In this document: piece after piece, positions 1-64,000 of the stretch
Position numbering within the stretch: position 1 is the stretch's first letter
Layout of the letters: each line of letters begins with the position of its first letter
Source of the DNA: an uncultured Acidimicrobiia bacterium
Lineage (GTDB): Bacteria > Acidobacteriota > Vicinamibacteria > Vicinamibacterales > UBA2999
Direction: 5' to 3'
Assembly (NCBI GenBank): GCA_963784445.1
Contig: CAWARO010000002.1
Location: forward strand, 563,733-627,732
DNA: 64,000 nucleotides
The notes under the pieces: model-generated
What the model saw: the letters and a program-made list of their open reading frames with translations, nothing else
What the model was told of the DNA's origin: nothing
Databases searched by the model: none
Translations under genes and position numbers: made by a program

Positions 1-1710
1 GACGACCTTGAAACCCGGCCGCTGATCGGCACCGAGAACGAAGTCGCCAGCAACAGCACGATGTGGTTCTCGCCCGATGGGCGGTCGATCGCGTTCTACG
101 CCGGTGGCACGATCAAGCGGGTGGAGAGCACCGGCGGTGCGCCGCAGGTCATTTGCAAGGTGCCCTCGGTCGCGGTGGGCGGTTCGTGGAGTACCGACGG
201 CACCATCGTGGTCGGCAACGTCGGCGGCGGGCTGATGCGATGCCCGGCGAGCGGCGGCGACGCGGCGCCCGTGACCGCGAAGGTTTCGGACGATCCAACC
301 GAGATTCATTTGCTCCCGACGTTTCTCCCTGACAACCAGCGCGTCATCTACCTGCGCGTCTGGCGTTCCAACCCATCGCGGGCAGGCGTGTATCTGGCCG
401 ACTTGCGACGCGCGCCCGATCAGCAACGTGACGAACGGCTGCTGACGACCAATTTTGGTGCCGACCTCGTCACGTCTCCCGACGGATCGGGCCGCCTCGT
501 GTTCCTCCGTGACGACGTGCTGATGCAGGTGCCCTTCGATCTCGAGCGTGGGGTGCTCACCGGTGAACCGACCGAAATCGCCAAGGGCGTCGGTTCGTTC
601 CGCGACGGCGCGAACGTTCATGTGTCGACAACCACGCTCGCGTATCGCACCATCAACCAGGAGTCGCAATTGACGTGGGTCGATCGCGCCGGTCAACGCA
701 CCGCCACGATCGGCGAACCCGGGCAGTACGCCGGCCTGGCTTTGTCGCCCGACGGCGCGCGTGTGGTCGCCGTGCGCGAGAATCGATTGAACCGCGCGGA
801 CGCCGATCTCTGGATGGTCGATCTGCAACGCGCCACGACCACCCGTTTCACGACCGATTCGATGCCGGAGTCCGTGCCGGCGTGGTCGGCCGACGGCGCG
901 TCGGTGATCTACGTGACCGGCCATGATGGCGGCAGTATCTGGCGGCAGCCGCTGTCAGGCGCGCCGCGGTCGGCAATCCTCTCGCAATCAACGCCGCTGC
1001 CGTTTCGCGTCAATTCGATTCTCACCAGTCTCCATGCCACGCCGGATGGCCGCTTCCTGCTGTTTGAAGCCGAAAACCGCGGCGGTTCGCGAGACGATGT
1101 CTGGCGCCTGCCCACGAGCGGCAACGCGTCGCCGTCGGTGGTCCTGGGGCAGCCGTTCAACGAAGGCATGGCCGAGGTCTCGGCGGATGGCCGGTGGATC
1201 GCGTACGTCTCGAACGAGTCAGGTGTGGACGAGGTGTTCATCGCGCGATGGACTGCGGCGACGGCCACGGCGGGAACCGCCACCCTCGTGTCGCGCGGCG
1301 GAGGCACGGCGCCGCGATGGCGTCGCGACAGCCAGGAACTCTTCTACCAATCGGCCGCCGGGCGTATCGTCGCGGTTACGGTCAGCGGAGAACGGATCGG
1401 CGAGCCGGTTGCGTTGTTCGATGCACCGGGCATGCCGGCGAACTGGGCCGTCACTGATGATGGACGGCGCTTCCTCGTCGCCCTACCCGTGTCACAAGGC
1501 GCGACGATCCCCTTTACGGTCGTCCTCAACTGGCAATCGGCAGATCACGTAACGAATCGGGATCCGGAGATCCGGGAGCTGGGATCAGGATGCACTACCA
1601 GATCCGCGCTCCCGGCTCCCGGATCCCTTCAGTTTCAGAATTCGTACCTAAGCGCGAACTGCATGCAGCGTCCCGCCTGCGCGTCGCAGGTGGCGAGCGT
1701 GCCGTTGTAG
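1..1710 (+). CDS. PD40/TolB-like beta-propeller repeat protein, C-terminal portion (5' end off-window, 3' end doubtful)
   Basis: Frame 1 is open from base 1 (DDLETRPLIGTENEVASNST precedes the first Met), so the gene starts upstream. There are repeated PD40-type blades: FSPDGRSIAF, LSPDGARVVA, WSADGASVIY, ATPDGRFLLF, VSADGRWIAY. After ...FTVVLNWQ the ORF runs through a heptamer hairpin and 75 nt antisense to the next gene, so the last ~50 codons are suspect. Confidence 0.7.
   Translation, partial: DDLETRPLIGTENEVASNSTMWFSPDGRSIAFYAGGTIKRVESTGGAPQVICKVPSVAVGGSWSTDGTIVVGNVGGGLMRCPASGGDAAPVTAKVSDDPTEIHLLPTFLPDNQRVIYLRVWRSNPSRAGVYLADLRRAPDQQRDERLLTTNFGADLVTSPDGSGRLVFLRDDVLMQVPFDLERGVLTGEPTEIAKGVGSFRDGANVHVSTTTLAYRTINQESQLTWVDRAGQRTATIGEPGQYAGLALSPDGARVVAVRENRLNRADADLWMVDLQRATTTRFTTDSMPESVPAWSADGASVIYVTGHDGGSIWRQPLSGAPRSAILSQSTPLPFRVNSILTSLHATPDGRFLLFEAENRGGSRDDVWRLPTSGNASPSVVLGQPFNEGMAEVSADGRWIAYVSNESGVDEVFIARWTAATATAGTATLVSRGGGTAPRWRRDSQELFYQSAAGRIVAVTVSGERIGEPVALFDAPGMPANWAVTDDGRRFLVALPVSQGATIPFTVVLNWQSADHVTNRDPEIRELGSGCTTRSALPAPGSLQFQNSYLSANCMQRPACASQVASVPL
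1558..1627. repeat. Imperfect inverted repeat built from GGGATCC-like heptamers (convergent-gene junction)
   Basis: gggatccggagatccgggagctgggatcagg ... gatccgcgctcccggctcccggatccc. The two arms are roughly reverse-complementary around an ~11-nt loop. It belongs to the same heptamer family as 10099-10214, 48355-48389 and 51114-51187. Confidence 0.6.
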
Positions 1711-4700
1711 CGGCCGAAGCCGGCGAGGTCGGGCGTATTCGTGAGCTGGGCCACGTCGAATTTCGCCGCGTCGGTGGCGTTGAACACGTCCCAACGGAAG
1801 CGAAGACGGTGGTCGGCAATCCCGATCCGGAACGACTTGCTCAGGCTGAGGTCGACGTTGAAGTAGCCGTCGCCTCTGAACGGATTACGCAAGCCCTGCT
1901 CGCCTGGCAACGCCCGCCGGAAGAACGTCAGCGCATCGGTGGCATTGGCGAACGGGCTCGGCCGTCCGTCCACCGCGTTCTCGACGGTCTTGGTTTCCGG
2001 CAACCGGCCCTCATCTACCAGCATGGCGTTGCCCTGCAGGTTCCAGTTGGTCGCCCAGCACGAGCGGCAGTTCGCCACGCTGAACGGGAAGCCGCTGGTC
2101 CAGCGCAGCAGGCCGGCGATCGACCAGTCGCCGATGAATGTATTCATCGCGTTGCTGACGCCGCCGCCAAAGCGCTTGCCCTGGCCGAACGGCAGTTCCG
2201 CGAGCCAGTTGGTGTTGATCTGGTGGCGTATGTCGAAGTCGGAGGTGCCGTAGTTCAACTCCGGTTCGAACGAGTTGATCAGGAACCCCGTGCTGCCGCC
2301 GTTGCTGAAGTTGCCGAAGCTGCTGCCGCGCTCGACCTGCGAGCCCATGTCCTCGGATTTCGCCAGCGTGTAGTTGATGTCGAACTGCACGCCGTCGGCG
2401 AAGCGGCGCCGCAGCGAGAGGTTCATGCCGTTGTAGTTCGCGCGGCCGATGGAGCTAATCGCGGCGAGCGAGTCATACTGTTCCGCGAAGAACGCGTACG
2501 GGCCGAACTTGGTGCACGCCGGCGAGCAGGCGGTGTCCATGTCATACAGCGCCGTGATCCAGTCCGGCCCGTTCTGCATGAACGCGCGGGTGATGGCCTG
2601 CGTGGCCGTCAAGCCGCCGCCGGCCGCAGCGGGAACGAGGTTCTCCCAATACGCCATGCGCGGCAGGCCGGCGTAGGCGCTGGCCGGCGAATTCGCCGAA
2701 ATGCCCGCCGCCTGCGCGGCGCGAATCATCGCCTGCGCGGCGGTGAAGTAATCCATGCCCGACCCGGGGTCGGTGAGGTTGAGCGGCATCGCGATGTCGC
2801 GCCGGATCAGCATGTCGCGGCCGAAGCGGCCGACATAGCCGACTTCCATCGAGTAGTTGCGGGTCAGGTCATAGCCGATGATGGCGCTGGCCATGTGCGC
2901 GGAGGGCGTCACCAGCGTGTCGTCGATGCTTGACGTGATGATGCCCGCGCGCTGCGGCGGTGTCTGCGGGAAGCCGCCAGGGGGCGCGGCCGGCATGGTC
3001 GGCGGCATCGTGCTGATGTTCACGAAGCGCGCGCCGGGATTGGTTTCATACGCGCCGCCGAACGGGCTGCTGATTTGCGTCGACATGCCGAACGCGAAGC
3101 CTTCGTCGAAGTTGGTGGCGAGGCCGACGCCGACGCGATCGAACACTTTCGAGTAGCCGCCGCGGACCACTAAACGCTCGGCCGGCGTCCAGGCCAGGGC
3201 GATGCGTGGCGCGAAGTTGTTCTTGTCCCACGCGTAGAAGCCCGGCTTGTTGTTCTTCGGGCCGGCGAGATCGAAGGTGACGATCTGGCTGGCGCTCGAC
3301 GGGATGCCCGCCTTCATGTTCGCCATCCGCTGGTCGAACCACTGGCCCATGCTGACCGTCGGCGCCACCTGCATGCCATTGGTTTCATAGGGTGGTGAAT
3401 ACAGGCTGTAGCGCACGCCGGCCGTGAGCGTGAGATTCGGGCGCAGCTGCCACGCGTCCTGGACGTACCACTCGTACTCATCCGACCCGATCTCGCGCGC
3501 CACCGCGCTGCCGGGCGCCTGCGGCGTGCCGTCCTTGTTGTAGTTGGCGCGCTGCGTGGCCTGGGAGAGGACACCGATGATGTTCAGCCAGGCATCAGCG
3601 TACCCCGCCTGGCCGCCAGTGGCCACTGCCGGCAGGTTGCAGCCTGGAACGGTGCAGAACGCGCTGCCTGGCATGTTGCGGCGGCCGATGCCAGCCACCC
3701 ACGACGGGTTGACGGTGGCGCTGAGGTACGAGGTCTGGAAGCGGTTCTTGGGCACGCGCGTGAAGCGGATGTTGGTGCCCGCCTTCATCGTGTGACGGCC
3801 TTTGAACCACGACAGGTCGTTGACGAAGTTCTGCGTCGGCGTGGCGCGAGTATCCGTGAACGACGAACCCATGCCTTCGTACGGGGAGATGAACCGGAAG
3901 GTGTTGTAGTTGCTGTTGGTCAATCCGGCGTTGTTCTCGTCGATCTTCGTGAAGCCGTAGCGGAAGCTGTTGGTCAGCGTCGGCGATAGCACCGCGTCGT
4001 AGCCGATCGCGCCGCCCCAGTTGTTGAACAGGCGCTGGCGCAGCGGATCGAGCCCCTCGAACTGCGGAGCGGTATTGATCGTGTCGTCCTGCTTGCCGAT
4101 GCGCGCGAAGAAGCTGTGATTGTCGGCGGCCTTGTAGTCGACGCGGCTGACGATATTGAAGAAGTCGTTCTCGATCGGCGCGGCGAAGCGGTAGTCCATC
4201 AGGTTGCGGCCGTCGCGCCCCGGATCGTTTGGCGCCGGGTACTTCTGGAAATACGCCAGTGCGGCGGCGCTCGGGCCAATGCCCAGCGGATCGATCGCCG
4301 CGATTTCCGCCGGCGTCATGCCGTACCAGCCGGCAGGTACCGAGTGGTTGCCGGTGACGCCGCGCACCGAACCACCGGGGCACGCTCCGGCGGTGGCGCA
4401 CTGATACATCAGCACGCCGTCGCGCATCGAGTTCGACGGCACGTTGCGGAGCACCGGCGCTTCGCTCTGCTCCTTCAACTGTTCGAGGTTGGCGAAGAAG
4501 AACAACCGGTTGCGCTGGATTGGTCCGCCGAACGAGCCGCCGAAGATGTCCTTGTCGAGTTTCGGCGCTTTGCTTTCCTGACCCGCCGCCTCTTGCGACA
4601 GCTCGAGGAAATACTCGTTGGTCGAGGTCGCCGTGCGGCGGAACGTCCAGTAGGCGGAGCCGTCGAACTGGTTGGTGCCGCTGCGTGTGACCAGAGACAC

Positions 4701-5462
4701 CTGCGGGCCGCTCGAACGTCCCATCTCGGCGTTGTAGTTCGAGGTGCTGACACGGAATTCCTGCAGCGCTTCCTGCGTCATGCGGATCGCCGAGGTGTAG
4801 GCGGTGGCCATCTGCGGATCGTTCACGTCGATGCCGTCGAGCGTGACGCTCTGCTGGTCAGCGCGCGCGCCCGCCACCGATCCGTAACGCGGATCGACGG
4901 TGGCCGGGTTGCTGGTGGGAATGAAGACCGCGCCCGGCTGCAGGCTGAGCAGGTGGACCACGTTCTGCGCTTCCACCGGGAGTTGGCGAATCTGCTCGCG
5001 CGACATCACGTTGCCGACGCTGGCGTCGGTCGTATTCAGGTGCGTGGTCTCCGAGACCACGCTCACGGTTTCAGCGACGCCGCCCACTTCGAGCGTGACC
5101 GTTTCGCGCCTCACCGAGTCGACCTGGAGAACCACTTGCTCGACCTGCGCCGTCTTGAATCCGGCGAGCTCGACCCTGAGCGTGTAGACGCCCGGCTGCA
5201 CATTGGCGAGGCGGAACGCGCCGCGATCGTCCGTGGTGGTAACCTGCGAGGCCGAGGTGGCCGCGGAGGTCAGCGTGACGGTGGCGCCGGGGATTACTTG
5301 TTTCTGAGAGTCGACCACGTCTCCAACGAGGGCGGCGGTGCCCGTTTGAGCGTGAGCGGCGGGTCCGGTCAGGTGCAATAGCGCAACCAGACCAAAGCAG
5401 GCCAGTATTCGCAGTTTGATGCGAGGCTGAGTCAAGACATCCTCCAAACGGAAGCGGTTCAA
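1635..5462 (-). CDS. TonB-dependent-receptor-like outer-membrane protein with N-terminal carboxypeptidase-regulatory-like domain
   Basis: 1275-aa ORF with a signal-like segment LRILACFGLVALLHLTGPAAHAQ. VIPGATVTLTS...TTDDRGAFRLANVQPGVYTLRVELAGF resembles a CarboxypepD_reg fold. A long beta-rich body ends in the aromatic ...FALRYEF. The ORF-track start at 5462 is TTG. An in-frame TTG at 5435 lies 5 nt after GGAGG (5441-5445, minus strand) and is the likelier start. Confidence 0.9.
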   Translation of the reverse strand: MNRFRLEDVLTQPRIKLRILACFGLVALLHLTGPAAHAQTGTAALVGDVVDSQKQVIPGATVTLTSAATSASQVTTTDDRGAFRLANVQPGVYTLRVELAGFKTAQVEQVVLQVDSVRRETVTLEVGGVAETVSVVSETTHLNTTDASVGNVMSREQIRQLPVEAQNVVHLLSLQPGAVFIPTSNPATVDPRYGSVAGARADQQSVTLDGIDVNDPQMATAYTSAIRMTQEALQEFRVSTSNYNAEMGRSSGPQVSLVTRSGTNQFDGSAYWTFRRTATSTNEYFLELSQEAAGQESKAPKLDKDIFGGSFGGPIQRNRLFFFANLEQLKEQSEAPVLRNVPSNSMRDGVLMYQCATAGACPGGSVRGVTGNHSVPAGWYGMTPAEIAAIDPLGIGPSAAALAYFQKYPAPNDPGRDGRNLMDYRFAAPIENDFFNIVSRVDYKAADNHSFFARIGKQDDTINTAPQFEGLDPLRQRLFNNWGGAIGYDAVLSPTLTNSFRYGFTKIDENNAGLTNSNYNTFRFISPYEGMGSSFTDTRATPTQNFVNDLSWFKGRHTMKAGTNIRFTRVPKNRFQTSYLSATVNPSWVAGIGRRNMPGSAFCTVPGCNLPAVATGGQAGYADAWLNIIGVLSQATQRANYNKDGTPQAPGSAVAREIGSDEYEWYVQDAWQLRPNLTLTAGVRYSLYSPPYETNGMQVAPTVSMGQWFDQRMANMKAGIPSSASQIVTFDLAGPKNNKPGFYAWDKNNFAPRIALAWTPAERLVVRGGYSKVFDRVGVGLATNFDEGFAFGMSTQISSPFGGAYETNPGARFVNISTMPPTMPAAPPGGFPQTPPQRAGIITSSIDDTLVTPSAHMASAIIGYDLTRNYSMEVGYVGRFGRDMLIRRDIAMPLNLTDPGSGMDYFTAAQAMIRAAQAAGISANSPASAYAGLPRMAYWENLVPAAAGGGLTATQAITRAFMQNGPDWITALYDMDTACSPACTKFGPYAFFAEQYDSLAAISSIGRANYNGMNLSLRRRFADGVQFDINYTLAKSEDMGSQVERGSSFGNFSNGGSTGFLINSFEPELNYGTSDFDIRHQINTNWLAELPFGQGKRFGGGVSNAMNTFIGDWSIAGLLRWTSGFPFSVANCRSCWATNWNLQGNAMLVDEGRLPETKTVENAVDGRPSPFANATDALTFFRRALPGEQGLRNPFRGDGYFNVDLSLSKSFRIGIADHRLRFRWDVFNATDAAKFDVAQLTNTPDLAGFGRYNGTLATCDAQAGRCMQFALRYEF

Positions 5463-5554
5463 TGCAGTTCGTCCCTGGTTCAGACCAGCTGAAACCCGGA
5501 AACCCGCGATTAGTCACTTCGCGGCACGGCGTAAAATGGCCTTTCGGAGCAACG

Positions 5555-7618
5555 ATGTCAAGGGAGACTGCATCTCTGCTGGGATGGATTGCATTGGCCG
5601 CCGCCGGCATGACCGTGGCGGCCCAGCAACCCTTCGACTTGGCTCAGGGCAAGCCCTTCGACTTGGCTCAGGGCAAGCCCTTCGACTTCGCTCACCCCTC
5701 GACTCCGCTCGGGGTGACCCTGAGCTTGTCGAAGGGTCAGGGCAAGCCGACCTTCCGCTCCGGCGTTGACCTCGTCACCGTCGACGCCGCCGTGCATGAC
5801 TCCGATGGACGGCCGGTGAGCTCCTTGACGGCCGAGGACTTCCGCCTGGAGGTCGATGGCCGTCCCCGAGCGATTGCCACTGCACAATTTGTATCCCTGG
5901 ATACGTCGGAAACGTCGCAGCCGGCCGCCGCCGCCACCCATTTCAGCTCCAACGAAGGCGCCGACGCCGGCCGGGTCATCGTGATCGCGGTGGACGAAGC
6001 GCACATCCGCCGGCTCGAGGGGAAGCACGCGCTCGTGGCCGCGACCCGGTTCATCGAAGCGTTGCCGCCGGCCGATCGCGTGGCGGTGGTCGGGCTGTCG
6101 AGCGCCGATCGCTTCACGCTGACGCTGGATCGCGTGGCCCTCAGGCGACACCTGGAGTCGCTCACCGGCATCGGCGATCCGATGACGCAACAGCTGAACC
6201 TCGGCGTGAGCGAGGCGCTCGAGATTGCCGAAGGCAGTCGCGCGCGGCTGGCCGACGCGGTGCTGCGTGAATGCGGCCGCGCGTTGACCGAGTACGTCAG
6301 CACGGCGCGCGCCGCGGATGACGCGGCGGGGGCCCGCGATGCGTGTCCGGAGCAGGTCGAACAGGAATCACGCGCCATGGCGCAGTACGCGCACATGCAG
6401 GCCGGCATGTCGCTTGGATCGCTGCAGGCCCTCATCGCGCGGCTGAAAGACCTGCCGGGCCCCAAGACGGTGGTGCTGATCTCGGAAGGGATGATCGTCG
6501 ATCCGCGGCGCGTGGATTTGTCGCAGCTGGCGGCACAGGCGCAGGCCGCGCGCGTGACGATCTACGGCCTTCAGCTCGAGATCCCGGCGTTCGAAGCGTC
6601 GCAGGATCGCGTCTCGCCAACCGCGCAGCGCGATCTCCATGTCCGTCACGACGGGGTGTCGAGAGTAGTGGGGGCCGCGCGTGGTGCGGTGTTCCGCCAG
6701 GTGGGCACCGATCCGAAACCGTTCGAGCGGATCTCTCGTGAGCTGACGGGATACTACCTCCTCGCCTTCGAGGCGCGCGACGGCGATCGCGACGGCCGTC
6801 CGCACCGCATTCGCGTCTCGCTCGCGCGCCGTGGTGGCGAGTTGCGCGCGCGGACCGGGTTCACGCTGCCGGCGCCCAGCCTGGCGGCGCGCGGCGCCGA
6901 GCTCACCGCGTTATTGCGCACGTTGCAACCAGTGACGGAGTTGCCGTTGCGCGTAGCGACCTATGCCTATGCCGAGCCATCGGCGGAGAAGGTGCGCGTG
7001 GTCATCAGTGCGGAGGCCGGCCGCCGCGACACCCCGTCGGGCACGTGGCTGGGGTTTGTACTGATTGACGGGGCCGGCGTGATCGCCGCCACTGCAACCC
7101 ACCAGGCCCGCGACGGCCGCTATTCATTCAGCGCGGTCGTACCCGCGGGCACCTATACTTTGCGCGCCGCGGCGATCGATCCCTTTGGCCGGCAAGGCAG
7201 CGTCGAGCGGCTGTTCCGCGTGCTGCCGGCGGCCGCCGACGAACTGCATCTCGGCGACTTGATGCTGGCCGCACCGCCGGCGTCGCCGAATGATCGGCTG
7301 GAGCCATTCATCGATCGCGTTACCGGCAGCGCCGTGGTGGCCTACTTGGAGATGCACGGCAGTGGGGGTGCGCCGCGGCCTGAGGCCGTTCGCGTTCATA
7401 TTGCCGCGAGCGCTTCAGGTGATCCCCTGGTCTCGGCGGCGGCCACGACGGCGGTCCAAGAGGGCGGCTGGTCGATGGCGCGCGCCACGCTGCCCATCGC
7501 GGCGTTGCCGCCCGGCAGCTATGTGGCGCGGGCGGAGATCGTGTCGCGCGGTGCCGTGGTCGGCCGCACTTTCGGCCTTTTACGATCGACCGCTAACCTC
7601 GGCACTCGATGCACCTGA
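5555..7618 (+). CDS. VWA-domain protein of the VWFA-related acidobacterial type
   Basis: ATG 5555 is preceded by GGAG (5546-5549). The signal peptide is MSRETASLLGWIALAAAGMTVAAQQ. TFRSGVDLVTVDAAVHDSDGRPVSSLTAEDFRLEVDGRPRAI matches the N-terminal module typical of this family, followed by a VWA-like core (RVIVIAVDEAH ... TVVLISEG). The ORF-track start at 5462 is less likely. Confidence 0.8.
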   Translation: MSRETASLLGWIALAAAGMTVAAQQPFDLAQGKPFDLAQGKPFDFAHPSTPLGVTLSLSKGQGKPTFRSGVDLVTVDAAVHDSDGRPVSSLTAEDFRLEVDGRPRAIATAQFVSLDTSETSQPAAAATHFSSNEGADAGRVIVIAVDEAHIRRLEGKHALVAATRFIEALPPADRVAVVGLSSADRFTLTLDRVALRRHLESLTGIGDPMTQQLNLGVSEALEIAEGSRARLADAVLRECGRALTEYVSTARAADDAAGARDACPEQVEQESRAMAQYAHMQAGMSLGSLQALIARLKDLPGPKTVVLISEGMIVDPRRVDLSQLAAQAQAARVTIYGLQLEIPAFEASQDRVSPTAQRDLHVRHDGVSRVVGAARGAVFRQVGTDPKPFERISRELTGYYLLAFEARDGDRDGRPHRIRVSLARRGGELRARTGFTLPAPSLAARGAELTALLRTLQPVTELPLRVATYAYAEPSAEKVRVVISAEAGRRDTPSGTWLGFVLIDGAGVIAATATHQARDGRYSFSAVVPAGTYTLRAAAIDPFGRQGSVERLFRVLPAAADELHLGDLMLAAPPASPNDRLEPFIDRVTGSAVVAYLEMHGSGGAPRPEAVRVHIAASASGDPLVSAAATTAVQEGGWSMARATLPIAALPPGSYVARAEIVSRGAVVGRTFGLLRSTANLGTRCT
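5630..5748. repeat. 24-nt tandem repeat (2.9 copies) plus an inverted copy, in frame inside the VWA gene
   Basis: cccttcgacttggctcagggcaag occurs at 5630-5653 and 5654-5677, with a partial copy at 5678-5698. An inverted copy ggggtgaccctgagcttgtcgaaggg lies at 5711-5736. The region translates as PFDLAQGK PFDLAQGK PFDFAH...LSLSKGQGK. Confidence 0.85.
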
Positions 7619-7637
7619 TGCACCCGACGCACCCGAT
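7602..7637. repeat. 9-nt tandem repeat x4 (GCACYYGAY) straddling the VWA gene stop codon
   Basis: gcactcgat gcacctgat gcacccgac gcacccgat. The TGA stop (7616-7618) lies inside unit 2. Confidence 0.75.
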
Positions 7638-7662
7638 CTTTTCGCGATAGGATCGGCGGTCT

Positions 7663-9045
7663 ATGACGCGACCACCCTTCAAGTCCTCAAGTCCTTCCAC
7701 CTTCGCCAAGACTATGGTGGACAAGCAGGCCCTCAAGACCATTTGTGTTATTGCCGCGGCCGCACTCACCGTCGCGACGCTGACCGTTAGGCCCCTGGCA
7801 CAAGCCGGAGCGGACGCGGCGCTCATTCAGAAGGCGCGCGCGATTCACGATCGCGTGATCACGCTCGATACGCACGCCGACATCAACCCCGACAACTTCA
7901 CGCGCGCGAAGAACTACACGCAGCGGCTCGAGACGCAGGTGAACCTGCCGAAGATGGTGGAAGGCGGTCTCGACGCCGCGTTCTTCATCGTCTACGTGGG
8001 TCAGGGCCCGATGACGCCCGAAGGCTACGATGCTGCCTACAAGCAGGCGGTGGCGAAGTTCGAGGCGGTCCATCACCTGACCAAGGAGATCGCGCCCGGA
8101 CAGATCGAATTGGCGCTGACCGCTGCGGACGTCGCGCGCATCGCGAAGTCGGGCAAGAAGGTGGCGCTCATCGGCATCGAGAACGCCTATCCGCTTGGCA
8201 CCGACATCAAGCGGGTGAAGGAGTTCTACGATCGCGGCGGCCGCTACATTTCTCTCGCGCACAACGGCCATAGCCAGTTCGCCGATTCCAATACCGGCGA
8301 GCGCGACGGCAAGTGGCTGCACAACGGCCTCAGCGAGCTTGGCAAACAGGTGATTGCCGAAGCGAACAGGTGGGGGCTGATGATCGATCTCTCGCACCCC
8401 TCGAAGGCTGCCAACATGCAGGCGCTCGCGTTGTCGAAAGCGCCGGTCATCGCCTCGCACTCGGCGGCGCGGGCGCTCGCCGATCATTCGCGCAACATGG
8501 ACGATGAGCAGTTGCTGGCGTTGAAGAAAAACGGCGGCGTCATCCAGACGGTGGCGTTTGCGAGCTACGTCAAGATCAATAAGCCGGATTCGCCTGAGCG
8601 CGCGGCGGCGATTGCGGTGCTGCGGAAGGAATTTGGATTGCCCGCGGCCGGCCAGGGCGGCGGACCTGGTACCGGCGGCGGCGGGGGCGGCGGCGCGATG
8701 AACCGCCTGACGCCGGAGCAGCGGAAACAGTACATCGAGCGCATGGCGGAGATCGACAAGAAGACGCCGGGCGATCCCCGCGCCACCGTTGCCGAGTTCG
8801 TCAATCACATCGATTACCTCGTGAAGAAGATCGGCCTTGATCACGTCGGCATCTCGTCGGATTTCGACGGCGGCGGCGGTGTGACCGGCTGGAACGGCGC
8901 GGAAGAAACCTTCAACGTGACGCTGGAGCTGGTGCGGCGCGGCTACACCGAGGAACAGATCGCCAAGATCTGGAGCGGCAACCTGCTGCGCGTGATGGCC
9001 GAGGTCGACAAGGTCGCGAAGCAGATTCAAGCAGGGCAAAAATAG
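7663..9045 (+). CDS. Membrane dipeptidase (peptidase family M19)
   Basis: M19 hallmark blocks are present: ITLDTHADI, ISLAHNGHSQFADS, MIDLSHPS, VIASHSAARAL, HVGISSDFDGGGG. The signal-like N-terminus is KTICVIAAAALTVATLTVRPLAQA, with an alternative start Met at 7714. There is a Gly-rich insert GQGGGPGTGGGGGGGA. Confidence 0.9.
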   Translation: MTRPPFKSSSPSTFAKTMVDKQALKTICVIAAAALTVATLTVRPLAQAGADAALIQKARAIHDRVITLDTHADINPDNFTRAKNYTQRLETQVNLPKMVEGGLDAAFFIVYVGQGPMTPEGYDAAYKQAVAKFEAVHHLTKEIAPGQIELALTAADVARIAKSGKKVALIGIENAYPLGTDIKRVKEFYDRGGRYISLAHNGHSQFADSNTGERDGKWLHNGLSELGKQVIAEANRWGLMIDLSHPSKAANMQALALSKAPVIASHSAARALADHSRNMDDEQLLALKKNGGVIQTVAFASYVKINKPDSPERAAAIAVLRKEFGLPAAGQGGGPGTGGGGGGGAMNRLTPEQRKQYIERMAEIDKKTPGDPRATVAEFVNHIDYLVKKIGLDHVGISSDFDGGGGVTGWNGAEETFNVTLELVRRGYTEEQIAKIWSGNLLRVMAEVDKVAKQIQAGQK

Positions 9046-10086
9046 GTGCACCCGGAACTCCAGGAGGCCGTCGACTTTCACGTCGCGGTCCTCGCGGAAG
9101 GCAGCAAGGCCCTGGTCGGCTACGACACGGCGAAGGCCGTGGCCAACGTGGTGCTGCTTTCGGAGATTCCGACCACCTACGACAAGCGATCCGAGCGCCA
9201 GGTCAACGCCGGCAACCTGCTGTTGCGCGGCGTGCCTGGCGTCGGCAAGACGTTCTTCGGTGTCATCCTCTCGGCGATCAGCAACGCGAAATTCGCGCGC
9301 ATCCAGGGCCGCGCCGATCTGCAGCCGACCGAGGTGGTCGGCTTCCAGATGATCAATCCGCAAACCGGCCAGTTGGTGACCGAATTCGGGCCGCTGGCCT
9401 CGGCCGAAGTCATCCTGCTCGACGAGATCAACCGCATCCCGCTCAAGTCGCAAAGCGCGTTCCTCGAGGCGCTGCAGGACCGCACCATCACGGTCGGTAA
9501 GTCGACCTACGACCTGCCGATCTTCAGCTTTGCGATCGCGACCATGAACCCGGTGGAGTTGGGGCAGGGCACGTTCCCGTTATCGGAGGCGGCGACCGAT
9601 CGCTTCGCGGCGATGGTGAACATCGGCTACCTGCCGCCGGAAGAAGAAGAGAAGCTGGTGAACTTCGATTTCAAGCAGGTGCGCCTCAACCCGCTGCTGT
9701 CGAAGGAGCGCATCATCCAGTTGCGCGCGGTGATCAGCGAGAAGGTGTTTCTGCACGATCGGCTGGGGCGCTACATTCAACGTCTCGTGGCCGCGACGCG
9801 GCCGCATAACCCCGATACCGACTCGCGCGTGCACTCGCCATCGGATCTGGTCGAGCGCGGCGTGGACCTGGGCGCGTCGCCGCGCGCCATCATCTGCTGG
9901 AGCCGGTTGGCCAAGGTGTGGGCGTTGTTGCAGCGGCGCCGCTCCGAGGTCTATCCGGAAGACATCCAGGATCTCGCGCCCTTCGTGCTGGCCCATCGCA
10001 TCTGGCTGGGACCGCACGCCGCCGCGCATGGGCTCACCGCCGAAGAAGTGATTCGCGATGTGATCGATCAGGTGCCGGTCCCATGA
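9046..10086 (+). CDS. MoxR-like AAA+ ATPase
   Basis: The GTG start directly abuts the dipeptidase TAG. Motifs include Walker A GVPGVGKT, Walker B VILLDEINR, IQGRADLQPTEVVGF and ATMNPVE, which are typical of the MoxR/AAA_3 family. Confidence 0.9.
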   Translation: MHPELQEAVDFHVAVLAEGSKALVGYDTAKAVANVVLLSEIPTTYDKRSERQVNAGNLLLRGVPGVGKTFFGVILSAISNAKFARIQGRADLQPTEVVGFQMINPQTGQLVTEFGPLASAEVILLDEINRIPLKSQSAFLEALQDRTITVGKSTYDLPIFSFAIATMNPVELGQGTFPLSEAATDRFAAMVNIGYLPPEEEEKLVNFDFKQVRLNPLLSKERIIQLRAVISEKVFLHDRLGRYIQRLVAATRPHNPDTDSRVHSPSDLVERGVDLGASPRAIICWSRLAKVWALLQRRRSEVYPEDIQDLAPFVLAHRIWLGPHAAAHGLTAEEVIRDVIDQVPVP

Positions 10087-11305
10087 GGAGCACACTTGCC
10101 GGGATCCGGGAACCGGGAACCGGGATCGTGGTGCTCGCGATTCTGATAACCCTCGCTCATGAGGTGATTGCCCAGGATCCAAAACGGATCCCGGATCCCG
10201 GATCCCGGATCCCGAACGTCCAGGCCGTCGACCCGCTGCGCTGCTGGCGTCAATCGAGCGCGGGTGCGGTGACGATCGGCGAAGCGTTCACCGTCACGGT
10301 GACGTGCGCGGTGTTCGAGTCGGCGGACGCGCAGGTCGTGCCGGATGAATCCCGGCTCAACGTCGCCTCGATCCAGATGGCGCCATTCGAAATTCTCGGC
10401 GGCGCGCACCCGCCTGACGTGCGTCGGGGATCGCGACGCTTCTTCCAGTACCGACTATCAGCTCCGCATCATCAGCCGCGACGCCATCGGTCACGACGTC
10501 AACGTGCCGCCGTTGACGATCTCCTATCGCGTCCACAGCCGCGTCGGCGCGGCCGCGAAGCTTGAAGGCCGCGATTTGTCCTACGTGTTGCCGGCAATGC
10601 CCATCCGGGTCCTGTCGCTCGTGCCGGCGGATGCCACGGACATTCGCGATGCTTCGGAGGCCAGCCTCGCCACCGTGGACGCGTGGCGTTCCAGATCGCG
10701 CCGGTTCGAGCTGCTGGCGCTCGCGCTTGCCGCCACCGCGGCGGTGATGCTCGTGCTTGCGGTCGTGCCGCTGGCGCGGCGCGCGCGCGCGACGACGAGC
10801 GCCGGTCCCGAGCTGATTCCCGATCGCGCGGTCCTGACACGGGCAGCCGACGCACTGTCGGACATCCAGATGCGCGCCACGCGCGATGGCTGGACCGACG
10901 ACATCGTCTCGGAGGCGCTGGCGGCCATTCGCCTCGTGGCCGCGGCGACGATCGGCCGGAGCGTGAGTCAGCGGCCGCTTGGCAAAGACGGCGTGGTGCC
11001 CGACGGACGGTTGCTCGTGCGCTTTGGCCGGCTGCGATCGGTGTCGAGTAACCGTTTCGAGCCCGGTCACCGCCGACGAGGTCGGCCGATCGGCGATTCG
11101 CGACGCCACGTCCATGACGGTGACGCGCGGTCATCACCTCGAGGGCCTGCAGTCGGGGCTCGCGGATTTCACCGCCGCCTTGTATCGCCAGTCGCCGTCG
11201 CGTGAGGCCGTGGTGCTGAATGAGGCGGTGCGTCACGCGATCAGCGTGGCGAGGGACGTGGCCGCCGAGCGCAACTGGTGGAGTACACGATGGGCGCGGC
11301 GCTAG
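10083..11305 (+). CDS. BatD-like membrane protein, reading frame broken twice
   Basis: ATG 10083 overlaps the MoxR stop (ATGA). Three consecutive frames each carry high-GC3, protein-like sequence: ...TIGEAFTVTVTCAVFESADAQVVPDESRLNVASIQMAPFEILGG; then DYQLRIISRDAIGHDVNVPPLTISYRV...LLALALAATAAVMLVLAVVPLARR; then VTADEVGRSAIRDATS...AVRHAISVARDVAAERNWW. The breaks lie near 10410-10455 and 11040-11055. The BatD assignment rests on architecture (Ig-like half plus central TM) and operon position only. Confidence 0.55.
10099..10214. repeat. Large inverted repeat of GGGATCC-type heptamers (4 + 4 units, 57-nt spacer)
   Basis: The left arm is ccgggatccgggaaccgggaaccgggatc (10099-10127). The right arm is cggatcccggatcccggatcccggatcccg (10185-10214). 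The arms are reverse-complementary. Confidence 0.8.
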
Positions 11306-12387
11306 GGGCGATTGCGGCGAGCGTCGCGGCCGAATGGCGGGCCCTCGATGTGGCCGGCCTGCAGTTCTGGCAGCGCGATACCGCGCAACTGGTGTTGATT
11401 GCGCTCGTCTCGCTGGCCGCGCTGCTGTTGCTGATTCGCGCCGCCGTGACCCGCACGCCCGGCCGGCGCGAGGTCACTCTCCCGGCGATCCTTCGCGGCG
11501 GGTCACCAGCTCGATTCTCGTGGGTACGTCACGCGCCGGTGGCGCTGTTTGTGGCCGGGTTGCCGTTCGCGGTGCTCGCGGTGGCCGATCCGTACACGTC
11601 GCTCGTCGCGGAGAACGTCACGTATCCCGGCCGCCGCATCGCGCTGATGATCGACGCGTCCGACAGCATGCAGACGTCGTTCAGGGCCGCCACGCTCAAC
11701 ACCCGCAACGAGGTGCAGCCAGCGTTTTTCACCACGGTGGCCGCCGCGCAGCGCTTCGTCGAGCTGCGGCGGGCCGGCAAGTATCGCGACCTGATGGCGC
11801 TCGTCGAATTTGGCAGCCGCGCGTACGTCATCACGCCGTTCACCAGCGACTACGACAACTTGTTGCTGAGCATGGCGCTGATCGGCGATCCGGTTGAATT
11901 CTCGCTGTTTCCCGACTCCGGCACCGTGATTGCCAGCGCCCTCGAAGAAAGCATCGAGATCTTCAAGGCCTTCGAATTCCTGGAAGCCTCCGGGAACCTG
12001 ATGGTGATCTTCACGGACGGCGAAGACACGACGCGGATTGTCCACGGCCGCAGCCTCGACGACATTCTCAAGAGCGCCGTCGACAACCAGATCCCGCTGT
12101 TCTTCGTCCGCACGAATTACGAGAAGGATTTCGGTGAAGGCATTCCAGATGCGCAGTGGCGTGCCGCAGTCGAGAAGACCGGCGGACGCTACTACGTGGC
12201 GAAAAACGAAGCCAGCTTGATCGCCGCCATCAACGACATCGATCGGGAAGCGGTGGGCTCGATTTCGGCGCGGCAATACTCCAGCCAACAACCCCGATTC
12301 ACTCTGTTCGCGTTCGCGGCGTTCATGCTCTGGACCACTGCCGCCAGCATGAAGGTGCTGACGCCGTGGTTCTCAAAAATTCCATAA
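11278..12387 (+). CDS. VWA-domain membrane protein (BatA-like)
   Basis: N-terminal TM helices are followed by a MIDAS motif in RRIALMIDASDSMQ, then LMALVEFGSRAY and MVIFTDGEDT, and a C-terminal TM. Start candidates are GTG 11278 and ATG 11290. Confidence 0.85.
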   Translation: MEYTMGAALGAIAASVAAEWRALDVAGLQFWQRDTAQLVLIALVSLAALLLLIRAAVTRTPGRREVTLPAILRGGSPARFSWVRHAPVALFVAGLPFAVLAVADPYTSLVAENVTYPGRRIALMIDASDSMQTSFRAATLNTRNEVQPAFFTTVAAAQRFVELRRAGKYRDLMALVEFGSRAYVITPFTSDYDNLLLSMALIGDPVEFSLFPDSGTVIASALEESIEIFKAFEFLEASGNLMVIFTDGEDTTRIVHGRSLDDILKSAVDNQIPLFFVRTNYEKDFGEGIPDAQWRAAVEKTGGRYYVAKNEASLIAAINDIDREAVGSISARQYSSQQPRFTLFAFAAFMLWTTAASMKVLTPWFSKIP

Positions 12388-12408
12388 TTAAGAATTAGAA
12401 ATTAAAAC

Positions 12409-13050
12409 ATGCGCACCACACTCATTCGACTCGTGATCGCGATCGCACTGGCGATTGGCGCCTGGTTCAGTTGGTCCGAAGCACAGCTGGCCGCGCGCAT
12501 GGGCGACGCCGCCCAGCAAATCGCCACGCTGCGGCATTCCGAGGTCGATCGCGACCTCGATGCGGGCACGACCGCGACCGTGAGCTATTGGCTCGGACAG
12601 TACGGCGGCATCACCGCCGACACGAACAACGCCGAAACCGACGCCCACGTGCTTAGGACCGTCGCCAATGCGGCCTATCGAGAGAGCGAGCGCGATCCCC
12701 TCGCGGGCTCGGCCGCCGTTCAGCGGCTCGACGGCGTGTTGCAGGCGTACGCATCGGCGCTCAAGGCATCGCCGCGTGACGTGGAAGCGGCCTACAACTA
12801 TGAATACGTCGCGCGGCTTCGCGATCAGGTCGCGCGCGCTCCGCAAGGTAAGCCCGTGAAGCCGGCCCCGGCCCCGGCGGCCCTCATGGTCGGCGATCTG
12901 CCCATGGGGCCGACCATTCATGGGCGGCCAGGCGCGCCGCCGCCCGAAGCCAAGATGGAAGACCTGCAGATGCTGGCCCCGATGGAATACGGCGATCGCG
13001 AGGCCCAGCCTGAAGCCACGCCCGGCGGCAAGCGCGAGCGCAAGGGGTGA
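12409..13050 (+). CDS. Hypothetical membrane-anchored protein (occupies the BatC position; possible TPR-like helices)
   Basis: The N-terminal TM is LIRLVIAIALAIGAWFSW. It is followed by a helical region and a Pro-rich tail. The stop overlaps the next VWA gene's start (13047-13050). There is no recognisable catalytic motif. Confidence 0.55.
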   Translation: MRTTLIRLVIAIALAIGAWFSWSEAQLAARMGDAAQQIATLRHSEVDRDLDAGTTATVSYWLGQYGGITADTNNAETDAHVLRTVANAAYRESERDPLAGSAAVQRLDGVLQAYASALKASPRDVEAAYNYEYVARLRDQVARAPQGKPVKPAPAPAALMVGDLPMGPTIHGRPGAPPPEAKMEDLQMLAPMEYGDREAQPEATPGGKRERKG

Positions 13051-14129
13051 ACAGCATTGCTTTCGGGGCGCCCCCGTTTCTGTGGCTCCTCGCGGCGCCC
13101 GCGGTGCTGCTGCTCGCATGGCTGTGGCGATTCTGGCGGCGCCTGTCGGATCTGCGGCGCCTTCGTACTCAGCGATCGCTGCCGATCCGTGAGCGCTTTG
13201 CGCTCGGCGGCGAGCTGTGGTCCTGGCTGTTCTTCATCCTCGCGCTCGCGTCACTGGCTATCGCGCTCGCCCGTCCACGCGGCGTCACCACCGTCGTCAA
13301 TCGCGCCGGCGTCGACATCGTCATCCTGCAAGACGGCTCGGCATCGATGCACGTCAACGATGTGAGTGGGAATCGCTGGCAACGATCCATGACCTTCCTT
13401 CGCCTGGTGGGCGACTCGCTCAGCTGGAACGACGATCGCATGGCGCTGACCGTGTTCGCACATATCGCGACGCCGCAAATCCGACTCACCAGCGATCCCA
13501 ACACCGTGTTCTTCTTCCTCGATCATCTGCACGGGCGTCCGCCATTCAGGCTGGAAGACGACACCACGTGGGACACCAATCTCGAGCAGGGCATCGCGTG
13601 GGGATTGAGATTGCTCGAAAAAGATCGCGAGTTGCACGGTCCGTCGACGAACGGCAAGTTGTTTGTGATGCTATCTGACGGCGAGGCCTGGAGCGGCGAG
13701 GTGGCGCGATCGATCGAGCGCGCCGTGCGAGAGCAGGTGCCGCTGTTCGTGATTGGCGTCGGCACGCTTGGCGGCGGTGCTTTGCCGGAGACGCCGTACG
13801 CCGACGGCACCAAGGATCCGTCGCCCGGACAATCGCGGCTCGATCGCGCGTCGCTGCAGCGCATTGCGGCAGCGGGCGGTGGCCAATACTTCGAGCTCGA
13901 TCGCGATCCCGATCGCGACATCGCCAACGCGATCATCGACGCGGGCCGGCGGCAGGCGCCGGCGGCCATCGAGGAGGGGACCGTCGACGAGTTGTATTGG
14001 CGGTTCCTGGCGGCGGCCATGGCCCTGGCCGCGCTCGGCGCCTTGATGCTTCGCGAGCGTGTCGAGCTCTGGCTGCAATTGGCGTCGGCCACCGTCACCA
14101 CCGTGGTGTTGTGGCGCTGGTTCACCTGA
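13047..14129 (+). CDS. VWA-domain membrane protein (BatB-like)
   Basis: Two N-terminal TM helices precede the MIDAS motif VDIVILQDGSASMH. Further blocks are ALTVFAHIA, LFVMLSDGEAWSG and PLFVIGVGT, with a C-terminal TM. Confidence 0.85.
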   Translation: MNSIAFGAPPFLWLLAAPAVLLLAWLWRFWRRLSDLRRLRTQRSLPIRERFALGGELWSWLFFILALASLAIALARPRGVTTVVNRAGVDIVILQDGSASMHVNDVSGNRWQRSMTFLRLVGDSLSWNDDRMALTVFAHIATPQIRLTSDPNTVFFFLDHLHGRPPFRLEDDTTWDTNLEQGIAWGLRLLEKDRELHGPSTNGKLFVMLSDGEAWSGEVARSIERAVREQVPLFVIGVGTLGGGALPETPYADGTKDPSPGQSRLDRASLQRIAAAGGGQYFELDRDPDRDIANAIIDAGRRQAPAAIEEGTVDELYWRFLAAAMALAALGALMLRERVELWLQLASATVTTVVLWRWFT

Positions 14130-14148
14130 TCGTGCTACAAAGCCGCGC

Positions 14149-14634
14149 ATGGCCAAGAAGAAGTCCAGGAAATCCAAGCCGGCGAAGTCCACTCGCAAAG
14201 CCGCGAAACGGTCACCGACGAAGAGCGTCCGCCGGGCGGCCGCGCGCCGATCGGCGCCGGATGCGCTGCTCGCACCGATCAAGGGCGCGACCAGCCGCGA
14301 GGTTGGCGGTGTCCGGCTCGACGTGGCGCCGGCCGGACAGGCGCGCGTGAAGCGGATGATCTATCCGCCGGGCTTCCGCTGGTCGAAGGCGATGAGGCCG
14401 ATTGTCGGCACGGATCGCTGCATGCACGCCCACGCCGGTTTCCTGGCGCGCGGAGAGATTCACATCGAGTACGCCGACGGCTGCGTGGTGGAATACAAAG
14501 CGCCGCAGGTGGTGGCGATCGACCCCGGCCACGACGGCTGGGTGGTGGGCAAAGAGGCGGTGGTGTTGATCGAGTTCGATTTCGAAGGCGACACGATCAG
14601 CCGGCTGGGCATGCCGAGCGAGCACAAGCACTAG
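14149..14634 (+). CDS. Small cupin-like protein with a Lys/Arg-rich N-terminal tail
   Basis: ATG 14149 gives MAKKKSRKSKPAKSTRKAAKRSPTKSVRRAAARR, followed by a ~110-aa beta-rich domain (MIYPPGFRWS...CMHAHAGFLARGEIHIEYADG...IDPGHDGWVVG) resembling small cupins. The ORF-track start at 14059 overlaps the previous gene. Confidence 0.6.
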   Translation: MAKKKSRKSKPAKSTRKAAKRSPTKSVRRAAARRSAPDALLAPIKGATSREVGGVRLDVAPAGQARVKRMIYPPGFRWSKAMRPIVGTDRCMHAHAGFLARGEIHIEYADGCVVEYKAPQVVAIDPGHDGWVVGKEAVVLIEFDFEGDTISRLGMPSEHKH

Positions 14635-14645
14635 CAGCGTGGTTT

Positions 14646-15358
14646 GCTATGGCGCGGTGAGAAAGCGCACGATTTCGCGCATCAGCGGGCGCGCCTGGTC
14701 GGTCTGAAACACAAACTGCGCGTGGGCCGAACCCTCGAGCACCACCAGTTCCTTCGGGTCGGGCGCCTGCTCGTACTGCTTTGCGAATACCGTCGAGCCG
14801 CGGACGGTCGTTGCCGCCAAGATCATTTCTCGCCACGATGAACAGCTTGCGGCCGCGCATCTTTTCGGGCGTGTCGATCAACATGTGCGCCAGCAGCACG
14901 ACGCGATCGATCTCGCCGGGCTTCGCCTCGATCGAGGCCTCGGCCGCCGCGCCGCCGCCGAGGCTGCCGCCAACAATCGAGACGGTCTTCGCGCCAGAGC
15001 GGCTCAGGTGACGCACCGCTGCCAGGACGTCCTTCGCCAGGCACGTCGCTTCATAGAGGCACGGCGTCTCGCGGCCCTTGCGCGCCTCGACCGCAGCGCG
15101 AAAGTCGATGGCAATGACGCGAAAGCCCATTCCCGCCAGGACAAGCGCCTGCGGCTTCCAGCTCGTGCGATCCAAACGTCCGCCGTGCGCGAGCACGACG
15201 CCGCGGTCGCCTGAGCCGTACAGGTCCGCGTGAATGACGCCGCCGTCTTCGCCTCGAATCTCGATCGCCGACTGCGCGGCCGCGCCGGCCGACGCACCGC
15301 ACAGCAGACTGAGCGCCGCTAATACGTCACGCGCGATCGCCCTCGTCATGGCCGCCAC
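14646..15358 (-). CDS. Alpha/beta hydrolase (dienelactone-hydrolase-like), frame broken near 14821-14835
   Basis: A signal peptide is followed by VVLAHGG and the nucleophile elbow IVGGSLGG. After ...RKLFIVAR the protein continues in another frame as LAATTVRGSTVFAKQYEQAPDPKELVVLEGSAHAQFVFQTDQARPLMREIVRFLTAP*, with its stop at 14646-14648. That is a typical hydrolase C-terminus including the catalytic His. Confidence 0.7.
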
Positions 15359-16794
15359 GGCTGGCGGCCGATCAATTGGCCGGTGCCGGCGGCGCCGGTA
15401 ATCTTGCCGCTGTCGTAGACGATCTCACCGCGACGAATGGTCATCACCGGCCAGCCTGTGACTTTCCAGCCTTCATACACGCTGTAGTCCGACTTCGAGT
15501 GATCGGTTTCGGCCCGAACGACGTCGAAACGTTTGGGATCCCACACCGCGATGTCGGCATCGGCGCCGGGTTGAATCACGCCCTTGCGCGGGTAGAGGCC
15601 GAAGATCCGCGCCGCATTCGTTGAGGTGTGCGCGACGAATCTCGGTGGCGGCAGGCGGCGGCCGTGGACGCCTTCGGAAAAATACATCGGCAGCATGAAC
15701 TGCAGGTCGCTCACACCGGGACGCAGCCGCGTGATGGTCAGTGCCGGGTCGAGCTTCTGCGCGCGGGTCCATGGCGCGTGATCGGTGGCCAGCACATCGA
15801 TCGCGCCGTCCTGCATGCCCTGCCAGAGCGCCGATCGATCCGCCTCCTCGCGTAGCGGCGGCTGGCCGACATATAGCGGTGCGTCGGGGCCGCGCATCTT
15901 CTCGATCGTCAGGTGCAGATACATCGGCCGGGTCTCGACAAACAGCGGCAGCCGCGATGCGGCGCGCGCCGCGCGGCAGATGGCGAGCGCGCGCGCCGAC
16001 GAGAGATGCACGAGATAGATCGGGGCGCCCGTGCTCTCACAGAGCGACGCGGCCTGCTGCGTGGCCGCGGTTTCCGCGACCACTGGGCGGCTGGCGGCGT
16101 AGTCGCGGAGCGAAGTGCGGCCTTCGCTCTCCAACCGCCGCACGGCGGCGGCGAGCAGCGCGCCGTCTTCGCAGTGCATCAGAGTGACCACGCCGGCGGC
16201 GCGGGCGTGTTCGAGCTGCGTAATCAGTTCGGCGATTCGCGCGCCGGCGTCCTGGCGGGTCAGGAACACCTTGAAGCTGGGCTGGCCCATCGCGGCGAGC
16301 GTTTTCATCGCCGCCGCCGTGTCCGCGGAGGGCGGCCAGGCCGCGGCATGCAGGATCACGTCGGCGATCGCTTCCGAGCGCACGCGCGCGGCCATTCGCT
16401 CGATGGCAGCGGTCACCGTTTCTTTCGCGGTCGCGTTGGCGAATGTCCCGACGGTGGTGATGCCGCCGGCGAGCGCCGCCATCGATCCACTCGTCAAGTC
16501 GTCGGCGAACGAAGGATGCAAGTGCGTGTGAGGGTCGATGCCGCCGGGCAGCAGCAGGCGGCCCGCCGCCTCGATGATCCGCGTGTTGGCCGAGGGCCGC
16601 AGGTCGTTGCCGATTTCGGCAATCGTTTCGCCGACGATCCTGACGTCGGCATCGCGTTCGCCATCGGCGTTCACCACCCGCCCGCGGCGGATCAACAACT
16701 CGCGCGGTTGCGCCACGCCTGCGGACAACCGAGCGGTGGCTAGCGCAACCGAACCGGCTGCGAACGAGCGCAACGCATCACGGCGTGTGGGCAT
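15346..16794 (-). CDS. Cyclic amidohydrolase (dihydropyrimidinase/hydantoinase/dihydroorotase-like) with twin-arginine signal
   Basis: ATG 16794 gives MPTRRDALRSFAAGSVALATARLSAGVAQ, which is Tat-like. Amidohydrolase blocks are GGIDPHTHL, MHCEDG, YLVHLSS and VLATDHAPW. Confidence 0.85.
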   Translation of the reverse strand: MPTRRDALRSFAAGSVALATARLSAGVAQPRELLIRRGRVVNADGERDADVRIVGETIAEIGNDLRPSANTRIIEAAGRLLLPGGIDPHTHLHPSFADDLTSGSMAALAGGITTVGTFANATAKETVTAAIERMAARVRSEAIADVILHAAAWPPSADTAAAMKTLAAMGQPSFKVFLTRQDAGARIAELITQLEHARAAGVVTLMHCEDGALLAAAVRRLESEGRTSLRDYAASRPVVAETAATQQAASLCESTGAPIYLVHLSSARALAICRAARAASRLPLFVETRPMYLHLTIEKMRGPDAPLYVGQPPLREEADRSALWQGMQDGAIDVLATDHAPWTRAQKLDPALTITRLRPGVSDLQFMLPMYFSEGVHGRRLPPPRFVAHTSTNAARIFGLYPRKGVIQPGADADIAVWDPKRFDVVRAETDHSKSDYSVYEGWKVTGWPVMTIRRGEIVYDSGKITGAAGTGQLIGRQPWRP

Positions 16795-17206
16795 GTCGAG
16801 TCCTCGCGTGAGTGGCCTTGAGGAGGGCAGTCGCGGCGATGAGCAACAGGGGCGCAGATGTGGCGCCGGGCAACCATCGCCGGTAATACACCGACCCCAC
16901 CAGATGCGCGATGCCGTTACCGAGCATGATGACCGCAAGCACCCAGCTCAGGACGCCCGTGCCTGTGGCCCCGCGTCGCACTGCCGGCGTCAGCAGTGCC
17001 AGGACGACAACCGCAGCGATCAGTCCAGCGAGCCACACGCCAAACGTGAGCGTCGGCATTGGCCAGAAGCCGAGGCGTTCGCGGAGTTGAAGGACCAGGG
17101 GGTTGTAGAAATCGAGGAAGCCGGTCAGGGCTTCGTCCAGGACGTGGACGCCCAGCGCGGCAACCAGATACAGCCATGCCCGCGCATGCCGCTCGGGGTC
17201 TGACAC
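16778..17206 (-). CDS. Small polytopic membrane protein (HXXEE-like, HVLDE)
   Basis: 142 aa with four hydrophobic helices and an HVLDEA motif. Its 3' end overlaps the amidohydrolase start by 17 nt, which suggests one operon. Confidence 0.5.
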   Translation of the reverse strand: MSDPERHARAWLYLVAALGVHVLDEALTGFLDFYNPLVLQLRERLGFWPMPTLTFGVWLAGLIAAVVVLALLTPAVRRGATGTGVLSWVLAVIMLGNGIAHLVGSVYYRRWLPGATSAPLLLIAATALLKATHARTRHAHTP

Positions 17207-17237
17207 AGTCCGCGCATCCTAACATGCCTCAGCCGCT

Positions 17238-17864
17238 TCACTGTGACAGCAGCAGGGTCTTGCCGATCGCCGCGGGATCCGCCGCCGTCGCCAACAAAAA
17301 ATGCGCCGTGTCCGCGCGCGAGATTTGCGCCATTCCTCGTAATGCGAGCCGCTCGCCCGACCGATAGCGCCGCGTCAACGGCCCGTCGGTCATCTGGGAC
17401 GGCTGCACGATGGTCCAGTCGAGGCCGCTCTGCCTGATCAATTGATCGCCGATCAACTTGTCAGCGTAAATGCCGCGCAGCAGCGTGAGAAAAAAGAGCT
17501 TCGCCATGATCGGCGAGTCCGCGAACGACGGGCCAACGCCGAGCGCGGACGTAAACAACAGCCGTCGAACGCCGGCCGCCTTCATCGCGCCGATGATGCC
17601 CGGCACGGTGCGTTCGATCAGGTGTTCAGACTTGAACGAGTAGCCGCGCCCAATCGCGCTGATGACCGCGTCTTGGCCGCGCATTGCCTCGGCGAGGGCG
17701 GCGCCGTTTTGAAGATCGCCCACGATCACACGCAGTCGTGGATGATCGGGGCCGCACTTGGCGCGGTCGCGCGCGAGGACGGTCACCTCGTGCCCCGTCT
17801 CCAATGCCTGAACGACGATCTGTTTTCCAGTGCCGCCCGTGCCGCCGAGGATGAACAATTTCAT
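17238..17864 (-). CDS. NAD(P)H-binding atypical SDR / flavin-reductase-like oxidoreductase
   Basis: ATG 17864 gives MKLFILGGTGGTGKQIVVQALETGHEVTVLARD, a Rossmann GxxGxxG motif. Length is ~208 aa. Confidence 0.8.
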   Translation of the reverse strand: MKLFILGGTGGTGKQIVVQALETGHEVTVLARDRAKCGPDHPRLRVIVGDLQNGAALAEAMRGQDAVISAIGRGYSFKSEHLIERTVPGIIGAMKAAGVRRLLFTSALGVGPSFADSPIMAKLFFLTLLRGIYADKLIGDQLIRQSGLDWTIVQPSQMTDGPLTRRYRSGERLALRGMAQISRADTAHFLLATAADPAAIGKTLLLSQ

Positions 17865-17914
17865 GGAAGGACGCATCCTAGCATTGGCGGAGTTCTGTGG
17901 CATCATTCCGGCTC

Positions 17915-18353
17915 ATGACTCGTGTAGTGGTGACCGCCCTGGCGCTGGTGGCTGTCACGGCATCCTCCGGTGCGCAAACGGCGCAGTACCCGAGCGCGCC
18001 TCTCGCCTGTCCCGCTCGATATCGCCATGCAATCGACGATTGCCGGGTCGGGATCGGCGACCGCGGCGCTCAAGGGCACGACGCTCACCATCAACGGCAC
18101 GTTCACCGGACTCAAGACGCCGGCCACCGCGGCGCGCCTGCATCGCGGGCCAAAAACCGCGATGCGTGGTCCGGCCATCGGCGATCTCACCGCCACGGCG
18201 GCGACCGACGGGACGATTAGCGGCTCGATCGAGCTCAGCGCCGCGCAGGCCGCCGATCTCGCGGCCGGCCGGCTCTATGTCATGTTGCACAGCGAGAAGG
18301 CGCCGGAGGGAAACCTCTGGGGCTGGCTGCTCGCATTCGAGGGGAAGAAATGA
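17915..18353 (+). CDS. CHRD-domain protein, frame broken between signal peptide and domain
   Basis: ATG 17915 encodes the signal peptide [21 protein letters not shown] in one frame. The CHRD-like body ([23 protein letters not shown]...[19 protein letters not shown]...[22 protein letters not shown]) is in another frame. The break lies within ~17970-18025. The stop overlaps the next gene's ATG (ATGA at 18350-18353). Confidence 0.65.
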
Positions 18354-20485
18354 AACGGCTTACATTTGCGATGGCGTGTCTGCTGGCGGCCGGCATCACC
18401 CTGAACACGTCTGCCCGCCAGGCTCCTGCGGGTGAACCGGCGTACACTGCGGCGCAGGCGGCGGCGGGGCAGGCCAGTTACCAGGCCAACTGCGCGAGTT
18501 GCCATCTTCCCGATCTCGTCGGACAGAATGAAGCGCCGCCGCTTCGCGGCCCCAACTTCATCCGCACGTGGGGCGGTCGCAGTACGCGCGATCTCGTCGA
18601 TTACATGGAGGCGACGATGCCACCGGGCCAACCGAGCCTGGGCACGCAGGTATATCAGAACATCGCGGCGTTTATCCTCCGCGCAAACGGGGCTGCCGCG
18701 GGCACGCAACCGTTGCGGCCCTCCGGCAGCGTGACGATCGGATCGATCGCCTCGGGTGCGCCGCCGGCAACGCCCACCGCCGGCGCCGCGGGTGGACCCG
18801 CGCCGCGTCCTGCCGGGCCGCCGCCATCGCGTGGCCACTCGGTACAAGGTGACGTGAAGAACTACGTGCCGGTTACCGATGCGATGTTGAAGAACCCGCC
18901 GCCAGGGGACTGGTTGATGGCGCGGCGTAATTACCAGGCGTGGAGCTACAGCCCACTCGAGGAGGTCACGCGATCGAACGTCAAGGACCTGAAGCTGGCG
19001 TGGAGCTGGTCGATGAATGAGGCCGGGGCCAACCAGCCGATGCCGCTCATTCACAACGGGGTCATGTATCTCGGCAACACCGGCAACATGATGCAGGCGC
19101 TCGACGCTGCGACCGGTGATCTGATTTGGGAAAACCAGGTCGGCCCCAACTCGATTCGCGGCTTCGGCGCGGTGCGCAACACCGCGATCTATGGCGATAA
19201 GGTCTTCATGGCCACCAACGACGGCCGCCTTGTGGCGTTCGATGCGCGCAACGGCAAGGTGGTGTGGGACGTCCATGTGGCCGCGCCCGCCAGCGGCTTC
19301 ACGAACTCGAGCGGCCCGATCGTGGCGCGCGGCAAGGTGATCCAGGGCCTGCACGGCTGCGATCGCTATCGTGAGAAAGAGCGGTGCTACATCAGCGCCT
19401 ACGACGCGAACACCGGCAAGCAGCTCTGGAAGTTTCACACCATCGCGCGCACCGGTGAACCCGGTGGCGACACCTGGGGAACGGTGCCCGACGGCGTGCG
19501 CGCCGGCGGCGACACCTGGATCGCCGGCAGCTACGATCCCGATCTCGACCTGACCTATTGGGGCATCGCGCAGGCCAAGCCGTGGATGCCGGTCAGCCGC
19601 GGCAACAAGGTCAGCGACGCCGCGCTCTACACTGCGTCAACCGTGGCCTTGCGCGTGGAGGACGGATCGCTGGCCTGGCACTTCCAGCACACGCCCGGTG
19701 AATCGCTCGATCTCGATGAAGTGTTCGAGAAAGTACTGGTCGACATCGGTCCGCAGCAGACCCTCTTCACGATCGGGAAGGCCGGCGTACTGTGGAAGCT
19801 CGAACGGAAGAGCGGCCGATTCCTCGGCCATACCCAGACGGTGTTCCAGAACGTCTTCGAGAAGATCGATCCCGAACGCGGCATTCCCACTTACCGCGAG
19901 GACATCGTCAACCAGAAGATGGACGAGTGGCTGACGGTGTGCCCGAGCACCGAAGGCGGCCACAACTGGCAGGCGATGACCTATCACCCGCCGACCCGGC
20001 AGTTGATCATCCCGCTCAGTCAGTCGTGCATGGAGATCGTGCCGCGCAAGGTGGAGTTTGCCGAAGGATCGGGCGGCACCGCGGCGGGCCGCCGCTTCTT
20101 CGAAATGCCCGGCAGCGATGGCAACGTTGGGAAACTCCTGGCCATCGACGTGACGAACATGAAAGAGATGTGGAGCCGCGATCAGCGGGCGCCGTACCTG
20201 ACGGCCGCGCTCAGCACCGCGGGCGGCGTGCTGTTCATCGGCGATCTCGATCGGCAATTCCGCGCGCTCGACGTGAAGACGGGCGAGGTGTTGTGGTCCT
20301 CTCGGCTCAACACCGCGGTTCAGGGTTTTCCGGTGACGTTCACCGCGAACGGCAAGCAATATGTTGCCGTGACGACGGGGAATGGCGGAGGCAGCCCGCG
20401 AGTGGTGCCGCGCACGATTGCGCCGGAGATCAATCCGCCCGCGAGCGGCCACATGCTGTACGTGTTCGAGTTGCCCAAGAAATAG
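18350..20485 (+). CDS. PQQ-type eight-bladed beta-propeller dehydrogenase-like protein with N-terminal c-type cytochrome domain
   Basis: A signal peptide precedes the heme motif NCASCH and a distal Met in EATMPPG. Repeated propeller signatures follow: [48 protein letters not shown]. Confidence 0.85.
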
Positions 20486-20494
20486 TTCCGAGGA

Positions 20495-20560
20495 CACGCT
20501 TCGACTCGTGTGCGCGAAGCTCCGCTTCGCCCCTCACTCGCTCAGGGCAGGCGGAGAAGG
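20495..20560. repeat. REP-like palindromic element, possibly related to the 5630-5748 unit
   Basis: The hairpin is acgcttcgactcgtgtgcgcgaagc, followed by ...cactcgctcagggcaggcgg. It shares gctcagggca(a/g)gc with the 24-nt unit. It sits just after the PQQ gene stop. Confidence 0.4.
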
Positions 20561-20711
20561 ACGGAGGACGGGGCTTCATTGTGCTCCAGCTCAGGCCTGT
20601 TTGATCGTTCTCACGATCGCCGGGCCATCGCGGGCGCACTGCGCCGGCTCCATGCCCTCTCCATTAGAACGACACAGCGCGCAGCCGGCGGAAAACCATG
20701 GAGGCCTGATC

Positions 20712-21512
20712 ATGGAGCCCCAAAAGAAATACTTACAGCACGACATCGTCAAGCAGCAGTACGACGAGGTACAGAGCGACGGGCGCTATGAGGAAGGCAT
20801 GGCAAGGATGGCCCTCTACCATCGTCATTGCCAGGATCCGGTGATTTTTGGAACGCTTGGGGATATTCGCGGCAAGTCACTGTTGGATGTGGCGTGCGGC
20901 GATGGCTTCTATACGCGGCGATTCAGAACCGAATGCGCCGCCAATCCCGTGATGGGGATCGACTTGTCCCCGAAGCAAATCGAGCGGGCGGAGGAGATCG
21001 AACAGCGCGACCAACTGGGCATCGAGTACCGAGTCGGCGACGTCATGTCCCTCGAGCTGGAACGCCGATTCGACGTCGTGACGGCGATTCATCTGCTGCA
21101 TTATCTCGAGAGTGCGGCGGAAATAGAATCGGCGTTGAGAAGGGTTCACGAGACGCTCCCTGAGGGCGGCCAGTTTGTCACGATGATTGCCAACCCCGAG
21201 TTCGATCTGGACAAGCACGATCCATTGGATTCCAGGACGAAGTTTGGTTACTACTTTTCAGTGGCGGAACCCGGCAATGGAGGCCTGCTGCGATTCCATC
21301 CCGGCGGATTTGAGAAGGAGCGAGAGCTGACCGTGGAGTTTCGACGCTGGGAGCGTGGCTTCCTCAACGGCATTGCAGGCGCCGTGGGCTTCAGTTCGGA
21401 CTGGCGAGACCCGTTCGTTAGTTCCGAGGGACTGAAGGAATATGGAGCCAGGTTTTTCGAGAATTATCTGGCGAATCCCCAAAGCAAGCTTCTGCGCCTG
21501 ACCAAGAGGTAG
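20712..21512 (+). CDS. Class I SAM-dependent methyltransferase
   Basis: GGAGG lies 7 nt before ATG 20712. Motif I is LLDVACGDGFYT, followed by an acidic post-I residue in GIDLS and by VVTAIHLLHY. Codon usage differs from the neighbours (aga, agg, ata, tta are used). Confidence 0.85.
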   Translation: MEPQKKYLQHDIVKQQYDEVQSDGRYEEGMARMALYHRHCQDPVIFGTLGDIRGKSLLDVACGDGFYTRRFRTECAANPVMGIDLSPKQIERAEEIEQRDQLGIEYRVGDVMSLELERRFDVVTAIHLLHYLESAAEIESALRRVHETLPEGGQFVTMIANPEFDLDKHDPLDSRTKFGYYFSVAEPGNGGLLRFHPGGFEKERELTVEFRRWERGFLNGIAGAVGFSSDWRDPFVSSEGLKEYGARFFENYLANPQSKLLRLTKR

Positions 21513-21544
21513 GGCCATCTGACACCAGATCGATGGAGGTAACA

Positions 21545-21736
21545 ATGGCGGAAAACGAAGGAGGCGTGAAGCGCATAGTCACCGCGCCGAGCAGCACAGG
21601 TGCAATGGGTAGAGGTGAGGTGCTCAGCGTCAAACTTGCACCGGACGAGGACGTGGAGTGGGTGTGGAGCCACGACCCAGATCGTGGCAGCGTGGTCACG
21701 GGGTATCGGATAGTGCCGCGGCGAACGGAGCCCTAG
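21545..21736 (+). CDS. Hypothetical small protein (63 aa)
   Basis: GGAGG lies 7 nt upstream of ATG 21545, and the gene starts 33 nt after the methyltransferase stop. No motif was recognised. Confidence 0.45.
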   Translation: MAENEGGVKRIVTAPSSTGAMGRGEVLSVKLAPDEDVEWVWSHDPDRGSVVTGYRIVPRRTEP

Positions 21737-21942
21737 TTTGCACACGTGCGTTGGGAGACGAAACGAGCGAGACAGGAGCGAGCAGCGATAGCGAGAACGT
21801 TGTCATTCATCGGTGTGTTGCTTGTGGCAAGGCTTCCACAGGGCTCATCATCGACAAAGCCCGCCGAGCCAACGCCATGCCCAATCCAACTCGCCGACTG
21901 ATTACGACCACCTTGGTTACCCTCGCACCGGGAGAGTGACGG

Positions 21943-22824
21943 TTGCCCCAGTTCACCAAGCGATTCCGGTTGGTAGTCCTCCTCGGACTGGCGAGTATTG
22001 TGGCGCTGGTGTTCGTCGGCAGGTGGCTGAACGCGACAAAGCGAGGCGGGCAGGGGCCCGCCGAACCGTTCCGCATCGCCGGCAACCTGTACTACGTTGG
22101 CGCGACGGATGCCGCGGCCTTCCTCATCACCGGGCCCGACGGCCACATCGTGCTCGATGGCGGCTATCCCACCACCGCACCGATGATCATCGCGAGCATT
22201 GCGAAGCTCGGCTTCAGCATCAAGGATGTCAGAGTGCTCCTGAACTCAGAGCCTCATCCCGACCATGCCGGCGGGCTGGCAGTGCTCCAGCAGGCGTCTG
22301 GCGCCGAACTGTGGGCGAGCGAAGCGAGTGCCTATACCCTCACCTCCGGTGGCGACGACCCCGACGCGATCCTGCCGCTCAGAGCCCTTGTCCGGATCGG
22401 GGTCGTCGGGTACCCGGCCATGCGGGTCGACCACCGGTTCAAGGACGGCGACACAATCCGCCTCGGGCCGCTCGCACTCACCGCGCACATCACCGGCGGG
22501 CACACGCGTGGATGCACCTCATGGTCGTTCCACGTTCGTGACGGTGATCGCGTGCTGAACGTCGTGAGCGCGTGCGACTTGGGGCGGTTGGCCACATCGC
22601 AGTATCCAGAGCAAGAGGCCGACCTCGAGCGCAGCTTCAGAGTGCTCCGAGACCTCCCCGTTGACATCTGGGTGACGTGCCATGCGAGATGGTGGGGCAG
22701 ATATCGCAAATTCGTCGCCAGCGCTGCTGCGAAGGACGCAGTGGAACCGTTCATCGACCCTAAGGGGTACCATGCCTACATCGACGCTGCCGAGGCGGAA
22801 CTCCGCAGCGGACGCCTGCACTAA
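21943..22824 (+). CDS. Subclass B3-like metallo-beta-lactamase-fold hydrolase (E-x-H-x-D-H variant)
   Basis: TTG 21943 follows GGAGAG. After an N-terminal TM anchor come FRIAGNLYYVG, LLNSEPHPDHAGG (site 1/2 motif with Glu where His/Gln is usual), ITGGHTRGCTSW and VTCHARWW. Confidence 0.8.
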   Translation: MPQFTKRFRLVVLLGLASIVALVFVGRWLNATKRGGQGPAEPFRIAGNLYYVGATDAAAFLITGPDGHIVLDGGYPTTAPMIIASIAKLGFSIKDVRVLLNSEPHPDHAGGLAVLQQASGAELWASEASAYTLTSGGDDPDAILPLRALVRIGVVGYPAMRVDHRFKDGDTIRLGPLALTAHITGGHTRGCTSWSFHVRDGDRVLNVVSACDLGRLATSQYPEQEADLERSFRVLRDLPVDIWVTCHARWWGRYRKFVASAAAKDAVEPFIDPKGYHAYIDAAEAELRSGRLH

Positions 22825-22964
22825 GTTAAGCCTGTGGCAAGTCCGCGACGCCGAGCGCTTCGCGAACTATTTTCTCGACCGTCCCGGCTTCGTGTATCTG
22901 ATCAACAAGCGTCAGCTAAACTCAGTCGCCGAGCTGCGCAATAGGCTTCATCTTACCGTCTGAC

Positions 22965-22994
22965 GAGTGGGGCACCCTCGAGGGCGCCCCACTC
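22965..22994. terminator. Near-perfect 30-nt palindrome between convergent genes (bidirectional terminator candidate)
   Basis: gagtggggcaccctc|gagggcgccccactc forms a 15-bp stem with one mismatch. It lies between the MBL stop (22824) and the TonB-receptor stop (23006). Confidence 0.55.
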
Positions 22995-23005
22995 ATGACT
23001 GTTCG

Positions 23006-25874
23006 CTAGAAGCGATACCTCGCACTCAACCGGAAGATGCGCGGCGCCGGAATCGGATTCGCCGACGCGGCATCGATGCCGCCGGTCGCCAGCGGCTTCA
23101 GGTAGTTCGGCCCGTTGGTCGTCACCACGCGCAGCACGACGCTGGAGTTGGTGGCGTTGAACAGATCGAACATCCCTTCGAACGAGTGCTTGCCGAATCT
23201 GAACGTCTTGGCCACCCGCAGGTCGACCAGCTTCACCCAGTCGTACCGTCCGGCCTGGCCTTCGGCCACCACATCTACGAGTTGATTGAGCGCGTCGCGC
23301 ACCTGCACGATGCGCGGGAAGTACTCACCTTGCTGGCCGGTGAACGTCGACGCCACCATGATCTGCCACGGCAGCTCGTAGGTGCCGCTCAATCTGACAC
23401 CCTGGTAGGTCTGCGGTAACTCCGGCGGAAAGTTTCCGGAGATCGTGCCGTTGCTCGACACCGCGCGGTACTTCGCCTCATTCGGATTTCGCGCGTCGAT
23501 GTTGCGAACGTCGCGGCGATCGATCGAATAGGACGCGAGCAGCGACCAGCCGTTCGAATAGTGCTTGCTGGCGGTCGCTTCGAAGGCGGTGTAGCTATCT
23601 TCACCCTCGCCCGGCCCGGTGTTCGTCTGGAGGCGGTTGACCTGGCCGAACGTCGGATAGGTCCGCGGCACCGACCATACTTCCAGCACGCCATCGTCAG
23701 CGGTACCGACCTGGTTGTCGCGGCCCGGATCGACGGCGGTGCGGAAATCGGTATAGGCCTCGAACGGCATCGCGAGGTCGAGTTCCTTGTTGCCGCCCCA
23801 ATCGTGCTTGCGCACGACGTTCAGCCGCAGTGTGAGATCGCGCGTGAATCCGAGATCGACACCGCCGGTGAATTCGTCCATACCCTCGGCTTTGAGATTC
23901 GGATCGAGCGTCCGAGTGCCGGTGCCGCCGCCGGTGACCGATTGGAGGTCGGCGGGATTCGGCGTGTACGGAATGGTGCCGTTCCAGCGGTAGGTGCTGG
24001 TCCGGGTGGCCGCGGGGTTCACGCTCGCGGCCACCGGTCCGCTGGCCGCGGTCACACCAGAGCCCGACGCGGCGTAGCGGCCATAGCTCGCTTTGATCGC
24101 GGTGCGGCCATTGCCGAACATGTCGTAGATCAGCGAGAGGCGCGGCGACCACGCGTTATAGGCGGGGAAGCTATGGTTCTCCGGATAGATGTTCTCCACG
24201 GAGTACGGCCCGGTGCCGGGATTGCCCTGTGCCGGCAGCCACGACGAGTAGCGATCGAACCGGACGCCCGCATTCAGCGTCAGGCGATGCGTCAGGTTGA
24301 CCATGTCGTTGACGAACCACGAATTGAAGTTCACGCCGGCATCGGTGTCGTTCGGATAATCGAACACCTGCACCGAGTCGGGCCGCTGGAAGAAATCGGT
24401 GTCGCCAGGCAGGCTCCGATACCGATAGATCTGCTGGTTTGGGTAACCGTACGTTTCCACGTGGTTGGTGCTGCGTGTAGCCGAGGAACCCGGACTTGAT
24501 TTCGTGGTTCATGTTTTTCAAGTTCGTGAACCAGCTATAGGTGCCGTTGTAGCCCCATCGCACCGGATCGCGACGCAGTTCGAGGAATGCGCCGCGCGTG
24601 TGAGTGGTGGTGAGGTCGGTCCGCCGGTTATCGTCGGTGTGCGCATAATCCGGCCACCAGTAGCCCGATCGGTTGAAGCTCGCATCGAAGGTCATGGTCT
24701 GGCTCAGGATGTGCGTCCATTTCAGTGCTGGACCGATCGCCGTCCAGGCGATCTGATTTTGCGTGGCTTCCATCGGCAGGAACTCACTCGCGTTGCGGTA
24801 CGGCTGCCACTTGCGGTTGTACTGCTGCGACAGCTCGAACTTGTTGTTCTGATTCATCTGGTAAGTGAGCTTGATCGTCGGGTTGTCGAGGCGCGTGAAG
24901 TATTCGACCTGCTCGCCGGTTTCCTCGGAAATGAAGCCGGGGATGAAGAGGCCGGAATAGTTGTGGCCATACGCGCCGTAGAACCACAACTTGCCGCGAA
25001 TGATCGGACCGCCAAGGTCGGCGCTGAAATCGTTGTAGCGCGTGAACTTGTTATTGCCGGGCGAATAGCCCTGATCGCGGAGCTCCGGGGTCACGTTGTC
25101 GCCCTGGAAGGCGCCGTCCTGCCATGCCGCCAGGTACATCCCGCTGAACTGATCGCCGCCCGATTTGATCACGAAGCTGAGTGTCACGCCGGGGCTCTGC
25201 GCTTCGGCGCCTTTCGCCGCTGCCGACACCTGGATCTGCTCATACGTGTTGTAGTCGCCGAAGAACTGGTCCCACACCACGCCGTCGAACTTGATGAGCT
25301 CCTGGCCGGTGCGGCCGTAGCTGCGCGCGCCGGTGGTCGTGGATCCGCCGACCGTGTTGCCGCCGACGTCGAACTGGGTCGGCGACAGACCAGGGACAAG
25401 GCGGGCCAGCCCGCGAACGCCGCGGCCATACGGCAAGTCGTCCATCTGCTTCTCGTCCCAGTTGACGCCGACGCTGGTCGACTGGAGATCGATCACCGGC
25501 GTGTCGCTGATGACGGTGACTTCCTCGGCAAGTGCGTCAATCGATAGCGGGCCGTTGATGGTCATCGTCGCGCCGGTATCGACGCGGACGCCCTCGATGT
25601 TCAGCGTCTTGAATCCCGAGAGCTTGAAGCTGACGCGGTACTCGCCGGCGGCGAGCTGCGTGAATCGGTAGACGCCCTGCTCATCCGTGAAGGACGTCCG
25701 CGCACCACCGATCATCGCGGGGCTGGTGATCGTGACTTCGACGCCTGGGAGCACGCCGCTGCTCGAATCAAGAGCGCGCCCGGTGATGGTGCCCGTCACA
25801 GTTTGCGGGAAGGCCGGTGCCGCGCACGCCAGCGCGATCACAGCAATTCCCGCTCGAACGAAAGCCAAACGCAT
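23006..25874 (-). CDS. TonB-dependent-receptor-like protein with CarboxypepD_reg domain, frame broken near 24462-24470
   Basis: ATG 25874 lies 7 nt after GGGAGG and gives the signal peptide MRLAFVRAGIAVIALACAAPAFPQ. TGRALDSSSGVLPGVEVTITS...DEQGVYRFTQLAAGEYRVSFKLSGF follows. ORF 1 ends ...NHEIKSGFLGYTQHQ, and ORF 2 continues as VETYGYPNQQIYRY... and ends in the aromatic ...LSARYRF. Confidence 0.8.
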
Positions 25875-26065
25875 AGGAAGACCTCCCGATCCTGTTGGAA
25901 GAGCCGTCAATCCGAAGCCGTAGTAGCACCCGCACTGCGCGATGTCAACGACACCACGCGCGGGCTGACTAAGGAGTACGTTCAGGTCTCATCACGAGCG
26001 CCCGAGGGAACTCTGGCGCAAATCGAAGTGACGGATTATTCTTACGCGGACGTGCACCGGCTCCG

Positions 26066-26440
26066 ATGAATTCGACCATCTCTCGATCGCCGTCGCGAGT
26101 GCCCACCTCCCTCGAGAGTTGGACGGGGTACGACTGGCGCCACGGGGTTCTCCTTCCGCGCCTCGGTCAGTACGACCAGCTCATCGTTCGCACTCGGAAC
26201 AGCACCTACGAGATCGTCGTCATCGAGCCTGAAACGGCAACGGTCATGGTTCGCGGCGGGAGCTTCTTTCCAGAATTCAGCCGGGCGCGCGTGGCCGGCA
26301 GCTCGCTCGGCGGCGGCCTCCTCAAGCTCCACGGTGTTTACGCCGGGTTCCAGATGGAACTCGTGGCCGGCGAGAGGATCCTGACTACGTGCGTGCGCAC
26401 GGTTTCAGTCCTGAAGGCGGGAATCGGCACCGTCATGTAA
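26066..26440 (+). CDS. Hypothetical protein (124 aa)
   Basis: The ORF has strong GC3 bias consistent with coding and is beta-rich (STYEIVVIEPETATVMVRGG...). No family was recognised. Confidence 0.55.
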   Translation: MNSTISRSPSRVPTSLESWTGYDWRHGVLLPRLGQYDQLIVRTRNSTYEIVVIEPETATVMVRGGSFFPEFSRARVAGSSLGGGLLKLHGVYAGFQMELVAGERILTTCVRTVSVLKAGIGTVM

Positions 26441-26494
26441 GCGGCGGCCGCTCTACTTTCGGGGGCTCTTCCGGGGCGAATACGCCCGCTGAGG

Positions 26495-27889
26495 TCAAGA
26501 ACGCCAGTACCGCGCGGCCACGCCGGCTGCCAGCCACACCACGGCCACCGCATGCGCGACGGGACGCGCCTCGGCGATCACCCATACGGTGACGATGGCG
26601 CCGAGTATCGGCACCACGTAATGTGCGGGCCGAACGGCATCGCGCTTTTGCCACGCGAAGTATCCAAGCACCGACGCATGAAGCAGCGTGAACGCCGCCA
26701 GCGCTCCGACGTCCACGATCGACACGAGCACGTCGAGGCCGTCGGTCCGGCGCGCAGCCCAGACTGAAACCACCATTGTGAGCGCTGCCGCGGTAACGAG
26801 CGCCGTGCGCGGCACGCCGTGTTGGGCATCGACGGATGCCAGCGCGCGGGGCAGGCGGCCGTCACGGGCCATGCCGAATAACAGGCGCGCCGCTGCCGCC
26901 TGCGCGGTCATCGCCGCGAAGGCAGGACCCACCGCCTTGGTGATCGACAACACGATCGCCAGCCACGGCCCGAGCGCGGCCCGGGTGATGTCGTAGAACG
27001 CGGTGCCCTGCCGCTCCGGCCGTGCGGCGAGCTCGCCGGGATCGACGGGGCTGACGAGCGCGGCAAGCCACGTCTGCAGGATGAACACCGTGCCGGCGGC
27101 CACGAGGCACACCAGGATCGCGCGGCCCACATCGCGCTCAGAGCCGGCGCTTTCCTCCGCGAAACTGGCGATGGCGTCGAAACCGAGGAACGACAACACG
27201 GCCACCGAGACGGCGCCGATGATCGGCGCGAGCGCGAACGGACCGAGGCCGGTCAAGGGTGACAACCACGGCCGCGCCGGCCCGGTCGTGGCGAGCGCTG
27301 ATGCGGCCACGGCCACGAACACGAGTAACACCACGATCTCCACGACGAGCACGACAAGGCCCACACGCGCGGCCAGGCGGACCCCCGACAAGTTCAACGC
27401 CGTGGTGATCGCAAAGGCGCCGATGGTGAAGACCCAGACCGGCACGGCGGGAACGAGCGCGTGAAGTGAAATGCCGGAAAACAGGTACGCGACCGAGGGA
27501 ATCAGCAGGTAATCGAGCATCGCCAGCCAGCCGGCGAGAAATCCCGGCATGGATCCCAGTGCCGTGGACGCGTAGGCGAACACGGAACCGGCGTGCGGCA
27601 CCACGCGCGACATTTCGGCATACGACCACGCGGTGAAAGCCATGGCGATAGTCGCCACCACGTAGACCAGCGCCACGGCGCCATCGGTGCGCGCGTCGAG
27701 GACGCCGAAGACGCCGACCGGCGCGAGGGGGCCGATGAATAACAAGCCGTAAACGATCAGATCGCGGAGGGTGAGCGTCCGGCGCAGGGCGGGGCTGGCC
27801 ACGGGGCTATGGTAGCGCCGCCGTGTTCGCGTTACGGCGTGGGTGGCTGCCGTTCCGGCTTTGTCTTCCCCTGATGGCACATGAAGCAC
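26495..27889 (-). CDS. APC-superfamily amino acid/polyamine permease
   Basis: About 12 hydrophobic helices, with an N-terminal LTLRDLIVYGLLFIGPLAPVGVFG block. The ORF-track start overlaps the upstream cytochrome gene by 58 nt. An in-frame GTG at 27802 (VASPALRR...) is a plausible true start. Confidence 0.85.
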   Translation of the reverse strand: MLHVPSGEDKAGTAATHAVTRTRRRYHSPVASPALRRTLTLRDLIVYGLLFIGPLAPVGVFGVLDARTDGAVALVYVVATIAMAFTAWSYAEMSRVVPHAGSVFAYASTALGSMPGFLAGWLAMLDYLLIPSVAYLFSGISLHALVPAVPVWVFTIGAFAITTALNLSGVRLAARVGLVVLVVEIVVLLVFVAVAASALATTGPARPWLSPLTGLGPFALAPIIGAVSVAVLSFLGFDAIASFAEESAGSERDVGRAILVCLVAAGTVFILQTWLAALVSPVDPGELAARPERQGTAFYDITRAALGPWLAIVLSITKAVGPAFAAMTAQAAAARLLFGMARDGRLPRALASVDAQHGVPRTALVTAAALTMVVSVWAARRTDGLDVLVSIVDVGALAAFTLLHASVLGYFAWQKRDAVRPAHYVVPILGAIVTVWVIAEARPVAHAVAVVWLAAGVAARYWRS

Positions 27890-28470
27890 TGCGTGGTCGG
27901 TGCGCGCTGTGCCTTGTCGAAATGCTTTGGAATCTCCTCGAAGATCGGCAGCATCTTCGCGACCATCCCTTTCGGAGCTCTCGTATTCAACTTTCGATCG
28001 GTGTCATGACAATGCGAGCAATCCACGCCGAGCGATGCGGCGTAGACGCTCATCGCGATCGCACGATTCGGACTTTCGAACTCGGCGGCATGGTCGGCGC
28101 GGATTTTCTCCCAGGCTTCGCGAGGGAGGCGCGCGGGGATCGATTGGCCGCGATGACAGGTCCAGCAGCTGATCTCGGCAACGTCTTTCAACGGGCCCGC
28201 GTTGAGTGCCGCCAGCATCCGGTTCATCCGCTGCGCGAACGCGAACGCCGGTTTTGATGCGTCAGTCCAGTTGTCCGGGACATGGCAGTGGACACAGTCA
28301 ACGCCGAGCGCCTTCGACCACGCCTTCATTTGTGCGTCCACGCTGGTTTGCGCGGACGACTGGGCTGCAGTCGCCAGCACACACGCAAGCACGACGAACG
28401 CCAGTCTCATTGCGCGTTTATTGTGGGTCAGGGTCTGCGAAACGCCAACGTTTCGTCCCACCTGTTTCAT
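27832..28470 (-). CDS. Tetraheme c-type cytochrome (photosynthetic-reaction-centre cytochrome-subunit-like)
   Basis: There are four CXXCH motifs: CVHCH, CWTCH, CSHCH, CFMCH. The signal peptide is MRLAFVVLACVLATAAQSSAQ. ATG 28470 overlaps the upstream gene's stop (ATGA); a second candidate start is ATG 28410. Confidence 0.8.
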   Translation of the reverse strand: MKQVGRNVGVSQTLTHNKRAMRLAFVVLACVLATAAQSSAQTSVDAQMKAWSKALGVDCVHCHVPDNWTDASKPAFAFAQRMNRMLAALNAGPLKDVAEISCWTCHRGQSIPARLPREAWEKIRADHAAEFESPNRAIAMSVYAASLGVDCSHCHDTDRKLNTRAPKGMVAKMLPIFEEIPKHFDKAQRAPTTQCFMCHQGKTKPERQPPTP

Positions 28471-29516
28471 CACACGCTCGTGCGGCTGGCAACCTCGCGC
28501 AGCTTCTCGAGGCGGCCACGCACGGCGGCGGTGAAGTTTTCGACGTCTTCCGCCGTGGCGCCACTGGCGCGGAAGGCCGCTCGGAGTTGCTCGTCGCTCA
28601 GCGCGCCAGCGAGCTTGTAGAACCACCGCACGTCTTCGACCGTGATGTCGTCGGTGATGTCGGTAGTGCGCTGACCCTGGTAGCCCCACTTCACGAGATC
28701 GCCGTCAACCCCGGTTACGAACAACTCGTTTTGTGCCGCATACGCGGCCGCATCCCAGCGCCCGCGCTGCACGATGTTGCTGCCCCACGCTCCTAGCGCG
28801 GCGCCCCAGTCGATGATCAGGTAGCGCGCTTCGCGTACGTGTTTACGCAACCGATATTCGAAGATCGCAGTGTTCGATCCGCGCGCCACGTCGCGCACGT
28901 CCTTGTTGTCCCAGTTCGACACCAGCATGAACAGGATCTTCAGCCCATTGAGCTCGCGCGTCCCCACGAACGGGTTGTCGTTCCAGGCCCAGCTGTGCGC
29001 GTCGAAGTGTTTGACGACGTCGTGTTCGCCGGTCAGCTCGAATCGTGCCTCGCGGAACCGATGGTGTTCGTCGATGCAGTCTTTCGCGCGGCTGAGATCG
29101 TGAGTGCCGCTGATCTCGCCCTCGGCGAGGAAGTGAGTTTGCTCGGCGAAGTATCCCAGCGCCCATGCCAGCCGGGTGCCGAACGTTTCGGTACGGACTT
29201 CGGCGCCCCATTTCACACGCCATTCCTTGCCCTTGCCGTCCCGAACAGACACGGTGGGTTGCGAACCGGTTGCGTGTTCTTCGATGAACTGAAATGGCGG
29301 CTGGGGCGGCTCTCCAGGGCCGGCGCCAAGATCGAGCGCACTGATCTTCCCGGGGTCGCGCCAGATCGCTGCCTGATGCGACCGCAGAGGTGTCTCGCCC
29401 TCCCGCCGCCTCTGCCATTCGGATCGTAATCGCCAGTATCCGAAGACAATCCAAAAGCCGCCGACGAGCGAAACGGCGATCCAGAATAGGATTTGCAGCG
29501 CGTCAGACCAGGACAT
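28470..29516 (-). CDS. Membrane-anchored protein with protein-kinase-like (HipA/PI3-4K/APH-like) signatures
   Basis: The N-terminal TM is ALQILFWIAVSLVGGFWIVFGYW, followed by a basic patch. Further signatures are ATGSQPTVSVRDGKGKEWRVKWG (Gly-rich plus Lys), FMLVSNWDNKDVRD...GSNTAIF (N-x-D...N catalytic-loop-like) and YLIIDWGAALG (DFG-like). The function is inference. Confidence 0.65.
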   Translation of the reverse strand: MSWSDALQILFWIAVSLVGGFWIVFGYWRLRSEWQRRREGETPLRSHQAAIWRDPGKISALDLGAGPGEPPQPPFQFIEEHATGSQPTVSVRDGKGKEWRVKWGAEVRTETFGTRLAWALGYFAEQTHFLAEGEISGTHDLSRAKDCIDEHHRFREARFELTGEHDVVKHFDAHSWAWNDNPFVGTRELNGLKILFMLVSNWDNKDVRDVARGSNTAIFEYRLRKHVREARYLIIDWGAALGAWGSNIVQRGRWDAAAYAAQNELFVTGVDGDLVKWGYQGQRTTDITDDITVEDVRWFYKLAGALSDEQLRAAFRASGATAEDVENFTAAVRGRLEKLREVASRTSV

Positions 29517-29523
29517 CACACCA

Positions 29524-30912
29524 ATGCCTGAGTTTCATTCCGAGCCCTACATTTACCTGCCCGCCGTGAGTCACAAATCGGCCCTCATTGCCTGGGGTGC
29601 CTTCTATTTCCGTACCAACTCGAAGGGGCACTGGAAAATCATCGACGACGACGATTTGAAATATGTGCATCCGCCGCGGAAAGACTCGATTGGGGCGCAG
29701 TCGGCGCCCTACGGGCCCGCGCGCGTTGAAGTCTACGACCGCGCCGGCGCCACGGTGTCGGTCGCCAAGACCGAAACCTGCAACCACTGCTGGGTGGCGG
29801 GCCTGACGCCTGACACCGAATACACCTACAAAGTGTTCGTGAAGGGGGAGGAATGGGCAAGCGGGGAGCGGTGGGACTGGTCCGCTTCCGACAAGGCGCT
29901 CGTGCAGGGTGGGATCTACGACAACCGCTTTCGCACCCACCCCGATGCGGTGCACCCCGCCAACGACCTCGCGTTCGCGGTGATTGGCGACTTCGGCATC
30001 GGCGTGCGGCATCATTCCGCGGATCGCCGCCAACTACAAGTCGCCTATGCCTTACGCCGTATCGTCGACATGGAGGATGTGCGGCTGATCCTCACGACCG
30101 GCGACAACATTTACGCCGGGCGGCGCATTCTCGGCCTCCCGCTGGGCAGTAGCGGCGACGAAGACGACGATTGGTTCTTCACCTATTTCCAGCCGTACCG
30201 CTACATCATCAATCGCATTCCGGTGTATCCGTCGATCGGCAATCACGACGCGGATGAATCCGAGGAGCGCGACGATCGCGCGCAGGTCGAAGACAACTTC
30301 TATCTGCGCGAGCGCATCGCCTCGGAAGAACCGGCGGGCCGCGCCTCGTTCGGACCGGGATTGTTCTATAAATTTCGCTACGGTTCCGACATCGAGTTCG
30401 TCTGCATCGACACGTCCAAGGAAGATTTCTTCCGCGGCAAGCGGCTGTTCGAGTATCCGAAGCATTGGGAATTCGTCGAGCAGTCGTTTCCGGCGAACGC
30501 GCCTCTGCGATGGCGCATCCCGTTCGCGCACCATCCGCTGCTCAGTGCCGGGCCGCAGCATCACAACACGCGCGGCATGGATCGCCTGGTGCCGTTGTTC
30601 GAACGCTCCGGCGTGAAGGTCATGTTTGCCGGTCACGAGCACAATTTCCAGCATTCGCGGACCGACGGTCTCGATCACTTCGTGACCGGCGCGGCGGGAA
30701 AAGTCAGGCGCACCCCTCCCGATCGCTTCATCGAGGCGGCAACGGTGTCGTGGGCCTCGGACTGTCACTTCCTGCTCGCCAAGATCAGCGGCAATCGCAT
30801 GAGCGTGCTGCCAATCGGCGCGCTCGACGATCCATTGGCGACCCCGGTGGAGATCACGCGCTACAGCCCGACGCGCAAGTCGATCACCGGAGCCATTGAA
30901 ATCTCGCTGTAA
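29524..30912 (+). CDS. Calcineurin-like metallophosphoesterase (purple-acid-phosphatase-like)
   Basis: The canonical blocks are present: AVIGDFG, TTGDNIY, SIGNHD, FAHHP, AGHEHNFQH. There is an N-terminal beta-sandwich-like segment and no signal peptide. Confidence 0.85.
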   Translation: MPEFHSEPYIYLPAVSHKSALIAWGAFYFRTNSKGHWKIIDDDDLKYVHPPRKDSIGAQSAPYGPARVEVYDRAGATVSVAKTETCNHCWVAGLTPDTEYTYKVFVKGEEWASGERWDWSASDKALVQGGIYDNRFRTHPDAVHPANDLAFAVIGDFGIGVRHHSADRRQLQVAYALRRIVDMEDVRLILTTGDNIYAGRRILGLPLGSSGDEDDDWFFTYFQPYRYIINRIPVYPSIGNHDADESEERDDRAQVEDNFYLRERIASEEPAGRASFGPGLFYKFRYGSDIEFVCIDTSKEDFFRGKRLFEYPKHWEFVEQSFPANAPLRWRIPFAHHPLLSAGPQHHNTRGMDRLVPLFERSGVKVMFAGHEHNFQHSRTDGLDHFVTGAAGKVRRTPPDRFIEAATVSWASDCHFLLAKISGNRMSVLPIGALDDPLATPVEITRYSPTRKSITGAIEISL

Positions 30913-30935
30913 ACTGACGGGGCTTGAGGCTTGGG

Positions 30936-31913
30936 ATGACACGTTTACTGTGCTCAGTGTGCGTAATCGTCGGGCTGTGCTCGATCGCAATGGTGCGCGC
31001 GCAATCGGCGTCGCCACCACCGTGGGCGTATACCGTGAACCCGCCGCCGGCGCCCGGCGCCAAGCCCGCGCCCGCGGTCGCGAACCCGGCACCGCGGACC
31101 ATTCCGGGCAGCAGCGTCTCGCTCACCCCCGCGCAAACGCGTGACGCTTTCAATCCGCCGGATTGGCATCCGGACGCGCATCCGGCCATGCCGGCGTCGG
31201 TTGCGCACGGCCGCCGCCCTGAGATGCGCGCCTGCGGCTTCTGTCACCTCGTAAACGGGCAGGGCAGGCCGGAGAACGCATCGCTCGCGGGACTGCCCGC
31301 CGCGTACATCATTCAGCAGATGGCGGACTTCAAGAGCGGCGATCGCAAGAGCGCCGAACCGCGGATGGGTCCGCCCAACGCGATGATCCAGGACGCGAAG
31401 GCGGCGACTGATGAAGAGATCACGTCGGCCGCGGCGTACTTCAGCTCGTTCCCGTACAAGAAATGGATTCGCGTCGTCGAATCGAACGAGGTGCCGAAGA
31501 CGCGCGTGGCCGGCTCGATGCACGTGCCCACCAACGACGGCACCGAGCCGCTCGGCCGGCGGATCATCGAGATGCCGGAAGATCTTTCCCGCACCGAGCT
31601 GCGCGACGGGTCATCCGGTTTTGTGGCGTACGTGCCGGCTGGCAGCATCGCGAAAGGCGAGGCGCTGGTGAAGACCGGTGGCAGCGGAACAACCATCGCG
31701 TGCGGTACGTGCCACGGCGCTGATCTGAAAGGCCTCGGTCCCGTGCCGCCGCTGGCGGGACGATCGCCAAGCTACACGGTGCGCCAGATGTTCGACATGC
31801 AGCAGGGCATGCGTAAGGGGCCGTGGTCTGCCCTGATGAAAGCCGCCGTCGAAAAGCTGACCATCGACGACATGATCGCGATTGCGGCCTACACGGCATC
31901 CCGTGAACCCTGA
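30936..31913 (+). CDS. Diheme c-type cytochrome
   Basis: ATG 30936 gives the signal peptide MTRLLCSVCVIVGLCSIAMVRAQS. Two heme motifs are present, CGFCH and CGTCH. Confidence 0.8.
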   Translation: MTRLLCSVCVIVGLCSIAMVRAQSASPPPWAYTVNPPPAPGAKPAPAVANPAPRTIPGSSVSLTPAQTRDAFNPPDWHPDAHPAMPASVAHGRRPEMRACGFCHLVNGQGRPENASLAGLPAAYIIQQMADFKSGDRKSAEPRMGPPNAMIQDAKAATDEEITSAAAYFSSFPYKKWIRVVESNEVPKTRVAGSMHVPTNDGTEPLGRRIIEMPEDLSRTELRDGSSGFVAYVPAGSIAKGEALVKTGGSGTTIACGTCHGADLKGLGPVPPLAGRSPSYTVRQMFDMQQGMRKGPWSALMKAAVEKLTIDDMIAIAAYTASREP

Positions 31914-32547
31914 GTCCGGCCCTCGCAAACGCCTGCATCCGGCGATCAAGGCGGTGGCCGCGCTTGCGGTGCTGGCGGCGGTTGGTTATCTGTTCGTGCG
32001 CAGTGTCAGCGACGTACGCGCGGAGCCGTATGAGATTGCGTCTGGCCACTTGTCGGGTTGGACACTCGCGGCCGACACGGCTCAGGACGCCGAAGATGCG
32101 GCGCTCTCGCTACGACCGCCGGTCGAACTGACGATGAACCTCTTTCGGCAGCTGTTCAGGCGGCAGATGGAATCCCTGTCAACGCCGACCGCACCAGGCA
32201 TCGTGCTGGCAATGCGGCGTGAGCTCGCTCCGGGCGTCACTTCCACTCAACTGCTCACGCTCGCGCGTGACATGGGCCTCGATCGCGTGCGGGTATCACC
32301 ACGGTGCGTCGGCTACCGTCGGGCATCCGCCGTTGGCGTGACCCGGCAGCTTTACTTCGTGTGGTTCTCGATTCCGGAGTACGACGCGTTCCGCCGTCAA
32401 CTGGCGCCACATGCGACGGGCACCTACCGCCCGGACGCGCTGTCGCCGGTGATGTTGACGGCCGCCGAGCCCGGCTTCGATGGATGGCAGCCCATCGTCG
32501 TTGACGAAGCGCGCGACTGCGTCTCGCCGATCACAGTGCGCGAGTAG
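31903..32547 (+). CDS. Hypothetical membrane-anchored protein
   Basis: GTG 31903 overlaps the cytochrome stop. There is one TM (AIKAVAALAVLAAVGYLFV). No motif was recognised. Confidence 0.5.
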   Translation: MNPESGPRKRLHPAIKAVAALAVLAAVGYLFVRSVSDVRAEPYEIASGHLSGWTLAADTAQDAEDAALSLRPPVELTMNLFRQLFRRQMESLSTPTAPGIVLAMRRELAPGVTSTQLLTLARDMGLDRVRVSPRCVGYRRASAVGVTRQLYFVWFSIPEYDAFRRQLAPHATGTYRPDALSPVMLTAAEPGFDGWQPIVVDEARDCVSPITVRE

Positions 32548-32609
32548 TCGCGTAATTACACGCTTCGTCGTGCAGTGATTGGCGCCCCGCTGAGCTAGAC
32601 TGTGGGCCA

Positions 32610-35600
32610 ATGGAAGGGGCTGTCGCGCTCGTACTGGCGCTCCTCTCGATTCCGTTTATCTTGCCGCTCGTATCGTTTTTGATCGCGCGCAAGCTTCGCG
32701 CGCGTGTCGACGATCTCGAAGCCCGCATCGCCCTGCAAGACGATCAGATTTTCAAGCTCTCGAATCAACTCCACAAGCTGAAACAGGAAGGCGTCGCGCC
32801 CACGCCTTCCACCTCCGCTCGCGAACCATCCCGCGAGCTACGGCGAGACCCGGTGCCGCCGGTGAAAGTTTCGGAACCAGCGCCACCGCCGGTTGTGAAA
32901 CCAGTTGAGCCTCTTCGCCACCGCCACCGCCACCAGTAGTGAAGCCGGCGAGTGTTGTGCCACCTGAAATACCTAAAGCACCCGAGCCACCAAAAGCACC
33001 TTTCGCACCTCAGGCACCTCCGGCACCTCAGGCACCCCAGGCACCTGGAATTCCGCCACCACCACCGCCGCGCCAGCCGATGTTCGAGGAACCACTGCCG
33101 CCGCCGCCCGCATGGAGTTTCGATCTCGAGCAATTCGTCGGCGTGCGCCTGTTCTCGGCGGTCGCGGGCATTGCGCTCGTCTTCGCCGGGGTTTTCTTTC
33201 TCCGTTATTCAATCGATCAAGGCTGGCTGCAACCGCAAGTGCGCGTCGTCATTGGCACCCTCGTGTCGATCGCGTTGCTGGTGGTGTGCGATCGCAAGGC
33301 GGCGCGCAGGTACGCGCTGCTCGCGAACGCGATGGACGCTGCCGCCATCGCGATCCTCTTCACGACATTTTTTGCCGCGCATTCCCTCTGGAACCTGATC
33401 TCCGGAACCCAGGCTTTCGGACTGCTCGCGCTCGTGACCTTGACCGCGGTCATGCTCTCGATTCGGCACGAGTCGCTGTTCATCGCGGTGCTCGGACTGC
33501 TCGGCGGATTTGCCACGCCGATCCTCCTCTCCACCGGCGAGAACCGCCCGATTTCGCTGTTTTCCTACTTACTGCTCCTCAACATCGGGCTGGCATGGGT
33601 CGGCTATCGCAATCGCTGGTCGAGCCTCAGCATTCTGACTCTCGTCTTCACCACCATCTATCAATGGGGTTGGGTGGCGCGGTTTCTCGACGCCGCGCAG
33701 GTGCCGCTGGCGATCGCGATCTTCACGGTGTTCCCGGTGGTCGGGTATGGCGTGATGATGGTCGCGCGCTCACGCGCCCGTGATGATGCCGATGACGGCG
33801 CTGATGGCCGGTTCGAGTGGACGATGCTGGCGGCGTCGGTACTGCCGGCGGCATTCGCCTTGTATCTCGCCGCCTCGTCGGCGTATCGCGATCACTATGC
33901 GCTGTTGTTCGGGTGGATCTTCCTGATCGATGCGGCGATGCTCGCGATCGCGGTCGCGCGTGGTTACGAGGTGTTGCATGCGTTCAGCGCCGTGACCACC
34001 GTCCTTGCGGTCGTGATCTGGATCGCGACGGCGTACCTGCCTGGCGCGGTGTGGCCGGTGATTGCTTTCGTGGCGTTGTTCGTCGTGTTCTACCTTGCCG
34101 CACCGGCGATTGCGGCGCGGTTTGGCGATCCGTTCGAAGATCTTGGCCAGCACGCGGTGCTGGCGTCGCCCTTGCTCCTGGCCGCGTTTCCGCTGCTAGT
34201 GGCTCGCGAGCCTCGCGCCGAATCTCCGGCCGTGCTGTTCCCGGCGCTCTTCGCGCTCGTGATCCCGATCGTGTGGCGATCGTTCACGGAGCCAACGGGC
34301 CGGCTGTATTTCATCGCCGCCTTCTTCGCGCTCGCCACCGAAGCGGCGTGGTCGTCGCAATACCTGACCCAGGCCACGCTGAGACCGGCGTTGATCACGT
34401 TTGCGGCGTTCGCGTTGTTGTATCTCGGCGTTCCGCAGATTGCCCGGCGGCGTGGCGCGCCACTGCAGCCGGCCGGCGGGCCCGGGATCGTGCTGCTGCT
34501 CGGGTTGCTCCTCTTGGGTTACTTCGCCGACGCCAGAGTGGCCGCGGCCGGATTGTGGGGGCTCGCGCTGCTCCTCGCGATTCTGAATGCGGCGCTCTTC
34601 ATCGAGAGCGCCAGCGCGTCGCTGCCGATACTCGCGCTCGCCGGCAGCCTGATTTCATGGATCGTGCTGCTGGCGTGGTGGTCCGAAGCGGCGGCCGCCG
34701 TCGGGTTGTTATCGTCGCTGCTCGTCGTCGTGGGGTTGTCGCTGGTCATGGTGGGCGGATACATCTGGGGCCTTCGTTATGCGGCACCAGCCCGCCCGGA
34801 CGAGCCCCAGGTGATGGGCGCGCCGATCGGGTCGCACGGGTTGTGGCTGGCGCTGCTCGGACACCTGTTCCTGTTCGCGGTGGCGGCCAACTTCGACTGG
34901 GCGGTGCCACCATGGCCGCTCTTCGGCGCGCTGGCCGTGGTGACACTCGCGTTCAGTACTGCCGCGCTCGCGGCGAGGAATGCGCCCATTCACTTCGCCT
35001 CGGTGGCGATGACGGCCGTGATCCTGGTGACGTGGCGTGGCGTGACGCAGCAAGCGGGCTACGCGGAAACGGCGATTGCAGCGTTCGGTGTGCTGACCGT
35101 GTTTGCCCTCGCATGGATCGCGGTGATGAAACGCTTCGCCATGATCGCGGCGCTGGCGGCGGTCACGGTGATCGTCATCTCCGAGATCAATCTCACGGTG
35201 ATGATGCTGTTGCCCTCGCCTGCGTCGCTGCCGATCGCCTTGAGCGCGCACGTGATCGGGTTCGTCATCCTGCTGACCATGGTGACCCGTTACGGCTGGC
35301 CGAATGCCGCGTCGGCGGTGGCGCTGCTCGGCGGCATGGCCGCCGCGTCGATCCTGCTGCCTGCGTCACCGGCGGGCCGCGACGTGCTGATCCACGCCGG
35401 CGTCATCTATCTGCCGTTTGCGCTCTATCCGCTCGTTCTTGGATCGCGTGCGCGTGACAATCGCGATCCGTACGTGGCGGCGCTCATCGCCGGTGCGTGG
35501 GTCTTCCTGATCGCGCGGCGAGGCATGGCGCTCGCCGATCTCGATTGGATGGTCGGCATCGTGCCGGTGCTGATCGGCGCCATCACCACGCTGCATCTCA

Positions 35601-36373
35601 GCCAGTTGCTGCGCATCCAGCCGAAGGGCCAGCGCGATCTCGGACGGCTTGCGCTGGTGGCGGGCGCCGCGCTCGCGTTCCTGACGGTGGCGATTCCGTT
35701 ACAGCTGCGGCAGCAGTGGATCACGATTGGGTGGGCCCTCGAAGGCGCCGCGGTTGCGTGGCTCTACACCCGCATTCCGCATCGCGGTTTATTGCTCGCC
35801 TCGGTTGGCTTGCTCGGCACCGTCTTCGTGCGCCTCGCGCTCAATCCGTCGGTGTTCGTCTACGAACCGCGCGGCGAGATGCGCATCATCAACTGGTATC
35901 TCTACACCTACGTGGTCGCCGCGCTCGCGATGGGTGTGGCGGCGTGGTTCCTCTCGAAGACCGACGATCAGCTCCCGGGCATGCCGCGGCCGCGGCACTT
36001 GCTGCCAGCCGCTGCGGGTATCCTGTTGTTCCTGCTCCTGAACATCGAGATCGCCGACTACTATTCGACCGGCCCCGAGATCCTGTTTCGCTTTGGATCG
36101 AGCATCCAGCAGGACCTGACCTATACGATCGCGTGGCTGATCTTTGGCATCATCACGCTGGCGGTCGGCATCATTTGGAAAGTACGGCCGGCGCGCGTGA
36201 CCGCCGTGGCGCTGATCGCCGTGACCGCGTTCAAGTGTTTCCTCTACGACCTCGGTTCGCTCGGCGGGTTGTATCGCGTCGGCGCATTCGTCGGGTTGGC
36301 GGTGTCGCTCGCGCTCGTGTCCCTGGCGTTACAGAAATACGTGCTGGCGCCCGAAAAGGAGGCCGCACTATGA
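32610..36373 (+). CDS. DUF2339-like giant polytopic membrane protein, frame broken near 32905-32915
   Basis: The N-terminal TM is followed by a coiled coil (ARVDDLEARIALQDDQIFKLSNQLHKLKQ), a Pro-rich linker and then more than 25 TM helices. The first ORF stops at 32939 inside the Pro-rich linker. The next frame is open from 32909 (ASSPPPPPPPVVKPASVVPPEIPK...). Confidence 0.8.
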
Positions 36374-38419
36374 CACGCCGTTTCTTGACGCTGATCGCGG
36401 TGACGGCCACCACCGCTTCGTTGTTGGCGCAGGGGACGGCCGGACGGTTTCAGCGTGAGCGCAACGCCGAGGTGACCACGCCTGGCCAGCAGCGGCTGGA
36501 CGTCGACGTGGCATTGCTGCAGGGATCGCAGCCATTCACGGTGATCAGTCCGGGCGAGCGCTTCATCGCTGCCGGTGGCCTGAACGACCTGCGCTTGTTC
36601 TCCGCAAACGGCCCGGAGATCCCGTATCTACTGGTCCCGCCATCACCCGATGTGCCCCAGTTTGTCTCGGGCCGCGTGTTGCCGATCACGGCCACGGACA
36701 CGCCGAATGTGAAGGCGAGCGGTTTCGAAGTGGATTTCGAAACCGTCGGAGTCATCGACGCGATCGATCTCGGCCGGGTACGAGCACCATTCCTCAAACG
36801 TTTCAGGCTTGAAGGGAGCGGCGACCGCTCGCGCTGGACGCAGCTCATTGCCGAAGGTACGGCCTTCAGCCTTCCTGCGGAACAACTGGCGCTCACGCGG
36901 ATCGAGTTCGAGCCGGGTGAGTTCCGGTTTGTCCGCGTCACTTGGGACGACACGAACAGCGCGCGTGTGGCCCCGCCGGATGTGGTGACCGCGAGACGTG
37001 TGACGCTATCGTCTTCGGGACCGATCCTCCGGGCGCCGATCACGGTCGCACAACGGCCAAGCGAGCCAGGTCGCAGCCGATTTCGGCTGACATTGCCCGC
37101 CGCGCGGCTGCCGATCGTCGCGCTTGAATTGACGGTGGGCGGCGGCCATTTGTCGAGAACGGCCACGGTGCTCGAGGCCTCGCTGGTTGGCGAGCAGGCG
37201 CAGCCGCAGATCATCGGCAACGCGCAGCTGGTCCGCGTGATCCAGGACGGCATCAATGCGGACGCGCTGCGCATCCCGATTCGGCAGCCGCGCGAGCCGC
37301 AGCTCGACTTGGTGGTGGACAACGGCGACAATCCACCGCTTCTGCTGGAAGGTGTGACGGCGGTGTTCGCGGAACTGCCGTGGATCTATTTCGAGGCCGC
37401 GCCGGGCACCGTGGTGGCGCGCTTCGGCGATCCGAAACTGGCGGCGCCGCGATACGACCTCGAAGCGGTTCGCGACACGATTCCAACGACGCCCGCGAAG
37501 GCGACGTGGCGTGCCGAACCGCCGCGGACCCTGGCTCCCGAATCCGAAGGTCTGCCGATGCCCGATGTCGGCGGCCCGTTGACCACTGATGGTTTCGAGT
37601 ACACGCGGGAAATTCCCGCGGGCCCCGCGGGATTGATCACCATTCCGCTCGATGCGGCAGTGATGGCGCACAGTGGTATCAGCTCGCGCCGCCTGACCGA
37701 TCTGCGCGTAGTCGATCGCAGCAGCCTGCAGGTGCCGTATCTGCTCGAGAAACGCGACGAACCGCTGATCGTCGATACGACGATGGAGCGGCGTGATCTG
37801 CCGTCGACGGTTCAGGCGCCTGGCGGCCGCATCACGTCGTACGCGGTGCGATTGCCCTATCAGGCGTTACCGGAGGCCAGGCTGGTGCTCAGCACACAGG
37901 CGCGGGTGTTCAAGCGCTCGGTGACCCTCAGTAGCGTTGCGCCTGCGGCCGAGCGCCGCCCGGCGCGGTTGGTCACGCACGGCAACGTCACCTGGGTCCA
38001 TGCGGACGAGGCGATGGCCGCACCCACGGTCACGTTTCCGCTGCCTGAGTCGATCGAGGGTGATTTGTTCCTGATCGTCGAAGAGGGCGACAACCAGCCG
38101 TTGCCGATCGAGAAAGCAACGATCCTCCTGCCCTCGGTACGCAATGCGACTATTCCGGCGCCCCGATCTGCCGCTGCGCTTGATCTACGGCAAGGACCGT
38201 GTGCCGGCGCCGCGCTACGACCTGCAATTGCTTGCCCCGCAATTGATGGGACGCCTCGCGGAGGAAGTGGTGCCTGGTCCGGAACAACGCTTCGGGGAAT
38301 CCGCCTCGACGAGTGATGTCGAGATGGTGCAGCCGGTGGTGTTCTGGTCGGTGCTGGCGCTCGCCGTGCTCGTGCTGCTCGGCCTCGTGGTGCGGCTGAT
38401 GCGGCGCGAAGCGGTGTAG
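36370..38419 (+). CDS. DUF3999-like secreted protein, frame broken near 38135-38150
   Basis: ATG 36370 overlaps the DUF2339 stop (ATGA). The signal peptide is MTRRFLTLIAVTATTASLLAQG. After ...ATILLPSV the protein continues in another frame as RLFRRPDLPLRLIYGKDRVPAPRYDL... and ends with a TM (VFWSVLALAVLVLLGLVV). DUF2339/DUF3999 adjacency is a known pairing. Confidence 0.7.
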
Positions 38420-38425
38420 CGCCGC

Positions 38426-39865
38426 CTACTTGCCGGTCGTCCTGTACGCAGCCAGCACCTTCGACAGCTCGGCCCTCGCCGACGCATGCGCTGGATCGGC
38501 AGCGAGGTTTCGCGTCTCCCCCGGATCGCGCGTCATGTCAAACAGCTGCGTGCCCGCGTTGCCCCCGTCCCACTCGATATAGCGATATGCCGCTGAGCGC
38601 ACCGCGTAGCCGTTCCGAATCTGCGTGAACGCGTACGGCTTGACCGAGCGCGACGGATCGTCGAGGAGCGGGCGGAGGCTGGTCCCCTCGATCTCCGCCG
38701 GCGGTGTCAGCCCGGCGAGGTCGGCCAATGTGCGATAGAGATCGACGAGCTCGGCCAGGCCGGCGGTCACGCGTCCTTTCCCAGCCGCGCCCGGCGCGGC
38801 GATCACGAGCGGCACGCGCGCGCTCTTCTCGAACAAGCTGGTCTTCTGCCACAAGCCGTGATCGCCGAGGTGGTAGCCATGGTCGCTGGTGAAGATCACG
38901 ATCGTGCGATCCGCGAGCCCCAGTCGATCGAGCGCCTTCAGGACCACGCCGACCTGTGCGTCCATCAGGCTCGTCGAGGCGCGGTATGCACGAATCGCCT
39001 CGCGTTTGCGTGTGTCATCCAGTTTGTCTTCCACCGCCCGCGCGCTGGCATACGCGTCCGCCGGCACGCGCGCGCGGTCGTCATCGCTGAGGCTGGGCAG
39101 CGTCACGCGACTCGCATCGTACTGATCGAAGTACGGCTTTGGCGCGACGAAAGGCGTGTGCGGCCGATAGAAGCCCACCCCCAGGAAAAAGTGACGCTTC
39201 TCCTTCGCGAAGCGCTCGAGCAGCCGGACCGCCTCGTTCGCGGCAATGCCATCGGTCTGCTCTGAATCCGGCGCCTCGTCTGCCAGCCAGCTGAGCGTCG
39301 CGCCAAAGTTACCCGGCTCACCGATCGTGGTGATGCGGTCGTGCGCCTCGCGATCGTGTCCGCGTGGATTGATGGTCACGTCCCACGAGCGATAGTCGTC
39401 CAGGCTCGACGTGCCGATGTCGCCCGGCACGCCGTAGTGATAGAGCTTGCCGATGCGCGCGGCCACGTAGCCGTTGCTCTTGAACAACTGCGGCAGCGTC
39501 ACGGCCGCGGGCAGTTTCTCGCGGAGGTGGGGAGACATCGGCCGCGCGGGCGCGGGGTTGGCCAGCACGCCGGTCGAGTTCGGCCGCCGGCCGGTCAGGA
39601 ACGACGAGCGGCTGGGACTGCAGAGCGGGAACTGGGAGTAGGCGCGATCGAAGCGCACGCCGCGAGCGGCAAGCGCGTCGATGTTCGGGGTCCTGACGGG
39701 CGCGCCGTAGACGCCGAGGTCGACGTTCAGATCGTCGGCGACGATCAGCAACACGTTCGGGGCACTTGGTGGGGGCGGAGGCGGAACCGGTTGCGCGTAT
39801 GCACCCGGGGCACACGCGGCGAGGATCGCAACCAAGAGGCAGCGGCGCATCATGGCGCCCATCAT
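38426..39865 (-). CDS. Cys-type sulfatase (formylglycine-dependent)
   Basis: After a signal peptide come LLIVADDL, the FGly motif LCSPSRSSFLTGR (39608-39622) and IVIFTSDHGYHLGDHG. Confidence 0.9.
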   Translation of the reverse strand: MMGAMMRRCLLVAILAACAPGAYAQPVPPPPPPSAPNVLLIVADDLNVDLGVYGAPVRTPNIDALAARGVRFDRAYSQFPLCSPSRSSFLTGRRPNSTGVLANPAPARPMSPHLREKLPAAVTLPQLFKSNGYVAARIGKLYHYGVPGDIGTSSLDDYRSWDVTINPRGHDREAHDRITTIGEPGNFGATLSWLADEAPDSEQTDGIAANEAVRLLERFAKEKRHFFLGVGFYRPHTPFVAPKPYFDQYDASRVTLPSLSDDDRARVPADAYASARAVEDKLDDTRKREAIRAYRASTSLMDAQVGVVLKALDRLGLADRTIVIFTSDHGYHLGDHGLWQKTSLFEKSARVPLVIAAPGAAGKGRVTAGLAELVDLYRTLADLAGLTPPAEIEGTSLRPLLDDPSRSVKPYAFTQIRNGYAVRSAAYRYIEWDGGNAGTQLFDMTRDPGETRNLAADPAHASARAELSKVLAAYRTTGK

Positions 39866-39884
39866 AGGCCCTACAGGCTCATCC

Positions 39885-42422
39885 TCAGCGCCCGGTTCGC
39901 ACGCGGCTGCCTTGCATCACGAACGCCAGCTCGCGCGGGTCGCCTGGGCGGTCGGGCGCCACCGTGTCGGACGTCAATCGCAAATCGTTGAGACCCGAAC
40001 GCGTTGCTGAAGCCGGCGCTTCGATCCGGCATTCGGTCCACGCCCCCGGCGGCAAGGTGCAGGACGACAGCTCAACACCATTGAGGGACGCGCGAATGGC
40101 CGCTCCGTTGGCGTGCGCCGCCCTCAGCCGCAGCAACAACCGCACGTCAGCGGGCTGTTCCATCCGCCACAGGGTTGACGAGGTCCTGGTCGACCACCGG
40201 TACTGCTGCGTGCCCGCGTGTTCGGCCATGTGCCACCCGGAACCAAAATGCTCGTCGTAATCGAACCCCACATCGAGCGCCCCCGTTGCCGGCAACGTCG
40301 TCACCGGGGCCTGACAGACGCGCACTGCGTGGTCGCTCGATTCGAGCGTGGCGGTGACGGCCGCATTCGGAATCGGGACTGACAACCGAAACACCGATCG
40401 CGTTCCCGGAACCGCATTGAGGATCAGTCGTGACGTGGCGGCAGCGACCGACGCCTCGCCGCGGCCGTTCGACAAGCGATGGCGCCATTCACCCGGCCGG
40501 GCCGCACCTTCGAGCGTGATCTCCGCAGTCCCGCGGCCATCGACGGTGGCATACCAGCCGCCTTCGGCGAGGATCCTCGATACGTCGACGCGCTGCGTGG
40601 TTCGCAACGTCTCGCATGGCACTTCACCACGAAGGATGAACGTCGCGGGAGGAATTTGCGCGCCGGGCTCCTCATTCGGCTTGAATTGCCAACGGCCGAC
40701 GACCCGTCCGGACGGGTTGATCACCACCACCACCAGCCCCCTGTCGATGGCCGCCAATACATCGTCGCCCCACATTACTTGCGGACCGTCGTCGTTGGCG
40801 GAGATCGTGAGCGGTCGGCCGCCAAGCTCGCGGCTGATCGACACCGTCGAGTCGTGTTGCTCGAGCTCGAGATCGGGCTGCCGGATCGTCCACGACACAG
40901 CGCCGAAGTTGGCGGGCCGTCCGCTTTGGTTACGAGCGGGCGTCGGCAGCCATTCGAAGGGCAACAACCTGCCGGCCGACGCCATGAGGACGTTCGTGCC
41001 GGCAGGCTGCTCCGCCATCCATCGCTCGAAGGGTTGCCACGATAGTCCCGTCGGTTCGAAACGAAGTCCGTACGCGGTCAGCGAGGGGATCGCCGCATCG
41101 AGAGCGAACACCGGCCGCCCTTCAGCCGCGGCGGCCTTGACGCGAATGGCATCGTTGTCGAGCAGGCGCGGGTTCGGATCCGGATCGTACTCGTTGGAAT
41201 AGTGCAGGTAATTGAGGATGCGGGCGATGAAGTAGTTGTGCGCCACGACGGCGCTGTTGGGAGGCAAGCGGCGGTACATCATCCTCAATGCGGGGCCTTC
41301 GCCCGGATTGAGCACAGGGGCCAGCTTCGGATAAATGGCGAACAGATTCCAGACTGGAAGTAGCAGCGCCGCCGCCGCGACGAGATTCACCGCGCGGTCG
41401 CCCGGCCGGATTGCCCGCACGATCGTTTCGAGCCCGTACGCCGCGAGCGCCCACAGCAGGACGATCACCGGGGTGATGAACCCGACGACGTCGCCCCACA
41501 GGTTGGCGATCATGGCGAGCGTCCCGGCCGCTCCGCCAGCCACCAGCAAGGCCTCCCAGTTCCTGCGCCATGCGGCGATCCCTATCCCGATCACCACGAG
41601 GATCACCGTCACCGTCCCCATGTGGACGCGCAATCCCTCGAGCAGCATCGGCACTTCGATGCCGACCACCTTGTCGGCCGCCTGATAGAACCGCGCCCAC
41701 GACACGTCGCGCGCGATGATCACGTCGTAGATGCCCCGGATGGTCGTGGCGCGCGCTTCGAGATAGGGCGCCCCCTGGATGGTGCGAAGCGCGATGAACC
41801 CGTACTGCGCTACGCCGATCGCGCCAATCACGGCGGCGGTGGCCAGCACCCGCGGCCGCAGCACCGACCGATCCCTGGCGATCCCGTAGATCAGCGCCGC
41901 CGGAAGTAGACCGACGATGGTGAGGTGGTTGCCGAGGCCGGCGGCGAAGACGATGCAGGCCGCATAAAGACGCCACAAGGTGCCTGTCTGGATCCACGCG
42001 ATCAGCAAATAGATGGTCCACGCCGACATCAAGGCGGCCAGCGTGTAGACCTCGGCGGTGATCGCATTGCTCCACACCGGAAAGCCGGTGGCGGCCGCGA
42101 GCGCCGCCACGGCTGCCAGCGATCGGGACACGCTCACTCGCCGGGCGATCAGGAAAATCAATACGCACGAGAAGACGCCGCAGATCGCCGAGAACAGGTT
42201 GACGCGATAGGCGAGCGTGCCAAGAGGCACGCGCGTGAACACGTACGTGGCGAGGGTGTAGAACGGGTAACCCGGCGTGTGGGCGGTGCCGAGGACCTGT
42301 CCGAGAAACTGAAACTTCGGTGAATCCTCGGTGCCGCCGACGTCGGGCCTGAGCGTGGCGAGAAAGAGTGCGCCCGTCAGTAGGGCGATCGCGATCGCCC
42401 ACACGACATCGCGCCTGTTCAC
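39885..42422 (-). CDS. DUF2723-like (TMEM260/GT-C-type) polytopic membrane protein
   Basis: The GTG start overlaps the upstream stop. The N-terminal signature is EDSPKFQFLGQVLGTAHTPGYPFY. About 10 TM helices are followed by a large soluble C-terminal domain. Confidence 0.8.
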   Translation of the reverse strand: MNRRDVVWAIAIALLTGALFLATLRPDVGGTEDSPKFQFLGQVLGTAHTPGYPFYTLATYVFTRVPLGTLAYRVNLFSAICGVFSCVLIFLIARRVSVSRSLAAVAALAAATGFPVWSNAITAEVYTLAALMSAWTIYLLIAWIQTGTLWRLYAACIVFAAGLGNHLTIVGLLPAALIYGIARDRSVLRPRVLATAAVIGAIGVAQYGFIALRTIQGAPYLEARATTIRGIYDVIIARDVSWARFYQAADKVVGIEVPMLLEGLRVHMGTVTVILVVIGIGIAAWRRNWEALLVAGGAAGTLAMIANLWGDVVGFITPVIVLLWALAAYGLETIVRAIRPGDRAVNLVAAAALLLPVWNLFAIYPKLAPVLNPGEGPALRMMYRRLPPNSAVVAHNYFIARILNYLHYSNEYDPDPNPRLLDNDAIRVKAAAAEGRPVFALDAAIPSLTAYGLRFEPTGLSWQPFERWMAEQPAGTNVLMASAGRLLPFEWLPTPARNQSGRPANFGAVSWTIRQPDLELEQHDSTVSISRELGGRPLTISANDDGPQVMWGDDVLAAIDRGLVVVVINPSGRVVGRWQFKPNEEPGAQIPPATFILRGEVPCETLRTTQRVDVSRILAEGGWYATVDGRGTAEITLEGAARPGEWRHRLSNGRGEASVAAATSRLILNAVPGTRSVFRLSVPIPNAAVTATLESSDHAVRVCQAPVTTLPATGALDVGFDYDEHFGSGWHMAEHAGTQQYRWSTRTSSTLWRMEQPADVRLLLRLRAAHANGAAIRASLNGVELSSCTLPPGAWTECRIEAPASATRSGLNDLRLTSDTVAPDRPGDPRELAFVMQGSRVRTGR

Positions 42423-43544
42423 CGGCTGGATTTTCGCTTGTCGAGGTACGCCGCTTTGAGCGCGTCCACGAAACGCTGATCGACGAGGCCCGGGGGATTG
42501 CCCTGGTAATTGAGGCTCTTCTCGGCGCGAAACTTGTCGACGGCCGCAATGACCTCGTCGTCGAACACGGCGTAGTCGCGCGTGTAGCTCGCCGAGGCCT
42601 GCTTCGCCTCCGCCAGCGCCTTTTCGTAGGCGGCCGGATTCGACTTGCGCAGCTCCTGCATCTTCGGCGAGTTGGCATTGGGCGGCGCCGATGGGAAGGT
42701 GGCGAGGGACGGACGCCAGTACCCGAGCGCGTGCAGCATGCGCTTGAGCTCGACCACGTCCTGGCCTTCAATCCGCGAGAATGTTCGATACCCGAGGCGT
42801 CGTCCCGTCGTGTAGTAAATCCGCTTCATCTCGCCGACGGGCTCGGCATGCTCGCCGACTTCGATCGCGAGCGCAATATGATCGCCGCCGCGGCCGGGAT
42901 CATTCGGATCGGCGATCTTGATTGCCGCCGACTGCAGATTCCCGAAGCGGCGATCGCCGCCCTTGTTCTGGCCGGCTTCCATCGCGAGGATCATGCGCTC
43001 CGCGAGCGGCACGCCCGCGCCTTCCATGGATTCGAACGTCGCCGCCACGGCCTCCACCACCTCGGGGCCAACCATGATGTTGGCCTGCACGGTGTAGTTC
43101 AGCCCCTGCTTCGAGCCGGCCCAATTGCCGTTGCTCTTGCCGGTGTGCGCGGCCGAGCGGCCCTTCATGTCGATCATGCCGAGCTGACGCGACTCGCGCT
43201 GCTGGTCGTCGGACAGCAGCTGCGCGATCGCGGCGGTTGGCTCGACGTCCTTCGCCATCAGGTCGAGTCCGCGCGGTCCGTATTCGACCACGGTCGACGC
43301 CTGCGTGCAGACGGCGCCGATGCCGGCGCGCACGTGAGGCACGGCGCGGCCCACAAACGGTACGCGAGTGGTGACGGCGGCGCCGGATTGACCCGTCGCG
43401 GGGTCTATCGCGCACAGCGAGAACGTCGAATACTGCGGGTTGCCGTCGTCGTTGATCGTGACGCCGTCCGCCGCACGCTGCTGGCGCAGCCGGCGAGATC
43501 GATGCCATGACGACGATTCCGAATAACGCAATGAGTGTTTTCAT
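42419..43544 (-). CDS. DUF1028 (Ntn-hydrolase-like) protein with C-terminal peptidoglycan-binding-like domain, frame broken near 43470-43496
   Basis: The signal peptide MKTLIALFGIVVMASISPAAPAA (ATG 43544) is in one frame. The body ...ADGVTINDDGNPQYSTFSLCAIDPATGQSGAAVTTRVPFVG... is in another. The C-terminus has a PG_binding-like pattern (GQDVVELKRMLHALGYW ... VIAAVDKFRAEKSL). Confidence 0.7.
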
Positions 43545-43562
43545 CGTCGCACCTTGTGCACG

Positions 43563-44924
43563 TTAACTAACCCACAGCCCTCGCGTGATCGTCGGCGACC
43601 CCGCGGCTTCAAACCAGTCGATGCCTTCGCTGACGAGGTCGAACTTCAAGGCGTAACGCCCCGGCTGCTCGGGCGCGGGAATGTCGATCTTCACCTGCGT
43701 GTGGTGTCCGGGCGGCAGATCGTCCGGCAACCACGCGCGCGCGTAATCGCGATCGATCAACGAGCCGTCCGGCGCAACCAGCTGCGCGCCCAACCGCACC
43801 AACCGGCGTCCCGAACTGGTGTTCTTCTTGAACGGCCGCGACGACAGGTTCCTCACCTTTGCGGTCAGCGACAACGTGGTGGCCGGCTTGACCAGGAACG
43901 GCAGGTCGGGCAGCACCGTGTGCACGTCGATCTCGGCGCGCGGCGTCCCTCCGGCAATCGCGTTGCCGAGCCCGCTGTTGTCCCAGATCTCGTGCCGGAT
44001 TCGTTCGTAGTCCGGCGTCCCCGGCGCGAATCGCCGCGAGAAGGCATTCTCGGGATGATCGGTGATCTCCCAACACAATCGATCGACGCCGATCTCGGCA
44101 GCCATCGCGCGGGCCTTCTGCATTTCCTCGTCGCTATCGTTCCAGTTGAACAGGATGTAGCGCCAGTTCACGAACGGCAGGTCGCGGCCGGTCTTGGCGC
44201 GCTCGTCGAGCAGCGCGCGCAGGTTGGCAATCGCCTTGTCAAAATTGCCGCGCTGACGGTATTGAACGTACGTTTCCTGCGATGCGCCATCGAGCGAGAA
44301 GGTGACTTCATCGATCCCCGAACGCGCCAGCTGCCGGACTTTCTCTTCGTTAAATGCCAGCCCGTTGGTGCTGGTGTAGAGATAGATGTGCGGAAACTTG
44401 GTCTTGATGTACTCGCACATCTCGACGGCGCGCTTGTGGAGGAACGCTTCGCCGTAGTTGAAGAAGTCGATGCGGCCGAGGGTTGGCCCGGCTTCGTCGA
44501 TCACCTTCGTAAACAGATCGAAGTCGAGCATGCCGGCCTGACGCGTGCGCGTGATGCCGGTTTCAGGCGCGCAGACCGCCTGGTTGCAGGAAATGTTACA
44601 GGCCGCAGTGCACTCGATATACAGCCGGCCCGGGATCGGGCTGACGTTCAGATCGCGCTGCGGGGGCGCCTGGTCGTCGGACAGCGGCAGCTTGAGTGGG
44701 CAGTCGCCGCAAAAGCTCGATCCGCCCTGGTTGATGTCGGCCCGCAGTTGCGAAGCCACGGGCCCTTGCCAGATGCCGGCAATCGACGTGGTGCGCGCGT
44801 CGCCGAGCACGCGCTTCGCGTACGGGTCGGCGCAGCCGCACACCATGCGGCCGTCGCACAACATCACGCCGATCTGCCAGGGCCACGAGCAGGTATAGCG
44901 CGTCGCGAGATAGTTCTCTGACAT
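43563..44924 (-). CDS. Radical-SAM-like enzyme with N-terminal SPASM/twitch-like Cys domain and C-terminal beta-sandwich-like domain
   Basis: The N-terminal Cys pattern is C12..C23DGRMVC29GC31...C72GDC75, with SPASM-like context (WPW, CDG..C, LGD....IW, CxxC). The core is LYIECTAACNISCNQAVC (44571-44615), FFNYGEAFLH, YTSTNG, TFSLDG. The C-terminus is PGRYALKFDLVSEGIDWF. Confidence 0.75.
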   Translation of the reverse strand: MSENYLATRYTCSWPWQIGVMLCDGRMVCGCADPYAKRVLGDARTTSIAGIWQGPVASQLRADINQGGSSFCGDCPLKLPLSDDQAPPQRDLNVSPIPGRLYIECTAACNISCNQAVCAPETGITRTRQAGMLDFDLFTKVIDEAGPTLGRIDFFNYGEAFLHKRAVEMCEYIKTKFPHIYLYTSTNGLAFNEEKVRQLARSGIDEVTFSLDGASQETYVQYRQRGNFDKAIANLRALLDERAKTGRDLPFVNWRYILFNWNDSDEEMQKARAMAAEIGVDRLCWEITDHPENAFSRRFAPGTPDYERIRHEIWDNSGLGNAIAGGTPRAEIDVHTVLPDLPFLVKPATTLSLTAKVRNLSSRPFKKNTSSGRRLVRLGAQLVAPDGSLIDRDYARAWLPDDLPPGHHTQVKIDIPAPEQPGRYALKFDLVSEGIDWFEAAGSPTITRGLWVS

Positions 44925-45200
44925 CTAGCCTTGGGCCGACTTTCCTAGTCTGCGAAGGTACGATTCGAGCTTGTCGTTCTGGTACTTCACCTGGTTGAGA
45001 AAAATACTTTCGGCGAGATACTCGCGCCGCTCGTCGTCAGTGAGCTGTTCGATCAGGTAATCGATCTCGCGCTTCATGTCCTCGAACGATCGCTCCAGCT
45101 CCTTGCGGGCCGTCACCTCGTGATAGAGCGTTTCGAGCACCGCGAGCAGGTCGCCGTCGAGAACGATCTCTGCGCCCGACGTGGTCTTGATGCTTCTCAT
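44925..45200 (-). CDS. Hypothetical acidic helical protein (91 aa)
   Basis: The stop TAG (44925-44927) directly abuts the radical-SAM ATG (44922-44924). It has no Cys and coiled-coil-like sequence (ARKELERSFEDMKREIDYLIEQLTDDERREYL). Confidence 0.6.
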   Translation of the reverse strand: MRSIKTTSGAEIVLDGDLLAVLETLYHEVTARKELERSFEDMKREIDYLIEQLTDDERREYLAESIFLNQVKYQNDKLESYLRRLGKSAQG

Positions 45201-45239
45201 GATTGAGCACCCGTCTGCGTAATCTGCGCCATCGGTGGC

Positions 45240-45581
45240 TTAGCTCCCGAAGCTCTGGAGGGCGCCTGCCTCATCCGGAAACATCTTCAGGAAATTGTGC
45301 GCGCCGGTCATGGTCAGCATCGTCTCGACGCGCTTGTTGACGCCGGAGAGGCGCAGCTGGCCGCCGGCCGCGGTGGCCTGGCGGTAAAGGTCCATCAGGC
45401 AGCCGATCGTCGCCGAGTCGACATACGTGACCTTCGACAGGTCGATCATCACCTTCTTGTCGCCGCTGGTGAGCAGGCCCATCACGGCGCCGGAGAAATC
45501 CGCGAGCAGCGGATACATCAGGCGCGTTTCGCCAACCCGGACGATGGCGATGCCTTGAGCACGATCAGTAGACAGATTCAT
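45240..45581 (-). CDS. STAS-domain anti-sigma-factor antagonist
   Basis: 113 aa with the SpoIIAA/RsbV-like pattern VMIDLSKVTYVDSATIGCLMDLY...GGQLRLSGVNKRVETMLTMTG. Its ATG overlaps the sigma gene stop (ATGA at 45578-45581). Confidence 0.85.
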   Translation of the reverse strand: MNLSTDRAQGIAIVRVGETRLMYPLLADFSGAVMGLLTSGDKKVMIDLSKVTYVDSATIGCLMDLYRQATAAGGQLRLSGVNKRVETMLTMTGAHNFLKMFPDEAGALQSFGS

Positions 45582-46174
45582 TCCGTTACCCCTTCATCCG
45601 TTTCTCGAATGCGCTGCACCTGGCGGGCCAGCTCCGTACGCCCGCGGTTGATGCGTGATTTCACGGTGCCTTCCGGCAACCCCAGTTGATCGGCGATCTC
45701 CTGGTACGACAACTCCTGGATGTCGCGCTTGACCACCGCTTCGCGCAGCGTCGGCGGCAGTTCGGCCATCGCCTTGCGCAGCAACTCGACCCGGTCGGCC
45801 TGCTCGAGCGCCTGATAGGCGCTTTGGCCCGGCGCCGCCGGCGTCAGCTCGCCGGCGTCGACGTCGCGATCGATCGTCTCGCGCTCCTTGCGCACGCTGC
45901 GATAGTGATCGATGCACAGGTTGCGGCTGACGCTGACCAGCCAGGTCTGGAAATTGGCGCGCCGATCGAACGTGTGCAGCGACTTGAAAATCTTGAGAAA
46001 GATGTCCTGCGTCAGATCCTCGGCTTCGTCGTGCCGGCCGGTGAATTTGTACGCGATGTTGAACACTTTCCGCCGGTGCTGCCGAACGATGTCTTCCCAA
46101 GCCACCTGATCGCCGCCAAGGCAACGCTGGATGAGCGCGTCGATCGCATCAGTAGGGACCGAAGGGTCAGACAT
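45578..46174 (-). CDS. ECF-type sigma-70 family RNA polymerase sigma factor
   Basis: ATG 46174 (MSDPSV...). Region 2 is DLTQDIFLKIF and FQTWLVSVSRNLCIDHYR. Region 4 is LSYQEIADQLGLPEGTVKSRINRGR. There is no region 1 or 3. Confidence 0.9.
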   Translation of the reverse strand: MSDPSVPTDAIDALIQRCLGGDQVAWEDIVRQHRRKVFNIAYKFTGRHDEAEDLTQDIFLKIFKSLHTFDRRANFQTWLVSVSRNLCIDHYRSVRKERETIDRDVDAGELTPAAPGQSAYQALEQADRVELLRKAMAELPPTLREAVVKRDIQELSYQEIADQLGLPEGTVKSRINRGRTELARQVQRIRETDEGVTE

Positions 46175-46242
46175 CGCTAACGAGGCTCCGCCACCGACCA
46201 TCCCGCAGGCGCCATCGGCTCCGCCTCGCTGGGGCAGCGTTT

Positions 46243-46267
46243 CTTGCCCCGCCTCCGGCGGGGCGAG
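46243..46267. promoter_or_regulatory. 11-bp-stem hairpin in the sigma/lysA divergent region
   Basis: cttgccccgcc-tcc-ggcggggcgag lies ~70 nt upstream of the sigma-factor start. No U-tract follows on either strand. Confidence 0.3.
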
Positions 46268-46328
46268 ACGTCCTGAAGGGTTCATGAAGTTGATACGAGA
46301 ACATGCGCCGGTCCCTTCATGACGTCTG

Positions 46329-47654
46329 GTGAACCGGGAACGACTCGTCCCCGACTCGAAATCATACCATCCCGTCCCGCCAAGCTCGGCCGCATGTCAC
46401 GATAGAATCGGGGGAGTGGCTGCCACCACTCCCTCGACACTTTCAGACCAGAGGACCGCGCGGCTCGGCGACATCGCCGCGTCGGCCGGCACGCCCTGCT
46501 ACGTCTACGACGCCGGCGGCATTCGCGCCGCCTACGCCACCCTCGATCGCGCCTTCGACGGCTATCCGCACGCGATTCACTACGCGCTGAAGGCCAATTC
46601 GTCGCTGGCGGTGGTGCGACTGCTGCAATCGCTCGGCAGCCACGCCGACGCCAATTCGCTTGGCGAAGTGGACGTGGCGCTGCGGTGCGGTTTCCGTCCT
46701 GATCAGATCGTGTTTACCGGCGTCGGTAAGAGCGCCGCCGAGATCGATCGCGCGGTGTCGCTCGGGTTGCTCGCGATCAACGTCGAGTCGCCGGGGGAGC
46801 TCGACCGGATCGATCAGCGCGCCGTCGCGCAGAACGTCCGGGCGCGGGTCGCGCTGCGCGTCAATCCCGACATCGACGCGAAGAGCCACCCGCACATCTC
46901 CACGGGGCTCAAGTCGAATAAGTTCGGCGTGCCGATCGACGAAGCGCCGGCGCTGTTTCGCGAGATGGCGGGGCGGCGCGGCTTGCAGCCGGTGGGCGCG
47001 CACGTCCACATCGGCTCGCAGATCACCTCGCTCGAGCCACTCGAGAAGGCGGCGCAGGCGGTGGTGTCGCTCGCGCATGCGCTCCGTGGTGAGGGCATCG
47101 AGCTGCAGCATCTCGACATGGGCGGCGGTCTGGGGATTTCGTACGACGGCAGCCCGGTGGCCGACCCGGCGGCGTATGTGCGCGCCCTCGTCGGCGCGAC
47201 GCGCGGCAGCGGCTTGAAGGTGGCGATCGAACCCGGCCGCGTGCTGGTGGGGCCTGCCGGCGTGCTGCTGACGAAGGTCGTGGACGTCAAACAGTTTCCC
47301 GGTGCGAAGCGTTTCGTCGTGGTGGACGCGGGCATGACCGAGCTGATGCGGCCGGCGCTGTACAACGCCTATCACCGCATCGAGCCGCTGGTGCGCCGCG
47401 ACGGTGACGAGACCATCGTCGATATCGTCGGCCCGATCTGCGAGAGCACCGACGCCTACGCGCGCGATCGCGCGTTTCCGCCTGTGCACGTGGACGATCT
47501 GCTCGTGGTCGCCGACGTAGGCGCCTACGGCGCCGCGATGGGGCATACCTACCTGCGCCGTCCGCTGCCGCCTGAGGTGATGCTCGACGGCGGCGACTGG
47601 CGTATCATTCGCCGTCGTCAGACGTTGGACGAACTGCTGTCTCTCGAGGAATAG
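46329..47654 (+). CDS. lysA: Diaminopimelate decarboxylase
   Basis: Motifs include GTPCYVYD, HYALKANS (PLP Lys), DMGGGLGI, EPGR and CESTD. The start is uncertain (GTG 46329 or GTG 46416). Confidence 0.9.
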   Translation: MNRERLVPDSKSYHPVPPSSAACHDRIGGVAATTPSTLSDQRTARLGDIAASAGTPCYVYDAGGIRAAYATLDRAFDGYPHAIHYALKANSSLAVVRLLQSLGSHADANSLGEVDVALRCGFRPDQIVFTGVGKSAAEIDRAVSLGLLAINVESPGELDRIDQRAVAQNVRARVALRVNPDIDAKSHPHISTGLKSNKFGVPIDEAPALFREMAGRRGLQPVGAHVHIGSQITSLEPLEKAAQAVVSLAHALRGEGIELQHLDMGGGLGISYDGSPVADPAAYVRALVGATRGSGLKVAIEPGRVLVGPAGVLLTKVVDVKQFPGAKRFVVVDAGMTELMRPALYNAYHRIEPLVRRDGDETIVDIVGPICESTDAYARDRAFPPVHVDDLLVVADVGAYGAAMGHTYLRRPLPPEVMLDGGDWRIIRRRQTLDELLSLEE

Positions 47655-47656
47655 TA

Positions 47657-48256
47657 TTGGCGCGCGGACACCTGATAGCGATCGAGGGACTAGATCAAAG
47701 CGGAAAGCAAACACAGGCGGAGCGTTTGCTCGCGGCCTTCCGCGCGAAGGGGCACGCAACCGAGTTCCTCACTTTTCCCGCCTACGAAACGGCCGTCGGC
47801 GACGAGATCGATAAGGCGTTGCATGGCCAGCGCGATTATCAGCCCGATACGCTGCAGCTGCTGTACATCGCGAATCGCTTCGAGTTCAAACCCAAGATTG
47901 AGTCGTGGCTTGCGGCCGGGACGATGGTGGTGTGCGATCGCTATCTCGCGTCGAGCATCGCCTACGGCGAGGCGCAAGGCGTTGATGGCGCGTGGCTGAC
48001 CGAGATCCAGCGCTTCCTGCCGCAACCGTCGCTGACCATCCTGCTCGACATCCCTCCGGACGCCTCGCTGAACCGGAAGCAAGTGGCGCGCGACAAGTTC
48101 GAGCGCGATTTGCCGCTGCTGGGCCGGGTCCGGGAAAGCTACCTGCGCCAGGCCGGGCGATCGAAAGACTGGGTTCGCCTCGAAGGCCATCAGGACAAGG
48201 ACGCGGTGTCGGCCGCGGTGACTAGCGCCGTGCGGTCACGACTCGGGCTGCTGTAA
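47657..48256 (+). CDS. tmk: dTMP (thymidylate) kinase
   Basis: The TTG start lies 2 nt after the lysA stop. The P-loop is IAIEGLDQSGKQTQ, followed by a DRY motif (VCDRYLASS). Length is ~199 aa. Confidence 0.85.
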   Translation: MARGHLIAIEGLDQSGKQTQAERLLAAFRAKGHATEFLTFPAYETAVGDEIDKALHGQRDYQPDTLQLLYIANRFEFKPKIESWLAAGTMVVCDRYLASSIAYGEAQGVDGAWLTEIQRFLPQPSLTILLDIPPDASLNRKQVARDKFERDLPLLGRVRESYLRQAGRSKDWVRLEGHQDKDAVSAAVTSAVRSRLGLL

Positions 48257-49073
48257 GGGCTCTCACTTCTGTCACGCCCGCGCTTCGCAGGACGCGCGCA
48301 CAACTTTCTAAGGTTGCCCCGGTCGTTGCGACGTCGTCTATCAGCACCACGACGCCGGGATCCGGGATCCGGAATCTGGGATCCGGACGAAATGCAAAGG
48401 CATCCCTCACGTTCGCTTTGCGCTCATGTTTCGGCAGATCGATTTGAGATTGCGTGAAGACAATGCGCTTCAGCAAGGGGAGAACCGGCGGCCCGAGATG
48501 CAAGGCGAGATCGTGCGCTTGATTGAATCCGCGACTGTATTCACGTCGCGGGTGCAACGGAACCGGCACCACGCAATCCGCATCACGTAACAACTCCGCG
48601 CCCCGCTCACGCATCAGCGCACCGAGGCGCGGCGAAATCGAGCGGCGCCGATCGTATTTCAACGCGTGAATGATGTCCTTCATCCGGCCGTCATATTCGT
48701 CCACGGCGGCCGCCCAGCTGATGGCGTGCGAGGCGTCGAAGCGGACCTCCAGCGCCGTCAGGCGCCGAATGCTGGCCCAGCACACCTCGCACACCGACCC
48801 GTCGAGCGGGTGACGCAGGCGCTCGCGACAGGCCGCGCATGGCGGCTCGAATAACGACGAAAGAAGAAGGTTGGTGAGCCTACGCCACGTCGGGGAACTC
48901 GATGCGCGTGGCGCTGCCCCAGAGGCGATCGAGACCGTAGAAATCGCGGGCGTGCTTCGAGAAGACGTGGACGACGAAATCGAAGTAGTCGAGGAGCACC
49001 CACTCGGCGCGGGCGTAGCCTTCCACCAGCGATGGGCGCTGCTTCTGGGCCTTGAGGGCGTCTTCCACCGCAT
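48222..49073 (-). CDS. comF: ComF-family phosphoribosyltransferase-like protein (start unresolved)
   Basis: Two CxxC pairs (CAACRERL...CEVCW) and the PRT motif VVVLIDDVATTGATL are present. Conserved sequence begins near 48885. Upstream codons overlap rsfS out of frame and look non-coding. No ATG, GTG or TTG exists between 48885 and 49073. Confidence 0.7.
   Translation of the reverse strand: MRWKTPSRPRSSAHRWWKATPAPSGCSSTTSISSSTSSRSTPAISTVSIASGAAPRASSSPTWRRLTNLLLSSLFEPPCAACRERLRHPLDGSVCEVCWASIRRLTALEVRFDASHAISWAAAVDEYDGRMKDIIHALKYDRRRSISPRLGALMRERGAELLRDADCVVPVPLHPRREYSRGFNQAHDLALHLGPPVLPLLKRIVFTQSQIDLPKHERKANVRDAFAFRPDPRFRIPDPGVVVLIDDVATTGATLESCARVLRSAGVTEVRALTAARVVTARR
48355..48389. repeat. 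Five GGGATCC-type heptamers inside the comF coding sequence
   Basis: ccgggat ccgggat ccggaat ctgggat ccggacg, translated on the minus strand as RPDPRFRIPDPG immediately before the PRT motif. Confidence 0.75.
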
Positions 49074-49311
49074 CGGCAATGGCCTGCACCTGCCGCGGAT
49101 TGGCCGCCGAGCAGATCACGAAGTAGTCCGTGAACGCGCCCGCCTTCTTCAGGTCGAGCACCACCACGCCGTGTGCCTTCTTATCGCGGGCCGCATCGAC
49201 GACGGCCTGGATCTGCTTCGGCAACTTTGACGGCGACGCTTTAGAGCTGGCCTCGCCGGAGCCTTGGCGTAGGCGGGTTCGGGGTTTCCGCTGGCTGGTT
49301 GTCTTTGCCAT
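48880..49311 (-). CDS. rsfS: Ribosome silencing factor RsfS
   Basis: The core is VVVLDLKKAGAFTDYFVICSAANPRQVQAIADAV...EWVLLDYFDFVVHVF, preceded by a basic N-terminal extension. Confidence 0.9.
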   Translation of the reverse strand: MAKTTSQRKPRTRLRQGSGEASSKASPSKLPKQIQAVVDAARDKKAHGVVVLDLKKAGAFTDYFVICSAANPRQVQAIADAVEDALKAQKQRPSLVEGYARAEWVLLDYFDFVVHVFSKHARDFYGLDRLWGSATRIEFPDVA

Positions 49312-49316
49312 GCAAG

Positions 49317-49952
49317 TTAATGACCGACGTAAAGACGATGGGCTTGGATGTACTTGGCGACCGAATCCGGGACGAGACCGAAGAGAGGCTGACCCGCGCG
49401 GACGCGTCGTCGAATGTCGGTCGAGGAAATGTCGGGAGTGTTGGATTCGACGAGAATCACTCGGGTTTCTTCGCTGCCGAGGTCACGGAGTGCGGACGGA
49501 GAACACGGAGGGTGATGCTTGAACGCGGACGGCACTCGCTCACGTAATGAGTCTAACGTGATTCCGGGCCGCGAGACGACGACGAAATTTGCCAGGTCGA
49601 GCACGTCCGGGTACCGGAACCAGGTGGCAATTTCCGCAAAGGCATCGGCCCCGAGAATGAAGAAGACTTGCGTACTCTTCCGAAGCTCGGCCAATGTGTC
49701 GAACGTGTAAGACGGCCCTTCGCGATCGATCTCGATTCGCGACGCCGACCAGCCCCGCTCCGCCGCCGCAAGCGACGCCATTTCGTACCGTTGTTCGGCA
49801 CTTGCCCCTACGGGATCCGCGCGATGCGGCGGAATGCGGGACGGGACGAGCACGATGGAGTCGAGGTCGAGCGACTGTTGGGCAGCAGCGGCCGCCGCGA
49901 GGTGGCCGTGGTGAATGGGATCGAACGTGCCGCCGAGCACACCCAGCGTCAT
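49317..49952 (-). CDS. nadD: Nicotinate-nucleotide adenylyltransferase
   Basis: [15 protein letters not shown] and ISSTDIRRR are present. The start overlaps the obgE stop by 4 nt. Confidence 0.9.
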
Positions 49953-51112
49953 GAACGTTTTCTGGCGTGCTGCTTCTTTTGCGGCTTGCTGGTGCCGCCG
50001 GCCCGAAGGGGCGGGACGAGCGCGGGATTGTAGTCAGCCGGGACCTCGCGCTCTTCCTCGTCTTCCTGGTCGAGATCGATCGCCTGCAGCTCGAGCTCGC
50101 GGCCTTTTGCGATGATCGGCCACGCCGCTTCGATCAGGGCATTGACCCCTTCGCCGGTCACCGCGGAGATCTTGAAGAACTTCAGTTTCAACTTCTTCGC
50201 GCGCTTCTCGAGCGCGGTGACGCGTTTCGGATCGTCGAGCGCGTCGATCTTGTTGGCGGCCACCAGCTGCGGCTTGTCGAGCAATTCCGGGTTGTAGAGC
50301 TCGAGCTCGCGGCGGATGGTGTCGAAGTCTTCAACCGGGTCGCGTCCTGATTCGCTGGAGATGTCCACCAGGTGAATCAACACCTTGGTGCGCTCGATGT
50401 GGCGCAGGAACTGATGGCCGAGGCCGTGGCCCTCGTGCGCGCCTTCGATCAAGCCAGGAACATCGGCGACCACAAAACTGCGATCGCCGCTCAACGCGAC
50501 GACGCCGAGGTTCGGCGTGAGCGTGGTGAAGGGATAATTCGCAATCTTCGGTTTCGCCGCCGATACCACCGAGATGAGCGTGGACTTGCCGGCGTTGGGA
50601 AAACCGACGAGACCCACATCCGCGAGCAACTTCAGCGTGAGATGCAGATCGAATTCTTCACCGACCTCGCCCGGCTGCACCTTGCGCGGCGCGCGATTGG
50701 TCGACGTCGCGAAGTGCGCGTTGCCCAGCCCGCCGCGTCCGCCTTTCGCGAGCCGCACGCGCTGGCCGACGACGGTGAGGTCCGCTACCTGCGTGAGCTC
50801 GCCCGACTCGGGGTCCTTCGCGAAGATCAGCGTGCCAACCGGAACGGGGATGTCGAGATCCTTGCCGCCGCGTCCGGTCCTGAGCGCACCGGCGCCGTTG
50901 CCGCCGCGCTGCGCTTTGTATTCGGGATTGAACTGGAAGTGGACCAGCGTGTTGCGGTGCGGATCGGCCACCGCAAATACGGAACCGCCGACACCGCCGT
51001 TGCCCCCGTCAGGGCCGCCGCGCGGGACGAATTTCTCACGGCGGAAACTGAGTGAACCGCTGCCGCCGTGTCCTGCTGTGACGTGGATGTCGACTTCGTC
51101 GACGAACTGCAT
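49949..51112 (-). CDS. obgE: GTPase Obg/CgtA
   Basis: [45 protein letters not shown] forms the Obg fold. G1 is [10 protein letters not shown]3 is DVPGLIEGA and G4 is NKID. Confidence 0.95.
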
Positions 51113-51113
51113 T

Positions 51114-51187
51114 GGGGTCGGGGATCAGGGATCAGGGATCAGGGATCAGCGCACGTACCGATCCCCGATCCCCGATTCCCGATCCCT
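51114..51187. repeat. Long imperfect hairpin of GGGATC(A/G) heptamers between rpmA and obgE
   Basis: The left arm is ggggtcg gggatca gggatca gggatca gggatca. The loop is gcgcacgtac. The right arm is cgatccc cgatccc cgattcc cgatccc. Confidence 0.75.
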
Positions 51188-51447
51188 AATTCTCTACCGG
51201 ATGGATCGAGATGAAGCGTGCCGCGCTGGCCGTGGTCTTCGAACTTCACCTTGCCGGTGACCTTCGCAAACAACGTGTCGTCCTTGCCGAGGCCGACGTT
51301 GAGCCCGGGCCGATACTTGCGGCCGCGCTGACGCACGAGAATGGAGCCGCCGGTCACCAGGTTGCCGTCGAACCGCTTGACGCCAAGCCGCTGCGAGTTG
51401 CTGTCGCGGCCGTTACGAGACGATCCCTGTCCTTTTTTTGTAGCCAT
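51139..51447 (-). CDS. rpmA: 50S ribosomal protein L27, frame broken near 51219-51221 (expected stop at 51186-51188)
   Basis: [28 protein letters not shown]...[12 protein letters not shown] is canonical L27. The next frame reads [10 protein letters not shown], a canonical L27 C-terminus. The annotated frame instead runs into the heptamer hairpin (..[17 protein letters not shown]..). Confidence 0.9.
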
Positions 51448-51452
51448 TGCGC

Positions 51453-51770
51453 TTACACCTGGATGTCGGTAATGCGGACGCGTGTCAGATGGCTACGGTG
51501 GCCCTTGGTCCGACGGTACTGCTTGCGCCGCTTCTTTTTGAAGATGCGGACCTTCTTGCCTTTTTCCATCTCGCCGATCACGCCGAGCACCTTGGCGCCG
51601 GAGACGAACGGCGTGCCCGCCGTGACATCGCCCGCGTCGTTGCTGACGAGCAGGACCTGGTCGAACGACACCTCGCCGCCCGTTTCGCCGGCATTGTGGC
51701 CGTCGATGGCGATCACGGCGCCGGGTTCGACACGGAACTGGCGGCCAGAGGTCTTGATGATTGCAAACAC
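51453..51770 (-). CDS. rplU: 50S ribosomal protein L21
   Basis: GTG 51770 follows GGAGAG and gives (M)[16 protein letters not shown]..., canonical L21. The ORF-track start at 51827 is too long. Confidence 0.9.
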
Positions 51771-51786
51771 GATATCTCTCCGGAAG

Positions 51787-51854
51787 GGCGGAACATTTGT
51801 TCCGCCGGGAACTGTTAAGGATACCACACGGTCACGCCGGAACTGAAGTTCCGG
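51787..51854. promoter_or_regulatory. Two similar palindromes (CGGAAC-N4-GTTCCG) upstream of rplU
   Basis: ggcggaac-attt-gttccgcc lies at 51787-51806 and ccggaac-tgaa-gttccgg at 51837-51854. They are 30 nt apart, between the lipoprotein gene stop and the rplU start. Confidence 0.35.
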
Positions 51855-51868
51855 CCTCCCGGCTCGGG

Positions 51869-52645
51869 CTACTTCAGGAGGGTCCTGGTTCCCTTTATCT
51901 TCTGTGCGCTCAACGTGTTAAGGAAGGCAGGTAGCAGCCGATCCATCAGCTCGAAGTAGGACGAGAGCGCCGGGGTCTGCTGGTTGGCGTTATACAGAAT
52001 CTCTTCCCGGAACGTCTCGCTGTGCAGCGTCTCGCCCGTGCGGCCGTCGATGAAGATAAATGTCGGGCGCAGGACGAAACCCTTGCGCTCCTGGTAGGTC
52101 CGGACCGGCACCACAATGCGGCGGCCGAACGGATCGTAGGTTTCCTGTTCGCGCTGCACGAACCCTGACCGCTGCTGCGGCGCAAACAGGATCGCGCCGG
52201 TCACGATCAGCGGCTGCTGATACTCCTCGCCGATCCGTTTCCAATACGCGACGTTCGCGAACAGGTGTTGGTACGGCTCCAGATCCTTTTCGTCGCTGAA
52301 CACTGGCGGCTTGTCTTGATCCTGCGGCGGCTGCGCGGCCTGTTGATCGGGCACGGGCGGTGTGGCCTCGGCACTATTCTGTTTCGCCACTTCGAGCAGC
52401 GGCAGCGTGTCGGCGTCGATCACGCGCATGATGCCCTTGTTTCGCAGCTGGCTGCGAAGCAGGCGCACCGTTTCCATGTTGGCGTCGACGTCTTCATTGG
52501 CGCCGGCGATGAAGCCGGCGATGAAGATGCGCTGGAACGAAGAGACATCCAGCTTGGGCGAGATGGGCGTCTCGATCGGGATCTCGGTGTAGCTCGTACA
52601 GGCCGAGATTGCAGCGAGGAGCGCCAATCCGAAGCAGTGTTGCAT
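51869..52645 (-). CDS. Hypothetical lipoprotein
   Basis: ATG 52645 gives MQHCFGLALLAAISAC, with a lipobox (ISAC). No further motif was recognised. Confidence 0.6.
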   Translation of the reverse strand: MQHCFGLALLAAISACTSYTEIPIETPISPKLDVSSFQRIFIAGFIAGANEDVDANMETVRLLRSQLRNKGIMRVIDADTLPLLEVAKQNSAEATPPVPDQQAAQPPQDQDKPPVFSDEKDLEPYQHLFANVAYWKRIGEEYQQPLIVTGAILFAPQQRSGFVQREQETYDPFGRRIVVPVRTYQERKGFVLRPTFIFIDGRTGETLHSETFREEILYNANQQTPALSSYFELMDRLLPAFLNTLSAQKIKGTRTLLK

Positions 52646-52667
52646 TTGCCGGCTGCCGGCCGGGCGT

Positions 52668-53021
52668 CTAGCGACCGTCTTTCTGAGCCGCGCGGTCATT
52701 GATTTCCTTGAAGAGATCGTAGTTCTGTCTCACCAGCGCGTTCTCAGGTTCCAGCGCGAGCGCTTTTTCGTAAGCGGCCCGCGCCTTCGCCAACTGTCCC
52801 TCGTGCTCGTAAGCAACGGCGAGGTTATTGAACGCGGCGGCATAAGAGGGATCCAGCTGGGTGGCGCGTTCCCAACGATAAATCGCCTCTTTCCATAGCC
52901 CACGCTGCGCAACCTGGATGCCGAACTCGACTTGTTCCTTGGCTTCTTTGCGCTGCGCCCACGCAGGGGACGCCGACGCCACGGCCATCAACAAAACGAG
53001 CCCGAGGATCCTTGCAGACAT
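52668..53021 (-). CDS. Secreted tetratricopeptide-repeat protein
   Basis: The signal peptide is MSARILGLVLLMAVASASPAWA. TPR consensus stretches include WKEAIYRWERATQLDPSYAAAFNNLAVAYEHEGQLAKARAAYEKALALEPEN. Confidence 0.75.
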   Translation of the reverse strand: MSARILGLVLLMAVASASPAWAQRKEAKEQVEFGIQVAQRGLWKEAIYRWERATQLDPSYAAAFNNLAVAYEHEGQLAKARAAYEKALALEPENALVRQNYDLFKEINDRAAQKDGR

Positions 53022-53145
53022 GTTGCCTTAAAAGCACTCTATACCCCTGTCCGCAAGCGGGCAAGTTAACAGTTGGCAGTTGCCATTTCGTCCCAAATCC
53101 GGCATCGTCGTCGGTGGTCAGGAGCAGCCAGCCCGTGTTTTGGGC

Positions 53146-53967
53146 ATGGATTGCATCTATCTAGGCACTTCTGAATATCCCCAGCTGCTCGCGGAAATCT
53201 CCAATCCCCCGGAATGTCTCTGGACGCGAGGCGCTCGCTCGCTCTTCTTGCGGCCGGCGATCGCAATTGTCGGCGCCCGGGACGCGTCTCGCGAAGGCGT
53301 GGAAATCGCGTATCAAATCGCGAGCGATCTGGCGCGTGCCGGCATCGTCGTCGTGAGCGGTCTGGCCCGCGGCATTGATTCGGCCGCGCACACCGGCGCG
53401 CTCGATGGGGGAGGCACGACGATCGCCGTCCTCGGCACCGGCATCGATCGGGTGTATCCGGCGGAAAACAAAGACCTGCACGAACGCATCGCGGCTCGCG
53501 GCCTGCTTGTGACGGAGTTTCAACCAGGCGCGCATGCCGAGCTGTTCCACTTTCCGCAACGCAATCGGATCATCAGCGGACTCTCGAAGGCGGTGGTCGT
53601 GGTGGAAGCGCGCGAGCGGAGCGGGTCGCTCATCACCGCGCGCCTGGCCGGGGATCAGAGCCGCGACGTGATGGTGGTGCCGGGCCCGACCCGTTCCGGC
53701 CAGAACCGCGGCGGACATGCCCTCTTGCGGGACGGGGCAAAGCTCGTGGAGTCTGCGGTCGATATCCTCCAAGAGCTAGGGTTCGATGCGACCGCGGTTC
53801 CCGTGCACGAAGCGCTGGAAAGCGTTGAATTTACGGTAGATGACATCGCTGAAAAGCTGAAGATTCCACCCGGCGAAGCGCTCGCGCGGCTCCTTGAATG
53901 GGAGCTGACCGGCGAAATTCAACGGATTGGATTAGGTCGGTTCGTTCGTTCCCGGAGTAAGGTGTAG
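53146..53967 (+). CDS. dprA: DNA-processing protein DprA (short form)
   Basis: Motifs include YPQLLAEISNPPECLW, IAIVGARDAS, SGLARGIDSAAH and FPQRNRIISGLS. A TTG at 53080 is an alternative longer start. Confidence 0.85.
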   Translation: MDCIYLGTSEYPQLLAEISNPPECLWTRGARSLFLRPAIAIVGARDASREGVEIAYQIASDLARAGIVVVSGLARGIDSAAHTGALDGGGTTIAVLGTGIDRVYPAENKDLHERIAARGLLVTEFQPGAHAELFHFPQRNRIISGLSKAVVVVEARERSGSLITARLAGDQSRDVMVVPGPTRSGQNRGGHALLRDGAKLVESAVDILQELGFDATAVPVHEALESVEFTVDDIAEKLKIPPGEALARLLEWELTGEIQRIGLGRFVRSRSKV

Positions 53968-53977
53968 AGATTCTCGA

Positions 53978-56674
53978 ATGCCGAAACCGCTCGTTATAGT
54001 TGAATCCCCCGCGAAAGCCCGGACCCTCGCAAGGTTCCTGGGCAGCAAGTACCGAGTGGAGGCCAGTTACGGTCACATCCGCGACCTGCCGGAGTCTGCG
54101 GCCGAAGTGCCGGCGGAAATAAAAGGCAAGTCGTGGGGCCGCTTGGGCGTCGACACCGACGGGGATTTCACGCCTTATTACGTGGTGCCTGCCGACAAGA
54201 AGAAGAACGTCACGGCGCTGAAGGCAGCCATGAAGGACGCCTCGGAGTTGATCCTCGCCACCGACCCGGACCGCGAAGGCGAGTCGATTAGCTGGCACCT
54301 GAAGGAACTGCTCAAGCCCAAAGTGAAAGTGCGCCGCATCGTGTTCCACGAGATCACGGAAGAAGCGGTGAAGGCGGCGCTCGCCGAAGCGCATGATGTG
54401 GACGAGAACCTCGTTCGCGCGCAGGAAAGCCGGCGCATTCTCGATCGTCTTTACGGCTACACGCTGTCGCCGGTGTTGTGGAAGAAGGTGCAGACCGGTC
54501 TCAGCGCGGGGCGCGTGCAGAGCGTGGCAGTGCGGTTGATCGTCGAGCGCGAAGAGGAACGCCTCGCGTTCCACACCGCGAGCTACTGGGATCTCGAAGC
54601 GAAGTTGCGGAGCGGCGCGAGCGAGTTCCCCGCGACGCTGGCCAAAGTGGGCGGGCAGCGCGTGGCCACCGGCAAGGATTTCGACAGCAAGGGCAACCTC
54701 ACCTCGACCAGCGTCAGGCTGCTCGGCGAGAAAGAGGCGCAGGCCCTGCGTGAGACGCTGATGCGGCGCCTCCCGTGGAGCGTCACCAGCGTCGAAGAGA
54801 AGCCGTTCACCAAGCGGCCTTCGCCGCCGTTCACCACCTCCACGCTGCAACAGGAAGCCAATCGCAAGCTGGGCTTCTCGTCCGAGCGGACCATGCAGAT
54901 CGCGCAGCGCCTGTTCCAGGGCATGGACCTTGGCGACGGTGATCTCGAAGGCTTGATTTCGTATCACCGCACGGACTCGACGACGCTCAGCACGAAGGCG
55001 TTAGCCGAGGCCGGTGAAGCGGTGAAGGAACTGTACGGCGCCGGGTTCCACAACCAGCGGCAGTATCAGACGAAGGTGCGCAACGCGCAGGAAGCGCACG
55101 AAGCGATCCGCCCGACGCATTTCCAGAAGACGCCCGCGTCGCTCGAGAAGATCCTCGAGAGCGACGAGCTGAAGATTTACGAGTTGATCTGGAAGCGCGC
55201 GGTGGCGTCGCAGATGGCCGACGCGAAGATGCTGCGCACCACCGTTGAAATTACCGGCGAGACCACCGACGGCGGCCCGGTCACGTTTAACGCGAGCGGC
55301 AACGCGATTGAGTTTGCCGGTTATCTGCGCGCGTATGTGGAGGGGTCGGACGATCCCACCGCGGCGCTCGACGAGCAGGAGACCATTCTGCCGAAGCTCG
55401 CCGTTGGCGATCAGGTGTGGTCGCCGGACAAGATTGACGAAGAGCTGATCCTGTTGGCGCTCGACGCGAAGGGCCACCAGACCTCGCCGCCCGCGCGTTA
55501 CACCGAAGCGTCGCTCGTGAAGCGTCTGGAAGAGGAAGGCATCGGCCGTCCCTCGACGTACGCGCCGACGGTGGCGACGATTCAGCGCCGCGGCTATGTG
55601 TCGCGCCAGGGCAAGGCACTGGTGCCGAGCTTCACCGCGTTTGCCGTCACGAGACTCCTCCGCAATCACTTCGCCGACTACGTCGACATCGGCTTCACCG
55701 CCGAAATGGAAGAGATCCTCGACAAGATCTCGAACGGCGAAAAAGACTGGCTCGTGTTCCTCGCCGAGTTCTACCGCGGCGACAAGAAGCATCGCGGCCT
55801 GGAACATCTCGTCGAGGACAAGGGCCAGGCGATCGAATACCCGGTGATTGAGCTGGGCACGGATCCGGAGAGTAACCTGCCGGTGCGCGTGCGCATCGGG
55901 CGCTACGGTCCGTTCCTGCAGCTCGGATCGCAGAACGACGGCGGCCCGCGCGCGTCGCTGCCCGAGGATCTCGCGCCGGCGGATCTCACGCTCGACAAGG
56001 CGATGGCGCTGCTCAAGGCGAAGGCGCAAGGGCCCAGGTCGCTCGGCGTCGACCCCACCACGGGTCAGCACATCTACGTGATGCACGGACGCTTCGGCGC
56101 GTATGTTCAGCTGGGCGAAACGCCGGAGGATCGCGACGAGAAGCCGCGCCGCGCGTCGCTTGGCCGCGACCACACCGAAGAAACGATCACGCTCGACGTC
56201 GCGCTGCGGCTGTTGTCGCTGCCGCGCGAGCTCGGCAAGGCCGAGGACGGCGAGCCGATTCTCGCCAACCTCGGACGGTTCGGCCCGTATGTGAAGCACG
56301 GCTCAGAGTTCCGCTCGCTCGAGGAATCAGACGACGTGTATACGATTGGCTTCGAGCGCGCGAAGGAGCTGCTGGCGCAGCCGAAGAAGTCGATGCGCCG
56401 CGCGAGCCAGGCGCCGAAGGAACTGAAGGCGCTTGGGAAACACCCAGAGAGCGGCGAGCCCGTGCGGATTCTCGACGGCCGTTACGGCCCCTATGTCACC
56501 GACGGCACCACCAATGCGTCGGTGCCGAAGGGCACGCAGGTCGAGGCCGTCACCATGGCCTCCGCCGTCGAACTGCTCAATGCCCGGGCCGGCATGTCGG
56601 TGAAAAAAGGTCGTGGCCGCAAGACGGCCAAGGTCGCCGCCAAAAAAACTGCGCCAAAGAAGAAGTCGGCGTAG
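53978..56674 (+). CDS. topA: DNA topoisomerase I
   Basis: The TOPRIM domain begins LVIVESPAKA. The DxD is in ATDPDREGE and the active-site Tyr in ISYHRTDST. There are four C-terminal GR(Y/F)GP(F/Y) repeats without Zn-finger cysteines, and a Lys-rich tail. Confidence 0.95.
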   Translation: MPKPLVIVESPAKARTLARFLGSKYRVEASYGHIRDLPESAAEVPAEIKGKSWGRLGVDTDGDFTPYYVVPADKKKNVTALKAAMKDASELILATDPDREGESISWHLKELLKPKVKVRRIVFHEITEEAVKAALAEAHDVDENLVRAQESRRILDRLYGYTLSPVLWKKVQTGLSAGRVQSVAVRLIVEREEERLAFHTASYWDLEAKLRSGASEFPATLAKVGGQRVATGKDFDSKGNLTSTSVRLLGEKEAQALRETLMRRLPWSVTSVEEKPFTKRPSPPFTTSTLQQEANRKLGFSSERTMQIAQRLFQGMDLGDGDLEGLISYHRTDSTTLSTKALAEAGEAVKELYGAGFHNQRQYQTKVRNAQEAHEAIRPTHFQKTPASLEKILESDELKIYELIWKRAVASQMADAKMLRTTVEITGETTDGGPVTFNASGNAIEFAGYLRAYVEGSDDPTAALDEQETILPKLAVGDQVWSPDKIDEELILLALDAKGHQTSPPARYTEASLVKRLEEEGIGRPSTYAPTVATIQRRGYVSRQGKALVPSFTAFAVTRLLRNHFADYVDIGFTAEMEEILDKISNGEKDWLVFLAEFYRGDKKHRGLEHLVEDKGQAIEYPVIELGTDPESNLPVRVRIGRYGPFLQLGSQNDGGPRASLPEDLAPADLTLDKAMALLKAKAQGPRSLGVDPTTGQHIYVMHGRFGAYVQLGETPEDRDEKPRRASLGRDHTEETITLDVALRLLSLPRELGKAEDGEPILANLGRFGPYVKHGSEFRSLEESDDVYTIGFERAKELLAQPKKSMRRASQAPKELKALGKHPESGEPVRILDGRYGPYVTDGTTNASVPKGTQVEAVTMASAVELLNARAGMSVKKGRGRKTAKVAAKKTAPKKKSA

Positions 56675-56846
56675 AATAGCTGCCGAGCGATCCATGAAGC
56701 GGCACATTCCCACCACCTCGCCCTTCGTCCTGGCCACTGCGGCCGGGATTGCGATCGTTTTCTCCAACTAGCGAAAAAATTCGCTGCTCACTTGTTCCAG
56801 CCCCAGGTGCGCGGCACCTGTGCGTGGGCTGGTTGCAGGTGTGGTC

Positions 56847-58232
56847 ATGAAGCGTTGGTGGTCCCTCTTTCTTGAAGCGGTTCGCGGCTCCGACCGCGAT
56901 TACACGGTTGGTGCCGTCGGTCCGGCGCTCGTCATGCTCTCGGTGCCCATGGTCCTGGAAATGGCCATGGAGTCGCTGTTCGCCGTCGTCGACGTCTTTT
57001 ATGTGTCGCGCGTGAGCGCCGACGCCGTGGCCACGGTCGGCATTACCGAGTCGATGATGACCATCGTCTACACGGTGGCGTTGGGGCTCAGCATCGGCGC
57101 GATGGCGGTGGTGTCGCGCCGCGTCGGCGAAAAGGACGAGGACGGCGCCGCGCAGGCCGCGGCCCAGTCGGTTGCGCTCGGCCTCCTGGTGGCGCTCGCC
57201 GTTGGGCTCTTCGGTTTCTTCAACGCGGAGCGCTTGATGCGTGCCATGGGCGCAACGCCGTCGATGATCGCGTCGTCGCTGGGCTACACCCAGGTGATGT
57301 TCGCCGGCAATGCCACCGTGACGTTGCTGTTCCTCAACAACGCCATCTTTCGCGGCGCCGGCGATCCGGCCATCGCGATGCGCATGTTGTGGCTTGGCAA
57401 CGCGATCAATATCGTCGTATGCCCATTCTTGATCTTCGGCATCGGCCCGTTTCCGGAGATGGGGGTCACGGGCGCGGCGATCGGAACCAATATCGGCCGC
57501 GGTACGGCAGTGCTGATGCAATTGTGGATGCTCTGGTCGGGGCGGAGCCGCATTCACATTCGCCGTCGGCACGTCACCGTGATTCCGGCGGTGATGTGGA
57601 ACGTGTGCCGACTCAGTGGCTCGGGATTCATCCAGATCCTCATCGACACGTCGAGCTACATCGGCCTGGTGCGCATCATCTCGACGTTTGGCAGCGATGC
57701 GTTGGCCGGCTACACGATCGGCATCCGCACGGTGATCTTCGCGATCCTGCCGGCGTGGGGGCTCGCCAACGCCGCTGCGACGATGGTGGGGCAGGCGTTG
57801 GGCGCGAAGAAGCCCGATCGCGCCGAGCAAGCCGTGTGGACCGCGGGCCTGTACAACGCCGTTGTGCTGGGCGTGGTGAGCGTGTTCTTCATCGTGTTTG
57901 CGCCATGGATCGTGTCGATCTTCACGACCGACCCGAAGGTGGCGCCCTATGCCACGGCATGCTTGCGCATCGTGAGCACGGGATTCGTGTTCTTTGCTTA
58001 CGGCCTCGTGTTCACGCAGTCGTTCAACGGCGCCGGCGACACGTGGACGCCGACGTGGATCAATCTGGGCTGCTTCTGGGCGTGGCAGATCCCGTTGGCC
58101 TGGTTTCTCGCGATTCGTCTCGAGATGGGACCGATCGGCGTGTTCATCGCCATGACCGTGGCGTTTTCCACGCTGGCGGTCGTCAGCGGGGTTATCTTTA
58201 GACGAGGCTGGTGGAAAACACGGGTCGTATGA
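56847..58232 (+). CDS. MATE-family efflux transporter
   Basis: ATG 56847. Twelve TM helices with MATE-like blocks (LSVPMVLEMAMESLFAVVDVFYVS, GQALGAKKPDRA). The stop overlaps the trmFO ATG. Confidence 0.9.
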   Translation: MKRWWSLFLEAVRGSDRDYTVGAVGPALVMLSVPMVLEMAMESLFAVVDVFYVSRVSADAVATVGITESMMTIVYTVALGLSIGAMAVVSRRVGEKDEDGAAQAAAQSVALGLLVALAVGLFGFFNAERLMRAMGATPSMIASSLGYTQVMFAGNATVTLLFLNNAIFRGAGDPAIAMRMLWLGNAINIVVCPFLIFGIGPFPEMGVTGAAIGTNIGRGTAVLMQLWMLWSGRSRIHIRRRHVTVIPAVMWNVCRLSGSGFIQILIDTSSYIGLVRIISTFGSDALAGYTIGIRTVIFAILPAWGLANAAATMVGQALGAKKPDRAEQAVWTAGLYNAVVLGVVSVFFIVFAPWIVSIFTTDPKVAPYATACLRIVSTGFVFFAYGLVFTQSFNGAGDTWTPTWINLGCFWAWQIPLAWFLAIRLEMGPIGVFIAMTVAFSTLAVVSGVIFRRGWWKTRVV

Positions 58233-59608
58233 TTCACATCATCGGTGGCGGATTAGCGGGTTCTGAAGCGGCCTGGCAGGCGGCGGAACTGGGCGCAGAC
58301 GTGACGATTCACGAAATGCGCCCGGTCCGGCCGACCGCCGTGCACAAGACTGGTGCGCTTGCCGAGCTCGTGTGCAGCAATTCCTTCCGCGCCGACAAGA
58401 TCGATAACGCCGTCGGCTTGATCAAAGAAGAAATGCGGCGCCTGGGCTCGCTCGTGATGCGCGCCGCCGACGAGGCCCGCGTTCCGGCGGGTGCGGCGCT
58501 CGCGGTGGACCGTCACGTGTTCGCGCAGGCCGTGACCCGCGCGATCGAGGCGCATCCGCGCATCCGCCTCTCGCGTGACGAAGTGCTTGCCGTTCCCGGA
58601 CCGGAGTGGTCGCCGGTGATCATCGCCACCGGTCCGCTGACGTCGGATGCGTTGTCGAAAAGCATCCAGGACATGGTCGGCGAGGAACACCTGGCCTTCT
58701 ACGATGCGATTAGCCCGATCGTGCTCGCCGAATCGATCGACGTGTCGAAAGTCTTTCGCGCCTCTCGCTGGGGCCGGAACGTATGGAACCAGGGTGCGCA
58801 GGGTGCGCAGGGTGCACAGAGTGCGCAAGGTGAGAATGACGAAGGCGACTACTTGAATTGTCCGATGACCAGGGCCGAATACGATGCCTTCTATGCGGCG
58901 CTGATCGCGGCCGAGTCCGCCACGGTTCATGACTTCGATAACACGAAATTCTTCGAAGGCTGCCTCCCCATCGAGGTGATGGCGCATCGCGGCGAAGGCA
59001 CGCTGCGGTTCGGGCCCATGAAGCCGGTGGGCTTGAAGGATCCGCGAACCGGCCATCTGCCGTACGCGGTGGTGCAGCTGCGGCAAGACACGCTCGCCGG
59101 CGATCACTACAGCCTCGTCGGGTTCCAGACGCAGATCAAATGGGGCGACCAGGCTCGGGTCTTGAAGATGATTCCCGGCCTCGAGAACGCCGAGTTCGTT
59201 CGCTACGGCATGGTGCATCGCAACACCTATATCTGTGGACCGAGAGTGCTGCTGCCGACGTGGCAGACCCGGCACCGCGCGGATCTGCTGTTCGCCGGCC
59301 AAGTGTCGGGCGTCGAGGGTTACGTGGAATCGGCGGCCTCGGGGTTGATCGCCGGGCGTAACGCCGCGGCAATCGCCAAAGGCGAGGCGCCGCAGGCGCC
59401 GCCGCGCACCACCGCGATTGGCTCGCTGGGCTATTACGTGTCGCATGCCGACCCGAAGACGTATCAGCCGACCAACATCACCCACGGCATCATGCCGCCG
59501 CTGGATCAACCGCCGCGCGACAAGATGAAAAAGAAGCTGATGATCGCCGAACGCGCGTTGGCGGATCTCGATGCGTGGCGTGGCGCTTTCGTAGAGGCGG
59601 GACGTTAG
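58229..59608 (+). CDS. trmFO: Methylenetetrahydrofolate-tRNA-(uracil54-C5)-methyltransferase TrmFO
   Basis: MIHIIGGGLAGSEAAWQ is the FAD-binding fold. Other blocks are ELVCSNSFR, YLNCPM and FAGQVSGVEGYVESAASG. It carries an in-frame (GAQ)n insert. Confidence 0.9.
   Translation: MIHIIGGGLAGSEAAWQAAELGADVTIHEMRPVRPTAVHKTGALAELVCSNSFRADKIDNAVGLIKEEMRRLGSLVMRAADEARVPAGAALAVDRHVFAQAVTRAIEAHPRIRLSRDEVLAVPGPEWSPVIIATGPLTSDALSKSIQDMVGEEHLAFYDAISPIVLAESIDVSKVFRASRWGRNVWNQGAQGAQGAQSAQGENDEGDYLNCPMTRAEYDAFYAALIAAESATVHDFDNTKFFEGCLPIEVMAHRGEGTLRFGPMKPVGLKDPRTGHLPYAVVQLRQDTLAGDHYSLVGFQTQIKWGDQARVLKMIPGLENAEFVRYGMVHRNTYICGPRVLLPTWQTRHRADLLFAGQVSGVEGYVESAASGLIAGRNAAAIAKGEAPQAPPRTTAIGSLGYYVSHADPKTYQPTNITHGIMPPLDQPPRDKMKKKLMIAERALADLDAWRGAFVEAGR
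58793..58828. repeat. 9-nt tandem repeat x4 (GGTGCGCAG) in frame inside trmFO
   Basis: ggtgcgcag ggtgcgcag ggtgcacag agtgcgcaa encodes GAQGAQGAQSAQ. It is the reverse complement of the 61972-62043 unit. Confidence 0.85.
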
Positions 59609-59639
59609 TCCCGCCAACTGCGTACCGCCCTGGCCCGAC

Positions 59640-60593
59640 ATGCGCGAGCACCTCAAATCTTTTCTCGCCTTCCTCAAGCACAATCGCCACGTGTCGCCGC
59701 ACACCTTACGCGCCTATGAGAGCGACGTCACGCAATACCTCGCGTGGGTGGCGGGCGAAACCGGCAAGAAGATGTCGGCGCTCGAGGCCGCCGATCTCGA
59801 CATGCTGTCAGCACGGTCGCATCTCACGGCACTGAACAAGGCGGGCAAGGCCCGCTCATCCGTTGCGCGGAAACTGTCGGCGCTGAAGACGTTCGTCCGC
59901 TATCTGCGCCGTGAAGATCTGATCGAGCACGATCCCACCGCGATGGCGGTTGCGCCCAAGCGCGATCAGACGATCCCCGTCTTCCTGAGCGAACAGGAGA
60001 TCACCCGGCTGATCGAAACGCCCAACACCGGCGATCCGTTGGGCCGGCGCGACCGGGCCATTCTCGAGCTGTTCTACGCCTCAGGGCTGCGGTTGAGCGA
60101 GCTGGTCGCCGTGGACATGGAAGACCTCAACCTGAGCGGGCGCATGGTGCGGGTCATGGGCAAGGGACGCAAGGAACGCTTGCTGCCATTCAATCAGAGC
60201 GCCGCCGACGCGATCCGCGCGTGGATGAAAGACCGTACCCTGATCCTTGCATCACGCAGATCACGGCCGGTCTCGCCGAAGCGCCCGAAGGGCGCGAAGG
60301 CGGACGACCCGCTGTTCATCAACTATCGCGGGACCCGCCTGACCGATCGCAGCGTCGATCGCCTGCTGAGGAAATACGTCGCGCAGTGCAGCACCCGGAT
60401 GGGCATCAGCCCGCACGCGTTGCGCCACTCGTTTGCCACGCACCTGCTGCAACGCGGCGCCGACCTTCGCGCCATCCAGGAACTGCTGGGCCACGCCGCG
60501 CTGAGCACCACGCAACGCTACACGCACGTCAACGCCGCGCAATTGATCGAGGTGTATCGCAAATCGCATCCACGTGCCGTCAAGAGCGGGTAG
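59640..60593 (+). CDS. xerC: Tyrosine recombinase XerC/XerD
   Basis: Motifs include RDRAILELFYASGLRLSEL, HALRHSFATHLLQRGADLRAIQELLGH and STTQRYTH (catalytic Tyr). The housekeeping context is topA-trmFO-xerC. Confidence 0.9.
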   Translation: MREHLKSFLAFLKHNRHVSPHTLRAYESDVTQYLAWVAGETGKKMSALEAADLDMLSARSHLTALNKAGKARSSVARKLSALKTFVRYLRREDLIEHDPTAMAVAPKRDQTIPVFLSEQEITRLIETPNTGDPLGRRDRAILELFYASGLRLSELVAVDMEDLNLSGRMVRVMGKGRKERLLPFNQSAADAIRAWMKDRTLILASRRSRPVSPKRPKGAKADDPLFINYRGTRLTDRSVDRLLRKYVAQCSTRMGISPHALRHSFATHLLQRGADLRAIQELLGHAALSTTQRYTHVNAAQLIEVYRKSHPRAVKSG

Positions 60594-60606
60594 AATAGAC
60601 GGCGAC

Positions 60607-61971
60607 TTGCTCCGTTTCGCGATAGTCACGATCCTCCTGAGCGCCTCCGCAGCCTTCGCGCAGCAGCCCTCACCCGATCCGGCGCCCAATGACGCGCCGG
60701 TTGATCTCTTCGGCTTCACCTTCAACCAGAGCGAGCGGTTGCGGTTTGGCGGAGAACTCATGTTCGGCTGGTCGCATGATGGCGCGCAGGCCGCGCTGGG
60801 CTTCGAGAAGCAGGGCCGCGTCGGCTGGGCGATCCTCAGCGTCAGCGGCCGTGTTTCCGATCGCGTCAGATATTACGTGTCGGTGAATCCCGTCAACGAA
60901 ACGGCGTCACGGCCGGCGTGTGGCGAGAAGGACTTTTTCTTCCCCAACGACCCCAACCTCTTCGCCGGTACCGGACCCATCGTGAAGTGCGACGAAGAGG
61001 ACGGCCTCAAACGCGTCGACACCTACAACACGTTTTCCCTCGACTACATCAACCAGCAGGGCCTCCTGCGCGAGGGCTACATCGACGTCGGCATTTCCAA
61101 CAACGTCTCGCTGCGCGGCGGCCGCTTCATTTTGCCGATCGGGTTGGCACCCCGTGAAGTTGGCGCGACCAGCGCCAAGGACATGGCGCGCATCACGCGG
61201 ATCAATGCCGAAGCCAACTTCGGCGCGATGCTCGCGTTCACCAAGCGCAACGCGGATCGGGCGATTTTCGACGCCGGCATCATGGCCGTGCTCGGCGACG
61301 GCAATCGCGAGAAGGATTACGACTGGTTCTATTTCGTCAACACGTCGCTCGACACCAACAGCGCCATCACCGTGGTCGCCTCGGCGCGCATTGCGCCCGT
61401 CAACGCGTTCGAGCTGCGCGCCGCCTACAAGAAGGGCTACACCGGCTCGAAAGTCGAGCGGCTGCCAAGTTACTGGGCGTCGAAGCGCAATGACGATGCG
61501 ATTGTGGGGAGCCTGAAGGTTACGCCGGTGTCGTGGGCGTCGATCTTCGCCGAGTACGCCCATTACCAGTGGGGGCCGACGCTGACCTCCGGTGAATTGG
61601 TCGGTATTCCGGCGATCGAGCCGATCGACAAGACCGGGTATTACATGGGCGGGCAGCTCAATGTCCCGGTCTCATCGCGCGTGCGGGTTGGCGGCAGCAT
61701 CACCCGCGAGGAACTGCTGCGCGACGACAGCCTGATCCAATACCTGTCGCTGAACAATTTATACGGCGTGGAGATGGGAAAGAAGGACCGCGCGTTGATC
61801 GTGCGCGGCTTCGTCGACGTCAACCGCCTCGTGAACGTCAGCTTCTTCTGGGTGGACGTCTCGAATCCGTATCCGTGGGTGAGTGGCAGCTGGCCGGTGG
61901 CCGGCCCCACGGCCTTCACTGGCCGCGCCCCGGATCGCGTCGGCGTGACCGTGACAGTGCGAACTCCTTAG
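60607..61971 (+). CDS. Hypothetical secreted protein, possibly an outer-membrane beta-barrel
   Basis: TTG 60607 gives the signal peptide (M)LRFAIVTILLSASAAFAQQ. The sequence is beta-rich with alternating hydrophobic pattern. The ORF-track GTG 60574 overlaps xerC. Confidence 0.55.
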   Translation: MLRFAIVTILLSASAAFAQQPSPDPAPNDAPVDLFGFTFNQSERLRFGGELMFGWSHDGAQAALGFEKQGRVGWAILSVSGRVSDRVRYYVSVNPVNETASRPACGEKDFFFPNDPNLFAGTGPIVKCDEEDGLKRVDTYNTFSLDYINQQGLLREGYIDVGISNNVSLRGGRFILPIGLAPREVGATSAKDMARITRINAEANFGAMLAFTKRNADRAIFDAGIMAVLGDGNREKDYDWFYFVNTSLDTNSAITVVASARIAPVNAFELRAAYKKGYTGSKVERLPSYWASKRNDDAIVGSLKVTPVSWASIFAEYAHYQWGPTLTSGELVGIPAIEPIDKTGYYMGGQLNVPVSSRVRVGGSITREELLRDDSLIQYLSLNNLYGVEMGKKDRALIVRGFVDVNRLVNVSFFWVDVSNPYPWVSGSWPVAGPTAFTGRAPDRVGVTVTVRTP

Positions 61972-62043
61972 GCACTCTGCGCACTTTGCGCACCCTGCGC
62001 ACTCTGCGCACTTCGTGCACTCTGTGCACCCTGCGCACCCTGG
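61972..62043. repeat. 9-nt tandem repeat x8 (GCACYYTGC) immediately after a stop codon
   Basis: gcactctgc gcactttgc gcaccctgc gcactctgc gcacttcgt gcactctgt gcaccctgc gcaccctgg. The array starts one base after TAG (61969-61971). Confidence 0.9.
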
Positions 62044-62070
62044 TTCTTAAGGTATATTGGCGCCGCACTA

Positions 62071-64000
62071 ATGGTGCAGTCCCCGCCGGCATTCACCCGC
62101 TTCATCTGGCTTTTCACGCTGGCGGCAATCGCAGTGGTGGCCACGCTCAGCGTGGTGATCTATCAAACCGCCGCAAGCGAAACCGTCGCGCAGCACTCCA
62201 GCCAGCAACTGGCCATGGTGCGGACCGCTGCCGTGGCCGTGGAGGCGGAGATTCGATCGATGTCCGCGCAGCTGCGACAGTTCAACAGCCTGCCCAGCGT
62301 GCAGGTTATCGATCCGGTGCTCAACCAGCGCGTGCACGCTGCTTTCGGTGTGCAGCCGAACTCGCTTATCAACCTGATCGTCCGGGCCGACGCCACAGGC
62401 CGACTACATCACTGGATGCCGGACGGGACACAGACAGCGCGAGGGGAATCGGTCTATCTCGATCAGGAACTCTGGCAGTGGGCGTCAAATCGAGCGAACG
62501 TCAATCAGATTCGTGTGATTCACGGGTGGGCCAACAGCGTCCCATCCAGGCGCGCGCTCGTGGTGCCCGTGTGGCGCACGGCTCCCAGTGCGGAAACGCC
62601 GAATCCGTCCAACGATTTCAACGGCGTGCTGGCGCTGGTCATCGACCTGAACCGCTTCGTCGAGGTCTACCTCGGCCCGGCGATTGACGATCTCGCCGGC
62701 AATCAGTTCGTCGTCGGCCTGGCCACGCCGACCTACGGCGTGCTGATGCGTCCAGGCAGGTCCGGGGTGACGCCGGCCGCCGCTGACGCGCATAACCACG
62801 CCGAGGCGCAAGGCACGTCGATTCTCGACGACGAGGGTGGCCGCCGCGTGCATGCGTGGGCGAAGTTGAACGCCGCCAACGAAACCTGGATGGTCGCATC
62901 GTCGGCGAGCTACGACCTGGTGGCGGCGCAGATCCAACGGTCGGTGTTGAGCCAGCTGGCGCTGTCGGCTGCCCTGCTGGTGGCGGTGCCGATTGTCGGG
63001 TTTCTCCTCGCGCGGCGCGAACGGCGCGCCCAGGACGAGCAGCGCCGGCTCGAACGGCAGCTGGCCGAGTCCCAGAAGATGGAAGCGATCGGCAAGCTCG
63101 CCGGTGGTGTTGCGCACGACTTCAACAACATGCTCACGGCGATCCTCGGCTACGCCAGCATGATCTACGAGGACGCGGGTCCGAAGTCGCCGATCCAGCA
63201 GCAGGCGCTGCAGATTCGGAAGGCCGCCGAGAGTGCGGCGACGTTGACCCAGAAGCTGCTGGCCTTCAGCCGTAAGCAGGTGCTGCAAGCCAACCAGGTC
63301 GACGTCGCGTCGGTGCTTGACAGCCTGGTGGCGCTGATTCGCCGCGTGATCGGCGAGAACATCACCGTGACCACGCACGCGGACGACAACTTGTGGCCGA
63401 TCCTCGCCGACCCCGTTCAGGTAGAGCAGTCGCTCGTCAACCTCGCGATCAACGCGCGCGACGCGATGCCCAACGGCGGCACGCTGCAGATCACCGCGCG
63501 CAACGCCCCGCGCCCCAAGGGTGAACGTCGTCCCGACGGTGAAGTGAAGCCTGGCGATTACGTGCAGATCACCGTGACCGACACCGGCATCGGCATGGAC
63601 GAAGTAACGCGCACGCGGATGTTCGAACCGTTCTTTACGACCAAGCCACAAGGGCAAGGCACCGGGCTCGGGCTGTCCACGGTGTACGGATTCGTGCGCC
63701 AGTGCGGCGGCTCGATCGGCGTGCTCTCGACGCCGGGGAAAGGCACGTCGATCGAATTGCTGCTGCCGCGCGCGGCCGGTGCTGCGGCCACGCCCAAATC
63801 GCGCCGTCCCTCTGAGGATGCGAGGCGGGGCACGGAAACAGTGCTCGTCGCGGAAGACGAAGAGGCTGTGCGAGCACTGGCCGTCCAGTCGCTCGAAAGG
63901 AGCGGCTATCAGGTGATCTCCTCGCCGAGCGGCGAAGAGGCGCTCAGGCTCGCCAGTACCTTTGACGGCACCATCCACCTGCTGTTGACGGATGTGGTGA
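62071..64000 (+). CDS. Hybrid sensor histidine kinase/response regulator (3' end off-window; absent from ORF track)
   Basis: I translated the frame by hand from ATG 62071 and found no stop up to 64000. TM1 is FIWLFTLAAIAVVATLSVVIY. An extracytoplasmic domain of ~270 aa (Cache-like guess) precedes TM2. The H-box is GGVAHDFNNMLTAILGY, the N-box NLAINARDAM, G1 DTGIGMD and G2 GTGLGLS. A receiver domain starts at TVLVAEDEEAV...LLLTDVV. Confidence 0.85.
   Translation, partial: MVQSPPAFTRFIWLFTLAAIAVVATLSVVIYQTAASETVAQHSSQQLAMVRTAAVAVEAEIRSMSAQLRQFNSLPSVQVIDPVLNQRVHAAFGVQPNSLINLIVRADATGRLHHWMPDGTQTARGESVYLDQELWQWASNRANVNQIRVIHGWANSVPSRRALVVPVWRTAPSAETPNPSNDFNGVLALVIDLNRFVEVYLGPAIDDLAGNQFVVGLATPTYGVLMRPGRSGVTPAAADAHNHAEAQGTSILDDEGGRRVHAWAKLNAANETWMVASSASYDLVAAQIQRSVLSQLALSAALLVAVPIVGFLLARRERRAQDEQRRLERQLAESQKMEAIGKLAGGVAHDFNNMLTAILGYASMIYEDAGPKSPIQQQALQIRKAAESAATLTQKLLAFSRKQVLQANQVDVASVLDSLVALIRRVIGENITVTTHADDNLWPILADPVQVEQSLVNLAINARDAMPNGGTLQITARNAPRPKGERRPDGEVKPGDYVQITVTDTGIGMDEVTRTRMFEPFFTTKPQGQGTGLGLSTVYGFVRQCGGSIGVLSTPGKGTSIELLLPRAAGAAATPKSRRPSEDARRGTETVLVAEDEEAVRALAVQSLERSGYQVISSPSGEEALRLASTFDGTIHLLLTDVV

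What the first reader, a model, noticed from the sequence alone, without database searches (positions are those of the whole stretch)
38426..46174. Seven-gene cluster: ECF sigma, STAS, 91-aa ORF, permuted radical-SAM, DUF1028, DUF2723, sulfatase
All seven genes are on the minus strand with operon-like junctions. These are sigma/STAS ATGA (45578-45581), a 38-nt gap, and the small ORF's TAG abutting the radical-SAM ATG (44925/44924). Next come an 18-nt gap, the DUF1028 stop overlapping the DUF2723 GTG (42419-42422), and a 19-nt gap to the sulfatase. The combination is a dedicated sigma factor with a partner-switching-type antagonist, an Fe-S radical enzyme, a secreted Ntn-hydrolase-like protein with a peptidoglycan-binding domain, a GT-C-type membrane protein related to protein O-mannosyltransferases, and a secreted Cys-type sulfatase. 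It matches no pathway I can name. It looks like a regulated envelope-modification or maturation system.
Basis: partly seen in the sequence, partly recalled or inferred. Interest (0 to 1): 0.7.

Follow-up and report, generated by a model that had tools for sequence, protein, structure and literature searches.

The report
Conserved sigma–STAS–small protein–radical SAM operon
The seven genes are really a four-gene operon conserved across a common order of soil bacteria (a sigma factor, its likely switch proteins and an unusual iron-sulfur enzyme), followed by three unrelated genes that come and go between relatives.

Summary
The seven minus-strand ORFs, their domains and their tight junctions are real. 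Two corrections apply: the DUF1028 gene carries a 1-nt frameshift, and its peptidoglycan-binding domain scores below threshold. The seven genes are not one conserved system.

In 80 related Vicinamibacterales (Acidobacteriota) species:
- Sigma, STAS and the 91-aa ORF lie directly upstream of the radical SAM gene in 70 of 72 loci. The ATGA overlap is present in 57 of 71.
- DUF1028 follows in 16 of 67 loci and the GT-C gene in 8 of 58.
- The sulfatase follows in 0 of 55. It is absent even from the closest relative.

The real feature is a four-gene operon next to lysA-tmk that is more conserved than lysA. It encodes:
- an ECF sigma factor;
- a STAS protein with an invariant phosphorylatable serine;
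- an uncharacterised β-hairpin plus two-helix protein;
- a circularly permuted twitch-type radical SAM enzyme with a CX3CX4C motif and a C-terminal β-sandwich.

My best reading, which is inferred, is a kinase-less partner-switch-like module controlling the sigma factor. It is co-transcribed with a cytoplasmic enzyme that probably acts on a sugar or envelope precursor. No function is shown. Interest is moderate.

The parts
46361..46370 (-). Conserved extended -10-like promoter box ATGGTATGAT (TG-n-TATGAT) for the sigma operon. No conserved -35 element.
   Evidence: a box matching RTGRTATNNT lies 33-42 nt upstream of the sigma ATG in about 40 of 71 loci. In the window it sits 186 nt upstream because of an insertion. 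Sequence.
46179..46325 (-). 147-nt insertion in the sigma 5' leader, specific to this genome. It contains a 66-nt palindromic, REP-like element at 46216-46281.
   Evidence: L001 is contiguous across this point; the 66-nt core recurs at L001 8402-8469 (91%) and in L026 (81%); its fold is not more stable than shuffled sequence (z = -0.44).
45578..46174 (-). ECF-type sigma factor, 198 aa, with the conserved start MSDPS.
   Evidence: Sigma70_r2 77 bits, r4_2 65 bits. TIGR02937 scores 121.7 against a 42.9 cut-off, and no equivalog cut-off is reached; present in 70 of 72 loci at 67-97% identity; conserved start codon.
45240..45581 (-). Single-domain STAS protein, 113 aa, translationally coupled to sigma through an ATGA overlap. 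The DS56ATIG motif is invariant.
   Evidence: STAS 55.7 bits. TIGR00377 scores 50.4, just under its 53.45 cut-off. YVDSATIG is invariant in 56 species; the 4-nt overlap occurs in 57 of 71 loci.
44925..45200 (-). orf91, a conserved uncharacterised protein with an N-terminal β-hairpin followed by two long helices. It is a candidate non-kinase partner of sigma and STAS.
   Evidence: 4675 homologue clusters, none with a Pfam domain; conserved over its whole length, with no invariant Cys and a variable tail. AF2 pLDDT 86.6, strands 2-5 and 11-14, helices 16-51 and 55-90; no PDB match; covaries with sigma and STAS more than with the rSAM.
43563..44924 (-). Radical SAM enzyme, 453 aa, with three parts: an N-terminal twitch/SPASM domain (12-76), a core with invariant C109-x3-C113-x4-C118, and a C-terminal NBR1-like β-sandwich (about 330-453).
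   Evidence: domains and motif. (AF2 pLDDT 82, pTM 0.80). (fold matches). (BtrN match and permutation); 73-90% identical homologues across Vicinamibacterales.
42419..43544 (-). Secreted DUF1028 (Ntn-hydrolase-like) gene, frameshifted at about 43483/43484 in this sequence. It is an add-on limited to one lineage, not part of the core.
   Evidence: DUF1028 201.8 bits; a 1-nt insertion relative to orthologues in 11 related loci; present in 16 of 67 loci. PG_binding_1 below threshold.
39885..42422 (-). GT-C-fold membrane glycosyltransferase (TMEM260-like/PMT_2), coupled to DUF1028 by a GTGA overlap. It is limited to one lineage and diverges fast.
   Evidence: PF11028 67.3 bits, PMT_2 30.9 bits; present in 8 of 58 loci, always with DUF1028; 71% nucleotide identity to L001, against 85-88% for the flanks.
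38426..39865 (-). Secreted Cys-type sulfatase (CSPSR motif). It is a single-gene indel in this strain or lineage.
   Evidence: Sulfatase 159 bits; present in 0 of 55 loci; window 38413-39912 is replaced by about 197 nt in L001.

Best explanation
The finding joins three separate units.

(1) A four-gene operon that is a core genome feature of Vicinamibacterales. It runs sigma (45578-46174), STAS, orf91 and rSAM (ending at 43563), and is transcribed divergently from lysA-tmk. Its promoter is a housekeeping-type extended -10 box. I infer that sigma activity is set after translation by a partner-switch-like module. The STAS protein carries an invariant phosphorylatable Ser56. The 91-aa protein (β-hairpin plus helical hairpin) takes the place of the missing RsbW-type anti-sigma factor. 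Any kinase or phosphatase input would be encoded elsewhere. The fourth gene is a cytoplasmic, circularly permuted twitch-type radical SAM enzyme with a C-terminal β-sandwich. It most likely acts on a sugar, cyclitol or envelope precursor and is made together with the sigma module.

(2) A DUF1028 plus GT-C envelope gene pair, added downstream in one sub-lineage.

(3) A sulfatase gene inserted in this strain's lineage.

Shown here: the gene content, the permutation, the cysteine motifs, the conservation pattern and the promoter box. Inferred: who binds whom, and the enzyme's substrate.
For: Synteny across 80 species:
- Sigma, STAS and orf91 upstream of the rSAM in 70 of 72 loci.
- lysA and tmk divergent in 56 of 58.
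- DUF1028 in 16 of 67, GT-C in 8 of 58, sulfatase in 0 of 55.
- Genes downstream of the rSAM in other species are unrelated: AraC-type regulator, hybrid kinase, phosphoesterase, flavoprotein, or convergent genes.

Operon junctions are conserved: ATGA overlap in 57 of 71 loci, median STAS-orf91 gap 2 nt, median orf91-rSAM gap 23 nt.

Constraint is strong. Mean pairwise amino-acid distances are sigma 0.21, STAS 0.23 and rSAM 0.25, against lysA 0.31 and tmk 0.34.

The extended -10 box is conserved and no conserved -35 is seen. The STAS DSATIG motif is invariant.

After removing the lysA/tmk background, distances covary as follows: sigma-STAS 0.41, STAS-orf91 0.39, sigma-orf91 0.35, and rSAM with the others 0.15-0.25.

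orf91 is a confidently folded small protein with no known relatives.

Evidence on the rSAM:
- Its only sequence match among solved structures is BtrN, arranged in permuted order. The BtrN auxiliary-cluster positions at 188, 232 and 235 align with C12, C72 and C75.
- Its C-terminal domain matches NBR1 and the β-sandwich domains of glycosidases.
- Full-length homologues at 36-46% identity sit among GT4 glycosyltransferases, a polysaccharide deacetylase, GDSL esterases, a sulfotransferase-Wzt_C fusion and CDP-alcohol phosphatidyltransferases.
Against: - No anti-sigma domain is detectable in orf91, and no complex prediction could be run.
- No RsbW-type kinase or PP2C phosphatase is in the operon.
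- The covariation differences are modest and were not tested for significance.
- Distant rSAM homologues lack sigma and orf91 neighbours, so the link between enzyme and regulator holds only for Vicinamibacterales, and its logic (input or output) is unknown.
- The contexts of distant homologues vary, so the substrate class is a weak inference.
- In this genome all seven genes could still be read as one transcript, because no terminator was found.
Confidence: 0.55

Rival explanations
1. One reading: all seven genes form one sigma-controlled envelope-modification or maturation system.
For: The genes share a strand, have gaps of at most 39 nt or overlapping codons, and no terminator-like site lies in any of the gaps between the seven genes. 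DUF1028 (secreted), GT-C and the sulfatase (secreted) are envelope proteins. The rSAM family has links to glycan genes.
Against: The sulfatase is in 0 of 55 related loci, GT-C in 8 of 58 and DUF1028 in 16 of 67. The sulfatase is a clean indel against the closest relative. DUF1028 is frameshifted here. Other species carry unrelated genes after the rSAM.
Confidence: 0.12
2. orf91 is the substrate of the radical SAM enzyme. On this view the pair is a precursor and maturase, as in RiPPs or protein-derived cofactors, and sigma and STAS only regulate expression.
For: orf91 lies immediately upstream of the rSAM, abutting it in the window, with a median gap of 23 nt across species. SPASM/twitch enzymes are often peptide maturases, and the best NCBIfam hits are maturase families, all far below their cut-offs. 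A YEN(D/G) motif is conserved.
Against: - orf91 is conserved over its whole length and folds confidently, while only its short tail varies.
- It has no invariant Cys.
- No RRE or PqqD-like domain was found in the enzyme.
- Full-length rSAM homologues in other lineages have no orf91-like gene upstream.
- orf91 covaries less with the rSAM (0.15) than with sigma and STAS (0.35-0.39).
Confidence: 0.12
3. STAS, possibly together with orf91, regulates the radical SAM enzyme directly rather than the sigma factor. This would resemble the STAS proteins that control polysaccharide synthesis enzymes.
For: A partner-switching-like STAS module that directly regulates an exopolysaccharide enzyme is reported in Anabaena. 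Non-canonical STAS-only proteins are reviewed in PMC8256260. One distant rSAM homologue lies next to two RsbW-STAS pairs and SpoIIE phosphatases (L086).
Against: STAS is translationally coupled to sigma, not to the rSAM. Its strongest covariation is with sigma (0.41, against 0.17 with the rSAM). One such context out of 12 is within chance expectation.
Confidence: 0.13
4. The radical SAM enzyme is an anaerobic sulfatase-maturating enzyme (anSME) that serves the Cys-type sulfatase in the cluster.
For: The sulfatase has a CSPSR motif. The rSAM has a SPASM-type domain. JGI labels a few distant homologues as AslB-like.
Against: The rSAM is conserved in 80 species, and none of them has a sulfatase within 10 kb. 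The domain order is permuted and the motif is CX3CX4C. No anSME family appears among the best NCBIfam hits.
Confidence: 0.02

Closest known systems
Partner-switching control of sigma factors (RsbV-RsbW-σB, SpoIIAA-SpoIIAB-σF; for an ECF sigma, Bordetella BtrS with BtrU/V/W)
   Same: A single-domain STAS protein with the conserved phosphorylatable serine in a DS(A/S)xxG context is encoded in the same operon as a sigma factor.
   Different: The operon has no HATPase_c anti-sigma kinase and no PP2C phosphatase. STAS occupies the translationally coupled position that an anti-sigma factor usually holds. A novel 91-aa helical protein and a radical SAM enzyme complete the operon.
NepR-PhyR-σEcfG general stress switch of Alphaproteobacteria
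   Same: An ECF sigma controlled by a small, helical, non-kinase anti-sigma factor and an antagonist. This is the logic I propose for orf91 and STAS.
   Different: There is no sequence or fold match to NepR or PhyR. The antagonist here is a STAS domain, not a sigma-mimic response regulator. The anti-sigma role of orf91 is untested.
BtrN (butirosin 2-deoxy-scyllo-inosamine dehydrogenase), the prototype twitch-domain radical SAM enzyme
   Same: It is the only significant sequence match among solved structures (E = 6e-9). Both the rSAM core and the twitch domain align, including three positions equivalent to auxiliary-cluster cysteines.
   Different: The twitch domain is N-terminal, so the order is circularly permuted. 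The SAM-cluster motif is CX3CX4C, not CX3CX2C. There is an extra C-terminal NBR1-like β-sandwich. Sequence identity is low and the substrate is unknown.
STAS modules that regulate polysaccharide synthesis directly (Vibrio fischeri SypA/SypE; Anabaena HenR/All4160)
   Same: A STAS protein is genetically linked to an enzyme that is probably related to envelope glycans.
   Different: Those systems do not work through a co-encoded sigma factor. Here STAS is coupled to an ECF sigma gene.
SPASM/twitch peptide maturases with an upstream precursor (PqqE/PqqA, MftC/MftA, anSME)
   Same: A small ORF lies immediately upstream of a SPASM-type radical SAM gene.
   Different: orf91 is a folded 91-aa protein conserved end to end. 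The enzyme has no RRE, its domain order is permuted, and no NCBIfam maturase cut-off is approached.

Membership tests
ECF (group 4) sigma factor | Only σ2 and σ4 domains, and a match to the ECF superfamily model | tested here: met
   Sigma70_r2 and Sigma70_r4_2. TIGR02937 scores 121.7 bits against a 42.9 cut-off. No named equivalog cut-off is reached (best is SigE PRK09647, 134 against 265).
ECF (group 4) sigma factor | A recognisable cognate anti-sigma factor encoded next to it | tested here: not met
   the downstream genes are STAS and orf91, and neither has an anti-sigma domain. The role of orf91 is only hypothesised.
ECF (group 4) sigma factor | An autoregulatory ECF-type promoter with a conserved -35 (AAC) and -10 (CGT) | tested here: not met
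   only an extended -10 box of the TGnTATGAT type is conserved, and the sequence upstream of it varies.
RsbV/RsbW-type partner-switching module | A STAS antagonist with a conserved phosphorylatable serine | tested here: met
   YVDS56ATIG is invariant in 56 species. STAS 55.7 bits.
RsbV/RsbW-type partner-switching module | An anti-sigma serine kinase (HATPase_c) and a PP2C phosphatase in the module | tested here: not met
   neither is among the seven genes; the conserved flanks are lysA, tmk and other housekeeping genes. The rest of the genome was not searched.
SPASM/twitch radical SAM enzymes | A radical SAM core plus an auxiliary-cluster SPASM/twitch domain | tested here: met
   PF04055 scores 41.5 (cut-off 29.5) and PF13186 scores 28.9 (cut-off 21.5); both parts align to BtrN.
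SPASM/twitch radical SAM enzymes | The canonical CX3CX2C motif, with the SPASM/twitch domain C-terminal to the core | tested here: not met
   the invariant motif is C109-x3-C113-x4-C118, also in 36-46% identical relatives; the twitch domain is N-terminal.
NCBIfam NF033640 (N-terminal twitch radical SAM) | A score above the curated cut-off | tested here: not met
   25.8 bits against 170, and the match covers only core residues 143-246.
anSME (sulfatase maturase) | Association with sulfatase genes, plus a C-terminal SPASM domain holding two clusters | tested here: not met
   0 of 55 loci have a sulfatase; the domain order is permuted; no anSME model is among the listed hits.
RiPP-like precursor and maturase pair | A small precursor with a conserved leader and a distinct core, plus a maturase with a recognition element | tested here: inconclusive
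   Adjacency is met.
DUF1028 (Ntn-hydrolase-like) | A Pfam match and an intact ORF with a signal peptide | tested here: inconclusive
   201.8 bits; the signal peptide is out of frame because of a 1-nt insertion, which is either an assembly error or a pseudogene.
GT-C / TMEM260-like glycosyltransferase | A Pfam match above the cut-off | tested here: met
   PF11028 scores 67.3 (cut-off 24.2) and PMT_2 scores 30.9 (cut-off 26.1).
   only four of the seven genes are conserved together.

The most novel reading that the evidence does not exclude
The radical SAM enzyme is the sensory input of the switch. On this reading it uses its Fe-S clusters and SAM to covalently modify orf91 or STAS. That would tie ECF sigma activity to redox, iron or SAM status. 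It would be a form of sigma-factor control through radical chemistry with no known precedent, and it would be present throughout an abundant order of soil bacteria.
Probability: 0.1. Interest if true: 0.8.

Novelty: new variant of a known kind. Interest (0 to 1): 0.48.

Why it matters
Vicinamibacterales are among the most abundant soil Acidobacteriota, and almost nothing is known about their regulation. This four-gene operon evolves more slowly than lysA and tmk in the 56 species compared. It was found at the same place in 70 of the 72 sampled species with enough upstream sequence to judge. It is therefore probably central to their physiology.

The operon pairs an ECF sigma factor with a STAS protein but no kinase. 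It adds a small protein with no known relatives and a permuted radical SAM enzyme with a non-canonical cluster motif. Working out how these act together would define a new way of wiring sigma control. It would also assign a function to an uncharacterised radical SAM subfamily that occurs in Acidobacteriota, including Aminicenantes.

The result is also a caution. Tight spacing on one strand in a single genome overstated the size of the functional unit.

Tried and rejected
- **Defence system:** PADLOC gave nothing relevant.
- **Known RNA elements:** no Rfam hits in 36000-49000.
- **orf91 relatives:** nothing significant in Pfam (one weak PUMA_CC hit below threshold), NCBIfam, PDB sequences or PDB folds. 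I judged the JGI label 'M32 carboxypeptidase' on homologues to be spurious.
- **orf91-rSAM fusion proteins:** P0329 and P0374 looked like fusions but are frameshift-ridden read-throughs.
- **rSAM as tetraether or lipid synthase:** no such structure appears among the listed PDB fold matches (the 50 best).
- **Leader insertion as a structured RNA:** it folds no better than shuffled sequence.
- **L071 and L079:** these are rSAM copies without the module, and their contexts are uninformative.
- **Literature:** searches for this gene combination, for N-terminal twitch enzymes and for ECF groups linked to STAS found nothing specific.
- **Terminator and promoter consensus scan:** no enrichment over shuffled sequence.
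Full report
**Observation.** The seven ORFs exist on the minus strand as described.

Reading the DNA confirms most of the junctions:
- the sigma/STAS ATGA overlap at 45581-45578;
- the orf91 TAG abutting the rSAM ATG (44925/44924);
- an 18-nt gap from the rSAM stop to ATG 43544;
- the GTGA overlap at 42422-42419;
- a 19-nt gap before the sulfatase.

The STAS-orf91 gap is 39 nt, not 38.

Pfam and NCBIfam confirm the domain calls:
- an ECF-type sigma, passing only the superfamily model TIGR02937;
- a STAS domain;
- a radical SAM protein with a SPASM hit at residues 12-76 ahead of the core at 105-244;
- DUF1028;
- a TMEM260-like/PMT_2 GT-C protein;
- a sulfatase with a CSPSR motif.

Two corrections are needed:
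- ATG 43544 encodes a signal peptide in a different frame from the DUF1028 domain. An alignment with orthologous regions from 11 related loci shows one extra C at about 43483/43484 in the window. Most of those orthologues read through in frame, though L006 also looks frameshifted. The window gene is therefore frameshifted, either truly or through an assembly error.
- The peptidoglycan-binding domain is only a partial match below threshold.

**Origin.** Homologues of the rSAM at 73-90% identity are all from Vicinamibacterales or unclassified Acidobacteriota metagenome-assembled genomes. A few of the related genome records are labelled otherwise in the database (cyanobacterium, Acidimicrobiia, Bifidobacteriaceae). 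The window belongs to a contig of about 1 Mb.

**Conservation test.** A scan of one genome per species returned 410 related loci. I analysed the best 80, all with the rSAM at least 69% identical. tblastn searches with the window proteins gave these counts:

| Gene(s) | Position relative to the rSAM | Loci with it / loci with enough sequence |
|---|---|---|
| sigma, STAS, orf91 | directly upstream, same strand | 70 / 72 |
| lysA, tmk | divergent, upstream | 56 / 58 |
| DUF1028 | downstream | 16 / 67 (only where the rSAM is more than 76% identical) |
| GT-C | downstream | 8 / 58 (always with DUF1028) |
| sulfatase | downstream | 0 / 55 |

- In the closest relative, L001 (rSAM 94% identical), window 38413-39912 is replaced by about 197 nt. 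The sulfatase is therefore a single-gene indel.
- Between the window and L001, GT-C is far more diverged (71% nucleotide identity) than its flanks (85-88%).
- In other species the genes after the rSAM are convergent or unrelated: an AraC/GyrI regulator, a hybrid histidine kinase, a metallophosphoesterase, DUF1295, a flavoprotein and a tRNA-binding protein.

The operon ends at the rSAM. The region beyond it varies between species.

**The conserved unit.** Across 71 loci, sigma and STAS overlap by ATGA in 57. The median STAS-orf91 gap is 2 nt and the median orf91-rSAM gap is 23 nt.
- Sigma, STAS and the rSAM are more conserved than the neighbouring housekeeping genes. Mean pairwise distances are 0.21, 0.23 and 0.25, against 0.31 for lysA and 0.34 for tmk.
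- The flanks on the lysA side are core genes: lysA, tmk, comF-like, rsfS, nadD and obg.
- Upstream of the conserved start (ATG 46174, MSDPS...) lies a conserved extended -10-like box (RTGRTATNNT). It sits 33-42 nt from the ATG in about 40 of 71 loci, and no conserved -35 is seen.
- This promoter looks like a housekeeping type rather than an autoregulated ECF promoter. Control of sigma activity is therefore probably post-translational.
- In the window a 147-nt insertion (46179-46325) separates the box from the ATG.

**The proteins.**

*STAS.* It keeps an invariant YVDS56ATIG motif, the phosphorylatable-serine context of RsbV and SpoIIAA. No RsbW-type kinase or PP2C phosphatase is in the operon.

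*orf91.*
- It has thousands of homologue clusters but no family assignment.
- It is conserved along its whole length apart from a short variable tail, and it has no invariant cysteine.
- AlphaFold2 predicts an N-terminal β-hairpin followed by two long helices, with pLDDT 86.6.
- It has no match among PDB folds or sequences.

*rSAM.*
- The AlphaFold2 model has pLDDT 82 and pTM 0.80.
- The C-terminal domain resembles the NBR1 β-sandwich and the β-sandwich domains of glycosidases.
- The only significant sequence match among solved structures is BtrN. Query residues 10-76 align to the BtrN twitch domain (187-256), and residues 105-229 align to the BtrN core (28-149). This demonstrates the circular permutation.
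- C12, C72 and C75 align with BtrN auxiliary-cluster positions.
- The SAM-cluster motif is an invariant C109-x3-C113-x4-C118. It is also conserved in relatives at 36-46% identity.

**Wider family.** A search without a word index found full-length relatives at 36-46% identity. These belong to Aminicenantes, other Acidobacteriota and candidate divisions. Twelve of their gene contexts contain no sigma or orf91. They include:
- GT4 glycosyltransferase clusters;
- a polysaccharide deacetylase;
- GDSL esterases;
- a sulfotransferase-Wzt_C fusion;
- CDP-alcohol phosphatidyltransferases;
- an inositol-1-phosphate synthase.

One context (L086) lies beside two RsbW-STAS pairs and SpoIIE phosphatases. 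Together with the BtrN match, this points weakly to a sugar, cyclitol or envelope-precursor substrate. The association with sigma, STAS and orf91 appears specific to Vicinamibacterales.

**Mechanism.** After removing the lysA/tmk background, pairwise distances covary most among sigma, STAS and orf91 (0.35-0.41). They covary less with the rSAM (0.15-0.25). This evidence is weak and was not tested for significance.

I therefore favour a kinase-less, partner-switch-like trio. In it, orf91 acts as the non-kinase anti-sigma element and STAS as its antagonist, and the rSAM is co-expressed as the module's enzymatic output or input.

The rival explanations are:
- orf91 is the substrate of the rSAM;
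- STAS regulates the enzyme directly, as reported for an Anabaena exopolysaccharide enzyme;
- a sulfatase maturase, which the synteny rejects.

**Novelty.** Sigma control by partner switching and SPASM/twitch enzymes are both known. I found no description of this combination in the ECF reclassification paper or in my other literature searches. The combination consists of an ECF sigma with STAS in the anti-sigma position, a novel small protein and a permuted CX3CX4C radical SAM enzyme, fixed across an entire order. I rate it a new variant of a known kind, of moderate interest. The original seven-gene interpretation is only partly supported.

Noticed in passing
window 43483-43484 (minus strand), within 42419-43544: The DUF1028 gene has a 1-nt insertion (CC instead of C) in its signal-peptide region, compared with orthologues in 11 related loci. 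The signal peptide is therefore out of frame with the domain. This is either a pseudogene or an indel error from long-read assembly.
   Followed up: yes
window 46179-46325; L001 8402-8469; L026 19691-19757: A 147-nt insertion lies between the sigma promoter box and the start codon. Its 66-nt GC-rich palindromic core recurs in L001, exactly where the window has the sulfatase, and also in L026. This suggests a small mobile REP- or MITE-like element. Its predicted fold is not unusually stable.
   Followed up: partly
window 7602-7637, 10099-10214, 48355-48386, 51121-51186, 58790-58832, 61972-62042; and 5-150 nt after the rSAM stop in about 30 of the loci L001-L080: Short tandem arrays with a 7-9 nt period and 3-13 copies, often with a GTGC core, occur near the ends of genes or between genes. 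They recur directly after the rSAM stop in many species, with a different unit sequence in each species. Their function is unknown.
   Followed up: partly
window 46403-46418 (+ strand): A conserved -10-like TAGAAT box (TATGAT in other clades) lies 7 nt before an in-frame GTG of lysA. The lysA mRNA may therefore be leaderless, and the divergent lysA and sigma promoter region would be about 40 nt wide.
   Followed up: partly
window 44571-44600 (rSAM residues 109-118): The radical SAM cluster motif is an invariant CX3CX4C rather than CX3CX2C. Most homologues have an extra Cys at position 117. The spacing is also kept in relatives at 36-46% identity.
   Followed up: partly
window 39885-42422 compared with L001 6257-8313: The GT-C gene is only 71% identical in nucleotides to the closest relative, while the flanking genes are 85-88% identical. 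This fits fast or diversifying evolution of a surface-modifying enzyme, or replacement of the allele.
   Followed up: no
L086 3269-10609: A distant rSAM homologue from a candidate-division genome lies beside two HATPase_c/STAS pairs and two SpoIIE phosphatases. This is a second, independent case of this rSAM family sitting next to partner-switching genes, but it may be chance (1 of 12 contexts).
   Followed up: no
L081, L082, L092: Distant rSAM homologues lie next to a myo-inositol-1-phosphate synthase (L081) or CDP-alcohol phosphatidyltransferases (L082, L092). With the BtrN (inosamine dehydrogenase) match, this hints at an inositol or head-group substrate.
   Followed up: no
L071 and L079, 10001-11362: Two Vicinamibacteria loci carry a 70%-identical rSAM without sigma, STAS, orf91 or lysA nearby. 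They are either paralogues or rearranged loci, and their neighbours are uninformative.
   Followed up: partly

Follow-up and report, generated by a model that had tools for sequence, protein, structure and literature searches.

A predicted radical-SAM enzyme with an N-terminal twitch-like domain and a CX3CX4C cluster loop, encoded in a sigma-factor operon of Vicinamibacteria

The window, that is, the whole 64-kb stretch of DNA that was analyzed, carries a gene for a radical-SAM (rSAM) protein preceded by genes for a 91-aa protein, a STAS-domain protein and an ECF-type sigma factor (Table 1). The sigma factor scored 121.7 bits against the NCBIfam model sigma70-ECF (cut-off 42.9), and the STAS protein reached 50.4 bits with the ant_ant_sig model, slightly below the cut-off of 53.45. 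Downstream, a DUF1028 gene and a gene for a TMEM260-like GT-C glycosyltransferase lie between the rSAM gene and a gene encoding a Cys-type sulfatase. A promoter and terminator scan of positions 42300-46500 gave nothing above shuffled sequence.

Table 1. Genes and predicted protein features in the window (positions counted from its first nucleotide).
Feature	Position	Strand	Details
Cys-type sulfatase gene	38426..39865	-	CSPSR at 39608-39622; signal peptide
rSAM gene	43563..44924	-	ORF, 453 aa, ATG start
C-terminal NBR1-like FW/Ig-like beta-sandwich (predicted)	43563..43892	-	residues ~345-453
Radical-SAM core	44193..44612	-	residues 105-244; motifs FFNYGE (GGE-type), STNG, FSLDG
Radical-SAM cluster loop (putative)	44571..44600	-	C109-NIS-C113-NQAV-C118 (CX3CX4C)
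N-terminal twitch/SPASM-like auxiliary Fe-S domain (predicted)	44697..44891	-	residues 12-76; Cys 12, 23, 29, 31, 72, 75
91-aa protein gene	44925..45200	-	stop codon abuts rSAM start codon (TAGATG)
STAS-domain protein gene (anti-sigma-factor-antagonist type)	45240..45581	-	113 aa; Pfam STAS E 4.8e-15
ECF-type sigma-70 factor gene	45578..46285	-	235 aa; Pfam Sigma70_r2 and Sigma70_r4_2; 4-nt overlap with STAS gene

The rSAM protein has three parts, an N-terminal twitch/SPASM-like domain and a radical-SAM core, both placed by Pfam, and a C-terminal FW/Ig-like domain recognized with Foldseek. The SPASM family (PF13186) matched residues 12-76 over profile positions 1-67 of 67 (28.9 bits, cut-off 21.5, E 1.4e-6), and Radical_SAM (PF04055) matched residues 105-244 (41.5 bits, cut-off 29.5, E 2e-10); these placements bear out the sequence-only reading, which had proposed a radical-SAM enzyme with an N-terminal SPASM/twitch-like domain. 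A Pro-rich linker (residues 76-100) separates the two, and the auxiliary domain, which in the SPASM/twitch subgroup normally follows the barrel, precedes it in the query as in every family member inspected. Its cysteines follow the pattern C12-x10-C23DGxxxC29-x-C31 ... LGD ... IW ... C72-x2-C75. Across an alignment covering 28-78% identity, no change was seen at C29, C31, C72 or C75, and C12 is nearly invariant. The first SPASM half alone was seen (C12, G25..C29/C31, C72xxC75), and a search for the second half (CX5CX3C...C) after C75 found nothing. Because this half of the seven-Cys SPASM motif CX9-15GX4C...CX2CX5CX3C...C is absent, we call the domain twitch-like. The core carries the SAM motifs YGE (157-159), STNG (185-188) and SLDG (210-213), within which G158, E159, N187, G188, D212 and G213 are invariant (alignment A2), and in a PDB sequence search they line up with the GGE, TNG and SLDG motifs of BlsE. 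The AF2 model has a pLDDT below 50 at all Cys loops (residues 1-13, 68-79 and 106-131). No RRE/PqqD-like domain was matched by Pfam in the protein at E<=1.

The third domain had been missed in the earlier reading. The Pfam family N_BRCA1_IG gave 19.7 bits on this C-terminus, under its cut-off of 28. The region was modeled by AF2 with a mean pLDDT of ~80-93 in most 10-residue blocks and a single dip to 60. Foldseek matched it to the FW domains of NBR1 (4ole, E 1.2e-7, TMt 0.63) and ILRUN (6vhi, TMt 0.72), and also to beta-sandwich and carbohydrate-binding modules of glycosidases. The NBR1 and ILRUN FW (four-tryptophan) domains share the fold of these ~110 residues at an identity of 13-19%; they are, however, modules of eukaryotic autophagy receptors or regulators, whereas the counterpart described here occurs as a fusion with a bacterial radical-SAM enzyme. 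PMC9233695 describes the Nbr1 FW domain as a module for protein recognition.

The wider cluster loop reads C105-TAA-C109-NIS-C113-NQAV-C118, with the codons of C105 to C118 at nt 44612-44571, and CX3CX2C is absent anywhere in the 453 residues. The ORF thus confirmed both the position of the motif (nt 44571-44612) and the lack of the canonical spacing, as first read from the sequence. That reading had allowed for either CX3CX3C or CX3CX4C. Since 17 orthologues all retain C109, C113 and C118, whereas C105 varies and is Thr in two homologues (P0001 and P0056), the triad is CX3CX4C, and the CX3CX3C option falls. Pairwise alignment with BlsE (7vob) places the canonical third Cys two residues before C118, and in the loop alignment CP-QP-AC stands against CPAC of the canonical clade. 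The cluster loop therefore appears to be two residues longer than the canonical one, with C109, C113 and C118 as its putative ligands; the three lie where the SAM-binding [4Fe-4S] cluster would be expected, at the start of the barrel.

Spacings were then counted among 270 homologues, which stem from numerous independent assemblies and different sequencing sources; the loop was visible in 209 of them. CX3CX4C was found in 190 of the 209, across several architectures and reaching ~35% identity. The rest comprised 13 sequences that carry Cys at +2, as the canonical motif does (11 of them plain CX3CX2C), three with CX3CX3C, two with CX3CX5C and one that had no third Cys. The CX3CX2C, CX3CX3C and CX3CX5C forms occur in remote relatives of matching architecture, and canonical CX3CX2C is limited to a remote clade at 28-31% identity. 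Close and mid-distance homologues showed no normal CX3CX2C, and the unusual motif is genuine. A rough neighbor-joining tree built from 70 core regions shows sequences with +2, +3, +4 and +5 spacing intermingled. Deviant cluster motifs are known from ThiC (CX2CX4C) and HmdB (CX5CX2C). Like these, the present family has a three-Cys site whose non-canonical spacing is kept within the family; it differs in the spacing itself, in its SPASM/twitch lineage, and in having the third Cys at +2, +3, +4 or +5. A literature search on the CX3CX4C spacing or on an N-terminal SPASM, twitch or permuted layout found nothing relevant, and no biochemistry for family members.

More than 3,500 homologues of the rSAM protein were retrieved, the closest in Vicinamibacterales MAGs, and 17,791 cluster representatives matched at E<=1e-3. 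A contig scan with a diverse alignment kept 80 loci, all of them close orthologues (68-92% identity), adding depth and not breadth. Searching plasmids with tblastn yielded nothing beyond remote relatives with the canonical motif, annotated as "4Fe-4S cluster-binding domain-containing protein" or "radical SAM protein." Remote paralogues bear DUF4214 domains. NCBIfam gave 39 matches, of which the best 25 each reached at most 23% of their own cut-off; the top matches to the core were SPASM-family maturases, and there were weak matches to TIGR04347, a curated pseudo-SAM/SPASM family.

Another NCBIfam model, NF033640 ("N_Twi_rSAM," twitch domain-containing radical SAM protein), bears on the domain order. 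The query scored 25.8 bits and its relatives 30-40 (up to 39.6) against a cut-off of 170, and the protein is not a member. The model aligned weakly to the query core (residues 143-246, profile positions 167-273), and its positions 4-73 of 398 aligned weakly to the N-terminal domain of two relatives (P0135 and P0172), no stretch passing the threshold alone. Judged by the family name and by these N-terminal profile positions, the two families apparently share their domain order. An N-terminal auxiliary domain is for these reasons probably not new in itself, a curated family with that order seemingly existing already, and the sequence-only reading, which took the reversed order to be unknown, probably overstated the point.

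The nearest solved relatives were twitch enzymes, namely BlsE (7vob, 1.2e-5) and BtrN (4m7t, 8e-5), the best among 12 PDB sequence matches with E<=1. These enzymes resemble the rSAM protein in their GGE, TNG and SLDG-type motifs and in having one auxiliary-cluster domain derived from the first SPASM half; in BtrN, residues 187-255 form the twitch domain and give a weak alignment with residues 10-75 of the query. They differ in that the twitch domain is C-terminal, the motif is CX3CX2C and the FW/Ig domain is lacking. Their substrates are small and sugar-type.

To place the gene in context, the neighbors of 82 orthologous loci with flanks of up to 8-10 kb were surveyed by tblastn. The 91-aa gene lies directly upstream of the rSAM gene, in the same orientation, in 81 of the 82 loci, which are all those with upstream sequence (gaps of ~4-300 nt). 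The STAS gene was present in 80/82 loci and the ECF sigma gene in 75/82, most of the others ending at a contig edge; both lie further upstream of the 91-aa gene wherever the contig extends that far. In Vicinamibacteria, the rSAM gene is the last of a conserved four-gene unit of ECF sigma, STAS, 91-aa protein and rSAM. Outside this class, surroundings vary among the nine loci examined from more distant relatives: a Roadblock gene with a small GTPase gene, glycosyltransferase clusters, or the rSAM gene alone. As the neighborhood is not conserved there, the operon sheds little light on what the wider family does. A search of the literature on ECF sigma factors with STAS proteins found no corresponding system.

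Taken together, the domain placements and conserved residues favor, as the better-than-even reading, a radical-SAM enzyme that is functional, belongs to the SPASM/twitch lineage and has an N-terminal auxiliary domain and a longer cluster loop. Judging from its sequence, the protein is probably a real, functional enzyme of the twitch type, and its substrate is possibly a protein partner. In the N-terminal domain, four of the residues C12, C29, C31, C72 and C75 would probably bind a single [4Fe-4S] cluster. The cluster at C109, C113 and C118 would bind SAM and cleave it reductively, giving a 5'-deoxyadenosyl radical that could take a hydrogen atom from a substrate lodged between the barrel and the twitch domain, while, as in BtrN and BlsE, the auxiliary cluster might accept an electron or anchor the substrate. 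A macromolecular partner may dock on the C-terminal FW/Ig-like domain, the 91-aa protein being the leading, if unproven, candidate for it. Since the rSAM gene is the last of the conserved unit, the enzyme could serve as an effector or an input of the sigma-factor module in Vicinamibacteria.

The 91-aa protein has no Pfam match above cut-off and no NCBIfam match. A homology search returned at least 120 matches; those listed, each of them a close orthologue at >=76% identity, had no Pfam domain and bore spurious names. Three blocks are conserved, LDGDLL, YL.E..FL and YEN. The AF2 model (pLDDT 87) consists of a beta-hairpin and two long helices, and a fold search with it gave no PDB match at E<=0.001. 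One specific proposal, in line with a second idea of the sequence-only reading, is that the rSAM enzyme matures this co-translated protein by crosslinking, epimerization or C-H functionalization, using the FW domain as the docking site. The near-invariant adjacency of the two genes, with abutting stop and start codons in the window, would agree with this, as would the strongly conserved blocks. Many SPASM/twitch enzymes have peptides or proteins as substrates. An FW domain would suit docking as well, the one of Nbr1 binding proteins (PMC9233695). However, the 91-aa protein contains no Cys and no leader/core layout, its hairpin and two-helix fold is predicted to be stable, the enzyme has no RRE/PqqD-like domain detectable by Pfam, and the 91-aa gene is missing at the loci of more distant family members, including relatives of 46% identity that have all three rSAM domains. 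A NepR-like anti-sigma role beside the sigma factor and the STAS protein would fit equally well. From its model, the 91-aa protein looks like a folded regulator more than a substrate, and we regard its maturation by the rSAM enzyme as unlikely, about a one-in-five prospect.

Somewhat more doubtful still is a twitch enzyme that modifies sugars, cyclitols or glycans and acts on cell-envelope carbohydrate, with the Ig-like domain as a carbohydrate-binding module. The sugar-type substrates of BlsE and BtrN point in this direction, but the PDB matches are confined to the generic rSAM core at E ~1e-5. Glycosidase modules were among the Foldseek matches of the C-terminus; the top structural match is nonetheless the protein-binding FW domain. 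Further arguments for carbohydrate come from gene context: one relative (L086) belongs to a gene cluster that holds GT4 glycosyltransferases and a Bac_transf gene, another (L083) has GT1, UDP-glucose dehydrogenase and SIS/CBS genes in its vicinity, the TMEM260-like gene occurs downstream in the window and in 9/82 loci, and the DUF4214 domains of the remote paralogues may be counted here too. These sugar-related contexts are, however, a minority and are not conserved.

Two readings would connect the protein with regulation itself. That the chemistry or the cluster redox state of the rSAM enzyme feeds directly into sigma-factor partner switching seems improbable to us; to our knowledge, such a mode of control has not been described. 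Even less credible is that the protein is not an enzyme but an Fe-S redox or oxygen sensor, or an inactive pseudo-radical-SAM protein, feeding the ECF sigma/STAS partner switching. The strict linkage to regulatory genes in Vicinamibacteria, the position directly after a Roadblock/GTPase pair in two Aminicenantes-type loci, the non-canonical cluster loop and the weak TIGR04347 matches could be read this way. Yet the family is much broader than the regulatory context, and the three cluster cysteines and the SAM motifs are invariant across wide divergence, which argues for retained SAM chemistry.

The sequence-only reading had also suggested that the rSAM protein might be an anaerobic-type sulfatase maturase generating formylglycine on the Cys-type sulfatase, which it placed two genes downstream; the sulfatase gene is in fact the third gene downstream. 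The sulfatase, encoded on the same strand, carries the CSPSR motif and has a signal peptide. In agreement with that reading, the FGE signature GNxxEW was not found by a motif scan of the 64-kb window, but this is a small part of a ~1 Mb contig and an FGE gene may therefore sit elsewhere. Known enzymes of this type (anSMEs such as AtsB and anSMEcpe) are radical-SAM/SPASM proteins in which CX3CX2C lies near the N-terminus and a seven-Cys SPASM domain holding two clusters forms the C-terminus. The rSAM protein shares with them the superfamily and a SPASM-type Cys-rich auxiliary domain; it has, however, neither the CX3CX2C nor the C-terminal SPASM domain, and no significant sequence match to them. 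No anSME model was among the best 25 of the 39 NCBIfam matches, all far under cut-off, and no sulfatase maturase among the 12 PDB matches. A sulfatase gene was found in none of the 82 orthologous loci within their flanks, nor in the nine loci of more distant relatives. Within these flanks, the census of the 82 loci rules out a conserved link to the sulfatase. The enzyme is most probably not a sulfatase maturase, a proposal that is largely refuted and very hard to sustain; the nearby sulfatase is a coincidence and a poor guide for experiments.

The least tenable explanation, an assembly indel in nt 44571-44615, could appeal to the apparent frameshift in the downstream DUF1028 gene (around 43470-43500), where the signal peptide lies in another frame than the mature part and the contig thus seems to carry at least one indel, but it is ruled out because the rSAM reading frame is unbroken and 190 of the 209 homologues, from independent assemblies, keep the same spacing.

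Radical-SAM enzymes are usually recognized and annotated through CX3CX2C. A family that keeps CX3CX4C, with relatives at +2, +3 and +5, suggests that the loop bearing the third ligand can vary in length; motif-based screens would overlook or mis-annotate its members, and the family runs to thousands of sequences, the named ones mostly from Acidobacteriota, besides remoter paralogues. If the reading as an input to sigma-factor switching were true, the family would also demonstrate that CX3CX4C is tolerated in a radical-SAM cluster loop. An N-terminal twitch domain, a longer loop and a putative docking domain of the FW type, otherwise known from eukaryotic autophagy receptors, are here joined in one family. 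Vicinamibacteria are an abundant soil lineage, and the rSAM gene belongs to a near-universal sigma-factor operon among them, so that finding the substrate of the enzyme would illuminate a core regulatory module of these bacteria.

The rSAM gene encodes a protein in which a SPASM-type iron-sulfur domain precedes the Radical_SAM core, bearing out the SPASM/twitch-like cysteine pattern that the sequence-only reading had placed ahead of the core; that domain picture stood as described and is now extended by a C-terminal FW/Ig-like domain. The N-terminal pattern reads C12-x10-C23DGxxxC29-x-C31, followed by LGD and IW and then by C72-x2-C75. The Pfam SPASM profile was covered over its full length; because the seven-Cys SPASM motif is represented by its first half alone, the domain is twitch-like, and it most probably carries a single auxiliary cluster. 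The AlphaFold2 model had a mean pLDDT of 71.8, with all cysteine loops at low confidence and the C-terminal region mostly at about 80-93, and its core matched LIAS, viperin and NifB in a Foldseek search of the PDB. In a diverse alignment (28-78% identity), the SAM-binding residues G158/E159 (GGE-type FFNYGE), N187/G188 (STNG) and D212/G213 (FSLDG) were invariant, and these motifs aligned to the same motifs in BlsE (7vob), a twitch-domain radical-SAM enzyme. Their presence and conservation in the alignments favours a working enzyme rather than a pseudo-radical-SAM protein, and we infer that it binds a cluster and cleaves SAM.

CX3CX2C is absent from the whole 453-aa protein, as the earlier reading had stated for the cluster motif, and its proposal of CX3CX3C or CX3CX4C could be narrowed to the latter. 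Among 17 aligned orthologues (72-90% identity), C109, C113 and C118 were invariant and C105 was replaced by Thr in two; many carried CNISCFQACC, in which residue 117 is an additional Cys. The search retrieved 17,791 relatives at E<=1e-3 among 1.84 billion cluster representatives, and 270 proteins were taken for a spacing count. The loop was visible in 209, with a Cys four residues past the second Cys in 190 and at the canonical +2 in 13 (plain CX3CX2C in 11 of these); CX3CX3C occurred in three and CX3CX5C in two, and the third Cys was missing in one. In the diverse alignment, C29, C31, C72, C75, C109 and C113 were invariant and C12 nearly so, and C-P-A-C in the canonical clade stood against C-P-Q-P-A-C in the main clade, a two-residue length difference. 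The canonical third Cys of BlsE likewise fell two residues before C118 in a pairwise alignment. Together these comparisons identify the predicted triad as CX3CX4C on C109/C113/C118. An indel in the loop was ruled out by conservation of this spacing across many independent assemblies. Spacings were interspersed in a rough NJ tree, which singles out none as ancestral. Deviant Cys spacings have precedents.

The N-terminal twitch family also has precedent. The twitch domain of BtrN (4m7t), C-terminal in that enzyme (residues 187-255), aligned weakly to query residues 10-75. NF033640 (N_Twi_rSAM) is a curated NCBIfam family with a 398-position profile; its positions 167-273 aligned to query residues 143-246, and its positions 4-73 aligned weakly to the N-terminal domain of the homologues P0135 and P0172, where no stretch passes the threshold alone. 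The reversed order thus seems, from these alignments, to be already catalogued, while the query itself scored 25.8 bits, far under the cut-off of 170. Our literature search found no paper discussing such a layout.

For the C-terminal domain, the first Foldseek match in the PDB was the NBR1 FW domain (4ole, E 1.2e-7, TMt 0.63), closely followed by the ILRUN Fw domain (6vhi, TMt 0.72). The Nbr1 FW domain is described as recognising cargo proteins (PMC9233695). Beta-sandwich modules of glycosidases were also matched, so the modelled domain may instead have a carbohydrate-binding role. Some relatives carry three copies, and in other paralogues DUF4214 repeats replace it. The proteins P0212, P0213 and P0255 (821-1535 aa), from the representative search, carry 6-12 tandem FW-like copies without the rSAM part, which makes the domain a mobile repeat module in bacteria.

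A tblastn census recovered 82 orthologous loci (68-92% identity) from Vicinamibacterales and other Acidobacteriota MAGs. It showed that the rSAM gene is linked in Vicinamibacteria to an operon with ECF sigma and STAS genes, as summarised in the table.

Features of the rSAM protein and its neighbourhood, with occurrence in 82 orthologous loci
Feature	Position	Strand	Detail	Loci
ECF sigma gene	45578-46285	minus	first in gene order	75/82
STAS gene	45240-45581	minus	4-nt overlap with ECF sigma gene	80/82
91-aa protein gene	44925-45200	minus	directly upstream; stop codon abuts rSAM start codon	81/82 (exception cut by contig end)
rSAM gene	43563-44924	minus	ORF, 453 aa	
SPASM domain	residues 12-76		Pfam, 28.9 bits, cut-off 21.5	
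Radical_SAM domain	residues 105-244		Pfam, 41.5 bits, cut-off 29.5	
C105-TAA-C109-NIS-C113-NQAV-C118	44612-44571	minus	Cys loop	
N_BRCA1_IG	residues 345-433		weak Pfam match	
DUF1028 gene	42419-43531	minus	first after rSAM	18/82
TMEM260-like glycosyltransferase gene	39885-42422	minus	second after rSAM	9/82
Sulfatase gene		minus	third after rSAM	0/82
lysA				73/82
tmk				68/82

The TMEM260-like gene encodes an 845-aa membrane protein with a PMT_2 protein O-mannosyltransferase domain and, where found in orthologous loci, trails the rSAM-DUF1028 pair. The start region of the DUF1028 gene (43470-43544) shows an apparent frameshift: the signal peptide MKTLIALFGIVVMASISPAA runs from an ATG at 43544, and the mature part QQRAADGVTINDD... 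lies in another frame. In 17 orthologous loci, the 'signal peptide-(A)QQRAADGV' stretch of DUF1028 reads through in one unbroken ORF. The frameshift, which reflects either an indel in the assembly or a genuine pseudogene, would be accounted for by a single additional C near 43483-43484 (GCG-C-CAG). At two orthologous loci (L001 9710-10000 and L002 9765-10000), the small-protein and rSAM genes are separated by a spacer with a tandem repeat translating as 'HQITKSPNHQITRS...' in several frames; it is absent in the window, where the two genes abut.

The 91-aa protein contains no Cys and had no Pfam match above cut-off, no NCBIfam match and no match in a PDB fold search. Its strongly conserved blocks are LDGDLL, YL.E..FL and YEN, and its model (predicted pLDDT 87) shows a beta-hairpin and, after it, a pair of long helices. 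By analogy with sigma-EcfG/NepR/PhyR, this predicted shape fits a small regulator, such as a NepR-like anti-sigma factor that would work with the STAS protein, at least as well as it fits a radical-SAM substrate; that the enzyme acts on this protein, as had been proposed, is in our view unlikely. The other proposal, a sulfatase maturase, is not supported, as the sulfatase, which is the third gene downstream and not the second, occurs at 0 of the 82 orthologous loci over flanks of up to 8-10 kb and is thus a chance neighbour, and the lack of an FGE signature in our motif scan of the 64-kb window, while agreeing with the earlier remark, means little in a small part of a ~1 Mb contig.

The three-domain layout is shared by relatives at ~46% identity, which lack the sigma, STAS and small-protein neighbours; those named are mostly Aminicenantes or other Acidobacteriota, one being labelled Chrysiogenia. 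We inspected nine wider-family loci and found no sulfatase and no family-wide conserved neighbour. In two of them (P0122 clade; L085 6919-8000 and L089 4919-6000, one labelled Chrysiogenia), Roadblock/LC7 and small Ras-like GTPase genes, an MglB/MglA-like pair, end exactly at the start of the rSAM homologue, a second and different regulatory pairing for the family. One locus lies inside a GT4/Bac_transf polysaccharide cluster, and the remainder either stand alone or have GT, UDP-glucose dehydrogenase, SIS or GlmS-like genes nearby. Downstream of each of three remote members (L093 8010-12236, Alisedimentitalea plasmid NZ_CP123585.1; L084 9483-12197; L091 8221-10119) lies a large same-strand gene (632-904 aa), one annotated as a calcium-binding protein and two without a Pfam match; these could encode substrates in those lineages. 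Both the deviant loop, which is conserved, and the permuted architecture with its fused FW domain are genuine and unstudied features. The protein belongs to a large uncharacterised family and is most fittingly classed as a variant in the SPASM/twitch radical-SAM lineage.
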